In this document: positions 1 through 64,000 of the stretch, one piece after another | Position numbering within the stretch: position 1 is the stretch's first letter | How the letters are laid out: every line of letters begins with the position of its first letter | Assembly (NCBI GenBank): GCA_964199315.1 | Contig: OZ116699.1 | Location: 27,094,001-27,158,000 of the forward strand | Reading direction: 5' to 3' | Length of the DNA stretch: 64,000 bases | Source of the DNA: Orbicella franksi | Taxonomy: Eukaryota | Notes under the pieces: generated by a model | What the model saw: only the letters and a program-made list of their open reading frames with translations | The model's database searches: none | Told to the model about the DNA's origin: nothing | Position numbers and translations under genes: made by a program

Positions 1-1472
1 AGGTTGATAGTAGTTGCTCATAATCCTAATTTCTTCACCTTTTCCTTTTAGTTACATGTACATGTATTGGTTTGGAATTACTACATTGTCTGCCTCCTTT
101 ATGATCCGCCAGGGTGTTTAGTTTGGTTTTTTTTTTTTACACTCAAATGAAAACTGTCATAGACTTCAATTTAATAATTAATTACTTCATTTTAATAATT
201 TGTCTTCATTGTATATTATTTGTTAACATTTGTTGCACCTGAACACAATGTGCAAGTTATAGTTAAAGTAATAAAAGATGCAGGTAACTGATTTAAATTC
301 ACTTTTTTTAAATTGCAATGAGTTGTAATTCATGGAGTTATTTCAATTAACCTGATGAATATAGAACATATGTAGTTTTCATTATCTAGTTTAACCATGT
401 TTTGAAATAGGAATGTAATTAACTGATATTTGTTGCAACTGAACATAGCTAGTTAAAGTCAGAAAAGCTGCAAGTAATTTATTTCATTATAACTTTATCA
501 ATTATGAGAAATATTTTTTTCCGGATGAGTGATTTCTATCTCTGATTATCTCTAGGTAAGAGACTTTGTTGTTAGTAGCCTTTTTTTAAATTTCTAACTT
601 AATATTTTTACTGATAAGTATATGTTGGCAATAAACGTTCTCAGCAGATATGAACCGTTGCATGTACTTGTTATTGTGTGACTTTTTTTGTACACTTGTC
701 GCTAGCTACTCTGGAGTGGCAGGGAGGGTAGGTGGATGGGAAGATGACAATGCCATGCCTCACTGCAAGTCTTCTTTTTGACCCAGGACAATACCTGACA
801 AATTATTATTGTTTTATGCCCCATTTTACAGAGAGTTGCAACCTGCATATAACATACTATCATGAAGATTTTCCCAAAAAAAGCTTAAGCTTACTTGAAC
901 TTGCAAAAACCTTATAGTAAGCTTGAAATTTAATTACACACCAGCACAGACTCTGCCTTTGCACAAGAATAAAAACCCGAATATGTTGTCTGCAAAGTAT
1001 CAAAAGAGGCAGTTCCTTACCTAGTCTTATTCTCTTTACATTTGAACAATTTAATTCTTAACTACAACATACTTTTAAGAATTTTAAATATATACATTAT
1101 TTAAAGAGGAGAATATACATGACCGTTACTTTTAAAGCTGAGCCGAATAAGTACTTACACATATTAATTTACATTTTATCTATACTTGCTGCCAGACCCT
1201 TACTGGTAAATTTTCCCAACGAAACTTACTTCAAGTTCGAGCTCAAACGAATGAGGCCCATGTTACATACACGGCAAAGTCCAACGGAAATACTTATTTC
1301 GGCTGTACAATTTCTGGATCCCATTTTCTTTCTACGAGGGGCTCACAAACAACGAGAAATAGTTTCTTCACCAGTCTACCTCGGGTGAGATGTCACGTTA
1401 TCTGTACCAGTCTCTTTTTACTATCGAAAATCAAACGTATTGAACAAGACGATTTTTATCGAACTCCATAAC

Positions 1473-1600
1473 AATCCACCTCGATGAAAAGGAATCCAAC
1501 TCGATAAAAAGAACTCCACCTCGATAAAAGTAATCCACCTCCATAACAAGTCGATTAAAAGTAATCCACCTCGATTAAAAGTAATCGACCTCGATGTAAA
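1473..1600. repeat. Degenerate ~20-bp tandem repeat, about 6 copies
   Basis: Recurrent unit ATCCACCTCGAT(A/G/T)AAAAG(T/G)A with substitutions. Confidence 0.85.
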
Positions 1601-1787
1601 AATCATCGTGGTGGATGTAATTGTATCGTGCACGAATTGTTTTTCGTACTCGATCATATTTTATCATGGTCGGTTGCCCAGAAACAAAAATTGATCCCTT
1701 AAATTTTGGGTGGCCGCTTAATAGGGGTAAAGACAATAATGAAACCCTTATCGGAATGACCAAATGATGGCCGTGGAGGTAACCGGT

Positions 1788-1874
1788 CCCGGGGGGGGGG
1801 GGACACTGCCATATATGGGTGATATAGGTATGTGCCGCTGTGAAGGGTATGGTTTTCAAGCAGTTTACCCTAGG

Positions 1875-1908
<34 letters not shown>

Positions 1909-2104
1909 GTAGGGTATCATTTTTCACAAAACTGACTGGTTGGTTGAAGATTTTATCTTGAGTAAGGAAACCAGGAATTGCCACTCAAAAATATAAAACA
2001 AATCAAATCGGTAAGTTTAAATTTAGGCAAATCAGCCTCAACAGTGTTGATAGATGGGGGGATTTGGGGAGTTTACTCTAGTATAGGGTAGCAAAATTCA
2101 GCTG

Positions 2105-2135
<31 letters not shown>

Positions 2136-2195
2136 GGTCCCAGCGGCACATCCCCACCCAGAAATTCCCAAAGTACCCCCCCCCCCCACCCCTGG
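1788..2195. mobile_element. Non-autonomous DNA transposon (MITE), hAT-like by its 8-bp TSD
   Basis: Starts CCCG(G)n..CACT, ends AGTAC(C)n..CCTGG (imperfect TIRs); identical 8-bp flanks TAACCGGT at 1780-1787 and 2196-2203. Confidence 0.85.
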
Positions 2196-3761
2196 TAACC
2201 GGTCAATAGGTGTTTTATTTACAATATTTTACTGACGATAATTTTGGACTGTATTGACAACAGTCCTCTATTTTCTGTTACATACCAATGCCTCGCCGCT
2301 AAGCAAACAAAATACGCCAAATAAAATGGCATGGCCAGGGCCATTCACTCACGTAATTACTAATTAAATTTAGTCTGTTTTTCTCACGAATTAGACACGT
2401 TGTGATTTCCTATTTTTATTTCAGCTAGTTCTTGCTTCATTAATCTATAATTTTTTTATGGCGATTTTCTTAAAATCCTAGGGAGTACAGACACTAGCTT
2501 TATCAGCTGTTGTCTGAAACATCAGAACGTACAACAAACGTGATTTGGACCGAGGCCACGTACACTGTAGAATACGATTAAATAAATACACACATATATT
2601 ATTATATATATGAAAAAACAGATGAACAATGATTAAATTGCTTCACTTATCCTGAGAGTACTCTATACAAAATAGATCAAAATGTGCAGCATATGCCGTG
2701 ACAGCATTGCGTGACGAACAATAACGGCTGTAAGATTGTGCTGTGCCGACACGCTTATCAGCAATGGTCAGCAATCGATCAAACACAATATTTTTGTGCA
2801 GCGCAAAGCAAGCAACTATCTACAAATGACTCAGCCGTTTTAGACTTAGATGCAGTAATGTTCATATGCGCAGAAAGATGGTCACAGATTCATAGTATTC
2901 GACCAATAATAGGTTGACAGTAGGTGATGTGCATCGGACGTTAACCTTGTGTAAACAAAAGCAAACATCTGCTTTATGTGCGACGAATGGTGAGAGAAAC
3001 ACGTCAAATCGGCTTTGGACCTGCTTTTTACAGCAAATAAGGTTAGAACATTTCGAAATTATCAGTTCTGTGTCTATTTCAGCTTAACATAGGTCAAGTC
3101 ATATGGCCCATGCTAAAATATACGTCTAACCCGTAAATTGAAATTTGACGACGGTGGTCAAATATTTGCATTTTTGACGTACTTTGAAAAGCTCTCGCGT
3201 TGCTCACAATCATTTGCCCAAAGAAACTTTTACAGGAATCTGTAGACCATCCTTCTGCGATTCAACCACCAGAAGCTTGATCTATTTGAAGGTTTCGCAC
3301 TTGGTGAAAATTAATTATATTCACGAAGTACTTTTAAGTGAATGAAATACATGTCTTCGAAATTTAATTATTTTGCACCCAAACACACAACACAACATTC
3401 CCTAAAATCAACCCAGTACACATGTAGACATTGCACAAAAATATTTGAGTGTTTTAAAGACGGAAGAATGATGTGGTTTTGCATGCGAGGCTCTCAAACT
3501 TGTTTAATAAAATGGTGCGTCAAATGACGATTTTAATGATATTTGGTAATTTGCATATTTCTTTGAAATAAAAGGATATTTTGCCAAAAAAAACTATCCA
3601 GTAGTTTTTGTCATGTCCTAGCCTATCTACCATAAGAATATGAGCGAAATCGAATTTTCGACTCTTGCCGCGAAATTAAGAATTTGTCTGATTTTTACGG
3701 GCAGGCATCTTAATTTCCTTTGTTTTTAAATAATTTAACAAGATTACCGCTGCCATATGTT

Positions 3762-4905
3762 TCAATGAATGAGTTGCCAGTAATCGGATACCCGTGTTTG
3801 CGCAAAGAACTTTGGGATCGTCAGGGGGCAAACATTGCAAGTCGCTAGAAGGAAATGTATGGCAAAAAGTTGTTTTGACGCCCAAAAACATGGTTTTGGG
3901 GAGAGATCAACGCTTTTTCGCCGTTGTTTTATCGCAAATGGATTTTGGCAATGTTGATACATGGAAAATGTAAGATTTTGTTTGAATAACCGTGAAATAA
4001 GTGAAATTAAACTCCCTTTTGCTTGCGTGAGGTTTATTGTGAAATACATTGAAGAGAATATTGAAAATTTCAATACACGCCTGATCTCGAGAGGCTACCC
4101 GGAGCAAATGGTAGAAAAGACACTCCGAGAAGTTAAATATAAAGACAGAAAAAAGCTGTAAAACAGAAATCGAAAATTGCAGAAGGAACTACTACCCTTT
4201 GTGTCGGGCAATTTCACTCAACCGTCAATACCAAACTTTGGAAAGCATAATCACGCACAAATGGCACTTTTAAATACAAATACTCAGAGATGTATTCAAG
4301 GAGCCACCCTTGATCTGTTATAGAAAAGGAAAATCACTGAAATACGTGCTTGTAAAAGTAAAACAAAGGCTTTGAGCAACACAGCAGCCACACAGCATGA
4401 GTCACGCGGACTCATTTGTCATTAAATCAACCCCAGACAGTACAATGATCGCGACCGGGCTTATTTCCGGTATTATTTGTATGACTGAGCTTTCAAATAA
4501 GCCAAAAGTAGCCTGTACACAACTTAAAAGGCCTTACTGGGTTATTTCCTCTCGATTTTCACCTAATTAATTTTGTAATATTTTCAGACCATTACGCGAT
4601 GTAAATTTCACAATTAAACCTCACGCAAGCAACGGAGTTTATCGGTAGGTTTTATCACATATTTCACGGTTATTCAAACAAAAACTTACATATTCCAAAT
4701 ATCAACATTGCCCAAATCCATTCGCGATAAAAACGACGGCGAAAAAGCGTTGATCTCTCTCAAAAATCATTTTCTTGTACCTCGAAACAACTTTTCGTCA
4801 TACATTTCCTTCCAGCGACTAGCAGTGTTTGCCTCCTGACGATCCCAGAGTTCTTGGCGCAAACACGGGTATCCGATTACTGGCAACTCATTCATTCAAT
4901 GAAGT
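3762..4905 (+). mobile_element. Penelope-like retroelement relic with inverted terminal repeat arms
   Basis: 3762-4048 is an imperfect reverse complement (~290 bp) of ~4582-4905; a PLE-type coding remnant lies between the arms. Confidence 0.75.
4049..4375 (+). pseudogene. C-terminal remnant of a Penelope-like RT/linker region
   Basis: Peptides ENFNTRLISRGYPEQMVEK, LLPFV, HKWH, FKEPPLICYRKGKSLKYVLVK resemble the PLE post-RT linker; interrupted by stops and frameshifts. Confidence 0.7.
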
Positions 4906-6048
4906 TTTGACCTACTTGTTTATCTTCTGTGAGTTTCACCATTTCAGTCCATTTTCATCGGCTCTTCAGATTTGTTTCTGAAGTCCGTTCTGATTCACGG
5001 TCGTAAGGAGCAAGCTCCCAAGAAGGTCTTCCATGCACGGACCTTTCACTGCCGCACCGAAAAATACTGAAACCTAATAAAATTGTCTTGGACGACATTG
5101 ATTTGAGATCGCCTGCTCGTCTCACCTTTTTGCAATTTGACAGCTTACGCGACACATGTGCACTCATGCCGCTCGACATTTCATGACCTATGACGTAACC
5201 ACTGTAAACGGGTTTACTATTTGACCGGAAGTAAGCCTGTTTTTCAGCCCAAGGGCAAATTTTCATTTGCTTGTTTGCTCAGAAGTGACTGAGAAGACGT
5301 TAAATGCAAGTCAAATATATTTTGGGTTCTTGTTTTTGAAAGTATTCTAACGCATTGTTGAATTAAAAAAAATTAGCGTTTCGCATTTCTCTCCTGCTTC
5401 CCGCCCTTTCCTCTCCCGCCTCCCATACCCCTCCTGCCCCCTATTCTCCCGGGCTTCCACCCCCCTGTCCCCCCCCCCCCCCACATTAGCTGGTTTGTTG
5501 AAAATAGCGGAACCGGAAATGCCCCTACGGTCATTTAATATGCAAAACGATGTCATGTGACGAAAATTCATTCGAGCATGACAAGGAAACAAGCAGTTCT
5601 GAAGTCACAACGAAAACAGTCTACTTCATGCATAAAAGTTCCATTCTCGTCACCTGAATCAATTCAAAGTTACCCGCAAAAAGAAAATAACAACAACCTC
5701 AATAACCCATCGGAGATGGGGGCGGCTCAGTGTTTTAGGGGTCAAAAACCAGTTTTGTTACAACTTAGGGTCCACAGGGAGGTCTTTTGCAGTACCTTTT
5801 AGGGTGTTGAGCCGAAAAAATATGACAGGACCTTAAGTGTTGTTTTAGAATCGGTACCTCTTAGGGATAGAAAAAAATTCAAGCCATGCCCATGAAACAG
5901 GATTTTGGTCCCAAGAGGGGAGGGGGGAGGGTAATATAGGTATGTGTGGTCTATCTTTTTCAGGTGGCTCGAATATGCTGATCATCATTCAGAAACTGTA
6001 ATTAGTAGTTTTTCGGCATTAATATTAAATAATAAATGATTGAAATAG

Positions 6049-6269
6049 GGATCAGGTTTACTAAAGGCATCTTCAGTCAATCAATACCAGTTGGTTGACC
6101 CTCGATCAACCCCCAGTCAATACTTGATTGACACTGGAGCAATACCTCAGTTGACACTCAATCGACACTCGATCAAGTGTTGATTGAGATGTGGATTGAG
6201 TGTTGATCGATGGTCAATCGCGGGTATCAGCTGACACTCAACCACAGATACCTATAGTGCACATGATCC
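6049..6269. mobile_element. MITE with internal TCGA/TCAA-rich subrepeats
   Basis: TIRs GGATCAGGTTTACTAAAGGCATCT / AGATACCTATAGTGCACATGATCC; near-identical 8-bp flanks TGAAATAG and AGAAATAG. Confidence 0.7.
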
Positions 6270-6289
6270 AGAAATAGCATCGACTGAAA

Positions 6290-6372
6290 ACTTGGAACCC
6301 ATGACCCTCCATGATCTTGCCAGAAACTCTAACCACTGAGCTACTGGAGATTCTATGGTGAGCAAGGGTGAA
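6290..6372 (-). mobile_element. tRNA-derived SINE-like head, degenerate
   Basis: Minus strand reads AGTAGCTCAGTGGTTAGAG (A-box like) ... GGGTTCCAAGT (decayed B box); no intact cloverleaf. Confidence 0.5.
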
Positions 6373-6438
6373 ATGTGGTTCCAAAAATTTTGCTCTGAGT
6401 AAAATACAGAAATAAATAAATAAATAACACAGAGACAA

Positions 6439-6694
6439 GGGGTACTTACCATTTACATGGGAAAACTGGAAATTCCAGTTGGAAAATCAAATGGTTTGCA
6501 CCCTTCTGTTTGGGAAGCTTTGGAAAGTATGGGCTGTGATTTGAGGTGATGCTATTTTCCTGCTCTTTTAAGTCTCTCTAGCTGATGTGGATATACTTTA
6601 TAGTGATTCCCTCTCCCACAACGTCGCATTTAACTGTTTAATGTTTATACCTGAAATTTCCAGCTGGATGGTTTTTGTAAATGGTAAGCACCCC
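6439..6694. mobile_element. MITE (PIF/Harbinger-like G-rich termini)
   Basis: 18-bp TIRs GGGGTACTTACCATTTAC / GTAAATGGTAAGCACCCC with one mismatch; TSD not clear. Confidence 0.7.
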
Positions 6695-7120
6695 TACAGT
6701 AGTGAAAAGTTTGTCCAGTATCATTTATCCTTATTTACATAATTAATAATTAATTATTATACCTTTCTTAAAAACAATAATAATATTAGTGTCTGTCACT
6801 TGCTTCAAATAATCCTTGTTTAGGTTGCTCCACATTTTTACACCACAATAATGTAAGGAAGCTGGCAACTGGCAGCAATTCTACAAGATGGAATATTAAG
6901 GCTGCCCCAACACAAACTTTAGTGCTTACAATGCTTAAAGTGCTTCTAAAACATTTCCTATTTCTTACCAGGTAGAAAATAGAATTGACAATTTAGTCTA
7001 TGTGTTGAGTCTTGTATCATGGAAAAAAAAATTCACTTTGAGACATGAGATCTCATATAAGGTGAGATCTCTTTGTTTGGTTAGATTGGTTATCAATTAG
7101 TTCTTATTAACCAAGCAGGA

Positions 7121-7189
7121 GGTCTGTATGGGAGAATCTTGACCGAGGTTGTGAGTACAGACCAAGGTCAAGATTCTCCCATACAGACC
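7121..7189. repeat. Perfect 24-bp inverted repeat (hairpin) within a dispersed repeat element
   Basis: GGTCTGTATGGGAGAATCTTGACC (7121-7144) pairs with 7166-7189. Confidence 0.85.
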
Positions 7190-7992
7190 GACTTAGCTCG
7201 TTTAATAAGATGTTTATTGTATGGCAAAGAAGAAAACTTTAATTCGTTCAATAGAACTGGTTTGCTTGCAAACGGAGATGGGCTTAACTTAAACCTGCCA
7301 AAATTTGCTCGTCCTCTTTACTTTTTTTTTTTTTTGTCGTCAGGCTTTTTGGCACTTCCATAAATGATTGAGAAGAAAACAAAAGAAAACGGTGAACATT
7401 TTTGTATTTTAGTTTGGTACTTTTTCAACGCAAAATGAAACCGGTCTAGACGCCGGTCTAGATGGGAAAATCTAGACCGCAGTCAATATCGATTTCAGCC
7501 AATCAAATTCGTGAATTCGGTAGTTCCCAGTCCTTGTGAGACACAGCCATATAATAATAATATATAGTACTTTTGCAACATGTACCTGAACTAGGAATAA
7601 TCATAATTTCCTCAAATGTGATGGGTGCATAAACTGCTGTATTTTGCACTAACTAATCTGCAAAGTTGTAACTGGACAGCTGGCTGTAATCGGACACCTG
7701 TTATCAGACAGTTACATGAGCCAATGATTTTAAGTCCTCCACTAAATCCACCAATCACAACATTGATTACAATCACTATGGTAACCAATTTACAAGACTG
7801 ACTTTGTAAAATTGTGGAGGTTTAGTCTTCAGTGACTGTTTTGAACGAAACTAAACAGCCATTTTGCAAGCTATTTTCCATATTTTTCATTATATTTTAA
7901 AATGACTATGAAAAGCTCTTTTTCAATTGAAAATTTTACTTTTGTGGAAAATTATAATTGTTACGATTAATTGGTAACAGGACATCATGTCG

Positions 7993-8094
7993 TCCAATTC
8001 AGTCTGTAATCATACTCGTGATTAACAAATTAGACTCCCGCTTCGCAGTCGTCCAATTTTGTTAATCACTCGTATGATTACAGAATGAATTGGA
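7993..8094. repeat. Imperfect ~36-bp inverted repeat (terminal hairpin of a dispersed element)
   Basis: TCCAATTCAGTCTGTAATCATACTCGTGATTAACAAA versus TTTGTTAATCACTCGTATGATTACAGAATGAATTGGA. Confidence 0.8.
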
Positions 8095-8419
8095 CTTCAG
8101 TCAGTCCTATTACCATTATTAATAAGACACAAATCTAGCAAAAATGAATTGAACAGGAAAGTGGTTGTATCACTGTTGACTTGTTCAGCTGTTTCAAGAA
8201 TCTTTTGTTGCATGGATGTGACGAGATAACCTAGCACTGCCTGGGGTATCTTGTTGAAGAATTTTCATTTGTGGGGGAGGGATCCAAGTGAATTTCTTTC
8301 CACTGCATGCACCAGACTTCAATCTTTGACCATTTAGCTTTGGGCTATTTAGCTCTAATTTGTTATTTTGGAAATGGATGAGACACGGTGGTCTCAATGA
8401 AATTCAATTCAATTTTAAT

Positions 8420-8600
8420 TCAAACTCTCATAAATGGTTGGTGCTCTGGACTGTACATCAAGCAGTCTCATTTGGTTTGTTCTTGGGCAAGACACTTGAC
8501 TCTCCCAGTGCGTCTCACCACCCAGATGTACAATTGGTACTTGGTGAATTCAATGCTGGGGGCTAAATACTGTGTAGTAGACCAGCATCCCATCTAGGAC
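8420..8600 (+). mobile_element. Decayed SINE body
   Basis: TTCTTGGGCAAGACACTT..CCACCCAGATGTACAATTGGTAC..AATGCTGGGGG..CTAGCATCCCATC-like string resembles the conserved central domain of tRNA-derived SINEs (from memory). Confidence 0.5.
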
Positions 8601-9994
8601 TGCAAGGAGAGCTCAGGAGAAATACTCTTTCTCATACTACTCTTCCAACACCAGCATAAGCTGCAGTGTTTTGAATAGAATCACTTGGCTGGGCACAGAT
8701 TCTACCTTACCTTCACTGTCAAATGTCTCCCCTAGTAGGGTTGAAACTTTTTTGAAAAAATTTGATTACTTATTTTTAAATGTGTAGGTTGTAAAATATC
8801 TATTAGGCCATGAGGCCACCTACTAGTCCATGCAAGCACTTACAACTGTTGTGGCTTGCCAAAAGAGTTTTGCTATTCAAGTTTGCTACCACCTTCTACC
8901 AATAGACCCTCTATAACGATGGCATCACAAATCCACTCAAAGATGACTTTGAACAGAAAGTCAGCATAGACCGGTACTCGAACCCAGGGCCTTCATGGAC
9001 TCCATGGAGTAATGTTGTAATCAGCTGGGCTATTATGTGTTACAAACCTACACAGTAACTAAATATACATAAACGTATCTGGTTTGCTAGTATGCTGAGC
9101 TTGAAGGTTTTTGTCTTACTAATGCACAAAAGACATGCTTTGAAAGCATGAATTTTTTTATACATTTATATGTACCTATGAGGAATTGAACTGAGCTAAA
9201 AAGAAATGTTGACTTTTATTGATTTATTATTAGTTCATTATTGCAACAAAGTGACTAAATCTGCTATGATCATACTGTTAATCTTCTTACTTAAATTTTA
9301 CTCACAATTTGTTGTCACATAGTGTAAGCTCTTAGGCAAACAAAATTAGCAAGTACACATGGATAAAAGAGAAATAATAAAAAAGCCAGTTTCTAAAAGC
9401 TTATGATGATTGAAATAGGCTAAAAGCATAGGGTTTGATGTTTTCCATATCATGAAGGCTATGATTAGTAACAATATTGTCAAAATTGAAATAGTGGAAA
9501 AAGTGCAGCTTGTTATTCGGCAAACTTTATAAGCTTTACATGCTAATTATACACTTACTAAATTTTTGATACTGCAGTGGTGGTAGAATTTCAAATAAAA
9601 AAAGCTACAGGTATAACAGTGAGTACATAAATGATTCAAACTTTTACTGCATGTTAATATCATCTATCATCTACTGTAGTTGGCTAGCAAAAAAAACATG
9701 GAAGATTTTTTCAGTTTTCATAGATCTTGAAGCAATGCAGATAAGAATAGTCTCCAATGCTGAATTGAATGAAGCAAATTTTATAGTAAGAATGCATCTC
9801 AAGCACTGATGCTTTAAAGTAGCAAGGATTAAACTTTCTTGAAACTAGAAATGTGCCTAATATAAACTTTCTGATGGTACATACTTGTACTTAATGCTGA
9901 CTTGGTGATAATTTTGTCCAAAAATTGCCAGTAATAATTGAAAATTGATAATGAACCACACTTCCCTCTTATGCTGGATTTTATGTCTTCACTC

Positions 9995-11927
9995 TTAGTT
10001 TTGTAAAAAAGCCCCGACAATGCGAAGTGAAGGCTTTTGCTCACCAGGAGCACGTCTGGCATCTGCCGGTGCAACAAGATCTTTGCCAGCGAGCACGTCT
10101 CTTTTGTACTTGCCAGTCAACCCATCCTTGTGCACAAGGTGCACCTCTAGGTTCTGGGGGTCGTACACAGCACTGTCATCTGCTCTGATTGGAATGGAGA
10201 TGTGAGCCATACTGCGTCCCTGGCAGTTAGCACAGTTGCTTCTGTTCCACCTGGACAGAACACCACCCTGTCCCAGATAGTAGAGCTTTCCAGAGGCTCT
10301 GTAGAACACTTGCAAAAGGAAAGATCCTGAAATCTTGTCCTTGTTGACATCCTTGACCTGAACAAAATTTTGGAAGTTGATAGACACTCCCTTGATTGTA
10401 TTGTAGGTAGGACCAGTTGGGCATATGGGGATGTGACAATCAGGAAAAGCTTGAGGTGCCTTCATTGCGGAGACAGCAGATGAAGTGAACTGAGTACGGT
10501 CAAATATCATTCGGAGGCGTTGGCGACCAGTTGCAGCAGGGGCAGTGGCAAGTATGTTTAAGGTTTCCTTTCCCAGCTTATCAAGAATGTCTTGCCAGGG
10601 TGTGCTTGGCTTATCTAGCAGGGAGACTTTCTTCACTTCTTCAGGTTCAGGCCAGGTAGCTTGATCCAGTGAGCCAATGGAGTAATCATAATCAAGCTGA
10701 GAGACAATGTTGATGCAATCCCTGGATGTTCGAGGGACACCGTACTCATCTTGAAACGGGTAAAGAATGGTCTTCTTGTTTAGCTTTTGGCCCCATGTCT
10801 GGTTGGGAGTAGCACCTTGGTTGCTGTTCGAGATGCCTTGGTCCTTTTCATCACTGTTGTCAATGGTGAATGTGTACGGATCTGTCTTCTTATGCTTCTT
10901 CTGCCAGACCCAAAGCATGCGATCAATGTTGCAGTGATGCAAGAAGAAAACTGGGTCGAACGAAGCCACCTCATTTGCACCCATGTCACCATTTGCTCCC
11001 TCAATTGGACCATTCCAGCTGAAGTTGCCCTGGGCATCCCGTTTGACGCTTCCATCTTCATTAGTGTCCGGTTGTGTGAATCCACCTATGGCCAAATGTA
11101 GGTCATTATGTGGCTGCTCAAGTGAAACATCAGGACTTTGAACAGATGACGTGTTTGAGAATGGATTGTAATCTGTTGTATCAAGGCAATCTTCCAACTG
11201 CTCGGCAACACCTCTACGATTTCTACCACCATTACTTAGCCAGCCGATGATGTTTGCTTGCAAAAGGGATTGTGCTGTTTCATTTCTCCCATCGATCTTG
11301 TCGTTGTGATCTAAAGCGGCCGCCTTAGCTTCATCAGGACTTCGGATGCCCGAGTATGGATACCTGCAGGTGTCATAGCCAGCTTCTTTCTCATAAAACT
11401 GGCTATTTTCATCACTGGTTGAAACAACATCTTTGATGGGCACGGGCAGCTTGAATTTGAACAGGGGATTTGGCACATACTCTCCATCAATGTGCACATA
11501 CTCGGCTGTGACTATGTGGGGCAGACCCTCCGACTTGCTTTCTTTGCTTGATGCATCCCAGTAGTGCAATGCCACTCGTTCTTTCCCCCTTTCCAGTACT
11601 GACTGCAGTGCCTGTTCTAAACGAAGGCAATAAAATCGGTGCCAAAATGGGAAGAGAACATTGCCATGTTGGCAGTAGCCACCCCACGTTGTCGGTTCTT
11701 GATCCTCATCCTTACCAGTGCCACTGGAGTCCTCCTCACTCTCATCCCCACACAGTGCAACTCGACGTTCTTTGAATGGCATGCCATGGTATGATGCTAT
11801 TGACCAGAATGAGTTCGGATTAGTTGGTGGCAGTTCCTGAATTAGTTTCCATGCCTTGAGAAAGTCATTCCTCTTCTCAGCATTACATTTCTTATCTAGT
11901 TCACGAAGAGACAGTCGAATAACATTT
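9995..11927 (-). CDS. Tyrosinase (type-3 copper protein), fungal/bacterial MelB type; main coding exon
   Basis: CuA motifs YHGMPF, GGYCQHGNVLFPFWHR; CuB motifs PHNDLH, SFDPVFFLHHCNIDR; YxY (YDY) core-end motif; C-terminal VLSRW..CANC. Acceptor CTTTCTATTTCTCTTACAG precedes 11927; stop at 9995. Confidence 0.95.
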
Positions 11928-12319
11928 CTGTAAGAGAAATAGAAAGTCAAAGTGAGGATAATAGGTACTTGTTTTCTCAACCGATAGTAAAGTGCTCATG
12001 CAAAGATGAATTCAGTGGCTCAACTCATTGTATGGCAAATTACTCTGAGCATCAATATTTGAGCAACTGAAAGCATGTATTCAATCACACAGGGTTAGAT
12101 AAGATGGCACCAGAGTGATTGAGTGGTCAAACGATTGGCAGTAAGAATGTTTTTAACATATGTAGACATCGCCCTCTTTTTCGCAAGGATTGGTCAACAC
12201 AGTAAAAAATATAAGCGCTGTTTGATCATGAAACATATGCACATAACGGGAGTTTGTATGATCTTTTAACACCAGGAAAAAAATGCATCAACATTAATAA
12301 AAGATTCAAAAACCATTGG

Positions 12320-14093
12320 GGGAATAATGGAAGATGATGCTGGATTGCCCAAAATCGTCAAGCAATGGTCGCACATTGTTGTACACAATGGTCCTGGGCA
12401 ATGCTCAGCGTGCTAGGCAATGCCAGGCAATGCCAAGCATTGCCTCGAGCATTGCAAGCATTTACTAAATTTTGGTCGGAGTATAGCTCTGAGCAATGCT
12501 CAGCGCTGTCTGAAGCATCAACATTTCCACTGATTTTAACCTGTGCTTCAGTCAATGCTTGACATAACACCAAGCATTACTTTAACCTTGGTGTCTTAAT
12601 CTTCTGGTTGGTTTGCCTTCTACACTGCTCCGAGCATTGATGAGCATTGACTTTCTACTGCTCCCCACCATCAAGTACACAGCATGCTTGCCAATGTTCT
12701 GAGCATCAGAGGTGTGCGACAGACAAGCTTTACCTGCCTGTGTCCAGCCAAACACTCAAACTGTCCATCTGTGTCCAACCAAATGATTTAGTCTAATATT
12801 TTCGTCTACCTATAGCTGTCTATGCATTTCACATGTCTGTCCATACCCTCCCACATAATTTTGCAGTCTGGTCTGTCTATGTCCGTCCAATACATATCCT
12901 ATGTCCATCCATGTCTGTCCTGCATATTTCCATCAGCATTATTGTCCGCCCATTTCTGTTCAATAGATTTTTAATGTTTGTCCATGTCCACCCGGCTAAT
13001 TGTCATCGGTATTTTTTGTCTGTCTGTGCATGTTTCAAATGACCAATTTGTCTGTCCATGCCCGTCTGGATGGGCAGATAGACGTCTGTTGCACACCTCT
13101 GCTAAGCATTGAAAAGCATTACCAAACGTTGACAAGCACATAATGTTATTTGTGAGTGTCCAATTTTCCTGGTGTAACAAAAACCCCTTCCTCCCACCCT
13201 GATTAGATAACCCCCTTCCCAAGTCCATCTTTGTTCTTGTGCTACACCTTAGCCGATTCTCCACATTCACACAGAAAAAAAAATTAATTCAAAATGTCTT
13301 CCTGTTTCATGCACCTGGCTCCTAGTTTGCATCTTATCCAAGTTTTATTGCCAATTAAATAAAACACACAAATGCTGCTCATGACAGGTATAAGAAAAAA
13401 CATTGAAAAAAGACTGTAGCATTCCTCCATCTTGCCTCTGCATAGGCCATATTGATCTTATGACCATCATATCTAAATGCTTGGAGTAGTGCATACATTT
13501 TGCTACCTATCTAACAAAGGAATTTGAAAAAGTTTCAAACTAGTGAGTGAGGAATGAGCATTATTTTGTGCATCCTATGCAATCCTTGAGCATTTACTTC
13601 AGTGAGTGCAATTGGTGGATCAAAGTTGCAGAGCCAAACAAAGGTGGGGTAGGGAAGGGGGTTTTTAAGGTATGGCAGGAGGAAAGGATTTTTGTTACAC
13701 CCAAAAAATTGATTAGTCCCAAATAACATTATATGCTTGTCAATGCTGGCAGTTTTGGCCAAAAGGTTGCATACATGGCTGTGTGGAGTAGTAGAAAGTG
13801 TAGAAGGCCATGGAATCACGAGATTGAAACACCTACACTAAAGTGAAAGTAATGCTCATAGCAATATCAAGCATTGACTGAAGCACCGGCGAAAATCAGT
13901 GGAAATTTTGATGATTAAGACAGTGATGAGCACTGCGCAGAGCATTACTCTGTGCAAAGGTCAATGCTCTGTGCAGTATTGACAGCAATGGACAGCAATT
14001 ACTCGCAACTGAAGCATTGCTGAGCATTGCCCGGAAACATTTCCCAGGACCATTGCGTGACCATTGCATGAACACTGAGCGACCATTATGCCA
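12320..14093. mobile_element. ~1.8-kb non-autonomous element with long subterminal inverted repeats, inside the tyrosinase intron
   Basis: 12320-12560 is an imperfect reverse complement of 13860-14093 (e.g. TTTCCACTGATTTT..GCTTCAGTCAATGCTTGA versus TCAAGCATTGACTGAAGC..AAAATCAGTGGAAA); CAATGC/GCATTG subrepeats; CATTGG on both flanks. Confidence 0.7.
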
Positions 14094-14258
14094 CATTGGG
14101 GAAACCTAATAGTGCAAGGCTCTTGATTGCTTGTTTCGTGCTGGATTTTTTCGTTGTGTAGGTGAATGTGTACAAGCTATTGGCACACAAGTTCAATGGT
14201 GTAAACTAAATGTACAATAAAGAAATCAGAGTCAACATCAAATTAGCCCAATACTCAC

Positions 14259-14284
14259 GCTTTCTTTTTATCACTGCTTGACAT
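14259..14284 (-). CDS. First coding exon of the tyrosinase (MSSSDKKK + GC)
   Basis: Exon 14336-14259 bounded by TTTTCTTTTGCAG and GTGAGT; the ATG at 14284 leaves a phase-2 end that matches the phase-2 start of the main exon, giving a 652-aa ORF. Confidence 0.75.
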
Positions 14285-14949
14285 GTCGCTTCAAGTTTCG
14301 TGACCTTCTGGTGCAGCCTCTACACTAAAATATGCCCTGCAAAAGAAAAATTACTATTTTCAGCTGAACTCTCTGTTTGTTTTAGTACTCTATTGATATA
14401 TTGAGACACATAATGCAATTTGCATACACAAACATAAAAAAATGTTAGTGCTTTCAATCAGCACTCATGTATGTACATGTAGCTGCTGAAAAGTAGTTTA
14501 CAAACACACCGAAACAAAAATCACGACACAAAACTAAAAGTCGACTTCATATGACCATTCCAGTTGGTGAGAGCAGCTTCATCTTTGTTAAGAAGAAAAC
14601 ATGTCTGAAAAATATTTGCACAAAAGCCCAGGAATATTTTTCACACAGAACCACCAGTATTTTGCAGTCTGTTCTCATCTGTTTTCAAACCTGCGATTGT
14701 TATGAAATTATGAGCTGGTTAAAAAAGTGGTGCAAAATCTGGCTAACTCAGAAAATTAAATTCCTGGTAAAATGTTCTAATTAGCATAACTAACTAGCTT
14801 TCCTTTGCACAAACATTGTTTTATACTGATTCACCATCTCATTTTGCTGAAAAATTATTGCCAAATTTAATTTGATGACAATATTATTCACATCATCAGA
14901 AAATGAACTTGTTCCTGTGCAGTTATTAAGTTGCTCTAGAAACACATCA

Positions 14950-15265
14950 ATATGTTGATTTGGAGGTTGATAAATGCATCCGATTATCTAAAACTGCAAG
15001 TTGATGAAGATGTCCCCCGGCATCATACGCCATGTGAATACAGATAAAAATAGCAGATTTATAATGGAAGAAGAGGGTGGACAATTGCACTCATTCTAGG
15101 ACTTTTACCGATGCCACGTTCTTAGGCAATTTACATAATTATGAGCCTTGCAGCCATTCCAGAGACTAACCCAACAATGTAAGTCACTGAAGGCAAAATG
15201 TCCTTAGAGTAAAGATCCTGAAGGATGCTCCTAAGGAGAAATCTTGATCTCTTGAGTAGGTCTAT
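14950..15265 (-). pseudogene. 3' fragment of a CR1/L2-type LINE reverse-transcriptase ORF
   Basis: Minus-strand peptide DLLKRSRFLLRSILQDLYSKDILPSVTY..AAR resembles the post-RT region of CR1/L2 ORF2; degenerate. Confidence 0.55.
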
Positions 15266-16093
15266 TTTTTTAGCAAAGGCTTTTTGAATTCCAACAAGTG
15301 CCAATCTCGTACCCAGAGTCCTCTTTGGTCAGCGAGCAGTTGCCCAGAGAGACTCTGGGAAAATGGACTCAATTTTACCAGAAACTGTGGTAATTGAGTC
15401 TTAGTGAGCGAGGTTGAAAACGGGAAACGGAAGTTGTTGTGTTAAATAGCATGTTGTTTTTCAAGATTTATTTTTGAAAAGTTCATGGCTAGGAAAAACA
15501 AAAGTGGTAAAAATGAGCACAGCCATTCAGATAAAAAAGGTAAAACTGAAAGGTTTTTTTACATTTCAAATCTCCCTCCTAGGCCATCGATATAGTTGGT
15601 TCCAGCTCTGATTTGGCTAAGTTGCTGTCAGACACCTATTGTTATGCAAGTCACCCATGAGAAAGTAAAATACAATTATTTTCACTTTCCTAGAGTCCCT
15701 CCAGGGCACCACCTGCTGACCAAAGAGCTTGAGGACTCCGACTACGAGAGGGAACCAGATTTGTTTTGCATTTACTATCATCCCTAGGAGGCATGACTTG
15801 GCCATTTTAATTTCAGAGCTACCAATGTTCTACCAATGTAGATCGATGGCATATGATCCAGATGGCTTCTGGTCATTCACACTTTTCTCACTTTTGCCGG
15901 GGTGGGGATGGAGCCAATTGATTAGGCACCATTCATACATTTCGTAGTATGCTGTGTAGTATCGTATGTTAGGACTGGGCTCTAGGCCCATTGCATGCTG
16001 GGCCCACGCAGGTCCAGTTACCATTGTCGTTGTAGTTTCGTAGCAAGTATGGCAGCCATAGTCTATTAAATGGGTGACGAGGAACAACCAACA

Positions 16094-17222
16094 ATGCCAG
16101 ACAAAGCCAACACTAATCAGAAAGGAAAGTCAGGAGTTCTTGCCAGCGTACGAGGAAGTGTGGGTGCTTTCAGTTTGAGTGGTGAACCAGGGCTACGCAA
16201 GAAAACATGGAAGTTATGGAAAGACCACTTCGAACGAGCCACTCGATGGATGGCAGTCAATGATACCGACAAGCTAGACTTACTGTTATTAGTAGGAGGA
16301 GAAGAGCCCCAGAAGCTACTCCACTTCCCGAACAGCCCACAGATTACAAATTGCACATCGAACTGTGGACCAACACTTCAAGGAATATCGCAACAACACT
16401 TTGGAGTTGTACAAGTGGTTCAACACAGAATGGTCACCCGACATGTACTTCGATGACTTCAAGACGAAGTGCAGAGAGCAAGCGCTTCATTGTGATTTCC
16501 CCATCACACTGGACAATGCAATCATCATGATGACTGTGGTCAAAACCAGCAACGTCAAGCTTTGGAATGAAATAATTCGGAAAAATGGAGACTTGAAATC
16601 GGTAAGAGAAACAGTTAAAGCTTTTGAGATAGCAAGTGAAGGCAGTCAGATGATGAAAAGCACAGAGGAAGAAAAAAGCCAAGATAAGGGCGATCCAGGG
16701 TTAAAACGAGTTTACACACCAGGACGGTTCAGCATGAGAAATAAAGGGCCAAGCTGTACCGCTGACCATTCGCAGGCACAGGCCAGACTGCCTTGCTCCA
16801 AGTGCGGGAATGAGGCACATGCCAACAAGGATCCATGCCCAGCTACTGGAAGGAGATGCCTCAAGTATGGGCGTCCGAATCACTTTGCCCGCATGTGCAA
16901 GGGTGCAGCCAATGACAGGAAAGACAAGCGAACCAACGCAGTGGAGTGTGAGCAGCAGACCAACAAACACCGTGGGTCTCAAGAAGAGGGGTTTTTAAAA
17001 GATGTGTACTTGTACCAGCTGCAGGAAGGAAAATCACGGAATCCAACTGTCGCCATTCACGTCAATGGCATTCCCATCAGTTTACACTTGGACACGCAGG
17101 CTGACATCACAGTAGTTACTGTAAAGCACTATGGAAAGCTTCAGGCCAACTGTCCCCTACAGCAAACCAGCGTAGCAATCAGGAGCTGGAGAAGGGAAAG
17201 GCCCGGTGCTACCCGTGGTTAG
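16094..17222 (+). pseudogene. gag: gag and aspartic protease of the Gypsy element (frameshifted)
   Basis: Zinc-knuckle remnants CSKCGNEAHANKDPC and CLKYGRPNHFARMC; protease motif LHLDTQADITV. Confidence 0.85.
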
Positions 17223-17331
17223 AAAATTCACCGCAACACTCGCTCGGGGAGAAAAGGAGATAGCAGAGCCAGTGTATGTAGTTAAGGGTTAAGGCGACAC
17301 AGCACTGCTAAGCTGTGGGACCGTTGAACGT

Positions 17332-20238
17332 ATGGGTATTGTGGAGTACCACCTGGACCTGACCAAGAGCACACCACTGCCAATCATGGGGGAGACATGG
17401 CAAGTGACCGTTGACCTAGTCGAAGAGTACAAGAATGTGATCTCGGGTTTAGGAAAGTTGAGAGGAATCAAGGTGAAATTGCACATGGACTCAGACGCAA
17501 AAGGCGCCGTGCAGAAACAGAGAAGAATATCTCTACCATTCAAAAACAAATTTGATGAGATTCTGGACAAGTGGGAGCAAATGGATATCATAGAAGATGT
17601 TGGAGACGAACCAACAGAATGGTGCAGCAATGTCGTCCTCACTCTTAATGGAAAGCTTCAGGCCAACTGTCCCCTACAGCAAATGGGGCCAAGTATTTCT
17701 CTCACTTAGACATGAACGATGGATACATGCAGCTGGAGTTGGTCAAGGAAAGCAGAAAGCTTACCACGTTTTACATGCATAGAGGGCTGAAACACTTTAA
17801 AAGGTTGCATTTCGGGGTCAACAGCGTGGCAGAGATCTTTAACGAGGAGGTTCGCAAGATCGTAGCACAAGAGCCAAATGCTGCCAGCATTTATGATGAA
17901 ATACTTGTCTTCGGCGCAACGCCCAAGCAGCATGATGAAGCACTCAGGCACATATTCAAGCTGTGGCGCGAGCATGGGCTCACACTTGGCCTGAAGAAGA
18001 GCAGGCTCAACCTCCAAGCTGTGAAGTTCTTTGGAAAGGTGTTCTCAAGCGAAGGAATATCACCAGACCCAGATAAAGTAGCAGCCCTGAAGGCAGCAGG
18101 TCCCCCACAGTCAGCAGCAGAAGTACACTCCTTTCTATTCTTTGCTGGAGCAAACGCAGACTTCATGGAGGGATTTGCACAGGCCACTGCACCGCTGAGA
18201 GAGCTACTCAAGGTGAATGCTAAGTTCCAGTGGACACCAGAGTGCCAAAGGTCATTTGATTGGGTCTGGGAAATACTGACAGACGAAACAGTGATGGCAT
18301 ACTTTGATCCACAATGGAAGACAAGGCTGAAGACTGATGCAGGACCAGGTGGAATGGCAGCCACCATGAAGCAGTATGACCCCGAGGCCAAGCAATGGTG
18401 ACCTGTCACTTATCGATCAAGAGCATTCACTGACACTGAGAGCAGATACTCACAGCTAGAGAAGGAAGCCAAAGCTGTGGAGTGGGGTATCTTTGCCAAT
18501 CAGATATACCTTTATGGCATGGGAGACACATTTGAGGTTGACACCGACCACAAACCACTGGTACCGCTGCTTTCGGGCTACAGGACAACTGCACCACTCT
18601 GTTTAGAGAGGATACGTGTCCGCCTACAAGGCTTCAACTATCACCTCAATTGCGTACCCGGAAAGGAGGGAGCAGAGAACAATGAAGCAGACTACGCAAA
18701 AGAGCCAGGCCAGTAAAACCCAAGCAGAATTTGAGCTAAGAGAGACAGTGGAAGAGCTCAAGAAGGATATCATTGCTATTGTGAAATCTTCAGTACCTGA
18801 AGCAGTCACCAGGCGGGAGCTGCTTGAAGAAATGTGCTCAGACACTGAACTGTCGGACTTGAAGGAAGCCATAGCTAGAGGATACTTCACGGCGCAAGAG
18901 AAGAGAGCCCTCGGGCAGCAGTACAACTCCATTTTCACCGAGTTGGCTGTTTTAGGAGGGCTGGTAGTCCAAGGTCCAAGAATTGTAGTTCCCAGGACTC
19001 TCTGAAATAAGGTAGTCAAGCTTGCGCACGAAGGCCACCAAGGTATCACCAAGACCAAGGAGTACCTGTGTACCAAAGTGTGGTTTCAAGGGCTAGACAA
19101 CATGGTGGAGGCGCACATCCAGCACTGCCACCCGTGCCAAGTGGTAAACGTGTCACCGGAGCGAGAGCCCTTACGCATGACACCCATGCCCAGTGAGCCT
19201 TGGAAAGATGTTGCTGTAGACTTCTGGGGCCCCATCCATGCCGGAGAGTATCTGTTGGTTACGGTGTGCAAGGAGTCTAGATGGGCGGAAGTAGAATTTG
19301 TCACCTCCACCAGTGCCAGGGCTGTGATGCCAAAGATGGATAAAACCTTTGCCTCGTTGGGCATACCAGTGTCGGTAAGCAGTGACAATGGACCTCTGTT
19401 CAATAGCCAGGACTTCAGTGACTTCAGCAAGTACTTGGGCTTTCGTCATGAGCGAAAGACGCCACTGAATCCACAAGCCAATGCAGAGGCTGAGCAGTTC
19501 ATGAGAGTACTGAAGAAGCTGTACCAAATAAGCAAGTTGACGGGATCGAATTTCAAGCAGGAGGTATACCGATTCCTTAGTGCCTACAGAGCAACTTCTC
19601 ATTGTACCACTAAAATTGCTCCGCCAGATCTGATGTATCCCGGTTGCAATTTCCACACCAGGCTTCCCATTGGAGTAATTCCTTGTAAAGATAGCTTTGA
19701 AGAACTGTTCCAGAGGGATCTTGAGAAGAAAATGCAAATGAAAGGGTACGCAGACAACAAAAGGTATGTCAAACCTTCTGACATACAGGTGGGAGACTCT
19801 GTACTAGTCCGAAAGGAGGCAATCAACAAGGCCACACCTGCCTATGAGGCAGAACCATTACGGGTGCAGTGCAGGAAAGGCACCAGGGTGGTAGCCAAAA
19901 GGCCAGATGGCAGCTCCATCACAAGGACCACAACTCACTTTAAGAAAGTTCCCTTCAGATCGATCGAGGAAGCCCACAGGTGGTCCAGTGCAGAATGGCC
20001 AGCAGAGCCTGTCAATGAGTCACCACCAAGCACCGGAGAAGATGGGCCCTCTGGTTTGAAACAGACTGATGGAAGCATGATTGGGACGGGCGCCAATGAG
20101 TCCATCCCTGCTGATGCTGCCTTAACAGCCGGGTTGACATCACCACTTGCCCGGGATCAGGGACCAAGGAGAAGTGAGAGGCACCGAAAAGACACTGATA
20201 CGTATTTAAAGGAAAAGTACCCAGACTCCCAGCTATAA
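17332..20238 (+). pseudogene. pol: pol (RT, RNase H, integrase) of the Gypsy element, with several stops and frameshifts
   Basis: RT KRLHFGVNS and YDEILVFG (decayed YxDD); RNase H TDAGP and DTDHKPL; integrase HCHPC, VDFWGP, SDNGP, QANAEAE. Confidence 0.9.
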
Positions 20239-21519
20239 TGCTGAAGTTAGATAACTGTTCCGGGTCTATAATGGACTTTAGACACTGACTTCTTTCATGA
20301 TAAGTTGTTGTTTATTTTTCTGGGTGTCACCCCATAGAACTATCTGTAAGCAAGGGGGGAATGTAGTATTGTATGTTAGGACTGGGCTCTAGGCCCATTG
20401 CATGCTGGGCCAACACAGGCCAGGTTACTGTTGTTGTTGTAGTTTCGTAGCTAGTATGGAAGCCATAGTCTATTAAATGCTGGATTCAGTTGCGCAATAG
20501 CCTTCTTTGCAGATTGATTTATCCAATAAATCGTCGTCGAATCATCCACAACATACCCAGGTGTTTGCCAGAAAAAAAGTGGTAATGTAAAACACGCGAC
20601 TCACCTGTCTCTGGTAGGGTAGTCTGAGTAGGTTGCCCCAAAATGTGTGGGGTACTCAAGAAACAAATTATTCCTATCAAGAGTCCCATTCAAATTACAA
20701 AGGCTTCTTTTCAGTCCTGTCGTTATTGCGCAACTGAATCCAGCATTATATTTGGAATACCCAAAAGATCCTCAAATGCTCATTTTATCCATTTACAGAC
20801 CAGTGATTGATACAATTCAGTCTTGTTTCGTATCAACTCTGACACAAGAAATTGATGGAAATTGATTGATTCGCTCCCTTGTTTCTTTCTGTTTTTTTGT
20901 TTGTTTGTTTGTTTGTTTTTCTTTTGCATTTTATTCCTTTTACAAGAGATGTAAAGTTGGTCAAGTTGGTCATGGTTCCAGTTATAACAAGATCTGTCAG
21001 AAAACATCCATATTTTTCTTAGTCCTTATCTTATAACCTTCACATCGATGTAAAGTTTGCCGCAGTTTGTTAATATAAGTGCACAAATGAATGATTGATA
21101 TGGAAATTGTTAACCCCGGTTGATAAAATGAAGAGATGATATTTTTCCAATAGTGACTCAGACATACTTGGAAGTATCTGAGTGCTCCTTTGCACTTGGC
21201 TTTTTTCTGAGCAGTCCTGAATCCTGAGTCACGGCAGAAAAAAAATATCACCTCTTTATTTCTGACATTGTTAAATTTCTAAGAAAGAGATTCAGTCAAA
21301 GAACAAGTCATGTCAACAACAAAGGCACTTTTTACACAAGGACGCCTTGAATTCCACTGATGATTTGACCATGTTCTCAAATTATGGCATCATCATCTAC
21401 AACACACCGAGGGTCAAGAACAGAACTCTGGAAATATTCAGGCACTCTTTACGATTGTCATTTAAGTCTTAAATAAGTATATTATACAATGCTCTTAAGA
21501 AGCTGTCCAAGAAAAATTC

Positions 21520-24500
21520 AGTAGTATAGAAGTTGAGGGTACGAACGTAAATTTTTTTAATTTTCACTTGTACAATCAACTTCAATACTACTTTCCATTT
21601 TATGGAATTTTTTCAACGATTCCACAGAATTTTACAATCTACATCTTTCCAAATTCCAGAAAACTATATGGAATCATAATACTGCTTCATGAGGGGGGTA
21701 TTAATGCATGATTCCACACAAAAGCAATGCTTCATGAGGCGGTCTCCGTGGTGTGATTTCATAGTGTGACATTTGTTGAAAAACAGGAAAAAATTAGCAT
21801 AGTGTGGCTTTCTCACAAGCAGGAAGTTATAAGATGGGATTTTTCCCTAATTTTAAATACAGTTTTTGAACCAATCATGAAGCTCACATTTTTCCTTCAC
21901 AATTGTGAAATTTTTCAGTGAAAAAATTTTTATTTGTGACGCCTAAATTGAAGGGGGTTTATCAAGCATGATCTCTTCCTGTGACAACATTATCAGGTTT
22001 TTATGTTTTTGAAACATTACATTTTATTACAAGTCAGGTTCCATACATTTTATAATTTTCTGGAAATTCAAAAATGGGGGGTAAAAAAGCAATGGATTCA
22101 TGAGTCGGCCTCATGGTGTGGTAGGAACATAAAAATATAATCTTATTCAAGAGTATATGAACAGTGAAATAGCTAAAGTAATGAAGGAATCAATGATCAT
22201 TTTACTTGAAAAAAATGAATAGATGCAAAATATAAAAGGCTTAATTTTAGTGTTATGCTCAACAATAGTTATTCTAATGAAATTATTCATGATGAACTCA
22301 AGGATGTGGATCAGATTTTTTGCTTGCTTTGAGATAACAAAATTGGTGAAAGCAACTCATGTCAGGAACCATGCTGTGAAAATATTCAACTTGACGAAAA
22401 CTATATGAAGATCCTCAAAAATATATAGTATATGAACAGTGAAATACCTAAAGTAATGAAGGAATCAATGGTCATTTTACTTGAAATAGAACAAATTGGT
22501 GCGAAATATAAAAGGCTTAATTTTAGTATTATGCTCAACAATAGTTATTCTAATGAAATTATACACAATGAACTCAAGGATTTTTTGCTTCCTTTGACAT
22601 AACAAAATTGGTGAAAGCAACTCATATAAGAAACCATGATCTGAAAATAATTTCAGGAAAAATATGAGGTTGTTCGTGAAAATGTGGTTCAGTAGACAGA
22701 TATTAAATAGCTCCAAAGAAGTTTATAACTGCCTTTAGAAACCAAGCATCTCAAAAATTAATGACCAAAATTGTGTTGTGATTAGCTTGCCTAGCGTCAC
22801 GGTCACATAATGAGACTCTTCTGGAAAAATCAATTCATCAAACAAGAGTAAAGAAGGCTAAGGCTTCATCCACGAAAAAGCCAAACTTACAACAACTCCA
22901 GATTCGTCCATGAGAATGCAAACACATCCCTTGCGGCTAAAGTATTCCAAATAGATTCTACTTTTACATACTGCAAAAATTTGATCCTTCCTCTATTAGT
23001 AAAATCATTACCTTCAATTGTGTCGTCTTGTTTCCAGCCTCAATTTCTGATGTGAATTGTAGATCTAAGAATAAAGATGAGCGAAATAAATTCAATACAA
23101 CGTTTTGATGTCAAGTAATAACGAAAAAACTTACAGTGACTACTTTATACAAACGGAGGGTGATAGAGTAAATTAGCATATCCAGTGTTCTATTTCACAC
23201 GTAGGCATCTTTAAAATGTTAAGTAAATACTTTTGCGTGGATAGAGTGCAATTGCGTGTTCAGGCTTGGCTTCTTGAATTTCATAGATAACACCTCATTA
23301 ATTAAACAATGCTGTCGGACCACAATAATCAAGGTGATTTGTTGTGGGCAGCCTGTGGGATAATGGATACAGTGATAAAACAGAAAGCCTTAAACCCTTG
23401 ATTGATCAAGCCCTGCTAGAATCACAAGGCAGCGTTTTTATAATTATAATAACCTCTTAACTACTATCCTTGGGTTTACTCTACAACTAATATGAGTTCT
23501 GGAAAACGTAGGAAACGCTGGCGTACCCCATCTACAATCAATAACAGATCATCTGTAGGTGAATTAACCAAGGTGTAGGCGAGAATGAGTGTAGCCGACT
23601 TGACCGGATACCTTCCTTAATTACAAGTGAACTACCAAGACTAAATACAATTGCTCTCTGTGCATTCCCTGTGACCAAACTAACCTACCAAATGAAAATT
23701 AACACTTTTTGAAGCCGCTTTGCTTAATTCATGTGCAAAAAAGAACTGGTGATCACATAACTATGCGTGAGCCTGCGTGGTATGCTTGTTGTGAACAATA
23801 CATCTTTGTTTGAGTAATTACATGTATTGTGAAGCAAGATTTCCACCAACATTATGAGTCAAATGAAGATCCAGTGGTGGTTAGGAAATTCAGTAAAACT
23901 ATGGAAAATCTCAGAAAACAATGTAATGTTGAACTAGTGACTGATGAAAAGAAACTATTAAAATTAGCCTCAAAACTGACTTATATTAGCAGCAATATAT
24001 TCAATGAAAATCTGGTAGCAGTGCATAAGATCAAAGAATTTTTAACTCTCAAAACACCAGCTTATGTAGGAATGTGTATTCTTGATCTTTCCGAGACATT
24101 GACGTATGATTTTCACCACAACTATATTAAGTCCAAGTATGGTGACAAAGCTAACTTGCTATTCACAGACACAGACTCATTAAGATACAAAATCAAAGCT
24201 GATGATGTGTATCAAGACTTCTGTAAGATAATGATAAATTCGACAATAACAACTATGAAGAAGATAGCCCTTACTTTGATAAAACCAACAAAAAGTAATT
24301 GGCAAATTCAAAGAGGACGCTGCTGGTGTTCCAATAACTAAATTCGTTGGTTTGAGAAGTAAACTGTATTCATACGTAAAAGACAATGACAAAGGCGGTA
24401 AAAACAGCTAAAGGAATAAAAGAAGAATGTCATCAAAAAGAATGTCAAACATGAAGACTATAAAGACATGCTATTTCATGCGAAGCAAATGCATCATGCG

Positions 24501-25107
24501 ATGAAAACTATCCAAAGCAATAATCATCAACTTGGAAGCTATGAGCTTAATAAAGTATCACTAAGCTGCTTCGACGACAAACGATACAAGTTTACTAGAG
24601 GATGGCAGAAATTCATTCGCTTATGGCCATTATAAAATCCAACTGTAAATGAACTTCACACAAAACAAAATTTCACTAAAAAACTTTCACAATTGTGAAG
24701 TGAAAATATGAGCTTTTTGATTGGTTCAAAAAGTATTTAAAATTAGGGAAAAATCCCATATTACAAGTTCCTGTTTTTCTAAAAATCCCACGCAATGCAA
24801 ATATTTCCTGTTTTTCCAAGAATGTCATGCTGTGGAGATCACGCTACAGAGAGAGATGCCAGGAGACCCCCTCATGAAGCAGTGCTTTTTTACCCCCCTT
24901 GAAGAGCAGTTTTCATAAAATGGGAAAAATAGATGGTTTCCAATTATTCATAATATCTAAACGTACTTTTTAGTTTACGAAACATATAGATTACAAAAAT
25001 TTTGGAAACATACAGATTGCAAATTTCTTTTGATTCCCACAAAATTATTTCCATGAAATGGAAAGCACTATTGAAGTTACGTTCGTACCCTCAACTTCTA
25101 TACCACC
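21520..25107 (+). mobile_element. Internally deleted Polinton/Maverick relic
   Basis: Left end AGTAGTATAGAAGTTGAGGGTACGAACG, right end CGTTCGTACCCTCAACTTCTATACCACC; imperfect TIRs of ~420 bp (21520-21940 versus ~24660-25107); 6-bp TSD AAATTC at 21514-21519 and 25108-25113; contains a PolB remnant. Confidence 0.9.
23888..24648 (+). pseudogene. C-terminal remnant of a protein-primed family B DNA polymerase (Polinton pPolB), copy 1
   Basis: KTMENLRK, AYVGMCILDLS, LLFTDTDSL (motif C), FVGLRSK, KGIKK, CFDDKR, AYGHYKI; frameshifted. Confidence 0.9.
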
Positions 25108-26613
25108 AAATTCCCAAACATTTGTTTAGAAACGTAGAAGTTTATATAAGTGCCTTTAGAAACCAAGCATCTCAAAAATTAATGACTGATATTGTGTTTG
25201 CCATGGATCGATGTCACGTAATGCGACTCTTCTGGAAAATTCAATTCATCGAACAAGGGAAAAGAGGGCTAAGGCTTCATCCACGAAAAGCCAAACTTAC
25301 AGCAACTCCAGATTCGTTCATAAGAATCCAAACACATCGCTCGCAGCTAAAGTACTCGGAATTGGTTCTATTTTTAAATACTGCATAATTTGATCCTTCC
25401 TCTATTTGTAAAATGATTACCTTTGATTGTGTTGTCTTGTTTCCAGCCTCAATTTCTGATGTAAATTGTAGATCTAAGAATAAAGACGAGCAAAATAAAT
25501 TTAATACAAAGTTTCGATGTCAAGTAATAAAGAAAAAACTTACAGCGACTAAAACAAAGCTTACTGAGTACAGCACATCACCGAAGGGAAGTGCTCTTAC
25601 AATGAACAATGGTGCATTTATACCTAGACGTGATTATGGGTGTAACCAATAGAAAGCTGCCATGATGCAGATCATATTGTGATAAGACTAGACAATCTTT
25701 CACAACACTTGACACTATAACACACTCAAGGATGTCACTCGATCTCTGCCGGGGTGAAGCATAATTTGACAGTGTTCTTATATAGTTAAATACAATAAAC
25801 AACTGTTTCCGAGGTTTGTATGTCACGTTCCATTAACTGCATGTTACTGCTTGTGCCGTACAACTTTCTTTATACAAATTAAAGGGTGATAGAGTAAATT
25901 AGCATATCTAGTGTTGTACTTCATGCGTAAGCATGTTAAAAATGTTAAGTAAATACTTTTGCATGGATAGAGTGCAATTGCGTGTTCAGGCTTGGCTTCT
26001 TGAATTTCATAGATAACACCTCATTAATTAAACAACGCTGTCGGACCACAATAATCAAGGTGATTTGTTGTGGGCAGCCTGTGGGATAATGGATACAGTG
26101 ATAAAACAGAAAGCCTTAAACCCTTGATTGATCAAGCCCTGCTAGAATCACAAGGCAGCGTTTTTATAATTATAATAACCTCTTAACTACTATCCTTGGG
26201 TTTACTCTACAACTAATATGAGTTCTGGAAAACGTAGGAAACGCTGGCGTACCCCATCTACAATCAATAACAGATCATCTGTAGGTGAATTAACCAAGGT
26301 GTAGGCGAGAATGAGTGTAGCCGACTTGACCGGATACCTTCCTTAATTACAAGTGAACTACCAAGACTAAATACAATTGCTCTCTGTGCATTCCCTGTGA
26401 CCAAACTAACCTACCAAATGAAAATTAACACTTTTTGAAGCCGCTTTGCTTAATTCATGTGCAAAAAAGAACTGGTGATCACATAACTATGCGTGAGCCT
26501 GCGTGGTATGCTTGTTGTGAACAATACATCTTTGTTTGAGTAATTACATGTATTGTGAAGCAAGATTTCCACCAACATTATGAGTCAAATGAAGATCCAG
26601 TGGTGGTTAGGAA

Positions 26614-27375
26614 ATTCAGTAAAACTATGGAAAATCTCAGAAAACAATGTAATGTTGAACTAGTGACTGATGAAAAGAAACTATTAAAATTAGCCTCAAA
26701 ACTGACTTATATTAGCAGCAATATATTCAATGAAAATCTGGTAGCAGTGCATAAGATCAAAGAATTTTTAACTCTCAAAACACCAGCTTATGTAGGAATG
26801 TGTATTCTTGATCTTTCCGAGACATTGACGTATGATTTTCACCACAACTATATTAAGTCCAAGTATGGTGACAAAGCTAAATTACTATTCACAGACACCG
26901 ACTCATTAACATACAAAATCAAAGCTGATGATGTGTATCAAGACTTCTGGTAAGATAATGATAAATTCGACAATAACAACTATGAAGAAGATAGCCCTTA
27001 CTTTGATAAAACCAACAAAAAGTAATTGGCAAATTCAAAGAGGACGCTGCTGGTGTTCCAATAACTAAATTCGTTGGTTTGAGAAGTAAACTGTATTCAT
27101 ACGTAAAAGACAATGACAAAGGCGGTAAAAACAGCTAAAGGAATAAAAGAAGAATGTCATCAAAAAGAATGTCAAACATGAAGACTATAAAGACATGCTA
27201 TTTCATGCGAAGCAAATGCATCATGCGATGAAAACTATCCAAAGCAATAATCATCAACTTGGAAGCTATGAGCTTAATAAAGTATCACTAAGCTGCTTCG
27301 ACGACAAACGATACAAGTTTACTAGAGGATGGCAGAAATTCATTCGCTTATGGCCATTATAAAATCCAACTGTAA
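26614..27375 (+). pseudogene. pPolB remnant, copy 2
   Basis: Near-identical to copy 1, about 2727 bp downstream; in-frame TAA after YQDFW. Confidence 0.9.
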
Positions 27376-29341
27376 ATGAACTTCACACAAAACAAAATTT
27401 CACTAAAAAACTTTCACAATTGTGAAGTGAAAATATGAGCTTTTTGATTGGTTCAAAAAGTATTTAAAATTAGGGAAAAATCCCATATTACAAGTTCCTG
27501 TTTTTCTAAAAATCCCACGCAATGCAAATATTTCCTGTTTTTCCAAGAATGTCATGCTGTGGAGATCACGCTACAGAGAGAGATGCCAGGAGACCCCCTC
27601 ATGAAGCAGTGCTTTTTTACCCCCCTTGAAGAGCAGTTTTCATAAAATGGGAAAAATAGATGGTTTCCAATTATTCATAATATCTAAACGTACTTTTTAG
27701 TTTACGAAACATATAGATTACAAAAATTTTGGAAACATATAGATTGTAAATTTCTTTTGATTCCCACAAAATTATTTCCATGAAATGGAAAGCACTATTG
27801 AAGTTACGTTCGTACCCTCAACTTCTATACCACCAAATTCCCAAACATTTGTTTAGAAACGTAGAAGTTTATATAAGTGCCTTTAGAAACCAAGCATCTC
27901 AAAAATTAATGACTGATATTGTGTTTGCCATGGATCGATGTCACGTAATGCGACTCTTCTGGAAAATTCAATTCATCGAACAAGGGAAAAGAGGGCTAAG
28001 GCTTCATCCACGAAAAGCCAAACTTACAGCAACTCCAGATTCGTTCATAAGAATCCAAACACATCGCTCGCAGCTAAAGTACTCGGAATTGGTTCTATTT
28101 TTAAATACTGCATAATTTGATCCTTCCTCTATTTGTAAAATGATTACCTTTGATTGTGTCGTCTTGTTTCCAGCCTCAATTTCTGATGTAAATTGTAGAT
28201 CTAAGAATAAAGACGAGCAAAATAAATTTAATACAAAGTTTCGATGTCAAGTAATAAAGAAAAAACTTACAGCGACTAAAACAAAGCTTACTGAGTACAG
28301 CACATCACCGAAGGGAAGTGCTCTTACAATGAACAATGGTGCATTTATACCTAGACGTGATTATGGGTGTAACCAATAGAAAGCTGCCATGATGCAGATC
28401 ATATTGTGATAAGACTAGACAATCTTTCACAACACTTGACACTATAACACACTCAAGGATGTCACTCGATCTCTGCCGGGGTGAAGCATAATTTGACAGT
28501 GTTCTTATATAGTTAAATACAATAAACAACTGTTTCCGAGGTTTGTATGTCACGTTCCATTAACTGCATGTTACTGCTTGTGCCGTACAACTTTCTTTAT
28601 ACAAATTAAAGGGTGATAGAGTAAATTAGCATATCTAGTGTTGTACTTCATGCGTAAGCATGTTAAAAATGTTAAGTAAATACTTTTGCATGGATAGAGT
28701 GCAATTGCGTGTTCAGGCTTGGCTTCTTGAATTTCATAGATAACACCTCATTAATTAAACAACGCTGTCGGACCACAATAATCAAGGTGATTTGTTGTGG
28801 GCAGCCTGTGGGATAATGGATACAGTGATAAAACAGAAAGCCTTAAACCCTTGATTGATCAAGCCCTGCTAGAATCACAAGGCAGCGTTTTTATAATTAT
28901 AATAACCTCTTAACTACTATCCTTGGGTTTACTCTACAACTAATATGAGTTCTGGAAAAAGGTAGGAAACGCTGGCGTACCCCATCTACAATCAATAACA
29001 GATCATCTGTAGGTGAATTAACCAAGGTGTAGGCGAGAATGAGTGTAGCCGACTTGACCGGATACCTTCCTTAATTACAAGTGAACTACCAAGACTAAAT
29101 ACAATTGCTCTCTGTGCATTCCCTGTGACCAAACTAACCTACCAAATGAAAATTAACACTTTTTGAAGCCGCTTTGCTTAATTCATGTGCAAAAAAGAAC
29201 TGGTGATCACATAACTATGCGTGAGCCTGCGTGGTATGCTTGTTGTGAACAATACATCTTTGTTTGAGTAATTACATGTATTGTGAAGCAAGATTTCCAC
29301 CAACATTATGAGTCAAATGAAGATCCAGTGGTGGTTAGGAA

Positions 29342-30103
29342 ATTCAGTAAAACTATGGAAAATCTCAGAAAACAATGTAATGTTGAACTAGTGACTGATG
29401 AAAAGAAACTATTAAAATTAGCCTCAAAACTGACTTATATTAGCAGCAATATATTCAATGAAAATCTGGTAGCAGTGCATAAGATCAAAGAATTTTTAAC
29501 TCTCAAAACACCAGCTTATGTAGGAATGTGTATTCTTGATCTTTCCGAGACATTGACGTATGATTTTCACCACAACTATATTAAGTCCAAGTATGGTGAC
29601 AAAGCTAAATTACTATTCACAGACACCGACTCATTAACATACAAAATCAAAGCTGATGATGTGTATCAAGACTTCTGGTAAGATAATGATAAATTCGACA
29701 ATAACAACTATGAAGAAGATAGCCCTTACTTTGATAAAACCAACAAAAAGTAATTGGCAAATTCAAAGAGGACGCTGCTGGTGTTCCAATAACTAAATTC
29801 GTTGGTTTGAGAAGTAAACTGTATTCATACGTAAAAGACAATGACAAAGGCAGTAAAAACAGCTAAAGGAATAAAAGAAGAATGTCATCAAAAAGAATGT
29901 CAAACATGAAGACTATAAAGACATGCTATTTCATGCGAAGCAAATGCATCATGCGATGAAAACTATCCAAAGCAATAATCATCAACTTGGAAGCTATGAG
30001 CTTAATAAAGTATCACTAAGCTGCTTCGACGACAAACGATACAAGTTTACTAGAGGATGGCAGAAATTCATTCGCTTATGGCCATTATAAAATCCAACTG
30101 TAA
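29342..30103 (+). pseudogene. pPolB remnant, copy 3
   Basis: Near-identical to copy 2, 2728 bp downstream. Confidence 0.9.
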
Positions 30104-31465
30104 ATGAACTTCACACAAAACAAAATTTCACTAAAAAACTTTCACAATTGTGAAGTGAAAATATGAGCTTTTTGATTGGTTCAAAAAGTATTTAAAATTA
30201 GGGAAAAATCCCATATTACAAGTTCCTGTTTTTCTAAAAATCCCACGCAATGCAAATATTTCCTGTTTTTCCAAGAATGTCATGCTGTGGAGATCACGCT
30301 ACAGAGAGAGATGCCAGGAGACCCCCTCATGAAGCAGTGCTTTTTTACCCCCCTTGAAGAGCAGTTTTCATAAAATGGGAAAAATAGATGGTTTCCAATT
30401 ATTCATAATATCTAAACGTACTTTTTAGTTTACGAAACATATAGATTACAAAAATTTTGGAAACATATAGATTGTAAATTTCTTTTGATTCCCACAAAAT
30501 TATTTCCATGAAATGGAAAGCACTATTGAAGTTACGTTCGTACCCTCAACTTCTATACCACCAAATTCCCAAACATTTGTTTAGAAACGTAGAAGTTTAT
30601 ATAAGTGCCTTTAGAAACCAAGCATCTCAAAAATTAATGACTGATATTGTGTTTGCCATGGATCGATGTCACGTAATGCGACTCTTCTGGAAAATTCAAT
30701 TCATCGAACAAGGGAAAAGAGGGCTAAGGCTTCATCCACGAAAAGCCAAACTTACAGCAACTCCAGATTCGTTCATAAGAATCCAAACACATCCCTCGCA
30801 GCTAAAGTACTCAGAATTGGTTCTATTTTTAAATACTGCATAATTTGATCCTTCCTCTATTTGTAAAATGATTACCTTTGATTGTGTCGTCTTGTTTCCA
30901 GCCTCAATTTCTGATGTAAATTGTAGATCTAAGAATAAAGACGAGCAAAATAAATTTAATACAAAGTTTCGATGTCAAGTAATAAAGAAAAAACTTACAG
31001 CGACTAAAACAAAGCTTACTGAGTACAGCACATCACCGAAGGGAAGTGCTCTTACAATGAACAATGGTGCATTTATACCTAGACGTGATTATGGGTGTAA
31101 CCAATAGAAAGCTGCCATGATGCAGATCATATTGTGATAAGACTAGACAATCTTTCACAACACTTGACACTATAACATACTCAAGGATCTCACTCGATCT
31201 CTGCGGGGTGCCATGCATAATTCGATAGCGTTCTTACATAGTTTTAAAAAAGAGGGAAAAGAGGGCTAAGGCTTCATCCACGAAAAGCCAAACTTACAGC
31301 TACTCCAGATTCGTTCATAAGAATCCAAACACATTCCTTGCAGCTAAAGTATTCGGAATAGATTCTCTTTTTACATACTGCATAATTTGATCCTTCTTCT
31401 ATTCGTAAAATGATTATCTTCGATTGTGTCGTCTTGTCTCCAATCCAGTGTCGTCTTGTTTCGAT

Positions 31466-31771
31466 TAGTCTGCGATGCAGGGGTATTTTGGCTAGCGATC
31501 GAGCAAATTTTGACCAAGCGAGCGCCATCTTGGATTCAAACTCGGAAGAGGATTGGGGAGAGACGAAAAGGTGTCCTAGGGAGTGAGTGTTAGGATGAAA
31601 GAGGAGTGACAGGGGAGGGTGAGGGGAAGAAAAAATCAGAAATTTCTTCCTCTTCTTCCCCAACCCCTTCCGCCCACTTTTTCTAAACCAACATGGCGGC
31701 GAATCTACTCGATCGCGAGTTTATACTGCTATAATTCGTGAAGAAACGGAAAACGCCTGCACTGCAGGCTA
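31466..31771. mobile_element. MITE with a 9-bp TSD (Mutator-like TSD length)
   Basis: TIRs TAGTCTGCGATGCAGG / CCTGCACTGCAGGCTA; flanks TGTTTCGAT (31457-31465) and CGTTTCGAT (31772-31780). Confidence 0.8.
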
Positions 31772-33204
31772 CGTTTCGATGTCATGTAATAACGAAAAAA
31801 CTTACAGCGACTAAAACAAAGCTTACTAAGGACAGCACGCCACCGAAGGGAAGTGCCTTTACAATGAATAATGGTGCATTTATACCTAGACATGATTATA
31901 GGTGTAACCAATAGAAAGCTGCCATGATCCAGATCATATTGTGATAAGACCAGACAATCTTTCGCAACACTTGACACAATAACGCATTCAAGGACCTCAC
32001 TCGATCTCTGCGGGTGCCATGCATAATTCGATAGCGTTCTTACATAGTTTTAACCATGTAAGAACGTTAACATTAATTGGGCACGCCGGAATACAATAAA
32101 CAACTGTTTCCGAGGTTTGCATGTCACGCTCCATTAACTGCGTTTTACTGCTTGTGCCGTAAAACTTTCTTATACAAATGAAAGGGTGATAGTGTCATAG
32201 AGTAAATTAGCATATCCAGTGTTGTACTTCACGCGTAAGCATGTTTAAAATGTTAAGTTAATACTTTTGCGCGGATAGAGTGAGATTGCGTGTTCAGGCT
32301 TGGCTTCTTCAATTTTATAGACAACAACGCAGTCGGACCACAATAATCAAGGCGATTTGTTGTGGAAAAGCCTGTGGGATAATGGATTCAGCTATAAAAC
32401 AGAAAGCCTTAAACCCTTGATTGATCAAGCCCCGCTAGAATCACAAGGCAACGTTTTTATAATTATAATAACCTCTTAACTACTATCCTTGGGTTTACTT
32501 TGCAGCTAATATGAGTTCTGGAAAACGTAGGAAACGCTGGCGTACCCCATCTACAATCAATAACAGATCGTCTGTAGGCGAGTTAACCACGGTGGTGTAG
32601 GCGAGATTGAACGTAGGCAACTTGACCGGATACCTTCCTTAACTGAAATAGAAGTGAGCTTCCAAGACTAAACTGATACGCTAGCTGTATTTTAACTTTT
32701 TGGGACTTTTAAAGTACCCAAAATTAGCCACACTGCAAAGCATCATTATCAGATATTTAGTAAACACGTCGGTGATTCATGCTTGCAAACGGAAATTTCC
32801 ATGCCCAACAGGTCAACAATCTGCAAAGAAAACCAGTTAATACGGACCTCTCGTATCGTGCTCTGTGATTGGTTGATGCATGCGACATGGTTGCATGGGT
32901 TGCAAGCATATGATTGGCTTATTTCGTCTGCGTAATATTAGCTCGGCTTTCTTCCTTGAACTTATTTCGGTAGCTTAGATTTGTGAGTGCTTGATCTTCG
33001 GAATTTCAAATTGCGTTATCTTCGGAATTTCAATTTCAATGTATAATACCTTACTACATTTGCTTCGTTATTCTTCGTTATTTGAGCTTGCTTTTTTACT
33101 GCACATATTGGTTTCGTTTTGACATTGCTTCGCTTCGCTTCGTTCTTTGTTCTTCGTTCTTCGCTTCGTTCTTAGACATTGCGTGGTTTCGTTGTAACAT
33201 TCCA

Positions 33205-36200
33205 ATGATTCCTTCTACAAGCACAAAACGAGGGTTTGGTGAATGTTCGCGTTGCAAAAGTACATATTCAACGCGTTGGAAGCCAGCTAAATGTCAGAGA
33301 TGTGGCTTCCATCTTGGTGGAACGAAAGAACCAGCAACTAAAAAGCCAAAGAGCAGTTGTCCTGGTGCCGTTGTTGTTTTAGCCACCAAGGAGATGTCAA
33401 TTTTCTCGGCTAGAACAAGTACACGCGACGATCGTTGTTTTGTTATGAAAGAAGGCGACTTGTTCTTTTGTAGCCACAAAGACTGCATGAGTGTTCGTGC
33501 AACTTTTGTGTCTTCGGGACGTGCTGCGTCCTTTAGTTGCAAGCATTCTGAAGAGTGTAAAGATGCTGTTCCCCCTCAAGACACATTCGAATTATCTCGC
33601 GACAAAATTGAGGATTATAATGGAGACGGTGCTTCCAAGGAAATGCTCTCCGCTTTACTTGGGTCACAGAAAAGCATGGCTGTTGTGGTGAAAGTATCAG
33701 ATATATCTTATGCTGTGCTTGGTTTTCCTTCAACCAATAACACCATGGGATATATCCATGTGAAGATCTTGGATGGGGTTTTGACCTGCAGCTCTAAAGA
33801 CACTGACTGCAGGTCTTTCGTGGCGAAGGGAAGGTACGAACGGGCCAAGAAATTTTGCGTCCATCTCCACGCTATCTTCTGCACCGGAGGCTACTGCCAA
33901 GAACAAGGCACCAGCACTAGCACTTCTCCTATAGCTGATCCTCTTCCTAGTGCCTCGTCAGCTTCATCTTTACCGTTACAGCGGATGAAAACCATGGAAC
34001 TAAACTCGAGCCGGCAGTTGCCTTACGATTTCATCTCCCCTGCACTTCTTACTGCAATCGATGCTCGCAATGCTAGTTCTTGGCCCTCTCTATTGTACCC
34101 AACGGCTTCTGCTTGTGGGTTATGTGGGCATAATCTGGGGAATCAAATTAAGCATCCTGGCAGCGAAGGGCAGGCTTACTTGGTTACTTCTGCAAGGCCG
34201 TATTCGAAAGTGGAAGTCAGAATAAAGGTATGTCAGAGGGATACCTGCAGAGCCATTCACCAAGTAGACCCCTCGGACATCGGTGAGTGTTGGATTTCAC
34301 AAATTTGTTTTTGAAATTTAGAAGTTATATTCTCAAAGTTGTTGGCTTTGTATTTTGGTTTAATGCATTATCCTTTTATCAAATGCCTCTCGCTCACTAT
34401 GAGGGCACTGCGCCTTCCACATAGAGGCCCATAACACATAGTGAGCCTTACCATATCTAAGAAGTTGTTGGTGCAAAATTAGTACCTGGTTTTTAAGCAG
34501 ATGCCGCCATTTCTTGAGAACCCTGGCTATTTATAGTAAAAGGCTTTCATTACTGTTTTTTCTCTGCACAATATCTTTTTTTGTTAGGCCTGTTTAATGT
34601 AGCAGATTCTGTGCTGATATCATTTGACATCCTATTGGAATGGCGTGAACATTTCAAACTTGGACACCCTATCAGTAATGTGATCATGGCCAAGCTGACA
34701 TTCTTGAATCAGAAGTTGGAACAGGTACATTTGCAACAAATATATATTCTCAAATATCAAGGTTTGCCTCTGCCAAGCAGAAACTGCTATATCATCCTGT
34801 TCTCTCATGTCTTTCTTATAGTACATAAAACAATCTGATATTGTTTTCCTCATCATTGTTCAGCTGGTTCTAAGGTTTGCCTTGTTCCTCTGTTGGCTAA
34901 CTTTGTCACATTCTTTTATCAAGTCTCACAGATTATCAAATGCAAAGCTGGATTACATTGCCAGTTTGTCCTACCAAGGATTTTACTGTTTTGAGACCAT
35001 CACAACAAGAAACCTGGATGATGTTATTTGTGGAATTTGTGGAATTGTTGGCGAAGTGTATCTTGGTGATGGCAACGAGAAGAACTGTTGTAACAATAGC
35101 AGGGTGAGAATTTGCATATATATTGCTGAATTGTCTTTCTTTGTTTACTATACCTCCACGTGTTTTGTCCCATGGAATCTTGGGAGGTTAGCTGTTTTTA
35201 CACATGCTTTCAGTGTTGCATGCATAGGGGACATCCTTTGACCATCTTTCCACATGCCACACTTTGTCTATTGCAACATTGTTTGGGGAAACTGTCGGCT
35301 AACTTTACGAAATAAGTGACAAAAACTACAAAATAAAGCAGCCCGTGTTTTGACCTACTCAGGCTACGATGTAGTGGCTGGTTTAATCTTCTCAGGTAGA
35401 AACATTTAACAAGCCAGCAGCAAATTCAAAGAGCTATCAAGGATAGTTTATAATTCTCTTTCTTAGTTGGCTCCAGACTATCTAAGTTCTAAATTTGAGG
35501 GACAAGAACCGCATATAACCTTAGGGCCTCTGACGATAAACTTAAGTTTCTGCTCTATTACATTTTTATGCCTCGGCTTAACAACGAAACTACTGTTATT
35601 GGTTTTTGTATTTGTTCTTTTCATGGTAGATTGATTTTTCAAGCATAGATGACAAAAAGGAAGTGTGTTCACTGGAAAATTTCATGGAGAAAATTCGTCA
35701 TCATATGATTGAGCAGTGTGTGTATAGCAGGGCCAACGAGCATATGAAATTTGCTGCTGAAGAAATTCCTCCAATTATTCCACCAGCATTTAGAGGGTCT
35801 GTTGTGTTCAATACTGAAATGGACAAAAAGAGTGAATTTTTGAAAGGCAGTCAAACCCCTGAAGGTAGAACTGGTATTTCCTTTTAAAATTCCATTTGTA
35901 GTGCAGTGGAACATGTGTTAAGTGGGCACCCTCAGAAGGAAAAAAATTAATAATACTCTCATGGAATGCTAGTGTCAGAAATCTACAGTAATGTCACAAG
36001 GAGGGATTGATTACAGATAATGGAGATATCATAATTTGTCTCATCCATTGTTAAGGGTAAATTCCATCATAGTTTGTTTTATCCATTACTAACTCTTAAA
36101 AGGCTTGTTGAGCATTTTGTAATTATTTGACTTCATCGCCCTGTTAGTGTGTGACATCTGCATTATTATTTTTGTTTTGGACTAAAGGTCAAGATGTTAT

Positions 36201-39081
36201 TTAGCCATTGTTAATATTTTTTTCCATCTGGTTCTACATTTCAGAATAATGGTAGGATGAATTGAATAGATTTGTCCTTTCTCCGACTCCTTCCTTTCAA
36301 CAATACTAGCCCCGGTTTGGTTTGCCAATAAGGAAAATCGTCGATCTTGACTGATAACTTTCCACAGAGGAACAATAATACTATTATTGTGAATCCTTAT
36401 TATTATATTCACGATGGCTTGTTTCTTTATCTCAATATTAGGTGACTCCTACAAGCTGTTGAATTTGGTAAAATCCAAAGTTCTTGACATGGAAAAACTT
36501 CAAACCATGTCAAAAGAGGAATTAGATGATGTTGCAAGAAATTGTGGGATCAAAATCTCCAGTAAATCTGCTGTAAGTTTCCATTATTCGTGTTGTTATA
36601 TACGTTGCTATCTTTTCTAATAACTTCAGGAGTAACAAGCCTGTGCTCTATCAGCACCCGGGTGACAGGAAAAACATACCTAGTCGCCCCGCTGGGCGAC
36701 CTGCTTTTTGAGATTTAATTTAGAAATGAAAACAGCCTCATTAACTTTTCTTTCTCTTATTGATTTCTTGCATTGTAATGAAGATTACAAGGCAAAATTC
36801 AAAATGTTTAAATCCATCTGTGAAGTCAAAACATTGGACATTTAATGACTCAGTTTGATGCGTACGTTTCACACTGGGCTACAGTGATACGTACAGCAGT
36901 TTCCCTGTTAACTTCTTATCACTTCAAAAAGTCTTGTTAGCTCTTGTGGTTTTTTCAATGTGCATGAAAAGTCCCTTGTTGAAGGAAAATGTGAACTAAA
37001 TTATCAGAAGCGCATGCATAGAGGGAAAAGAGGGAATTGAAAAATGACTTACTTTTTCTACATATAATAACCATTTTAACTCAAAAAAATGTGTACATTT
37101 CGTCTTTCTTTGTGGACTTTTGCACACAGTATTACCAAAAATTACATGAGAATCTTTATATTAATAGGATAACTGGCCTAGAAACAATGCAAGACATTTT
37201 TATTTGATGGTCAGTTGGTTATCATATATTAATTGTTATTAGTTAATTATAAATAATGAATCAATTAATTAATTTTGAATTTTTTTTGGTTCAGGCTACC
37301 GAGCTTCACCTCTGGACACCCTAGCCTGCAAGGTTGGGTACCCAAAGGGCTCCCTAGAATTCATCTTACAGCACAGCCTTGAATAATAATTGACATTTAC
37401 ATTATCACAACTAGTAATTGTTTACAGAAAATAACGTCTATGTTTTTAGACGAAAGTCTATGTGTATATGAATTTTCTAGTTCGATAGGATTGTTAAATG
37501 TTACTAACTTTTGCAATCATTCTGACTACCTTCTTGAAATTAATTTTGAGGTGGTGCCAACCACACATCCTCTACAACTCTTATTTGGAAGATTTTTTCT
37601 AGTTTATGAAATAAGAAATGACATTCCTTGTCTTTTCAGACCAAATTACGTCTGGACATCCATGCTTTGTATGCGACTCTGTTGGTAGGGTTATGTCCAT
37701 GCCATGGCTACAACAAGTCACCTGGTAGAACTGGAGGATTTTATCACTTAGTTTGTCGACATGGAGTGAGTACATCTTGGTAATGTCAAGCAATTTGGCC
37801 ACCACAATTAGCGATTCCTATCAGCAATTTAAAAAAAAATTAGATCTGACAGACAGACAGAAAACCAGACAGATATGACACTTGAGTCGTGTCCTATAAT
37901 TTTAAGGTAGTTGTCATGTAACTTTATTGAATTACCAAAGGCATAATTCTATTGAAATATTCCTTTAGACAACTGTGGCCTCAAAGTTTTTGACATTGGC
38001 TGAATCTGTTAGGGATGCTGCTGATCTTTATTTGTCACTGAAGTATCCACCCCCCTGTGTTTATAAGTGATTCTCCTTGTGGATTTGCAAGACATATGGA
38101 GTGTCGTGTTCCTGATATCACTGATATTGTGTGGGGAGAAAACTATGGCTGTTTTGAAAAACCAGAGTTTGGAAGACATCCTAATGTAAGCATTTTGTCT
38201 ATATTTAATACGTCAACCTCTATTAAGCAGGCACCCCTGGGTCAACTTTATTTTAGGGTGTTCACCGCCTCTGTATGTTTGGATGAATTCCAAACTTACA
38301 GGTAATGGTTGTTTTCCTTGATGTGTATTTTTTAAAATCCAACATGATTGATTGAACCTACGAACGAATTAACGAACAAGTGATAATCTGATTTACCTTC
38401 AACCACTGGCCATACTCTATTTTAATTCTTCAGAATAACATTAACTGACACTGCGGGATGAAACCTATTTATTGTAAAACATAGATTCTCTTAACAGATG
38501 GCAAATATATATTGACACAAATTGTTTGCCAAATTCGTGAGAAAGGTAACAAAATGTTTCAGGAATCATATGTTTATATTTACATTTGTTCCCATTTGTT
38601 CCCATTTGTTTATGTCAGTACTTTCTTTCTCATGCAGTGCGATGTTGATGTTCCCTACATAGTCCCACAGGAATATAGAGACATGTCAAGGCAGTTGCAA
38701 AACCCAGACAACCTAGAGAGACTCCAGCATCCAGTAACCATGACAACACGGCACTATGTTCTGGGTGATCGTTTTCATAACAAATCCAATCCTCACAAGT
38801 CACCCTTGTGTGTTTACCACGACATTGACAAATGCCGACAAAGTTTAACAATTAAAACAAGTTATCAGGAAGTTGAGAACTCGCGCAAAAACCAGCGGCG
38901 TTTACGCAGTTCTTGTGCACAATCCTTTGGCACTCACTTCTTGTTTAATTATTTGATGGACTACTATCAGAATGAAGCAATAGTAGAACATCAACGATTA
39001 CGACTTGAGTCCATGCTGAAAGACAATGAAACAATTGCTCGGGATGTTTACAAACGTTTTGTAATTGTTAAGAAATTGTAA
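33205..39081 (+). CDS. KDZ/Zisupton-type transposase (HMGXB3-like), 8 exons, ~848 aa if one extra C is removed
   Basis: Exons 33205-34282, 34588-34724, 34924-35103, 35630-35864, 36442-36572, 37640-37765, 37969-38185, 38638-39081, all GT-AG with matching phases. N-terminal CxxC pair, two SWIM-like CxnC..CxH fingers, GLFNV, ICGICG, PPAFRGSVVFNTE, SAP-like LQTMSKEELDDVARNCGI, RTGG..CRHG, ESVRDAAD, FISDSPC, GDRFH. +1 frameshift in the C run at 38050-38055. Confidence 0.85.
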
Positions 39082-41360
39082 TCATCTTCATTTCACTAAG
39101 TAAATGCTGACTTCTGGTCCAGGAGATTTTAAAAGTTCTATAGTTTTCTAACATTCCAAAAGCCCACCCCGTTAACTTGCAAATAACTGCCCACAAGTAA
39201 TGGTCTGCTCGTGCGTAGTTTCATCTAAACAATATTATGCTCATGTGTGATTGAAATCACACTCTTGAATCCAATCTCAAGTGAAAAATGGAACCTTCCT
39301 TAGGTTTAAATATGAATACAAAACAACCTTGGTAATTGAATGACAAAATAACTATTGAACTTGCACATATTATGATTTGGTGTTCTCGCTGATTAATTGA
39401 TTTGGTCGAAATTGACAAACCATGATATTTTGCTCCACTTCCTCTAATAGTTAATTATTTTTCTTCTCACAGAATCGACTGCTGCTGGAATAATAGTATT
39501 TACTGTACAATAGACACTTCTGTCCTTATCTTGGTGTGTAGGGATTGCGATTTACATCCTGTATTTCGTAGACTTCCTTATAAAACCCGACAATATTAAT
39601 CATGTCGTCTTGTTATCAAGATTTCTACCTCTTTTTCAACTTGGAAAATAATTATTATTTTGAATTTTTGTTTTTTTGTTTTTTGGACTTTCTTCGTACC
39701 TTGTGTGCATTAAAAACTTGTCGACACGTAATATCACATATATTGCCAAGAGATACGTGGGTTATGCTGGCTCCTGAATTTTGGGGTCTGAGAATGACCT
39801 CTTCTCACAGATAATTTCAGTTGAGTTCTGCAGCATTCACTATTCTATATTCAAGATGTTGACTCCTGATTTACATGTTTGTGATGTACGTTTAATCAGT
39901 TGATTTCTGCATCATGCAATATCCTCTGACAATGATTCAGTGAGTTGTGATTTCTTCCTAAAAACCTTTTAGAAAATTTTAGTTGGTATAATTGCATGGG
40001 GATACAAAGCACAAGTTCTTTGCTATAGCTGGCATTTTTCTCATGGTTTTAACCTGACTTCTCATGGTCTAAAATATCCTGGCCACAATGAGTCGAGCTG
40101 GTTACTCGATGATACCCCCTGTGTCTTAGTGTGCAACTCTTTCAGCGAGGGAATGAAAATTTCCTACTGAAACTGAAACTTTTATTAGGGTGAAGTACTT
40201 GTCCAATGGGATTTCCACCTAAGACAACAGGTTAATGTCCTCTTGGGGAAGAGGAGGGGACTAGGAAACCAAAAATTATAAATAGAAAACCCCACATTGC
40301 TTTAATCCTTTCATCTTTATCGTCTATTATTAATCTATTTTGTTCTTTTCCCAGACAGTTTTTTTTTTTTTTTCCTCAAAGTTATTTGTTCAAAAACCAG
40401 TTCTCAATATAAGAAAAAGAAATTTACAAAGTGGCTTGAAGATATGAATTTTATTTTTGCATGTTGAATACAATATTTGAGAGAAAACAAGGGATTCTTC
40501 TGGTAAGAGGAAGAACACACTATGAAAACTGGTGGGATCATCTTTTTCTGTACACCTTTTTATTGACAATCAGGTAATTTGATAGTTTTTCTAAAAATTG
40601 TTGTTGCCTTCATGCTTGAAGTATTGTATATACAAAAGTTATCACTTAAAACTAGAATTATAGAATTAACATGTGCCAGACATATTGGGTATTACCCTTA
40701 CAATTTTCACATAACAATACTGTTCAAAATTAAGTTGATGATGGTTTTTTTTTTTAGGGGGTTTTTCCACTTCTTTACACCAATAAGAAAACTTCAATCC
40801 TGCAGCTATAACCACAGTTTCCTCAAGGGTCATTGCATTTATAGGGAATTTGATTCTAACATCATCATTCTATTTCTGAACAGAAGTATGATTTAAGATG
40901 AATGGCAGCAACAAGATTTTACGTATATTACTTTTTGATGTATATTTACTGAAGACACGTACACAATGGTTTTCCATGTTTTGATTTGGAGAGTTTCCAA
41001 AAATAGGAAACAGCATGAATAGATCAAAATTTATCTCGGTAAAGATAACCTTTTCCTGCAGAATGTTATTGTTCCTTGAAAACATGTTAAATTCAAACTG
41101 TGTATTTCACATACTGTTTTCAAATCAAAGGGTACAAGAATTATGTGACTGACCCCTTACGTTTTGATAACTGGTATTTTGGCCATCTCGGCTTGAGAGT
41201 AAAGCTTTAAATTACATATGTGGCTAACAATCGAACAGACTTTGAAAACAAAATAATAAACAACATGGGGCTCCAGACTCCTCAGCCAAACCCTCGGGCT
41301 GCAGCATCCAATCCCCCCTCCCTTTCCTCCCCCCTACCCTCTTCGGCACCCTCTGATAGA

Positions 41361-41899
41361 TTACTGCCTATCTTTGCACTTGGCACATTCCCAGTCTTCG
41401 TCTTCTTTGGGCATACTGTTGAGCCCAGAGCACAACCTGTACAAAAAAAGAAATTTACATTATTTAGATTATGTGTACAGTTTTATTATATGACCAGAAC
41501 ACAACAGAGGACTTGTAGCAAACATTTATAATAATAAATTGCTCTTCCCATTCCCAAAGCACTACTGGAAGGTAAAGAGGTTTTGATAACCAAAAAATTT
41601 GCATGGTTGTCCTTCGATCCCTCCGTGTACAACTTACTCTTTTTGGGGGGACAGAAGTACAGGAATTGGTGATGGTCTTATTCCTTTCACCTTCATCACT
41701 TATATAATAGTTATTTTTTTTTGGAGTGAAAACAAAATCTAAGTTGACAGTTGTTTGCTTGTCTTGAACATTACTTACAGGTGGAACCAGTCGTCACATG
41801 TGTCACACTGTACCCATTTTATTCCTTGTTTGGAACACTTCTTTTTGCTGCCAGGAGGTGTACTCAGCATACACAGTTTGCATGCATCGTCATTTGTCA
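41361..41899 (-). CDS. Two terminal exons encoding a complete PHD finger, probably the C terminus of the helicase gene
   Basis: Exons 41899-41779 and 41436-41361 join in phase 2 to give CKLC..WVQCDTCDDWFHLLCSGL..WECAKCKDRQ* (C4HC3). Linker exons between 44539 and 41899 only partly resolved (e.g. 43967-43906). Confidence 0.8.
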
Positions 41900-44538
41900 C
41901 TGTTTGAAAAAAGGCAGTTTACATAGAATCCCTATAAGTTTAAATTATTGTCCCTCAGTTCTATCATACATACAAGGAAGAGTGATTTGACTTTTTATTG
42001 ACTGACAATAATTATTATTCATGTTTGTTTTCCATAATGATTAAGCACATTGTATTTCTGAAACTTCACTGGTTTGTGGCTGGCACACTGGATGGGGCTG
42101 GAATCTTGCTTTGATGCGCATACACATGTGTTGTCAAACATCTAGTTGCACAAGCATGCTATGTAAGAGTTTGTGCAGTTCACATTGAAATTGTCACCCA
42201 GATATGCATGTAGAAATAAAATTGTAGAAATAAAATTGTAGAAAAATTTCTGGTCGACTAGCTACATAGCAAAATAGTTCAGTGCCCTCTAGTTGGTTCT
42301 GCATCACCACCTAATTTTGTAACTGTTTCAAATATACACACGAGGTCTGCATTTTGGACCATTTATTTCATCCACTTTTCCTATGTGACAAAATTACCTT
42401 TCCTTGTCTTCCTAACACCAACACAACCACTGACAGAGTGTTCAGATGCTGCTTTGGTTGCTCTGTCTTCTTCTATAGCTAAGTCCAAAAATAGATTTTA
42501 ATGTTAGTAACAAAAGCATTTAATTGTTGGAAGACTCAACACCAAGTATAGCCCAGGTGGATCAAGGGATCAAACCTTCAAATAAAAAGATGCGACCCTA
42601 TAAGCAATTATAACATGAGGATTTGGCCTCAGAATGCTGGTCCCTCAGGACCTCGATTTTAAAAAAATGTTCCTTGGAGGATGCATACAGCCTTCAGTGG
42701 TCCATATCTTAAACCCCCTTCTCTAGAATACTGTCTCTACCCCAGATAACCCAAAAAATTGTTGAAAGAGATAGAAAGATGTAAAACTCATTCAAAATTA
42801 TTGCCCATAGGTATTTCATATATAAACTTCTGTCAACTAGGTTCAGGTCATCCCTTGTTTTTGATACCATACCTGCAGAACTGTTTTACTACTTAAAGTG
42901 ATGACTGTTTATTTTAACCATCCAGCACCTGATAAAACTTGAGGCTCATCCATATCATTATCTCCACCCCAAATGCTACATTCGCCTGTATGAAGTGATC
43001 AAGTGTGCCATGTTATTCTTAGCAACGACTCAAAATAAAAGTAAATCACATTCAATTGACAACATTATCAACCAACATTACCAACTGTTTCATTACTGTC
43101 CAAGCTGATCCTGTGTTTGGCTCCTGCTGTATATCCCTATAATGAACGAATCAATAGCATAAAGAGTTTGTTACGAGTAAAGTACTTTGCACCAACTTCA
43201 TATTTACTTTACAATGTTACAGAAGATGTTAAGTCATTTCCTTTTAAAAGCATAAAAATATTGTGGATATATTTACCATTTCAAAAGCTTTCCTCCTCCT
43301 GGGAGTGAGGACGTTCATTGCCCTTTTTGATGTTCGAGTCATCTTTTAAAATTACATAAAAAAAAAAATGATTAAAAAAATTACATAACCTGTTGGTAAG
43401 CATTCAAGAATCTTTTAGACCTTTGAACTTAAATTTCCCCTAAATCAATATAGCACTTTGTAGATGCTAAATTGATTTGAGTGGAAGGTTTTTTCAACAC
43501 ATGTAATAAATATTGTATGCAGCAGAAATGTATACTGTGTGTGCAGATAAAGGCTTGGCACAATCACTGACTGCTCCAGCATGAAAATGGCACATAGGCA
43601 AAGAATGCCAACCTAAGAAATATGTCTCTCTTGAAACATCAAATACTTGATGAGACCCTTTGTTTGTTCCACTTAAAATCAATATTGGACTAAAATTGTC
43701 CTCATGAGGCAACAATAAATTTGAATGATATTATATAATTCACAGTAGTCTGTGATCCGGCAATCTTTTTTTTTTCCTGAGCATAAGTTTAGTTTACTAT
43801 ACATACTGTTTCATTGTGCCTTTCCTCTTGATGACTAGAGAATTTTAAATACATCCAACTAAATCATTCTGTAATGTTAAAACAACACTATTGTTTTTAA
43901 CTTACCAAACTGGTGGCTACTGGAGGATCATTTGCATCACAAGACTCATTGTCCGAGTCGGGGAAATCTGGGAAAAAAAGGTTTTTTTCACCTTAACGAA
44001 TACTCCGGGTAGTCAATTACTCTTTTTTTATAATCAGTCAACTAAGATCATAACTTAGAGTTACCTACCATTTGAGCAACCTGACCCTCATGACAACAAG
44101 TTATCCTGGTTTGAGCACATAGTCCAATCAAAAACCAGTACTTGAGCAGAGGATAACCCATAAAAACACTTTACCTCCAATGGTTCAAAACCTGAGCCTG
44201 CGATATGGTCGTGTGGTAGTGGGTGACAGGTGTCAGTTGACCATAGCAAGGCGTACTAATGGATGTAGGCTGTAAATCAAGGCTGCATGCCTTGGTCGAT
44301 TTATTACCTTTTAAAAGCATGGCTGCCATGTTCCATGAAGTCATCATCATAATCGTTTTGCGCAATCCACGCCGCTGGCCACATTGACCGTGTCTATGCA
44401 TGCATGTAGCTCTGTTTGGATAGTTGCAGCCTCCGCATGGCAGCCCATTTGGCCACCAGAGTTCAGTTATATTTGGTTACTAACTATGCTGACACTGAAA
44501 AAGCAAGACTTTTTGGTGTGCTCACCTACATACAGTAC

Positions 44539-47500
44539 CTGAGATTCGCAATGTTGGCAAGTCACAAGCCAAGGACAGGTAAACTGCTTTGACACTTTGC
44601 AGGTGATCCTCATGTAGAGGGCTGTTGAATTGAAGCTCTTCATCAGCTGAAGCTTCTTGTTCAGCAACTGTAGATTGAGTATTACTCTCCTCAGCATTGT
44701 CCTCAGCGTCACCACAAGCTGTGTAAAAAATCCACATCATCATTTCGTATGTCATGTTTCTCTGCGTCAAAATCAGTTTCTGTTCCCTTTTAACAACTTA
44801 CTCTTTGCAACAATATTCAGCATAGTCTGAGTAAAAAGGCTGGTTGGGAATTTAAGTGCCTTCTTGAATTTGTTTTCATTTGCCATTGTAGGTGCAAATG
44901 GGACTGATATGTTGACCACAGACTGTCCATGTTTCTTTGCCTCATCAGCCAACTCCTAAGTTTCAACAAAGAAAACATGGCATAAGGAATAATGCAGCAG
45001 TACTCTTAATATGTTACACATTTGGGGATCGTTGAAGGAAGTAATCATAATCATTAAGATTGATATAATTTTTAAGGGTAGAGGGGGATGCTTAAGAGTT
45101 AAGCATGTAGAAATTGTTTGTCTGCTAAATGATCAAATGATCAAATGCGTTTCTTCAAACTTGTAAGATTTGTATGTAATGGTGACTCACCTTTCTTCCA
45201 ATGTGCGGCCAGTTTACAAGCTGACTGGACTTTATCGCTAATCCCTTCACCATTGTTCCATTTTGGTTCACTTTTACTGTTAAGTTTAACCAGGTCTTTA
45301 CCTAAAGTAAATGTGGGTAATGTGGACTCTTCAATGTACAAGGTTGGATATTTCCTGCTTCAACATAAAATTGGTACGATTTGGATTACAATTGGTATCA
45401 AACTATAACTGTAAGAGTCCACAGATAAGTAACCACAAGAACTCAAAATTAGGAGTTCTGATTGTGACGTTTTTAGGATGATTTTGAAAATGCATCCAGA
45501 TTGCGCAAATTTCATACAACTCTACAAACAATTTACTTAATCATTTACGTAAGAATAATTATTTACCTTTGCTCTAGCATCTTGGTTTTTGCATTCTTGA
45601 ATAATTGTTTGTTCCAATTTTTCAAGAACACACTGTTCTCTTGCTGTTGCACACTCTTTGTAGTGCCCAACATATTGCTCCACCAGCTCAACCAATTGCT
45701 CTGCTTCAGGCAAGAGTCCACAACTCATGTAAAGCTGAACACCAAAAACAAAATCAGTGCTTGAGGTTCAGTATAGCAATGAGTTACAAAAAGAGTATAA
45801 CAGAAACACCAAAACAGGGACCACACTTTCAACAATCTTTCCGTCAGCAATTCAAAACTCACCATTGTGTGGACAAGAAGCACTGAGGCCACACCTTTGT
45901 ACCACCGTGCCTGCTGGCCAGAGATGGTAGTGATGAGAATGTCAATCAGTCGACCAAGCACGACACCCTCATGGAGAATGGTTTTCAAACAGTCTGTGTA
46001 TTTCATTGACCAAACTGTCAGGAGCCCCTTTAAAATGAATTACAACTTTAGTAACTTTTACAGTTTAATTTACCATATTACTAACATTAAGGATGGTGCA
46101 ATGTAACACTCATGTGACGAGGTCTTATAACAGTGACAAGAGTCCTCCTTAATAAGAAGAGCCTGTTCTGCATTAAGTCACAAGGAAAAAATGTTCAAAA
46201 GATGTCTTGAGTTACTGGTTTACATACCCTTATTGTAACTACATGTATATTTATTTATGTAACTATTTCTAAAAGTTATATCATTTAAAAATACACAGAC
46301 AAAAGCTGGATGAATAATAAAGCACTGACCATTTTGTTTGACTCTTCTTGTATTACCTCTGTAAATTTTTAGTAGTCTCTCTTCTGGAATTTTGGTCACT
46401 TAATATCTATTAGCGTACAAATACACACAAAATGCAGAGCTTTTTCACAAATGTTTACTCTTGGTTTTCCATCCACAAATTCGATTACTGCACTTGAGTG
46501 AGTTTCATTCATCAAAAACGGGACTTTTCCATTGCATAATCTTTGAGATCCTAAGACATGTTGGCTCATAGAACATAAAACATGTTACTCACCCTATTGC
46601 TACAGACAAGATCCATGAGTTCTTTTATGGCCTGTTCCTTGGTGGCTGAAAAGTTGTCATCTTTCTTGTACACAAAGTGTATAACCCTGCCACTTAATCT
46701 GTAAAATGTAAACTTAAGGTTTTTAACAGCTTTCAATTAATTTAATAAATACAGTTACTGTAATTTTTTGGGTTGTTTTATTTTGTTTGTTTCTTTGCAC
46801 TAAATAGTGGTGAATAAACTGTATATATATATTATTTTGGCCATTTGCTTGTTTGGGTCAATAGACCTGGTCAATCAAATGAATTGGTCATGGTAAGACA
46901 TTGATCATCAACATGGAAAGAACTTGGAAAGAAGAAAAAGAAAATTGCTATCTTTGATTCCATTCAACAATGTTGAAGAGAGAACTGATACTATATGATA
47001 ACATTATATCGCAGCTCCTGCAGTTCGAAGGTGTAAGAGTGGAGTTCATTAAATATCATACATGTGTAGCTTAGAAGATTTGTACATACATGTATATGCA
47101 TCGGGGATACATGTTATAATCAATTGACACATGTCAAAACAAGGTATTTGCTGACCAGTATCGAGTGACCATCTCATGGACTAATGTATAGCACTCATCA
47201 AGGTCACTTGCTTTGTGAAGTTGATTGCTTCCAAGGTACAGGTTTTCAACCTGGGTTTTCAATAAGATCGTAAGCTTGAGCCAGCTTATTTCACTGTAAT
47301 TAGGTAGTCTGCTTTTACGCTTGGCTAATTCTATATATCATCATGAATATGGTATGGTAATACTTAATCATAACTCTACCAACCTTTCATTTTCTTTTAC
47401 ATTTGATGTCAACAGGACACCTCCCAAAGGGGAATCAATGTCTGCTTGAGAAGAGCCCTGCATTAGACCACCTTGCACTTGCAAAAGGAATTCTGACAAA

Positions 47501-50500
47501 CTGTCACTCATCCTTACATCGTCGATGACAACAACAAATGTGGTCTTGGTCAATGCCTCCATTAATTTCTTTCTAAGAGGAAAGTAGACAGTGCCATATT
47601 ATGGGAATACATATTGAGGCAATGAATTAATAGTATTATTCATGCAAAACTAGAGAGGGAGATATTGCTATTTAATAATAGTCGTCACATTTATTATAAA
47701 ATTTAAAACAGAACAACATTATTATGCCAAACCTGTCATTTGTGTTCTATTATGGCTTTGTTTTTGTTTTACTGGGAACTAAAAACATTGTGTATGCAAG
47801 CTATACAACAAGCTCTGACTACCAGATTACACATAACTTATGATATCATGAAAAGAAATTAAATCAAATCCAGTCTTACGAAGAGACTCCAGACAGTACT
47901 TGATCACCACCTGCCAGAAGCTGGTTGTGTTTCACACCTGGAACACCCTGTGCAAAGGCCAACATCTTGGCAGAGAGTGATTTCCCCACTGATTTAACAG
48001 GGCTCAATACCATCCCCAAATTTGCTTGATCTATAATAATGAGTAAAATAAAAATTAATATACATGTATAAAGTGTCAATTGAAGACTAATATTGTAACA
48101 TTTGGTCTTCCAATAAACCTGGGCATATAATGTTAGCTTTGTTGTACATCGGTCTGACAATGACAAATAAACACAAACAGACTTGTTCTTTAAAAGGTTG
48201 AATTGCTTTTAAGTGGCCATTGAAGCTCACTCAATTTGAAGTGGGAAAATACACAAACAAAAAAAAATGGCCACAGGTTGAATCACTTTTAAGTGTCCAT
48301 TGCGGCACTCAATTTGAAGTTGAAAAAAACAACAACAAAATCTTATTGCCCATTCAAGTCTAACATCCAACATTTGCTGCAAACGAGACAATAATATAAC
48401 TGAGATACCTGCACTATCACAAGTTTGCCCTTTCTTCATGAGATGCTGGCAAATAAATGCAGCAGCTGCCAAAAAAGGTACTTTGTTAGGCCCCCAGCAA
48501 CTGGCAAGGGATATAAATCTGTAAAAGGGAGCAGTGTGAATGTGCTATTAGTATACCTACATGTCAAATGATTGACTATAAGAAGTACGTACATGTACCT
48601 CATAGATATCAGAGCCCTGAGAAATAGATAAAATGCACTGTCACATGCATAATCGAAGGGGTGCATGGAAAAAGACCTTAAGTGACTTCTGATGGACTGC
48701 ACTGTTCTCCTAACAAACTGCTTGTTGTTTCATTCTGTGAAAAAAAGGACAATTTGGTATAACATCAAGAGACACTTAAGGCTTTTTCCATGCACCCCTC
48801 CACTTATACACATTCTATCAATGTGGGATAGGACTAAATAAATCCTTCTAAGGGGTTTACTTGACCCAAAAATACTATTTTTGATATCCCACCTGCAAGG
48901 ATAATCCAAGTTATGTGAGGTGCATACACAAGAACAGGGCTCTTATCTAGTTCAGGAGGAGAGTACTAACAACACAAGCCAACAACATCTACCTTCTCAT
49001 AACATCACAGAGATATCCCTCTGACAGCAATTTTTTTTCGAGAGTGTTATGATAAAGTGTCAAATCCCTCCTGTCGGCGCATCTGTACTCCCTTTGTTCT
49101 TGTGGAACAAGCAAACAATTGTGTACTTGAATCTGCAATGATCAAGCAATACTAGGTTACAATCAAAATTTGTAATGTATCAATAATGATGATATCATTC
49201 ACCATATTATGAACATTTGAAATAATTATTATTCACAACTACATCGCTAAAATCAAGGTTGTGTGCTTGAGACATCCAGGAGCTTCTACTATTTCCAGCC
49301 AGCTACTAGATGAAGACTGCTCTCATGGCGGGCAAATCCTGGCAATCCAGCCATTACCCCCATGCAGTAGGATGAACAGCCACCTGTCACACTGTCAAAA
49401 ACAGTGGAAAGAGGGAGGGTAAGGCATTGGGGGGGAACTGCCTGGGCAATGAGCTGCCACACTAACGCAAATGTACAATGCCAAAAGAAACGCCTCCTCT
49501 GTGCAATGCTACAATCCATAAGCGTATATGTGTCGACACCGCTGACTACCAGGGATCGTAAGAGCTCTATGTTGTTAACTAAATAGCAATTAACTGTATT
49601 TAAAAACTAAAAGGATTATCCAATATTATTGGTCATTAGTAGGAGATAGTTCCAAAAACATTAGATGTTTTTAGCAGTCCATATATAAAAATTGCCACAT
49701 ATGAATGTAAGTTATGACAAACCTCTTCCGACAAGCACCAATAACCATCTCGTTGCAACCCAACGTGCACCATTAGGTTGCAGTGCTGTTGGTCACCAGC
49801 CTCAAAATCTCTCTTCAGATACTGGTAGTATTCCATCACATCTTTATTGGTGCAGGAAGGAAAGAGGCTAAATGTTCCACCCTGGAAGGCCTGCCTGAGG
49901 GCATTGATAAACTTTTGTTTCGAATCAAAACAACTGGTCGCCAATACTACCTCTCTGAAATTCAGCAAATATAGAACGTATTATATGTATTGATTTGACA
50001 AATTAGCCATGGGTGTATTTACGTGAAGGGGGGATTAGTGGATAGCGTGGCTACCAACCCCCCTTTTGGAGAGGAAAACAAGTGCAAAAAAGATCTTAAA
50101 TATTATATGACACAAAAGGCAGGCACTGTGCTGGACAGATACATGTACCTCATTGTAAATTCTAAAGTGACATTACTAAAATTCCTGGTGTTATAGTTTC
50201 CAGCTAGGTCACAATTCTCAAATTGCAACATTTTGTGGGCACGTCCTATTGAGTATCCAACTGCAAGGTACCACCCCGCCCTTTCGAAAAATCCTGCAGG
50301 GGCCCGTTTCTAGAAGGTCGCACGAAAGCCGTAACAACATCTCAAACCTTGTGATTACAAAGCTGTTTTTCCACATATTCTTAATACGCAAAAGAGTTTC
50401 GCAGCGTACAAGGAGTTTAAGGCGTAAACACTTCTCTGCTTTCAGATACAGATTAACTAAAATTGGCTTTGCGGCCCCAAAAAGGTCCCGGGGCAAACGG

Positions 50501-50754
50501 GGCCCTGGATCCACGGTCCCTGTTATTCGAGTAAACTATGACAGAATTTTTAAGTCAACGAGGTACAATACAATTTACCTTGACACATGTTGTCTGTTTA
50601 TAAGACAACCACACTGTCCAATCCAGTAGCCCTCGCTAGTGTGGCCAGTCAACTCTGAAACAAATCTCAAAGTGAAATCCCCAAACGTAAACTCCTCTTC
50701 AGCGTCTTCTCCGTAACTTAGGTAAGTTTTTCCTTCTCTGACTCTAAAGGCACC
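44539..50754 (-). CDS. Multi-exon SF3-helicase-like AAA+ ATPase (core of the helicase-PHD gene)
   Basis: Phase-consistent GT-AG exons 50754-50579, 49954-49723, 49132-48993, (48616-48599 optional microexon), 48518-48409, 48030-47880, 47572-47384, 46698-46593, 46027-45863, 45734-45567, 45301-45191, 44955-44802, 44718-44539 with no stop. Walker A-like SPVKSVGKS, Walker B VVVIDD, motif C LLTSN, then LSGRVIHF. Confidence 0.8.
48658..48798. repeat. 141-bp hairpin/MITE-like insert in an intron of the helicase gene
   Basis: GGGGTGCATGGAAAAAGACCTTAAGTG versus CACTTAAGGCTTTTTCCATGCACCCC. Confidence 0.75.
50299..50505. mobile_element. MITE (Harbinger-like) in a helicase intron
   Basis: Termini GGGGCCCGTTT / AAACGGGGCCC. 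Confidence 0.6.
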
Positions 50755-51329
50755 CTGAAACTTATGCAGTAGGAAATGTGTTCAGCTTCTTGCTCAACAC
50801 CATATGGTCGCTCTTTAATACACGCCTTCCCCACGTACAGAATTCGTTTTTCCCCAGTATTTTCGACCGTCCTACTTCGCCCAGGTTGCAAACTCAGCCC
50901 CAGGGTATCTGGTGTTGTGCGGTCATCCATGATGGCCGTAACGCGCGCGCGAGTCGCGCGCCGCAATCGCTTCGCCTACCTCGCGGTGAACCAACAAGAC
51001 CTAGACAGGCTGGGCGATTCTAGATCTCGCATTCCGTCACTCACCGGTTCACAAATGTAATATCTGACCGTGAACAACCGTGAAACATAACAACCGTGAA
51101 CCATAAAAACGCCTAAATGTTTAACGGCATTTAGCGTGCAGTTTCTGGAAAGTAACACAAGAAGACCATCTCCCAGTCCCACTAAAACCCTACTGAGACT
51201 AAGAAAGATTCTTCACGCAGAACTCTCTGACCTCTCTCCGTTGCACTATAGTCTATAGCTCAACAGAAACGTCTTCAACATTGCTTGAGATCCAAAGATA
51301 GAGATAGATTGAAATCTGTTCAGACTTAC

Positions 51330-51374
51330 CACGTCCTGGCTAATACGAAGTGAGTCGTCCATGCTGCTCGCCAT
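51330..51374 (-). CDS. Candidate first coding exon of the helicase-PHD gene (MASSMDDSLRISQDV)
   Basis: ATG at 51374, 15 codons, consensus GTAAGT donor, phase 0 compatible with the exon starting at 50754; further small exons may intervene. Confidence 0.5.
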
Positions 51375-51839
51375 GCTGTCCGGCACTAAAATAAACGCTA
51401 CACCGCTCGCTTTGTGAAAGGGTAATTGTTTGCTTGGGCACCTACTGATTCATTACACAATTATAACAAACCTTTGATTGTTTCTCGTAATAAGATCTGT
51501 AGAGTGTTTCCGATTTCGGGTGATTGACGGATAGCGTACGGTGTGCCGCCATGGAGAAGAGTGCTCTTTTGTGAGAAACTATTACTTCTCAAGAAAATTT
51601 TCCTGGTACCGTGGAATGTGCTTTTTAGATGGGCCAATGAAATTTTCAGCCATATGCAGTTCGATTGCAATCTATGTGAATGATTTGATAAACAATGAGA
51701 CTGTCATTTTGCACACACCCTCAATTTAAAAGCTGTGACACCCGAGAAACTTGGTACCGGATATACTTATTTCCATGCCAGCAGCTACATAGCGAGAGTA
51801 TTGTATTCTTAATCCTTTCTCTTATTAATACTGGTAAAT

Positions 51840-52655
51840 ATGATGTCCGTGTTTCCATTCCTTCCGTTGGAACTATTTCTGCACATTTTTGACTATGTCG
51901 CATTCAGAGAAAGATTCAAGTTACGGATTGTTTGTCAAAGCTGGAACCGATTGCTGATTCATCCAGTTCTGCTGCAGCATTTGGATTTTAGTCGTTTAAG
52001 AGGAAAGAAATTGATGCGCGAACTCCGTGCATGTTTTAATCACACCACCCAAGTATTCTCCCTGGACCTGTCGGGTTGCCTCACGCGTTGCGTTTTTTTG
52101 CGGACTCTCTCAGATGGAAAATTGACCAATCTGAAGCGCCTTATCGTGGCCCATAGCTGGATAGATACTGAAATTATGATTACAATGTTGCAGAGAACGC
52201 GTTGTCTCCAGGAGCTGGACATGACAGACGTCAGCACGATTAAGGACGACGTTTGCGAAGTCATAACTAAGTTCGCTTCCCATTCTGTTAAAGTCTTTTA
52301 CCTCCCAGGGCGCCTCTCATTCTGGTCACATACACGAATTTCACGCATGCTTGACAGCTGCCAAGAGCTGGTCACATTAGGAGTGGATGGCGATATGGTT
52401 GATGCTCAGTTCATTGGGGACATTTTTAACGGCCTAGAAGTGAAGAAACTTCGCAAGCTAAGACTGACGGATGTTAAGGACGCCTACGTCATCAAGGTGC
52501 TGCGAACCATACATTCCAACCACTCAAGTAGGATAGAACTGTGCGTCTGTCGCTGCCCTTATTTAAGGACGGAAACTACAGAACTGTTGAGTAACTTAAG
52601 CATTCCTTTGTGCTCACAGTGTAAATATGACATCTCAACGTTTTCTTGGAAATAG
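51840..52655 (+). CDS. Intronless F-box protein with degenerate leucine-rich repeats, 271 aa
   Basis: F-box LPLELFLHIFDYV..LRIVCQSWNRL followed by LxxLDLS / LKRLIV / LQELDM / LRKLRL repeats. Confidence 0.85.
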   Translation: MMSVFPFLPLELFLHIFDYVAFRERFKLRIVCQSWNRLLIHPVLLQHLDFSRLRGKKLMRELRACFNHTTQVFSLDLSGCLTRCVFLRTLSDGKLTNLKRLIVAHSWIDTEIMITMLQRTRCLQELDMTDVSTIKDDVCEVITKFASHSVKVFYLPGRLSFWSHTRISRMLDSCQELVTLGVDGDMVDAQFIGDIFNGLEVKKLRKLRLTDVKDAYVIKVLRTIHSNHSSRIELCVCRCPYLRTETTELLSNLSIPLCSQCKYDISTFSWK

Positions 52656-52878
52656 AAAGGAATCGGCGCACGCCAAGAGAACTCTTTGTCATTCGCCTTA
52701 TAAATGTCTTTTGCTGCTGCATTTTATTGTCATTTTATGTCCAAAATTTAATACGGCCACCCCGTTAATACAGCCACGTTTTTGTGACCTGTTGATGACC
52801 GGATTAACGATGTTCCACTGTGCTTACAACGCAGGCGTCCCAAACTCACGATTCCACGAATAGATCAAATATTACCCC

Positions 52879-55800
52879 CGCAACCCTCACAACCCTCGCA
52901 ACCCTCACAACCCTCGCAACCCCCACAACCCTGAAAACCCTGACAACCCCCACAAACCTGACAACCTCCACAACCCTCACGATCCTCGCAACCCTGACAA
53001 CCCTGACAAACCTGGCAACCCTCGCAACCCTCACAACCCTCACAACCCCGACAACCCCGACAACCCTCACAACCCCCACAACCCCGACAACCCTGACAAC
53101 CCTCGCAACCCTCGCAACCCTGACAACCCTCGCAACCCCCACAACCCCGACAACCCTGACAACCTCCACAACCCTCGCAACCCTCGCAACCCTGACAACC
53201 CTCGCAACCCCCACAACCCCGACAACCCTGACAACCCTGACAACCCCGACAACCCCGACAACCCTGACAACCTCCACAACCCTCACAACCCCAACAACCC
53301 CAACAACCCCAACAACCCTGACAACCCCAACAACCCCGACAACCCCGACAACCCTCACAACCCCGACAACCCACACAACCCTCACAACCCACACAACCCT
53401 CACAACCCTCACAACCCCGACAACCCTCGCAACCCCGACAACCCTGACAACCCTCACAACCCCGACAACCCTGACAACCCTCACAACCCCGACAACCCCG
53501 ACAACCCCGACAACCCTCACAACCCACACAACCCTCACAACCCTCACAACCCACACAACCCTCACAACCCTCGCAACCCCGACAACCCCGACAACCCCGA
53601 CAACCCTCACAACCCCGACAACCCTGACAACCCTCACAACCCACACAACCCTCACAACCCTCACAACCCCGACAACCCACACAACCCTCACAACCCTCGC
53701 AACCCCGACAACCCCGACAACCCCGACAACCCCGACAACCCTCACAACCCCGACAACCCCGACAACCCTCACAACCCACACAACCCTCACAACCCTCACA
53801 ACCCCGACAACCCACACAACCCTCACAACCCTCGCAACCCCGACAACCCTCACAACCCTCGCAACCCCCACAACCCCGACAACCCTGACAACCTCCACAA
53901 CCCTCGCAACCCTCGCAACCCTGACAACCCTCGCAACCCCCACAACCCCGACAACCCTGACAACCCTGACAACCCCGACAACCCCGACAACCCTGACAAC
54001 CTCCACAACCCTCACAACCCCAACAACCCCAACAACCCCAACAACCCTGACAACCCCGACAACCCTCACAACCCCGACAACCCACACAACCCTCACAACC
54101 CACACAACCCTCACAACCCTCACAACCCCGACAACCCTCGCAACCCCGACAACCCTGACAACCCTCACAACCCCGACAACCCTGACAACCCTCACAACCC
54201 CGACAACCCCGACAACCCCGACAACCCTCACAACCCACACAACCCTCACAACCCTCACAACCCACACAACCCTCACAACCCTCGCAACCCCGACAACCCC
54301 GACAACCCCGACAACCCCGACAACCCTGACAACCCTGACAACCCTGACAACCCTCACAACCCCGACAACCCTCACAACCCACACAACCCTCACAACCCCG
54401 ACAACCCACACAACCCTCACAACCCCGACAACCCTCACAACCCACACAACCCTCACAACCCCGACAACCCTCACAACCCTCACAACCCTCACAACCCCGA
54501 CAACCCTCACAACCCCGACAACCCTCACAACCCACACAACCCTCACAACCCTCACAACCCACACAACCCTCGCAACCCCGACAACCCCGACAACCCCGAC
54601 AACCCCGACAACCCCGACAACCCTGACAACCCTGACAACCCTGACAACCCTCACAACCCCGACAACCCTCACAACCCACACAACCCTCACAACCCCGACA
54701 ACCCTGACAACCCTCACAACCCCGACAACCCTCACAACCCAGACAACCCTCACAACCCCGACAACCCACACAACCCTCACAACCCCGACAACCCTCACAA
54801 CCCACACAACCCTCACAACCCCGACAACCCTCACAACCCTCACAACCCTCACAACCCCGACAACCCTCACAACCCTCACAACCCTCACAACCCCGACAAC
54901 CCTCACAACCCACACAACCCTCACAACCCCGACAACCCACACAACCCTCACAACCCCGACAACCCCGACAACCCTGACAACCCTCACAACCCTCACAACC
55001 CTCACAACCCCGACAACCCTCACAACCCTCACAACCCTCACAACCCTCACAACCCCGACAACCCTCACAACCCTCACAACCCTCACAACCCCGACAACCC
55101 ACACAACCCTCACAACCCCGACAACCCTCACAACCCACACAACCCTCACAACCCCGACAACCCACACAACCCTCACAACCCCGACAACCCTCACAACCCA
55201 CACAACCCTCACAACCCCGACAACCCTCACAACCCTCACAACCCTCACAACCCCGACAACCCTCACAACCCTCACAACCCTCACAACCCCGACAACCCTC
55301 ACAACCCTCACAACCCTCACAACCCCGACAACCCTCACAACCCACACAACCCTCACAACCCCGACAACCCTCACAACCCACACAACCCTCACAACCCCGA
55401 CAACCCTCACAACCCACACAACCCTCACAACCCCGACAACCCTCACAACCCTCACAACCCTCACAACCCCGACAACCCTCACAACCCACACAACCCTCAC
55501 AACCCCGACAACCCACACAACCCTCACAACCCTCACAACCCCGACAACCCTCACAACCCTCACAACCCTCACAACCCCGACAACCCCGACAACCCTGACA
55601 ACCCTGATAACCCTCACAACCCTCACAACCCCGACAACCCTCACAACCCACACAACCCTCACAACCCCGACAACCCACACAACCCTCACAACCCTCACAA
55701 CCCCGACAACCCTCACAACCCTCACAACCCTCACAACCCCGACAACCCCGACAACCCCGACAACCCTGACAACCCTCACAACCCTCACAACCCTCACAAC

Positions 55801-58548
55801 CCCGACAACCCTCACAACCCACACAACCCTCACAACCCCGACAACCCTCACAACCCACACAACCCTCACAACCCCGACAACCCTCACAACCCTCACAACC
55901 CTCACAACCCCGACAACCCTCACAACCCTCACAACCCACACAACCCTCACAACCCCGACAACCCTCACAACCGTCACAACCCTCACAACCCCGACAACCC
56001 TCACAACCCTCACAACCCACACAACCCTCACAACCCCGACAACCCTCACAACCCTCACAACCCTCACAACCCCGACAACCCTCACAACCCTCACAACCCA
56101 CACAACCCTCACAACCCCGACAACCCCGACAACCCCGACAACCCTGACAACCCTGACAACCCTCACAACCCTCACAACCCCGACAACCCTCACAACCCAC
56201 ACAACCCTCACAACCCCGACAACCCACACAACCCTCACAACCCCGACAACCCTCACAACCCTCACAACCCTCACAACCCCGACAACCCTCACAACCCACA
56301 CAACCCTCACAACCCCGACAACCCTCACAACCCACACAACCCTCACAACCCCGACAACCCTCACAACCCACACAACCCTCACAACCCCGACAACCCTCAC
56401 AACCCTCACAACCCTGACAACCCCGACAACCCTCACAACCCTCACAACCCTCACAACCCTCACAACCCCGACAACCCTCACAACCCTCACAACCCTCACA
56501 ACCCCGACAACCCTCACAACCCACACAACCCTCACAACCCCGACAACCCTCACAACCCACACAACCCTCACAACCCCGACAACCCTCACAACCCTCACAA
56601 CCCTCACAACCCCGACAACCCTCACAACCCACACAACCCTCACAACCCCGACAAACCTCACAACCCTCACAACCCCGACAACCCTCACAACCCACACAAC
56701 CCTCACAACCCCGACAACCCTCACAACCCTCACAACCCTCACAACCCTCACAACCGTCACAACCCTCACAACCCCGACAACCCTCACAACCCACACAACC
56801 CTCACAACCCCGACAACCCTCACAACCCACACAACCCTCACAACCCCGACAACCCTCACAACCCTCACAACCCTCACAACCCTCACAACCCCGACAACCC
56901 TCACAACCCACACAACCCTCACAACCCCGACAACCCTCACAACCCCCACAACCCTCACAACCCCGACAACCCTCACAACCCTCACAACCCTCACAACCCT
57001 CACAACCCCGACAACCCTCACAACCCACACAACCCTCACAACCCCGACAACCCTCACAACCCTCACAACCCTCACAACCCCGACAACCCTCACAACCCTC
57101 ACAACCCCGACAACCCTCACAACCCACACAACCCTCACAACCCCGACAACCCACACAACCCTCACAACCCCGACAACCCTCACAACCCTCACAACCCTCA
57201 CAACCCTCACAACCCCGACAACCCACACAACCCTCACAACCCCGACAACCCTCACAACCCACACAACCCTCACAACCCCGACAACCCTCACAACCCACAC
57301 AACCCTCACAACCCCGACAACCCTCACAACCCTCACAACCCTCACAACCCTCACAACCCCGACAACCCTCACAACCCACACAACCCTCACAACCCCGACA
57401 ACCCTCACAACCCTCACAACCCTCACAACCCCGACAACCCTCACAACCCTCACAACCCTCACAACCCTCACAACCCCGACAACCCTCACAACCCACACAA
57501 CCCTCACAACCCCGACAACCCTCACAACGCACACAACCCTCACAACCCCGACAACCCTCACAACCCTCACAACCCTCACAACCCCGACAACCCTCACAAC
57601 CCACACAACCCTCACAACCCCGACAACCCTCACAACCCTCACAACCCCGACAACCCTCACAACCCACACAACCCTCACAACCCCGACAACCCTCACAACC
57701 CTCACAACCCCGACAACCCTCACAACCCACACAACCCTCACAACCCCGACAACCCACACAACCCTCACAACCCCGACAACCCTCACAACCCTCGCAACCC
57801 CGACAACCCACACAACCCTCACACCCCCGACAACCCTCACAACCCTCACAACCCTCGCAACCCCGACAACCCTCACAACCCTCACAACCCCGACAACCCT
57901 CACAACCCTCACAACCCTCACAACCCCGACAACCCTCACAACCCACACAACCCTCACAACCCCGACAACCCTCACAACCCACACAACCCTCACAACCCCG
58001 ACAACCCTCACAACCCTCACAACCCTCACAACCCCGACAACCCTCACAACCCCGACAACCCCAACAACCCCAAGAACCCCGACAACCCTGACAACCCCAA
58101 CAACCCCGACAACCCTGACAACCCCGACAACCCTGACAACCCCAACAACCCCGACAACCCTGACAACCCCAACAACCCCGACAACCCTGACAACCCAAAC
58201 AACCCCGACAACCCTGACAACCCCAACAACCCCGACAACCCTGACAACCCCAACAACCCCGACAACCCTGACAACCCTGACAACCCTGACAACCCCGACA
58301 ACCCTCACAACCCCGACAACCCTCGCAACCCCGACAACCCCGACAACCCTCACAACCCCGACAACCCCAACAACCCCGACAACCCTGACAACCCCAACAA
58401 CCCCGACAACCCCAACAACCCCGACAACCCTGACAACCTCCACAACCCTCACAACCCCAGGAACCCTGACAACCCTGACAACCCTGACAACCCTGACAAC
58501 CCCCACAACCCTCACAACCCCGACAACACTCACAACCCTCACAACCCA
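52879..58548. repeat. 9-bp minisatellite, about 630 units, consensus ACAACCC(T/C/A)(C/G)
   Basis: Directly visible; variant units CTC, CCG, CAC, CTG, CCA; the three ~1900-aa ORFs in the track are translations of this array. Confidence 0.98.
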
Positions 58549-58905
58549 TAAATTAGGTTTTAATAATCACCAATTACAACAGATTTTGTTTCTGCAGCCA
58601 CAATAAGTAGAAGATGTTGCAGTTTTCACGTCAGCCAATCAGATAGCTCGTTCCGAGAGGTGCGTACTGCCTCAAGAAAACAAGGAAGCCTCATTTTTCC
58701 GTGTAAAGAATCAGTTACTTTGTCCGATACTGAAATCGCTGGTTTTGACTGTCAAGTCAAAATAAGTATGATGGTAACCATTCAGTGAGTTAGGCCAGGA
58801 ATGTGATATGGGATAGATGACTGATATATAAACAACCTCGCCAAGAATTTAGTCTCTTCAATTTTTTATACTTGAGTTATTCGGAGAAACATTGATCCTA
58901 ATTTA

Positions 58906-59187
58906 GGCACCGTCCACATGTATCCGGATGTTTTTAAATCCGCAACTTTTTCTTTCCGGATTCAAAAATTTCCCCTTCCACACGTAGCGTATTCAAATCG
59001 AATTCGCCTGTCCACACGCATGCGATGGTATCCGAATTCACTCTAGAGAAACTAGGCCTACACGTTGTGCCGGCATATTGGTTAATTATTCGGTAAGAGA
59101 CTGGACAAGATTTTACTACGTTATCGGATTCAAAAAATATCCGGATTCAAAGTCCACACGTTATCGGATTCGTTGCGATTTATTTTT
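58906..59187. mobile_element. Truncated MITE with CCGGAT/TCCACACG subrepeats
   Basis: Starts GGCACCGTCCACATGTATCCGGAT; repeated CCACACG and CGGATTC motifs; matching right TIR not found. Confidence 0.5.
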
Positions 59188-61674
59188 CAGGAGTGCTCAC
59201 CGGAGCCGATATACAAAATATCCGCTCCGCAGGGCTTAGTGCGCTGGCTGGGATTCTTAAGCTTTGGCATGGAACTTGCTGGGAAGCCCGCTTCAAAACA
59301 ATTGCTTGCTTACTGGTTTATACTCGGAAGCTTATCCTAGCTGGAAAATGCGCATTTCTGGCGTGAATCTAGCTGGTAAATTTTAATGTGAGGTTTTCCC
59401 TGGTAGACTAGCTCCATTAACAGCCGCCACTCTGGAAAATTAGCCCCGGGAAATTAGCATGCACTCATCAACCGAAGGCATTTCGCGCGAAGAATGGACT
59501 CAGGGTGCCGCCTAGTGATATGATCACTTAGGATTCGTCTATCCAGGCATGCGCTGCGCCATATTACACAGCAGTTATATGACCCCTGTGTGACAACTGA
59601 GCTGTCGATTTTGAAAGCGTAAACGTTGCTATTGCAGGCACGGTCACGTCCCAGCCAAAGCTTTTGGCTACAGCGCTCTACAGAGTCGGGAACGGTTTCT
59701 TAATAAGAGAGTTGATTTTAGTTCAACAAGGTAAGTTTCCTGTGCTTTCTCTTGTCTGTTAGCTGTGTAGTTTCAGACCTACTCTACTATTCTGTATTTG
59801 CCGTTATTGTTCTGACCAAGTTGGATAACAATTAATTTTATGTGCATTATCCCCGGGCATTATCTTCTTGGTGTGCTTTCCGTTTAGACAACCAGATCTT
59901 CTTTGTTGTTTAACACATGTCGAAAATTCTTGATTTACTTATTCAGATGTTTACAATTTTGTTTCAGCAATCGTCAGAATCGTTTCGTGTAACGCAGCTA
60001 AAGACCATTTACTGAGGTATGTCAGTCTTGTGAGCTGTTGTATGTCTTTCGTGCAATAGTACCGGGAATAGTATCGTCTTTGACAAATGCTTACGCGCGC
60101 CGTCTACTTTAGATGTAACATGTTTACTTGTATAGCTAGTAAGCTTATATACACTTAGTATTTAAATTTAAATCAAATTCTAGGCACAAGTATTCTCATC
60201 ATATCGCGAACATTTCATCTGAGTGTGTGCTTACCATACATCGACAGACAGACAGACCAGGACATTTAAGCAAAAGTCGCGGATTGTAGTTGTTTTGTTT
60301 TTCGCTATATCGTTTTTGGGCTATTGATACTGTTATATTTATGATACTGCTATATTTATGGAAAATGGAACAGTTCGTTCTGCTCGGAATTTTTAGAATA
60401 ATGGTAATGTGGCAGAAACTTTAAGAGAACGAAATCTTATTATCTGAACTTATGAGCTGTTGTTTCCTTTGATTTTACACTTCTTCCGAAAAGATATTCC
60501 ACCGTTCCCTCGGGTGTCCCTGATGTTTTGCTACGAAATTTACGTCTTGAAGTCTCAAGGGTGGAATTCTGTGAGCGACTTTCGTGCTTCATTTCTATGA
60601 TTTCCAATCAGGTTATTCTTAGTTTAATAGCGCGCGCGAATATACGTATGTATATTTTATTTGTATGAGTTCGGCTTGAACGCGTCCCAAGCAAGGAGAC
60701 AAACAAGGTTTTATACGTAGCTTAACATTCCGTTGTTTCTACATTCACAAAGCTTGTTTTAAGAAAAAGGTAACTTGGATTTCCAGGGTTACAAACGATG
60801 CAATTTTTTGGCGTTTGTATTTTCGTGCAATTTTGACGCAAATACCGAAAGAACTGTATCGCGATGCAAAGCAGCGAAATTTTTTCGCGTGTGCCATAGT
60901 TTCTTCAGCGGCGCGTGACGCCAGAATAACAGTTCATTTTTTTAGGCTTGCCATAAGTCGACTCTTTCTTGAAGCGGAACAAGTGCAACTGCGAGAAGTC
61001 TTCTCGTTCCGCCAACACGCACGAGTTGAAATTTAATTTATTTAACATTGGCGCGAAAATATGGTTGCCCGTATCAAGCTTTGCCTATTGTTTATGTTTA
61101 ATTTTTTTAAGACAATGAGCCTTTTGTTGTCTGTTCCTTAGGGATTTTTCGTCCGGTTTCACGAAATTATACTCGGGTCATATCGGATTTAGTCGGCAAA
61201 TTGTCACTGATGACATATTTTCCCTAAGGGTAACCTACTTGGGAAAACAAAGACAAACCATTCGGGGGTGGGTCAGTAAATTTCAAGAGCACGTCAACAG
61301 CTTTGACTAAACTTTTGTAATACCGCGCGCGCATGTTTCGGCCTTACTAGCTCAGCCTAACTGAACTTTACTTTTATTTAAGTCGTTAATTAAAATAATT
61401 GATACTTAGAATATAGCTTGTATTATCCGTGTTTTAGCAAGCAAGCGGCGGTCAGTAGCTGGAAGCGATGAGAACGGTTTCTCTTTAAATTTACTTCGTG
61501 CATGGCTTAATAGTTATTTAACCAATTGCGCATGGATCTACGAAAACCATAAACGAAAACAGAACTGTTGTCGATCGGCAAGAAGAAAAGTTTACCTTTT
61601 GCACCTTTCCACGTTTAAATGATTTCGCTGTTCGCTCATTGATTGCTCGACTGCTAAAAAAAACTCAGAAAAGA

Positions 61675-62080
61675 AAAAAACAATACAGTGAAGACACACC
61701 GCTTGATTTTTGTTTTCTGGTCTATTGAAGCAAGTAAACATCGTTGTTGAAGGCAAAACAAAACGTGCGATTTCGCACCTTTTTCCGTTTCAGTGATTTT
61801 TTTCTCCGGTTGGCCAAAAATTCTGAAACAAAAATCTTTATCATCACCGCTCGATTTTTCTTTTTTGGTCTCAGAAAACTCAGAAACTCAAAACTCAGAA
61901 GAGAAAAGAAAAAAAATACAGTGAAGACACACGCTCGATTTTTGTTTTTTGGCCTATTGAAGCAAGTAAATATCGTTGTTGAAGACAAGACAAAAGGTGC
62001 GATTTTCGCACCTTTTTCCGTTTCAGTAATTTTATTCTCCGGTTAGCCAAAAATTCTCAAACAAAAATCTTTATTGTCGC
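61675..62080. repeat. Two imperfect ~170-bp direct repeats, period ~237 bp
   Basis: AATACAGTGAAGACACAC..CTATTGAAGCAAGTAAA..ACAAAAATCTTTAT occurs at ~61682 and ~61916. Confidence 0.85.
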
Positions 62081-62389
62081 ATTAGGTGAGCGAAAAAAAA
62101 ATAGTGTGACTTGTTTGGAATTGCTTGGGCAAACCGTTGTTTTTTTATTCCTTATTCCTTTTTTCGTGACGACTCCCTACCTCGCGCGCGCTCATGTTTG
62201 TCGCCGATTTGTTTCTGCCCACGCGACGCCGCTCAAATATAAACGAAGGCGGGCCATTCACTAATTTGGGGTATTGTTCTGCAGTTGAAAAGCTCATAAA
62301 TTTTATCAATGATACTTGCATAAATAGCCTCGTAAACGCAAGCCATAATCACTTTAGACAATCCCTGATTGAGAGAAGAGCTAAGGAAA

Positions 62390-63073
62390 ATGAGTAAGTT
62401 TTATGAAGTGTCGAAAGTGCTCGATAAGCGCACGGACGCTCACGGTCGAGTTCAGTATCTTGTTCGCTGGCGTGGCTATGGAAAGAAGAACGATAGCTGG
62501 GTGGATGAAGCCGATACAAACGAGCGCCTAAAGCAAGTCTTTAGGACACGCCACCAAGGAACTCCAGGCTTGCTGCAGACCTTGGCTGTGTTAGTTGCAG
62601 AGAAGCTGAACATGAAGAAACCACCAACAACCAGCATCGTGAGACGTGCGTCCGTTACCATGCCGATGGATGCCGAGACCTTTAAAGAGTTGTTCGGTGG
62701 ACTTCCTTCCGCGCCAAATCTCTTGCGAGCGACGAAGTTTTCTGTGCCCATTCACGAGCTTGACGCCATAATGCCTGCCGGATGGTCACTAAACACTTTT
62801 AAAACCTCTACGACTTGTCGGTTGCAGCCCGGCAAGCCTGTCGAGATTGCTCTCTTAGAGCGTAAAAAAGTGTTTTTTGATCATTCGGGGTGTTTGCGCT
62901 GTCAAGGCGGGAATGGAGCCCCCGTCGCTTGCAAAGACGTGGTACGGAAAGTAGTGTTCGGTTCAACTCTTTTAAAGGTCTCATTCTACCGTGAGCGGAA
63001 CAAGCAAGCCGAGCGGAAGCCCAAGGAGCGCACGAGACTAACCTGGGCGAAGCCAAGATCAGTCGCCAAGTGA
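62390..63073 (+). CDS. Intronless chromodomain protein, 227 aa from the ATG at 62390
   Basis: FYEVSKVLDKR..QYLVRWRGYGKKNDSWV is a chromodomain with the three aromatic cage positions (Y, W, Y); C-terminal part not recognised. Confidence 0.85.
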   Translation: MSKFYEVSKVLDKRTDAHGRVQYLVRWRGYGKKNDSWVDEADTNERLKQVFRTRHQGTPGLLQTLAVLVAEKLNMKKPPTTSIVRRASVTMPMDAETFKELFGGLPSAPNLLRATKFSVPIHELDAIMPAGWSLNTFKTSTTCRLQPGKPVEIALLERKKVFFDHSGCLRCQGGNGAPVACKDVVRKVVFGSTLLKVSFYRERNKQAERKPKERTRLTWAKPRSVAK

Positions 63074-63401
63074 ACAACAGTGACCTACCGCTGGGTAGTC
63101 ACTTAAACAAACGGCTCCTTTAGGAGCCACCAAATATAAGAAAGCATTGACCAACTCGAGTGTGTGATACTTTTCTATTTCTCTTTTCTGGTCCTTTTTT
63201 GTATTCATTAAATTATTTGCCTTAAAAAAAAGCTCAGCATTCAATCCACCTCGATTTGTCTTCACGTGGTATCGCCTGCATAAAAAGTTTTATTTCAGAC
63301 GCGCTCACTAAGAATCTTTGGTTATAGCGTGAAAGGAATAAACAGCGACAGGTGAATGTAACACTGAGTAATTACCAATAAATTTTCGAAATGATACGTA
63401 C

Positions 63402-63821
63402 CTCGATTGGTTTAAATTCTGCTGGTAAAATCTCTACAGCATTTCGGAGGAAGGCTCCGATTTTTTTTCTCTTCAAAGACCGCGCAGCCCTGTCCACGTC
63501 CCAATAGCTTTTGCGGCTGACGTTAAATTTTACTGTGTTCTTTACAGGGTCAACTGCAAGGCGACTTTGGTCAACTTCCTGTCTTAGAAGCTGAAGTTCC
63601 TGGCGAAGCTGGAAATTCTCCGCTCTTCTCCCTGCCAATTCCACCGCCTGGCCATTATTTTCGGCTCGTAGCTGCTGAACCTCAGCCTGCAGTTGGCGAA
63701 TATGCTGGTCGTACGCCTCAAGGAGTGGCAAAGAGATAGCAGACTGCTCTACCTCAAAATGCCTCGGTCCGCGTTTGTAGAGGACGTTTGGCGCCTTCTC
63801 TATCTTAAACTTGGAAAACAT
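63402..63821 (-). CDS. Coding exon of an unknown protein with a coiled coil and a basic segment
   Basis: Heptad pattern IRQLQAEVQQLRAEN..LRQELQLLRQEV, then RAARSLKRKK; donor GAG|GTACGT at 63402; downstream exons not identified. Confidence 0.55.
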
Positions 63822-64000
63822 TGCCTAGAAAACTTTTTTTTCGACGATCTAAACACGAGCGAAATGGTTGTTGTCAAGTGACAATAGCGAAATGATTGTT
63901 GTCAAGCACGCGTCTCTATAACCATTTACCTCATTAGAATAACTAGAACTCAATGACCATTCATGACAACAAGAAAACAATGGTGTCAACTAAGCGCGAA

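Follow-up and report, generated by a model that had tools for sequence, protein, structure and literature searches.

A cytosolic, putatively latent tyrosinase of stony corals that is probably encoded by an old animal gene

Among tyrosinases of solved structure, the closest relative of the coral protein described here is BtTyr of Burkholderia thailandensis (5ZRD/5ZRE), an enzyme in which a C-terminal extension is regulatory, a thioether is present and the activity controllers are Asn and Leu (PMC10526336). Meitil et al. 2025 assigned BtTyr to PPO type k, within which bacteria, fungi and red algae are all found (PMC11803259). The fungal long pro-tyrosinases (type l), namely MelB of Aspergillus oryzae (3W6Q/3W6W) and PPO4 of Agaricus bisporus (AbPPO4; 4OUA/5M6B), form a different clade in published trees. 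In corals, trypsin activation is used in prophenoloxidase assays (PMC4136782), an immune-cell tyrosinase has been described in single-cell work as a secreted protein (PMC8162421), and the gene behind the prophenoloxidase activity has not been pinned down (discussed in PMC11579526).

Here we analyze a tyrosinase locus of Orbicella franksi located in a 64,000-nucleotide stretch of contig OZ116699.1 (hereafter, the window). An earlier note on this DNA had interpreted the gene as a MelB-like microbial gene that was acquired by the host and domesticated by gaining 5' introns. We conclude that the locus is probably an old animal gene for a latent tyrosinase and not a coral- or cnidarian-specific acquisition.

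Structure and transcription of the locus

The locus consists of a single-copy stony coral gene, encoded by the host, whose transcript is spliced and polyadenylated and whose three exons are confirmed by RNA. Its position is 27.1 Mb along a chromosome-scale contig, and no other copy of this tyrosinase type occurs in the 497-Mb assembly, which contains about 19 further PF00264 loci of the secreted cnidarian and TYR/TYRP kinds. The features of the gene, in window coordinates and in the order of transcription, are as follows.

23012..23046, minus strand: 3' end of exon 1, a non-coding leader (exact match of the loose ends of RNA contigs beyond 14342)
14337..23011, minus strand: intron 1, in the 5'UTR (GT..AG ends; 8675 nt, assuming use of the nearest leader copy)
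16070..20238, plus strand: ORFs of a Ty3/gypsy-type retrotransposon in intron 1 (gag-like, RT, RNase H, integrase)
14259..14336, minus strand: exon 2, with 5'UTR, start codon, codons 1-8 and 2 nt of codon 9 (MSSSDKKK-A), read from the sequence
11928..14258, minus strand: intron 2, with a length of 2331 nt and in phase 2, located at codon -6 ahead of the Ser of SLRELD (RNA joint)
9230..11927, minus strand: exon 3, with the rest of the CDS (11927-9998), followed by the stop codon (9997-9995) and about 750 nt of 3'UTR (RNA contigs)

The complete tyrosinase is encoded by the 1933-bp coding exon (9995-11927, minus strand; the ORF at this position is 9995..11980), and the reading in the earlier note of the catalytic and C-terminal regions in one exon, with the sole coding intron after codon 8, holds. 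The start ATG is at 14284-14282, and the coding intron, in phase 2 after 8 codons and 2 nt, has its donor GT at 14258-14257 and its acceptor AG at 11929-11928. The 14259/11927 junction that the note had predicted is found as an exact joint in polyA RNA-seq contigs, with 2331 nt skipped between GT and AG on the minus strand; this evidence comes from contigs assembled from 4 runs of one study, not from raw reads. The contigs of all 4 runs span 14259-14342 and also carry the joint between 14336 and the leader, where they run through 14336-14342 into the leader with one mismatch that is explained by the junction TTGAAG|GGCAT. Downstream of 11927, they continue unbroken past 9300; the last exon extends as 3'UTR to about 9230, this 3' end being approximate, with AATAAA motifs near 9215-9230. 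MITE-like inverted repeats are present inside intron 2.

Three observations go beyond the earlier note, namely, the 8.7-kb 5'UTR intron with its Ty3/gypsy element, the location of the leader exon in a tandem repeat, and the fast evolution of the coral protein (see below). The additional upstream exon and intron are both non-coding. The leader exon has its donor GT at 23011-23010 and belongs to a 2.73-kb tandem repeat (period 2726-2728), in which identical or near-identical leader copies lie at 25427-25455, 28154-28182 and 30882-30910; any of these copies may be the one that is used. The Ty3/gypsy element yields RVT_1, RT_RNaseH_2 and rve matches, and about 6 kb of intron 1 correspond here to about 0.74 kb at the orthologous locus of another coral assembly (L015). 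The flanks and introns are collinear with those in two other coral assemblies, L015 and L097, at 81-95% identity.

Domain architecture of the protein

The predicted protein consists of 652 residues, and PF00264 is the only Pfam family detected; the match covers the full profile (1-214) over residues 55-362, with an E-value of 1.1e-37 and 130.9 bits against a cut-off of 22.6. The protein comprises the following parts.

10652..11926, minus strand: catalytic tyrosinase domain, residues 10-434 (PF00264; alignment to 5ZRD residues 10-411; structural model)
11639..11788, minus strand: CuA site, with His56, Cys94-x-His96 (thioether motif) and His105 (alignment A2; codons checked)
10934..11119, minus strand: CuB site, with Glu279, His282, Asn283, His286, Leu287, Phe336 and His339/His340 (invariant columns of alignments A1 and A2; codons checked)
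10367..10651, minus strand: animal-specific linker, residues ~435-529, with an R-x-x-F-D motif (alignment A1)
9998..10366, minus strand: C-terminal beta-sandwich lid, residues 530-652 (second stretch aligned to 5ZRD, residues 427-512 of that structure)

All motifs quoted in the earlier note are present, starting at residues 94 (CQHGN), 104 (WHR), 195 (TCRYPYSG), 265 (FSNT), 319 (GANGDMG), 377 (SNQGATP), 543 (GSF), 566 (LSRW) and 574 (CANC) of the full-length protein. The six copper-ligand histidines (His56, 96, 105, 282, 286 and 340, along with 339) are all intact; in the 115-sequence alignment A2, His96, 105, 282, 286, 339 and 340 are invariant and His56 is nearly so. The Cys and the His of Cys94-Gln-His96 are both invariant, in line with the thioether motif recognized in the note, the thioether itself being predicted from the motif. 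In the CuB region, Glu279 corresponds to the waterkeeper, Asn283 to activity controller 1 and Leu287 to activity controller 2 (PMC10526336, Table 2). The spacing between HisA1 and HisA2 is 39 residues due to an acidic insert in the coral protein, which is clearly not the short type (7-9 residues in PPO types a-f) yet exceeds the 16-24 residues quoted for types g-l.

The linker of about 90 residues is found in 10 of the 10 animal rows and 0 of the 11 bacterial rows of alignment A1. It is the most variable part of the protein among corals (majority-residue fraction of 0.46-0.74 across 33 coral proteins) and is partly modelled with low confidence (pLDDT 54-72 around residues 480-510). The lid, which forms beta strands in the model, carries GSF (543-545), V-L566-SRW and C574-A-N-C577, the last being the C-terminal CxxC that the note had pointed out; the G, S, R, C, N and C of these motifs are invariant in alignment A2. 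The AlphaFold2 model (mean pLDDT 88.4, pTM 0.92) matches, over its full length, the latent forms 5ZRD, 5M6B and 3W6W.

The N-terminus is charged (mean Kyte-Doolittle value of -1.33 across 30 residues) and no 19-residue window of the whole protein exceeds 0.59 on the same scale, so that a signal peptide and a membrane helix are absent. Pfam and hydropathy searches of the protein thus agree with the earlier note in finding no signal peptide, EGF-like Cys-rich region or C-terminal membrane helix. A melanocyte-type (type g) identity was rejected given that none of the additional Pfam domains of that type and no hydrophobic segment are present. Membership in the fungal type l was rejected as well: the matches to MelB (E-value of 3.2e-13) and AbPPO4 (1e-12) are far weaker than that to BtTyr (1.6e-88 over both domains, with aligned stretches 3-427 and 522-602), and the fungal lid family PF18132 (Tyrosinase_C) is not matched in a Pfam search at E-values up to 0.01. 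Accordingly, the note was right to see a microbial-looking, cytosolic, lid-bearing pro-tyrosinase, but BtTyr, not MelB, is the nearest characterized relative. The domain architecture and motifs are best explained by a cytosolic latent tyrosinase of the BtTyr-like group, that is, PPO type k within type 2 (Meitil et al. 2025).

Phylogeny and origin of the gene

In the PMSF tree, 10 named animals and 38 named bacteria are split by one branch (support 100/95) that is recovered in 100% of the bootstrap trees, and none of these bacteria falls within the animal clade; 23 environmental or assembly rows are also placed on the animal side. The clade spans four animal phyla and includes stony corals (Anthozoa), hydrozoans, scyphozoans, a limpet (Mollusca), an acoel and a nemertean, with non-coral orthologues that are 38-50% identical to the coral protein and unchanged in architecture. 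These non-coral genes sit on chromosome-scale contigs and have introns, so contamination is unlikely. The intron at codon -6, phase 2, is common to the coral, two Hydractinia genes (P0050 and P0052) and Lottia (P0049), and a relative on the Tara scaffold L096 has an intron at codon -7, also in phase 2. The branching within the animal clade departs from the species tree (Lottia and the acoel group with anthozoans, and scyphozoans with the nemertean), which requires the assumption of old paralogy or poor resolution. The best explanation is that the last common ancestor of cnidarians and bilaterians already had the gene with its intron, and that many animal lines have lost it; any transfer would predate that ancestor. 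These findings contradict the acquisition by the host proposed in the earlier note: the protein groups with a widespread animal clade, the very arrangement that the note itself had set against its proposal. The 5' introns to which it attributed domestication do exist, but the coding intron has the same position and phase in Hydractinia and Lottia. That animal tyrosinases differ in architecture, as the note put it, is too sweeping a claim; the coral protein is indeed unlike the melanocyte type.

Corals host many microbes as well as dinoflagellates, and the GC content of the exon (47%) is above that of its surroundings (35-41%), as might be expected of an assembly artefact or a symbiont or contaminant contig with a microbial gene. 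This possibility, including the chimeric symbiont contig considered in the note, can be practically dismissed: the mRNA is spliced and polyadenylated, the GT-AG introns of 2.3 and 8.7 kb contain host repeats along with the Ty3/gypsy element, the exon, introns and flanks come in the same order in the two other coral assemblies, the gene is 27 Mb into its contig, and a raised exon GC is what host coding sequences normally show. A recent horizontal transfer from a bacterium or fungus into the coral, scleractinian or cnidarian lineage would agree with the bacterial affinity of the best solved relative, the absence of animal-type tyrosinase domains from the protein and the nearly intronless CDS. 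We regard it as extremely unlikely in view of the orthologues of the same architecture in other cnidarians, the mollusc, the acoel and the nemertean, the animal clade without bacteria, and an intron that is not private to the coral. Furthermore, codon composition is host-like (CDS GC of 47.5%; GC3 of 47.2% compared to 40-56% in 13 host ORFs, 9 from other tyrosinase genes and 4 from elsewhere in the window), a comparison of the query's 8-residue peptide patterns with bacterial genomes from 185,579 species gave no match, and tblastn with the profile gave a best bacterial match of 43% identity. An ancient inter-domain transfer of a bacterial BtTyr-like gene into a stem animal or an earlier eukaryote, before the cnidarian-bilaterian split, differs from our preferred explanation in the ultimate origin only; the gene would then have gained the 5' exon, intron and linker and been inherited vertically, with losses. 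Such a transfer is possible but doubtful. Identity between the animal members and the bacterial ones, the latter from at least 9 phyla, is 38-47%, which about equals the identity between animal phyla; type k, as defined by Meitil et al., spans bacteria and eukaryotes, and the distribution among animals is patchy. The CDS is essentially one exon, with the sole coding intron just upstream of where bacterial proteins start, the pattern expected if a bacterial ORF captured a host 5' exon. However, other host tyrosinase genes also keep the catalytic domain in one open frame, so that having one large exon does not speak for a foreign origin here. The animal clade is placed in no bacterial subgroup under midpoint or hemocyanin-outgroup rooting, the base of the outgroup-rooted tree being a polytomy, and a sequence from the brown alga Nemacystus, which falls on the animals' side of the main split, may point to a broader history among eukaryotes. 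The bacterial phyla are thoroughly intermixed on short branches, suggesting that the bacterial spread may be younger and that the direction of transfer could be the reverse.

Under our preferred reading, that of an old animal gene, the locus carries a caution for HGT screens: a gene with a bacterial best hit, nearly intronless and absent from model animals may be an old animal gene with many losses. In this case, the question was settled quickly by the intron position common across phyla.

Protein evolution, proposed role and comparison with known enzymes

The dN/dS ratios between three coral orthologues are 0.75 (0.51-1.14), 0.93 (0.70-1.28) and 0.68 (0.53-0.90); values of 0.7-0.9 would not usually be expected of a housekeeping enzyme. 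In the comparison of the window with L097, the identity of the CDS (86.4%) does not exceed that of the intron (87.9%) and falls short of that of the 3'UTR (95.4%). Both observations could be taken to indicate a decaying or functionless relic that evolves neutrally in corals. We consider this very unlikely because an open frame of 652 codons is retained in the window, in L015 and L097 and in about 30 additional coral clusters; the three coral CDSs contain no stops and only whole-codon indels (8-25 gapped codons, all in frame, against 26 gap openings in the 2.3-kb intron); and, in simulations of neutral substitution, the frame stayed open in 1.5% of trials at a divergence of 4.5% and in 0% at one of 14%. 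Moreover, the 33 coral proteins all agree at 197 of the 652 sites, which are concentrated around the copper sites, where the blocks are 97% conserved, and polyA RNA contigs were assembled in 4 runs. A more elaborate scenario posits that, before the cnidarian-bilaterian split, a stem animal took up a lid-gated tyrosinase of bacterial origin, which became the cytosolic prophenoloxidase zymogen of coral immunity, with the animal-only linker as a protease-sensing switch and with linker and lid under diversifying selection in stony corals; such selection would make the CDS diverge as fast as or faster than introns and UTR with the frame intact. As a whole, this scenario appears improbable. The combination of near-neutral dN/dS with a strictly kept frame merits a population-genetic look in disease-resistance studies.

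The protein is likely to be a latent prophenoloxidase; we infer the latency and proteolytic activation of the animal members from BtTyr and the fungal enzymes. Copper loading would be aided by the CxxC motif, and the lid would keep the enzyme latent in the cytosol by placing the hydrophobic Leu566, which corresponds to BtTyr Leu466, above the dicopper site. The site would be freed when the lid is cut or displaced in the fast-evolving linker, with cell damage or an immune protease as the possible trigger; the freed enzyme could then hydroxylate monophenols and oxidize o-diphenols to quinones that polymerize into melanin. Such a mechanism would agree with the prophenoloxidase activity, activatable by trypsin, that is routinely assayed in coral extracts and is among the most widely used immune read-outs in reef research. 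A tyrosinase without a signal peptide and with a removable lid is a concrete candidate for this activity. The secreted immune-cell tyrosinase may be the product of another of the roughly 19 PF00264 loci, not of this cytosolic one.

The secreted cnidarian tyrosinases (PPO type b; alpha-subclass of Aguilera et al. 2013, PMC3658974) and the vertebrate-type TYR/TYRP (type g) have the PF00264 core in common with the coral protein. Unlike it, they carry signal peptides, Cys-rich, EGF or TSP modules, or a membrane anchor; the secreted cnidarian enzymes, in addition, are listed as lacking the Cys-His bond, whereas the coral protein has the Cys, and fall in the class of short HisA1-HisA2 spacing. Arthropod prophenoloxidase (PF00372) is alike in outline, being a cytosolic type-3 copper zymogen without a signal peptide that is released, activated by proteolysis and makes melanin for immunity and wound sealing. 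It differs in belonging to another type-3 copper family (a Pfam search of the coral protein gave no PF00372 match) and in its N-terminal blocking element with a Phe placeholder. The fungal long pro-tyrosinases share the zymogen logic of a cytosolic core shielded by a domain at the C-terminus, the same Cys-x-His thioether topology and, in the MelB lid, the CxxC; their full-length folds match at TM 0.5-0.6 (about 0.55 for MelB), and they use an aromatic plug (Phe513 in MelB), unlike the coral Leu. BtTyr ranks first in the Foldseek comparison (5ZRD, TM 0.76 by target), followed by latent AbPPO4 and MelB, and resembles the coral protein in lacking a signal peptide, in the Cys-x-His motif, in the Asn at HisB1+1 and the Leu at HisB2+1, and in the C-terminal lid GSF...(V/I)LSRW...CANC with a Leu, not an aromatic residue, as the plug. 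Tetramer formation and acid-pH behaviour are further features of BtTyr. The coral protein and BtTyr are only about 40% identical, and the animal proteins add the linker between core and lid and have CQH in place of CNH in the thioether motif; the acidic insert of corals, about 25 residues long, follows HisA1, and the coral gene is spliced and located in an animal chromosome.

Gene structure and genomic setting

The tyrosinase open frame occupies 9995..11980 on the minus strand of the window, where no in-frame ATG is present upstream of the conserved N-terminus; the start exon, with its ATG at 14284, ends at 14259 (GC/gtgagt) and is spliced to ...cag/A at 11927, giving a product of 652 residues that begins MSSSDKKKA-NVIRLSLRELDKK.... 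The RNA support for the gene consists of assembled contigs from four polyA RNA-seq runs of one single study, in which the 14259/11927 junction is found exactly, with 2331 nt skipped and GT..AG on the gene strand. The earlier note had described, for 9995-14284, a tyrosinase with its catalytic and C-terminal region in one exon and a single coding intron near the start, and had named RNA-seq as a check of the junction; this sequence observation is borne out in full and sharpened by the RNA evidence. On the 5' side of 14336, the RNA contigs carry 29 nt from elsewhere in the genome that match 23018-23046 exactly, followed there by TTGAAG/gtaatg. The jump from 14336 to 23018-23046 therefore indicates a leader exon without coding sequence, followed by a 5'UTR intron of 8.7 kb, with GT at 23011-23010 and AG at 14338-14337, the 8.7 kb being counted from the leader copy at 23018-23046; the leader exon lies within a 2.73-kb tandem repeat that holds three more leader copies, any of which could be the one used. 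The final exon extends into a 3'UTR of ~750 nt.

Repeats and other features around the tyrosinase gene
16070-20238, plus strand: Ty3/gypsy-type retroelement inside the tyrosinase 5'UTR intron, with ORFs of gag-like, RT, RNase H and integrase type, split over several frames
23012-31242, leader on the minus strand: 2.73-kb tandem repeat, 3 full units of 97-100% identity, leader copies at 23018, 25427, 28154 and 30882
51840-52655: F-box ORF (PF12937, E 9e-8), directly upstream of the satellite
52874-58547: satellite, 5.7 kb, 9/18-bp unit (CAACCCTCA)n, 86% matches, extreme strand skew (GC skew to -0.89)
62369-63073: chromodomain ORF (PF00385, E 4e-10), close to the window end

It is unusual for a promoter and first exon to lie inside a tandemly repeated element fragment. 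The plus strand of this repeat contains repeated ORFs (23829-24341, 26555-26953 and 29283-29681) that include a DNA-polymerase-B-like 'DTDS' motif and for which the Pfam search gave no match, and the leader sequence was not found in the examined parts of L015 and L097, the orthologous loci of two other coral assemblies. In L015, the interval orthologous to the Ty3/gypsy site is only ~0.74 kb long; the insertion in the 5'UTR intron is therefore lineage-specific. The satellite gives rise, in several frames, to spurious ORFs of 1900 codons, and the F-box and chromodomain ORFs may be host-gene exons or mobile-element parts. In two of the RNA-seq runs (X2 and X3), the contigs depart from the window sequence by a cluster of 6-7 T>C changes on the plus strand (A>G on the minus strand of the gene) at 13141-13175, with others at 12838 and 13266. 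The cluster falls within an intronic inverted-repeat arm (13129-13235) whose partner arm, at 13637-13743, is 78% complementary, and resembles the trace of A-to-I hyper-editing in an intronic hairpin; strain differences could also produce such a pattern.

The window lies on contig 2, at 27.09 Mb, and the assembly as a whole (497 Mb) contains no second gene of this tyrosinase type. Collinearity with the window extends, in both L015 and the Tara scaffold L097, from the 3'UTR through the coding exon, intron 2 and exon 2 into part of intron 1 (81-95% identity). The tyrosinase exon has a GC content of 47.5% and a GC3 of 47.2%, ordinary for host coding sequence (GC3 range of 40-56% in 13 ORFs), so the rise in GC over this exon is no signal of foreign origin. 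Given the collinear coral assemblies and the host-like GC3, contamination or a chimeric join at the locus is ruled out for practical purposes. The host genome encompasses ~19 other PF00264 loci, most of which likewise carry the catalytic domain within a single open frame and some of which have Cys-rich N-terminal parts in that frame; presumably, these are secreted cnidarian-type tyrosinases. They are found on contigs C3, C4, C11, C12 and C15 and at 23.49 Mb of contig C2, with tandem clusters on C11 (9.77-9.99 Mb, five loci) and C3 (4.59-4.63 Mb, four loci).

Distribution, phylogeny and age of the gene

Homologs with 70-91% identity are present in many coral data sets, among them Acropora cervicornis and Montipora foliosa, and full-length homologs with 38-50% identity were identified in Hydractinia (two tandem genes), Clytia, Aurelia, Sanderia, Lottia, the acoel Convolutriloba and the nemertean Lineus; next by similarity are bacterial proteins, with ~40% identity over ~65% of the length. 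Every animal sequence contains a linker of ~90 residues with an R-x-x-F-D motif between the core and the lid, as well as CQH at the thioether motif, and neither feature occurs in any bacterial sequence aligned. In the main phylogenetic tree (IQ-TREE, LG+C20+F+G4 PMSF, 91 rows, 543 columns), one branch, with support of 100/95 and present in 100% of the bootstrap trees, separates 10 named animal from 38 named bacterial sequences, a split that is recovered also in the quick and FastTree runs. The scleractinian clade sits on a long stem branch (0.66). On the bacterial side, at least nine phyla are represented and strongly mixed; a profile scan of 185,579 bacterial and archaeal species genomes yielded 234 loci, and a scan of bacterial and archaeal genomes with a single-protein query yielded no match.

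The coral, both Hydractinia genes and Lottia share the coding intron, which falls, in phase 2, at codon -6 relative to the Ser of the SLREL motif. In Hydractinia symbiolongicarpus (CM055236.1), the tandem paralogs P0052 and P0050 are ~80% identical, share one orientation and are separated by 3.3 kb; this N-terminal phase-2 intron is present in both, with a length of ~2 kb and ~4.2 kb, respectively. In the Acropora and Montipora proteins, the first exon ends at the same Ala, as read from the annotated N-termini, and in a relative on the Tara scaffold L096 a phase-2 acceptor lies one codon off the coral position; the Lineus gene, annotated as a single exon with an in-frame upstream ATG, is uninformative. 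Independent capture of a 5' exon by three lineages at one codon and phase is improbable, and the shared intron, the animal clade and the linker together place the gene, complete with the intron, in the ancestor of cnidarians and bilaterians. The earlier note had proposed a microbial gene acquired by the host and domesticated through gain of 5' introns, and had set a broadly distributed metazoan clade consistent with vertical descent and loss as the outcome that would speak against this; such a clade is what the phylogeny and the distribution in relatives reveal, and transfer into the coral or cnidarian lineage is accordingly rejected on the strength of the animal clade, the animal-only linker and the common intron.

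Any transfer is thus confined to the time before the cnidarian-bilaterian split. For that period, the gene may derive from an ancient transfer from a bacterium to an animal, from descent from an early eukaryote accompanied by many losses, or from a history in which the family spread from eukaryotes into bacteria. A sequence from the brown alga Nemacystus sits on the animal side of the main split, a hint of a broader eukaryotic history, and red algae and fungi are reported within the same class of tyrosinases, type k (PMC11803259). When the tree is rooted with mollusc hemocyanin units, which attach by a very long branch, the animal clade (100 SH-aLRT, stem length of 0.73) emerges from a polytomous base and not from inside any one bacterial group, so that this rooting gives no direction of transfer.

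Evolutionary rate among corals

The dN/dS ratios are 0.75 (0.51-1.14) for the window and L015, 0.93 (0.70-1.28) for the window and L097, and 0.68 (0.53-0.90) for L015 and L097, and between the window and L097 the coding sequence is 86.4% identical, compared with 87.9% for intron 2 and 95.4% for the 3'UTR. None of the three coral coding sequences is interrupted by a stop, and the 8-25 gapped codons all preserve the frame, against 26 gap openings in the intron alignment; under simulated neutral substitution, the frame stays open in at most 1.5% of the trials. Across 33 coral proteins, 197 of the 652 sites are invariant, with copper-site blocks ~97% conserved and the linker down to 46-65%. The gene is therefore functional; its core is conserved, and its linker, lid and surface change fast. 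For the three coral sequences compared, both diversifying selection and relaxed constraint are possible causes of the fast change outside the core.

Protein family and expected function

The only Pfam family matching the frame is PF00264 (E 1.1e-37); the search gave no match to the lid family PF18132. The closest solved structure by sequence is BtTyr, the Burkholderia thailandensis tyrosinase (5ZRD, E 1.6e-88), aligned over the core (3-427) and a separate C-terminal domain (522-602) that includes GSF...LSRW...CANC, whereas Aspergillus MelB and Agaricus PPO4 score just ~1e-12 to 3e-13. A confident AlphaFold2 model built with 115 homologs (pLDDT 88.4, pTM 0.92) has 5ZRD as its top fold match (TM 0.76 by target), followed by latent AbPPO4 and latent MelB; the ESM Atlas search returned generic bacterial and ascomycete tyrosinase clusters only. 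Across the 115 sequences, five of the six copper histidines are invariant and His56 nearly so, and Cys94-x-His96, the waterkeeper Glu279, the 'activity controllers' Asn283 and Leu287, the lid CxxC (Cys574, Cys577) and Leu566 are conserved. The N-terminus is charged, and no hydrophobic segment is present in the protein. In the published 12-type scheme, the protein is type k of the lid- and thioether-bearing 'type 2' PPOs (PMC11803259).

By analogy with BtTyr and the fungal pro-tyrosinases, the coral enzyme would be made in the cytosol in a latent form. The CxxC of the lid, which in MelB reportedly assists copper loading, may serve the same purpose here, and Leu566, by alignment the counterpart of the plug Leu466 of BtTyr, would contact and cover the dicopper site. 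Displacement or removal of the lid would then activate the enzyme, with cleavage most obviously placed in the animal-only linker because this segment is the least conserved and, in part, the least confidently modelled; Asn283 and Glu279 would favor true monophenolase activity. In BtTyr, activity is regulated by the C-terminal extension, and the two activity controllers are the same residues as the coral Asn283 and Leu287 (PMC10526336).

In coral immunology, 'prophenoloxidase' denotes dopamine oxidation after treatment of extracts with trypsin (PMC4136782), and the gene behind this activity is unsettled (PMC11579526). A gene of the type described here would fit such trypsin-activated behavior. 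The tyrosinase reported from Stylophora immune cells is listed among secreted proteins (PMC8162421) and may correspond to one of the other PF00264 loci. Proteins of this kind are already known in public databases as tyrosinase, and a published classification covers the group, of which no animal member seems to have been characterized so far. The gene is of note as a candidate for coral prophenoloxidase, for the intron argument that spans phyla and for its odd rate of evolution.

The designation 'MelB-like' in the earlier note is fair for the expected working of the enzyme but not for its membership, which is in the BtTyr group (1.6e-88 for 5ZRD against 3e-13 for MelB, with PF18132 absent). The coral protein resembles BtTyr in the lid with its GSF...LSRW...CANC motif, in the Asn and Leu activity controllers, and in both sequence and fold, for which BtTyr is the best match; from the fungal MelB and AbPPO4 it differs in the weak sequence score and the missing PF18132, and their latent forms rank after 5ZRD as fold matches.

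Follow-up and report, generated by a model that had tools for sequence, protein, structure and literature searches.

A predicted Cch-like helicase joined to a PHD finger is encoded in a putative KDZ/Zisupton-type DNA transposon of the coral Orbicella franksi

In the parts of the KDZ (Kyakuja-Dileera-Zisupton) literature consulted, Zisupton and Dileera transposons are described as having terminal inverted repeats (TIRs) with an 8-bp target-site duplication (TSD) (PMC12730594), the transposase as multi-exonic (PMC9297572), the elements as giant, with accessory genes (PMC12477816), and fish Zisupton as associated with an F-box (PMC12062965); those same parts link no helicase to KDZ elements. The eukaryotic DNA transposons AcademH and KolobokH do encode a helicase (PMC10799480), an enzyme of the DEAD/Helicase_C (SF2) type. 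The DUF927 initiator-helicases Cch (SCCmec, PDB 5DGK) and SaPIbov1 Rep (PDB 8TCH) are likewise borne on mobile elements, without a fused primase. Their type has been assigned to SF6 (PMC9371898), whereas DUF927 is listed among putative SF3 groups (PMC4889955), and the superfamily label is therefore debated.

The coral element described here, found in a 64,000-nucleotide stretch of DNA (the window), shares with KDZ elements its TIRs, 8-bp TSD, multi-exon transposase, giant size and F-box, and may share a CxC4-like cluster. It differs in that the Pfam KDZ core model has no match on its transposase exons, and in having a separate Cch-like helicase-PHD gene. Like AcademH and KolobokH it is a DNA transposon that encodes a helicase, but a predicted ring-type AAA+ protein in place of their SF2 enzymes. 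The coral protein resembles Cch and SaPIbov1 Rep in being encoded by a mobile element with no primase fused to it. Unlike them, it is eukaryotic, has 19 introns in its gene, is only 9-13% identical, lacks a Pfam DUF927 match, has an added acidic linker and PHD finger, and is partnered by a probable DDE-type transposase rather than by a serine or tyrosine recombinase. In RAG1/RAG2-type transposons a DDE transposase gene with introns converges on a second intron-containing gene, which encodes an H3K4me3-type PHD partner. The coral element is similar in its convergent, intron-containing genes for a transposase and a PHD partner, without homology being implied, and the coral partner is an ATPase whereas the RAG2-type partner is a kelch propeller. 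We found no description in the literature of a KDZ-like transposase paired with a Cch-like helicase-PHD gene; Repbase may hold such families. To our knowledge, the helicases reported from DDE elements belong to SF2, Cch-type helicases have been characterised in bacterial islands and phages only, and no eukaryotic cut-and-paste transposon is known to require a ring helicase.

Gene model and transcripts

The 20-exon model (51374-41361; Table 1) keeps an open reading frame through 814 aa and then reaches a stop, with GT-AG boundaries at all 19 introns, and so bears out the initial annotation of many exons joining in phase. The product comprises, in order, an N-terminal domain, an AAA+ ATPase, a predicted winged-helix-type C-terminal domain, an acidic linker and the PHD finger. 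RNA from four runs supports 15 of the 19 junctions, those of introns 2, 3 and 7-19, and the 15 RNA joints listed, out of 23, all agree with introns of the model. Contigs of run X1 cover 15/15 of these junctions and X4 13/15; raw polyA reads of X23 cover 8/15, with 1-6 reads apiece, and X21 covers 0/15. Thirteen consecutive RNA junctions, pieced together with no single record across the whole chain, connect the Walker B exon without a gap to the linker exons and on to the final exon of the PHD finger, and the proposed link between ATPase and PHD exons is thereby established as that of one gene. Two linker candidate exons, 44269-44175 and 46167-46074, were dropped because RNA joints pass over both.

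Introns 4-6 are supported by two independent protein records: P0003, a Logan contig protein covering exons 2-16, and RefSeq XP_020606337, which covers exons 3-20 with 6 differences in 701 aa. RefSeq already annotates the gene, as uncharacterized LOC110045082 of Orbicella faveolata. Candidate exons 48892-48861, 48733-48678 and 48616-48599 were discarded because the protein records splice exon 4 straight to 48518. Exon 1 is a prediction, and here the RNA does not bear out the model, since depth is 0 across 51108-51800 in 4/4 runs; the RefSeq protein begins at Met114 and so is without the first 113 aa. A strong donor, an in-frame ATG and similar N-termini in relatives argue for this exon, as do the same phase-0 acceptor and a short candidate first exon in a second family of elements.

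Table 1. Features of the element in the window (family 1) and location of the family-2 element.
Feature	Position	Strand	Basis or remark
Complete 25,840-bp DNA transposon, putative KDZ/Zisupton-type, family 1	32834..58673		ends, TSD, empty site
Left TSD, AAGAAAAC	32826..32833	+	perfect 8-bp duplication
Right TSD, AAGAAAAC	58674..58681	+	perfect 8-bp duplication
Left imperfect TIR	32834..32878	+	33/45 identical to right TIR
Right imperfect TIR	58629..58673	-	33/45 identical to left TIR
Intron-rich CxC4/KDZ-like transposase gene, about 8 exons	33205..39081	+	convergent with helicase gene
Transposase exons 1-4	33205-34282, 34588-34724, 34924-35103, 35630-35864	+
Transposase exons 5-8	36442-36572, 37640-37765, 37969-38185, 38638-39081	+
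Helicase-PHD gene, 20 exons, 814 aa	41361..51374	-	splice model, RNA, predicted fold
Helicase-PHD exons 1-4	51374-51330, 50754-50579, 49954-49723, 49132-48993	-
Helicase-PHD exons 5-8	48518-48409, 48030-47880, 47572-47384, 46698-46593	-
Helicase-PHD exons 9-12	46027-45863, 45734-45567, 45301-45191, 44955-44802	-
Helicase-PHD exons 13-16	44718-44539, 43967-43906, 43342-43277, 43136-43082	-
Helicase-PHD exons 17-20	42985-42929, 42478-42398, 41899-41779, 41436-41361	-
Predicted coding exon 1	51330..51374	-	sequence features; RNA depth zero
Exon 6, Walker A (S-x5-GKS, K251)	47880..48030	-	G, K invariant in 13/13 covering relatives
Exon 7, Walker B D302-D303, hairpin insert, sensor-1 N342, R348	47384..47572	-	residue conservation
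Exon 8, GR motif	46593..46698	-	G 18/18, R 16/17 relatives
Exon 9, lid helix with conserved R424	45863..46027	-	R in 16/17 relatives
Exons 19-20, C4HC3 PHD finger with W778 and W787	41361..41899	-	Pfam PHD; junction in RNA
Intronless F-box gene, 271 aa	51840..52655	+	Pfam F-box-like E 9e-8; divergent from helicase gene
Subterminal satellite of 9-bp units	52874..58547	+	commonest units CAACCCTCA and CAACCCCGA
Family-2 element	C1:16,026,383-16,055,938		own 8-bp duplication

ATPase motifs, predicted fold and PHD finger

The motifs on which the gene was first recognised, SPVKSVGKS (48004), VVVIDD (47535), LLTSN (47415) and GRVIHF (46691), are all present in the model on the minus strand, and K251, D302-D303 and N342 fall within about 100 residues. 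The Walker A motif lacks the canonical spacing of the first Gly, and the Walker B motif of the Orbicella gene has Asp as its final residue. Relatives, recovered by an exhaustive HMMER search where word-based homologue searches gave close records only, occur across Cnidaria, and the motifs are kept in scyphozoan, anemone, soft-coral and hydrozoan proteins at 19-38% identity. Among covering relatives the Walker B D/N-D/E pair is found in 17/17, N342 in 18/18 and R348 in 16/18. R352 of the GR motif is likely to be the arginine finger, and R424 of the lid helix may possibly serve as sensor-2.

The order of Walker A, Walker B and motif C, from which the gene had been called an SF3 helicase, is not diagnostic because other AAA+ clades have it too. 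The ATPase sequence gave no match in Pfam, PHROGs or the PDB, and Pfam PF06048 (DUF927) gave none for P0002/P0003, 13 relatives or the genome. An alignment-based fold model (pLDDT 83.5), which replaced a single-sequence AlphaFold model of P0003 (pLDDT 36), has as its best Foldseek matches Cch (5DGK, E 3e-8) and SaPIbov1 Rep (8TCH, E 1e-7), over the N-terminal, ATPase and C-terminal domains. VIA-align gives Z 22.2 for Cch (362 aligned, rmsd 6.2; model 7-539 on Cch 54-556) and Z 20.2 for SaPIbov1 Rep (407 aligned, rmsd 10.3; model 1-548 on 61-567), followed by MCMs at 11.9-14.9, SaPI5 PriRep at 11.3, D5 at 10.2 and E1 at 8.4. The SF3 proteins (poxvirus D5/E5, papillomavirus E1, SaPI5 PriRep) have Walker A, Walker B and the sensor-1 Asn similarly ordered, but their matches, though significant, are weaker (Z 8-11), cover the ATPase region only and are outranked by Cch, by SaPIbov1 Rep and by at least 10 MCM entries. 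The ESM atlas agrees, its top structural row being named DUF927, and toprim- and DUF927-labelled phage proteins head the matches in the viral library.

The AAA+ assignment thus holds, with a predicted fold of Cch/SaPIbov1-Rep type (DUF927, MCM-like) and not of classical SF3 type; alignment to the same two proteins suggests that the C-terminal domain is a winged helix. The protein is probably an active ring ATPase/helicase and may, as first proposed, be a replication helicase.

The claim that two distal exons encode a C4HC3 PHD finger is confirmed, with all eight ligands in place (C756, C759, C781, C784, H789, C792, C807, C810) and a Pfam PHD match above cut-off (E 2.3e-6). A sequence search of the PDB places KDM5A and TAF3 PHD fingers at the top, and in the alignment W778 and W787 match the pair of Trp residues in KDM5A PHD3, which form its cage according to the consulted part of PMC7613515. 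The domain is, judged by sequence, a likely H3K4me3 reader. It was detected in 4/13 relatives scanned, many relatives being partial, and the family-2 copy also has a PHD finger with an H3K4me3-type two-Trp cage.

The element, its relatives and its other genes

The ends of the family-1 element are fixed by three other left-end and two other full right-end copies with unrelated flanks. Its TIRs are imperfect at their tips, yet 0/200,000 random pairs reach 33/45 (maximum 26). A nearby empty paralogous site, G000:C2:27,057,171-178, has AAGAAAAC as a single copy, and the right flank is 98% identical to it; the insertion is young. Two deletion derivatives share these ends, each with its own perfect 8-bp duplication, and both retain the subterminal satellite. 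The TSD is 8 bp in 3/3 two-ended family-1 copies and in the one two-ended family-2 copy. The element is present in few copies, with 4 left ends and 3 full right ends found, and for the copy at C10:465,572 the right end was not found within 40 kb. No capsid, polymerase, primase or virion genes were found within 32834-58673. Polymerase-like fragments lie at 23800-30800, outside the TSD-bounded element.

With TIRs, duplication, empty site and a transposase neighbour, membership of a mobile element is borne out, whereas the description of the gene as virus-like is not, the element around it being a probable DDE-type transposon. We regard the presence of an element-borne, Cch-like gene as close to certain.

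The transposase exons were called from homology to other copies and from the spliced contig L125. In the window the C-run near 38052 is one C longer than in two independent records, which shifts the frame; it is intact in 2/2 of those records. The ESM atlas places the protein near a KDZ cluster (0.79) and a CxC4 cluster (0.92), the latter with recognition under the bar; Pfam CxC4 on one exon is below cut-off (E 0.008), and the KDZ core PF18758 has no match on single exons and 0/20 of its genome matches at the locus. The motifs GDGN, CRHG, RDAADL, SDSPC, DRFH and YQE, which we take to be KDZ motifs, are mostly common to family-2 copies.

The family-2 element, about 30% identical to family 1, has the same layout: its transposase converges on helicase and PHD exons, and a 9-bp satellite of a different unit lies in the corresponding place. 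Its TIRs are 24/45 identical, several intron positions are common to both families, and a second copy lies at C10:8.21-8.27 Mb. The F-box gene was not found in it; since family 1 contains this gene, the elements evidently also carry passengers. A copy at C10:7.41 Mb (about 85-89%) has transposase and helicase pieces joined in the same order, and transposase sequence in convergent layout is present at 4/6 helicase loci found in the genome. Conversely, helicase exons occur at 5/18 transposase-bearing regions examined; most of the remaining 13 are partial, and their flanks (about 13-34 kb downstream) yielded none. At C7:11.637 Mb most transposase exons are kept, but no helicase follows them over about 34 kb of downstream sequence. 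Selection across the exons, also proposed initially, is indicated by a dN/dS of 0.37 against a decayed copy (95% interval 0.24-0.56; 292 codons), but this evidence is modest because exons are no more similar than introns (88.6% against 88.9%).

Possible roles of the helicase

Why should a transposon carry such a gene? The explanation we favour, with some confidence, is that this second protein gene of the 25.8-kb transposon encodes an initiator-helicase that aids copying or moving of the element, its PHD finger providing a tether to H3K4me3 chromatin. The protein would assemble into a ring powered by ATP and unwind the DNA of the element that encodes it, while cutting and joining at the TIRs would be the task of the KDZ-like transposase encoded convergently. 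By analogy with Cch and SaPI Rep (PMC9371898, PMC7581432) the ring would be a hexamer unwinding 3'-to-5', and its C-terminal domain would bind short repeats, the subterminal 9-bp array being the candidate target. The odds that the helicase works as an initiator of this kind on the element carrying it are about even. Any DNA synthesis would fall to host enzymes, since neither a primase nor a polymerase was found in the element. The low copy number, unlike that of an efficient self-replicator, and the presence of helicase exons at only 5/18 transposase-bearing regions count against this explanation.

A bolder form of this explanation, possible but doubtful, is that the element belongs to a new class of animal DNA transposons that copy themselves, combining a DDE transposase with a bacterial-island-type initiator-helicase that loads on the 9-bp array. 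The array would act like an iteron origin, host primase and polymerase would be recruited, the element or an excised form would be copied, and the PHD finger would enable work in active chromatin; the lineage would be old across Cnidaria and probably present in other marine animals.

It is rather unlikely, though clearly less so than any other rival, that the protein is instead a target-capture motor. MuB, TnsC and IstB are AAA+ models for this, binding target DNA and delivering it to the transposase. The coral ring would hold a target in H3K4me3 chromatin through its PHD finger and hand it on with no copying, and the two-Trp cage in both families, the low copy number with TIRs and an 8-bp duplication (as in plain cut-and-paste), and the missing primase and polymerase all suit it. 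However, the predicted fold retains the full three-domain initiator-helicase layout of Cch, both non-autonomous copies retain the subterminal array, such an array is present in family 2 as well, and the insertions are too few to reveal promoter bias.

An improbable alternative is that the gene is cargo, like F-box or fungal TET/JBP genes, or serves the host, independently of transposition. Accessory genes are frequent in KDZ elements, in the parts of PMC12477816 and PMC12730594 consulted, a single intact copy was found, spliced and expressed, and 13/18 transposase regions are without detectable helicase exons. Yet two such divergent families have the same partner in the same orientation, with several intron positions in common, whereas the F-box gene is not shared in this way, and the closest folds are mobile-element helicases. 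The youth of the insertion implies that this is not an old fixed host locus. An endogenous virus or Polinton-like remnant with an SF3/D5 helicase, to which phage and giant-virus proteins among the fold matches and the polymerase-like fragments might point, is very improbable and largely refuted by the element limits, which leave those fragments outside and enclose no virion or polymerase genes found, by viral contigs (one pattern match, unconfirmed) and phage records that gave no confirmed relative, by the ranking of Cch and MCM above SF3 structures and by the 19 introns.

Finally, under the initiator-helicase explanation that we prefer, a prokaryote-type replication motor has gained introns and a histone reader. 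The near-intact, transcribed copy makes the idea of a helicase transposon testable, and a recent TSD-bounded insertion with an intact helicase and an empty site offers a handle on how transposons of about 26 kb move or multiply. Cnidarian annotations of 'uncharacterized PHD proteins' of this kind would then probably represent transposon genes.

Boundaries and contents of the element

The helicase-PHD gene lies within an inserted unit of 25,840 bp, the family 1 element, which is bounded by TIRs and a TSD and carries two transcribed, spliced genes. Its left end is fixed by three other genomic copies, which start at the base matching 32834 and have unrelated flanks. An imperfect inverted copy of this end (33/45 identical, a score reached by 0 of 200,000 random pairs) terminates at 58673, and AAGAAAAC directly flanks both ends. 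In a paralogous stretch ~70 kb away the left and right flanks are joined over a single AAGAAAAC, and the right flank is 98% identical to this empty site over 514 bp, implying that the whole unit was inserted, and recently. The link to a mobile element proposed in the initial annotation is thus supported by the TIRs and TSD that enclose the gene, by the empty site and by the neighbouring transposase. Two deletion derivatives (8,252 and 4,685 bp) share the ends of the full element, have their own perfect 8-bp duplications and keep the satellite.

Besides the helicase-PHD gene, the element contains a convergent transposase-like gene, an F-box ORF and an array, 5.7 kb long, built of 9-bp units. 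A C-run near 38052 throws the transposase out of frame; both of two independent contigs, one of them spliced, have one C fewer and remain in frame, so the shift reflects either a mistake in the assembly or a lesion private to this copy. Single exons of this gene gave no match to Pfam KDZ; the gene has weak CxC4 signals and motifs that we take to be KDZ motifs. The putative assignment of the element to KDZ rests on these signals and presumed motifs, together with the TIRs and 8-bp TSD. The latter pair is given for Zisupton and Dileera in the accessible text of PMC12730594. One contig (L126) spans the stretch between transposase exon 7 and 41345, and a helicase RNA contig extends past 41000; the 3' ends of the two genes therefore probably overlap as antisense transcripts.

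Features of the window and its surroundings
Feature	Position	Strand	Remarks
Tyrosinase-domain ORF	9998-11995	-	one open frame, 666 aa; Pfam E 1e-37
Decayed LTR retrotransposon	15955-20479		118-bp direct repeats, 91% identical, enclose broken ORFs, presumably reverse transcriptase and integrase-like by motifs
Tandem repeat outside the transposon	23143-31243		three copies of ~2.7-kb unit, 98.6-99.3% identity; fragments presumed to resemble family-B DNA polymerase (DTDS motif), no Pfam match
Family 1 element	32834-58673		
Transposase-like gene	33205-39081	+	cysteine-rich, multi-exon
Transposase exon 6	37640-37765	+	omitted in contig L125 (alternative splicing)
Probable antisense 3' overlap	39081-41361		
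Helicase-PHD gene	51374-41361	-	
Short intronic stretches	42692-42725, 47110-47172, 48650-48701		very high read depth, loose ends; small repeats common to other loci
Helicase exon 17	42985-42929	-	missing from RefSeq isoform X2 (alternative splicing)
RNA upstream of exon 2 acceptor	50754-50885		
Chromodomain ORF	62369-63070	+	Pfam E 4e-10; beyond right end of element
Coiled-coil ORF	63375-63824	-	beyond right end of element
Large satellite (L013-L014)	from ~3.4 kb past window end		units of 63/123 bp; spans 16 kb or more

Structure of the helicase-PHD gene

Splice-site enumeration, RNA mapping and protein records give a model of 20 exons, 814 aa and 19 GT-AG introns, in which all the motifs listed in the initial annotation are found, on the minus strand, and the exons join without a stop as it had claimed. 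The RNA runs mapped carry a coral label. Among the RNA joints listed, 15/15 agree with the model (introns 2, 3 and 7-19), and there are eight further joints; support is 15/15 in run X1, 13/15 in X4, 8/15 in the raw polyA reads of X23 (1-6 reads each) and 0/15 in X21. Introns 4-6 are backed by a Logan contig protein (P0003) and by the Orbicella faveolata RefSeq model LOC110045082, which differs from ours at six positions in 701 aa. The link between ATPase and PHD exons, previously left open, is established by RNA joints that follow one another without a gap between the Walker B exon and the final exon of the PHD, so that both belong to one gene; no single record covers both.

Exon 1 is absent from RNA (depth 0 in the mapped runs), and the RefSeq protein begins at Met114. 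The N-termini of relatives resemble the model that includes exon 1, and a second element family (family 2) shares the acceptor and offers a candidate for a short first exon, so the predicted exon 1 likely belongs to the gene. RNA contigs appear to continue beyond the exon 2 acceptor on its upstream side for ~120-130 bases, reaching into the predicted intron 1, which suggests a transcript start or a retained intron.

Predicted fold and class of the protein

Sequence libraries recognised nothing in the protein except the PHD finger. Exhaustive search returned 249 proteins at E up to 0.001, many matching through the PHD or a single exon only; the named long relatives (8 of 10 looked up) come from Sanderia, Exaiptasia, Dendronephthya and Clytia. 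In an 18-sequence alignment the Walker A GK is invariant (13/13), Walker B reads D/N-D/E in 17/17, the sensor-1 Asn is kept in 18/18, and three arginines are conserved (16/18, 16/17 and 16/17).

An AlphaFold model (pLDDT 83.5), built on a 68-row alignment derived from an 80-row version by dropping rows that included nine poorly aligned fragments, predicts a three-domain fold like that of Cch. Foldseek ranks the bacterial island initiators Cch and SaPIbov1 Rep highest, and VIA-align gives Z 22.2 for Cch (362 aligned, rmsd 6.2) and 20.2 for SaPIbov1 Rep (407 aligned, rmsd 10.3). These and the MCMs (11.9-14.9) outscore SaPI5 PriRep (11.3), D5 (10.2) and E1 (8.4), so the SF3 label of the initial annotation is not supported where the classical SF3 fold is meant. 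The DUF927 sequence test was negative for the protein; a viral structure library and the ESM atlas both point to DUF927 and toprim-fused phage helicases. In the available portions of the literature, DUF927 is listed among putative SF3 groups (PMC4889955), Cch, DUF927 and SaPIbov1 Rep are linked together (PMC7581432), and the SaPIbov1-Rep/Cch type is assigned to SF6, with an origin-binding C-terminal winged helix and 3'-to-5' unwinding (PMC9371898). From the structural rankings, these pointers and the class literature, the modelled protein is likely to work as a Cch-type AAA+ helicase.

The PHD finger has its full set of eight ligands, and scanning of 13 relatives revealed a PHD in four, in three cases with a score below the Pfam cut-off. 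Its W778 and W787 are matched in alignment by two Trp residues of KDM5A PHD3 and, judging by spacing, may be equivalent to its cage, W1625/W1635 in the consulted part of PMC7613515.

Recurrence, proposed role and novelty

The pairing of transposase and helicase recurs. A decayed copy (~85-89%) at C10:7.41 Mb joins pieces of both collinearly. The family 2 element at C1:16,026,383-16,055,938, about 30% identical, is bounded by TIRs and an 8-bp duplication of its own. It holds a convergent transposase together with exons for helicase and PHD, among which no Walker B exon was found in this copy; its 9-bp satellite differs from that of family 1 and lies at the corresponding end. Inside the element, adjoining this satellite, is a 43-bp copy (95%) of the family 2 left end (C1:~16,031,255-16,031,297; L045-L046). 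Another family 2 copy lies at C10:8.21-8.27 Mb. The genome has at least six helicase loci: four are convergent with a transposase, the fifth consists of a single exon with a transposase on the same strand 7 kb away, and the sixth is an isolated exon adjoining an element end. Other KDZ (PF18758) families give 14 direct Pfam matches over cut-off.

By analogy with its bacterial relatives, the ATPase likely forms a ring that would recognise short repeats in the element encoding it and unwind that element's DNA; on this reading, the one we favour, it could aid copying or mobilisation of the 26-kb element with host enzymes, and the PHD finger would keep the helicase at H3K4me3 chromatin. The subterminal 9-bp array is a candidate binding site, since it is kept in both non-autonomous copies and is independently present in family 2; its retention can also be explained simply by position near the element end. 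That the helicase is instead a motor for target capture seems to us doubtful, if worth weighing.

Of 18 regions that bear a transposase, helicase exons were found at 5. Most of the others are partial, but around one almost complete transposase none turned up within about 34 kb, which counts against a strict link. The dN/dS comparison among paralogues proposed at the outset gave a divided answer: against decayed copies the helicase shows 0.37 (0.24-0.56), and the transposase 0.25 (0.14-0.42), but exons are no more alike than introns in the one block compared. We consider it improbable that the helicase is merely a passenger of the element, and very improbable indeed that it is a viral remnant.

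We found no description of a helicase of the DUF927/Cch type, whether from a eukaryote or from within a KDZ element, in the full-text literature, as far as its accessible text goes and with Repbase outside the search (compared: PMC5862659, PMC4889955, PMC10061031, PMC12730594, PMC12477816, PMC9371898, PMC7581432, PMC12062965, PMC6431247, PMC9297572, PMC7613515 and PMC10799480). Giant KDZ elements carrying cargo (PMC12477816) and DDE elements with SF2 helicases (PMC10799480) are already known from the portions available. What this locus newly provides is a near-intact, expressed and recently inserted copy with exact ends.
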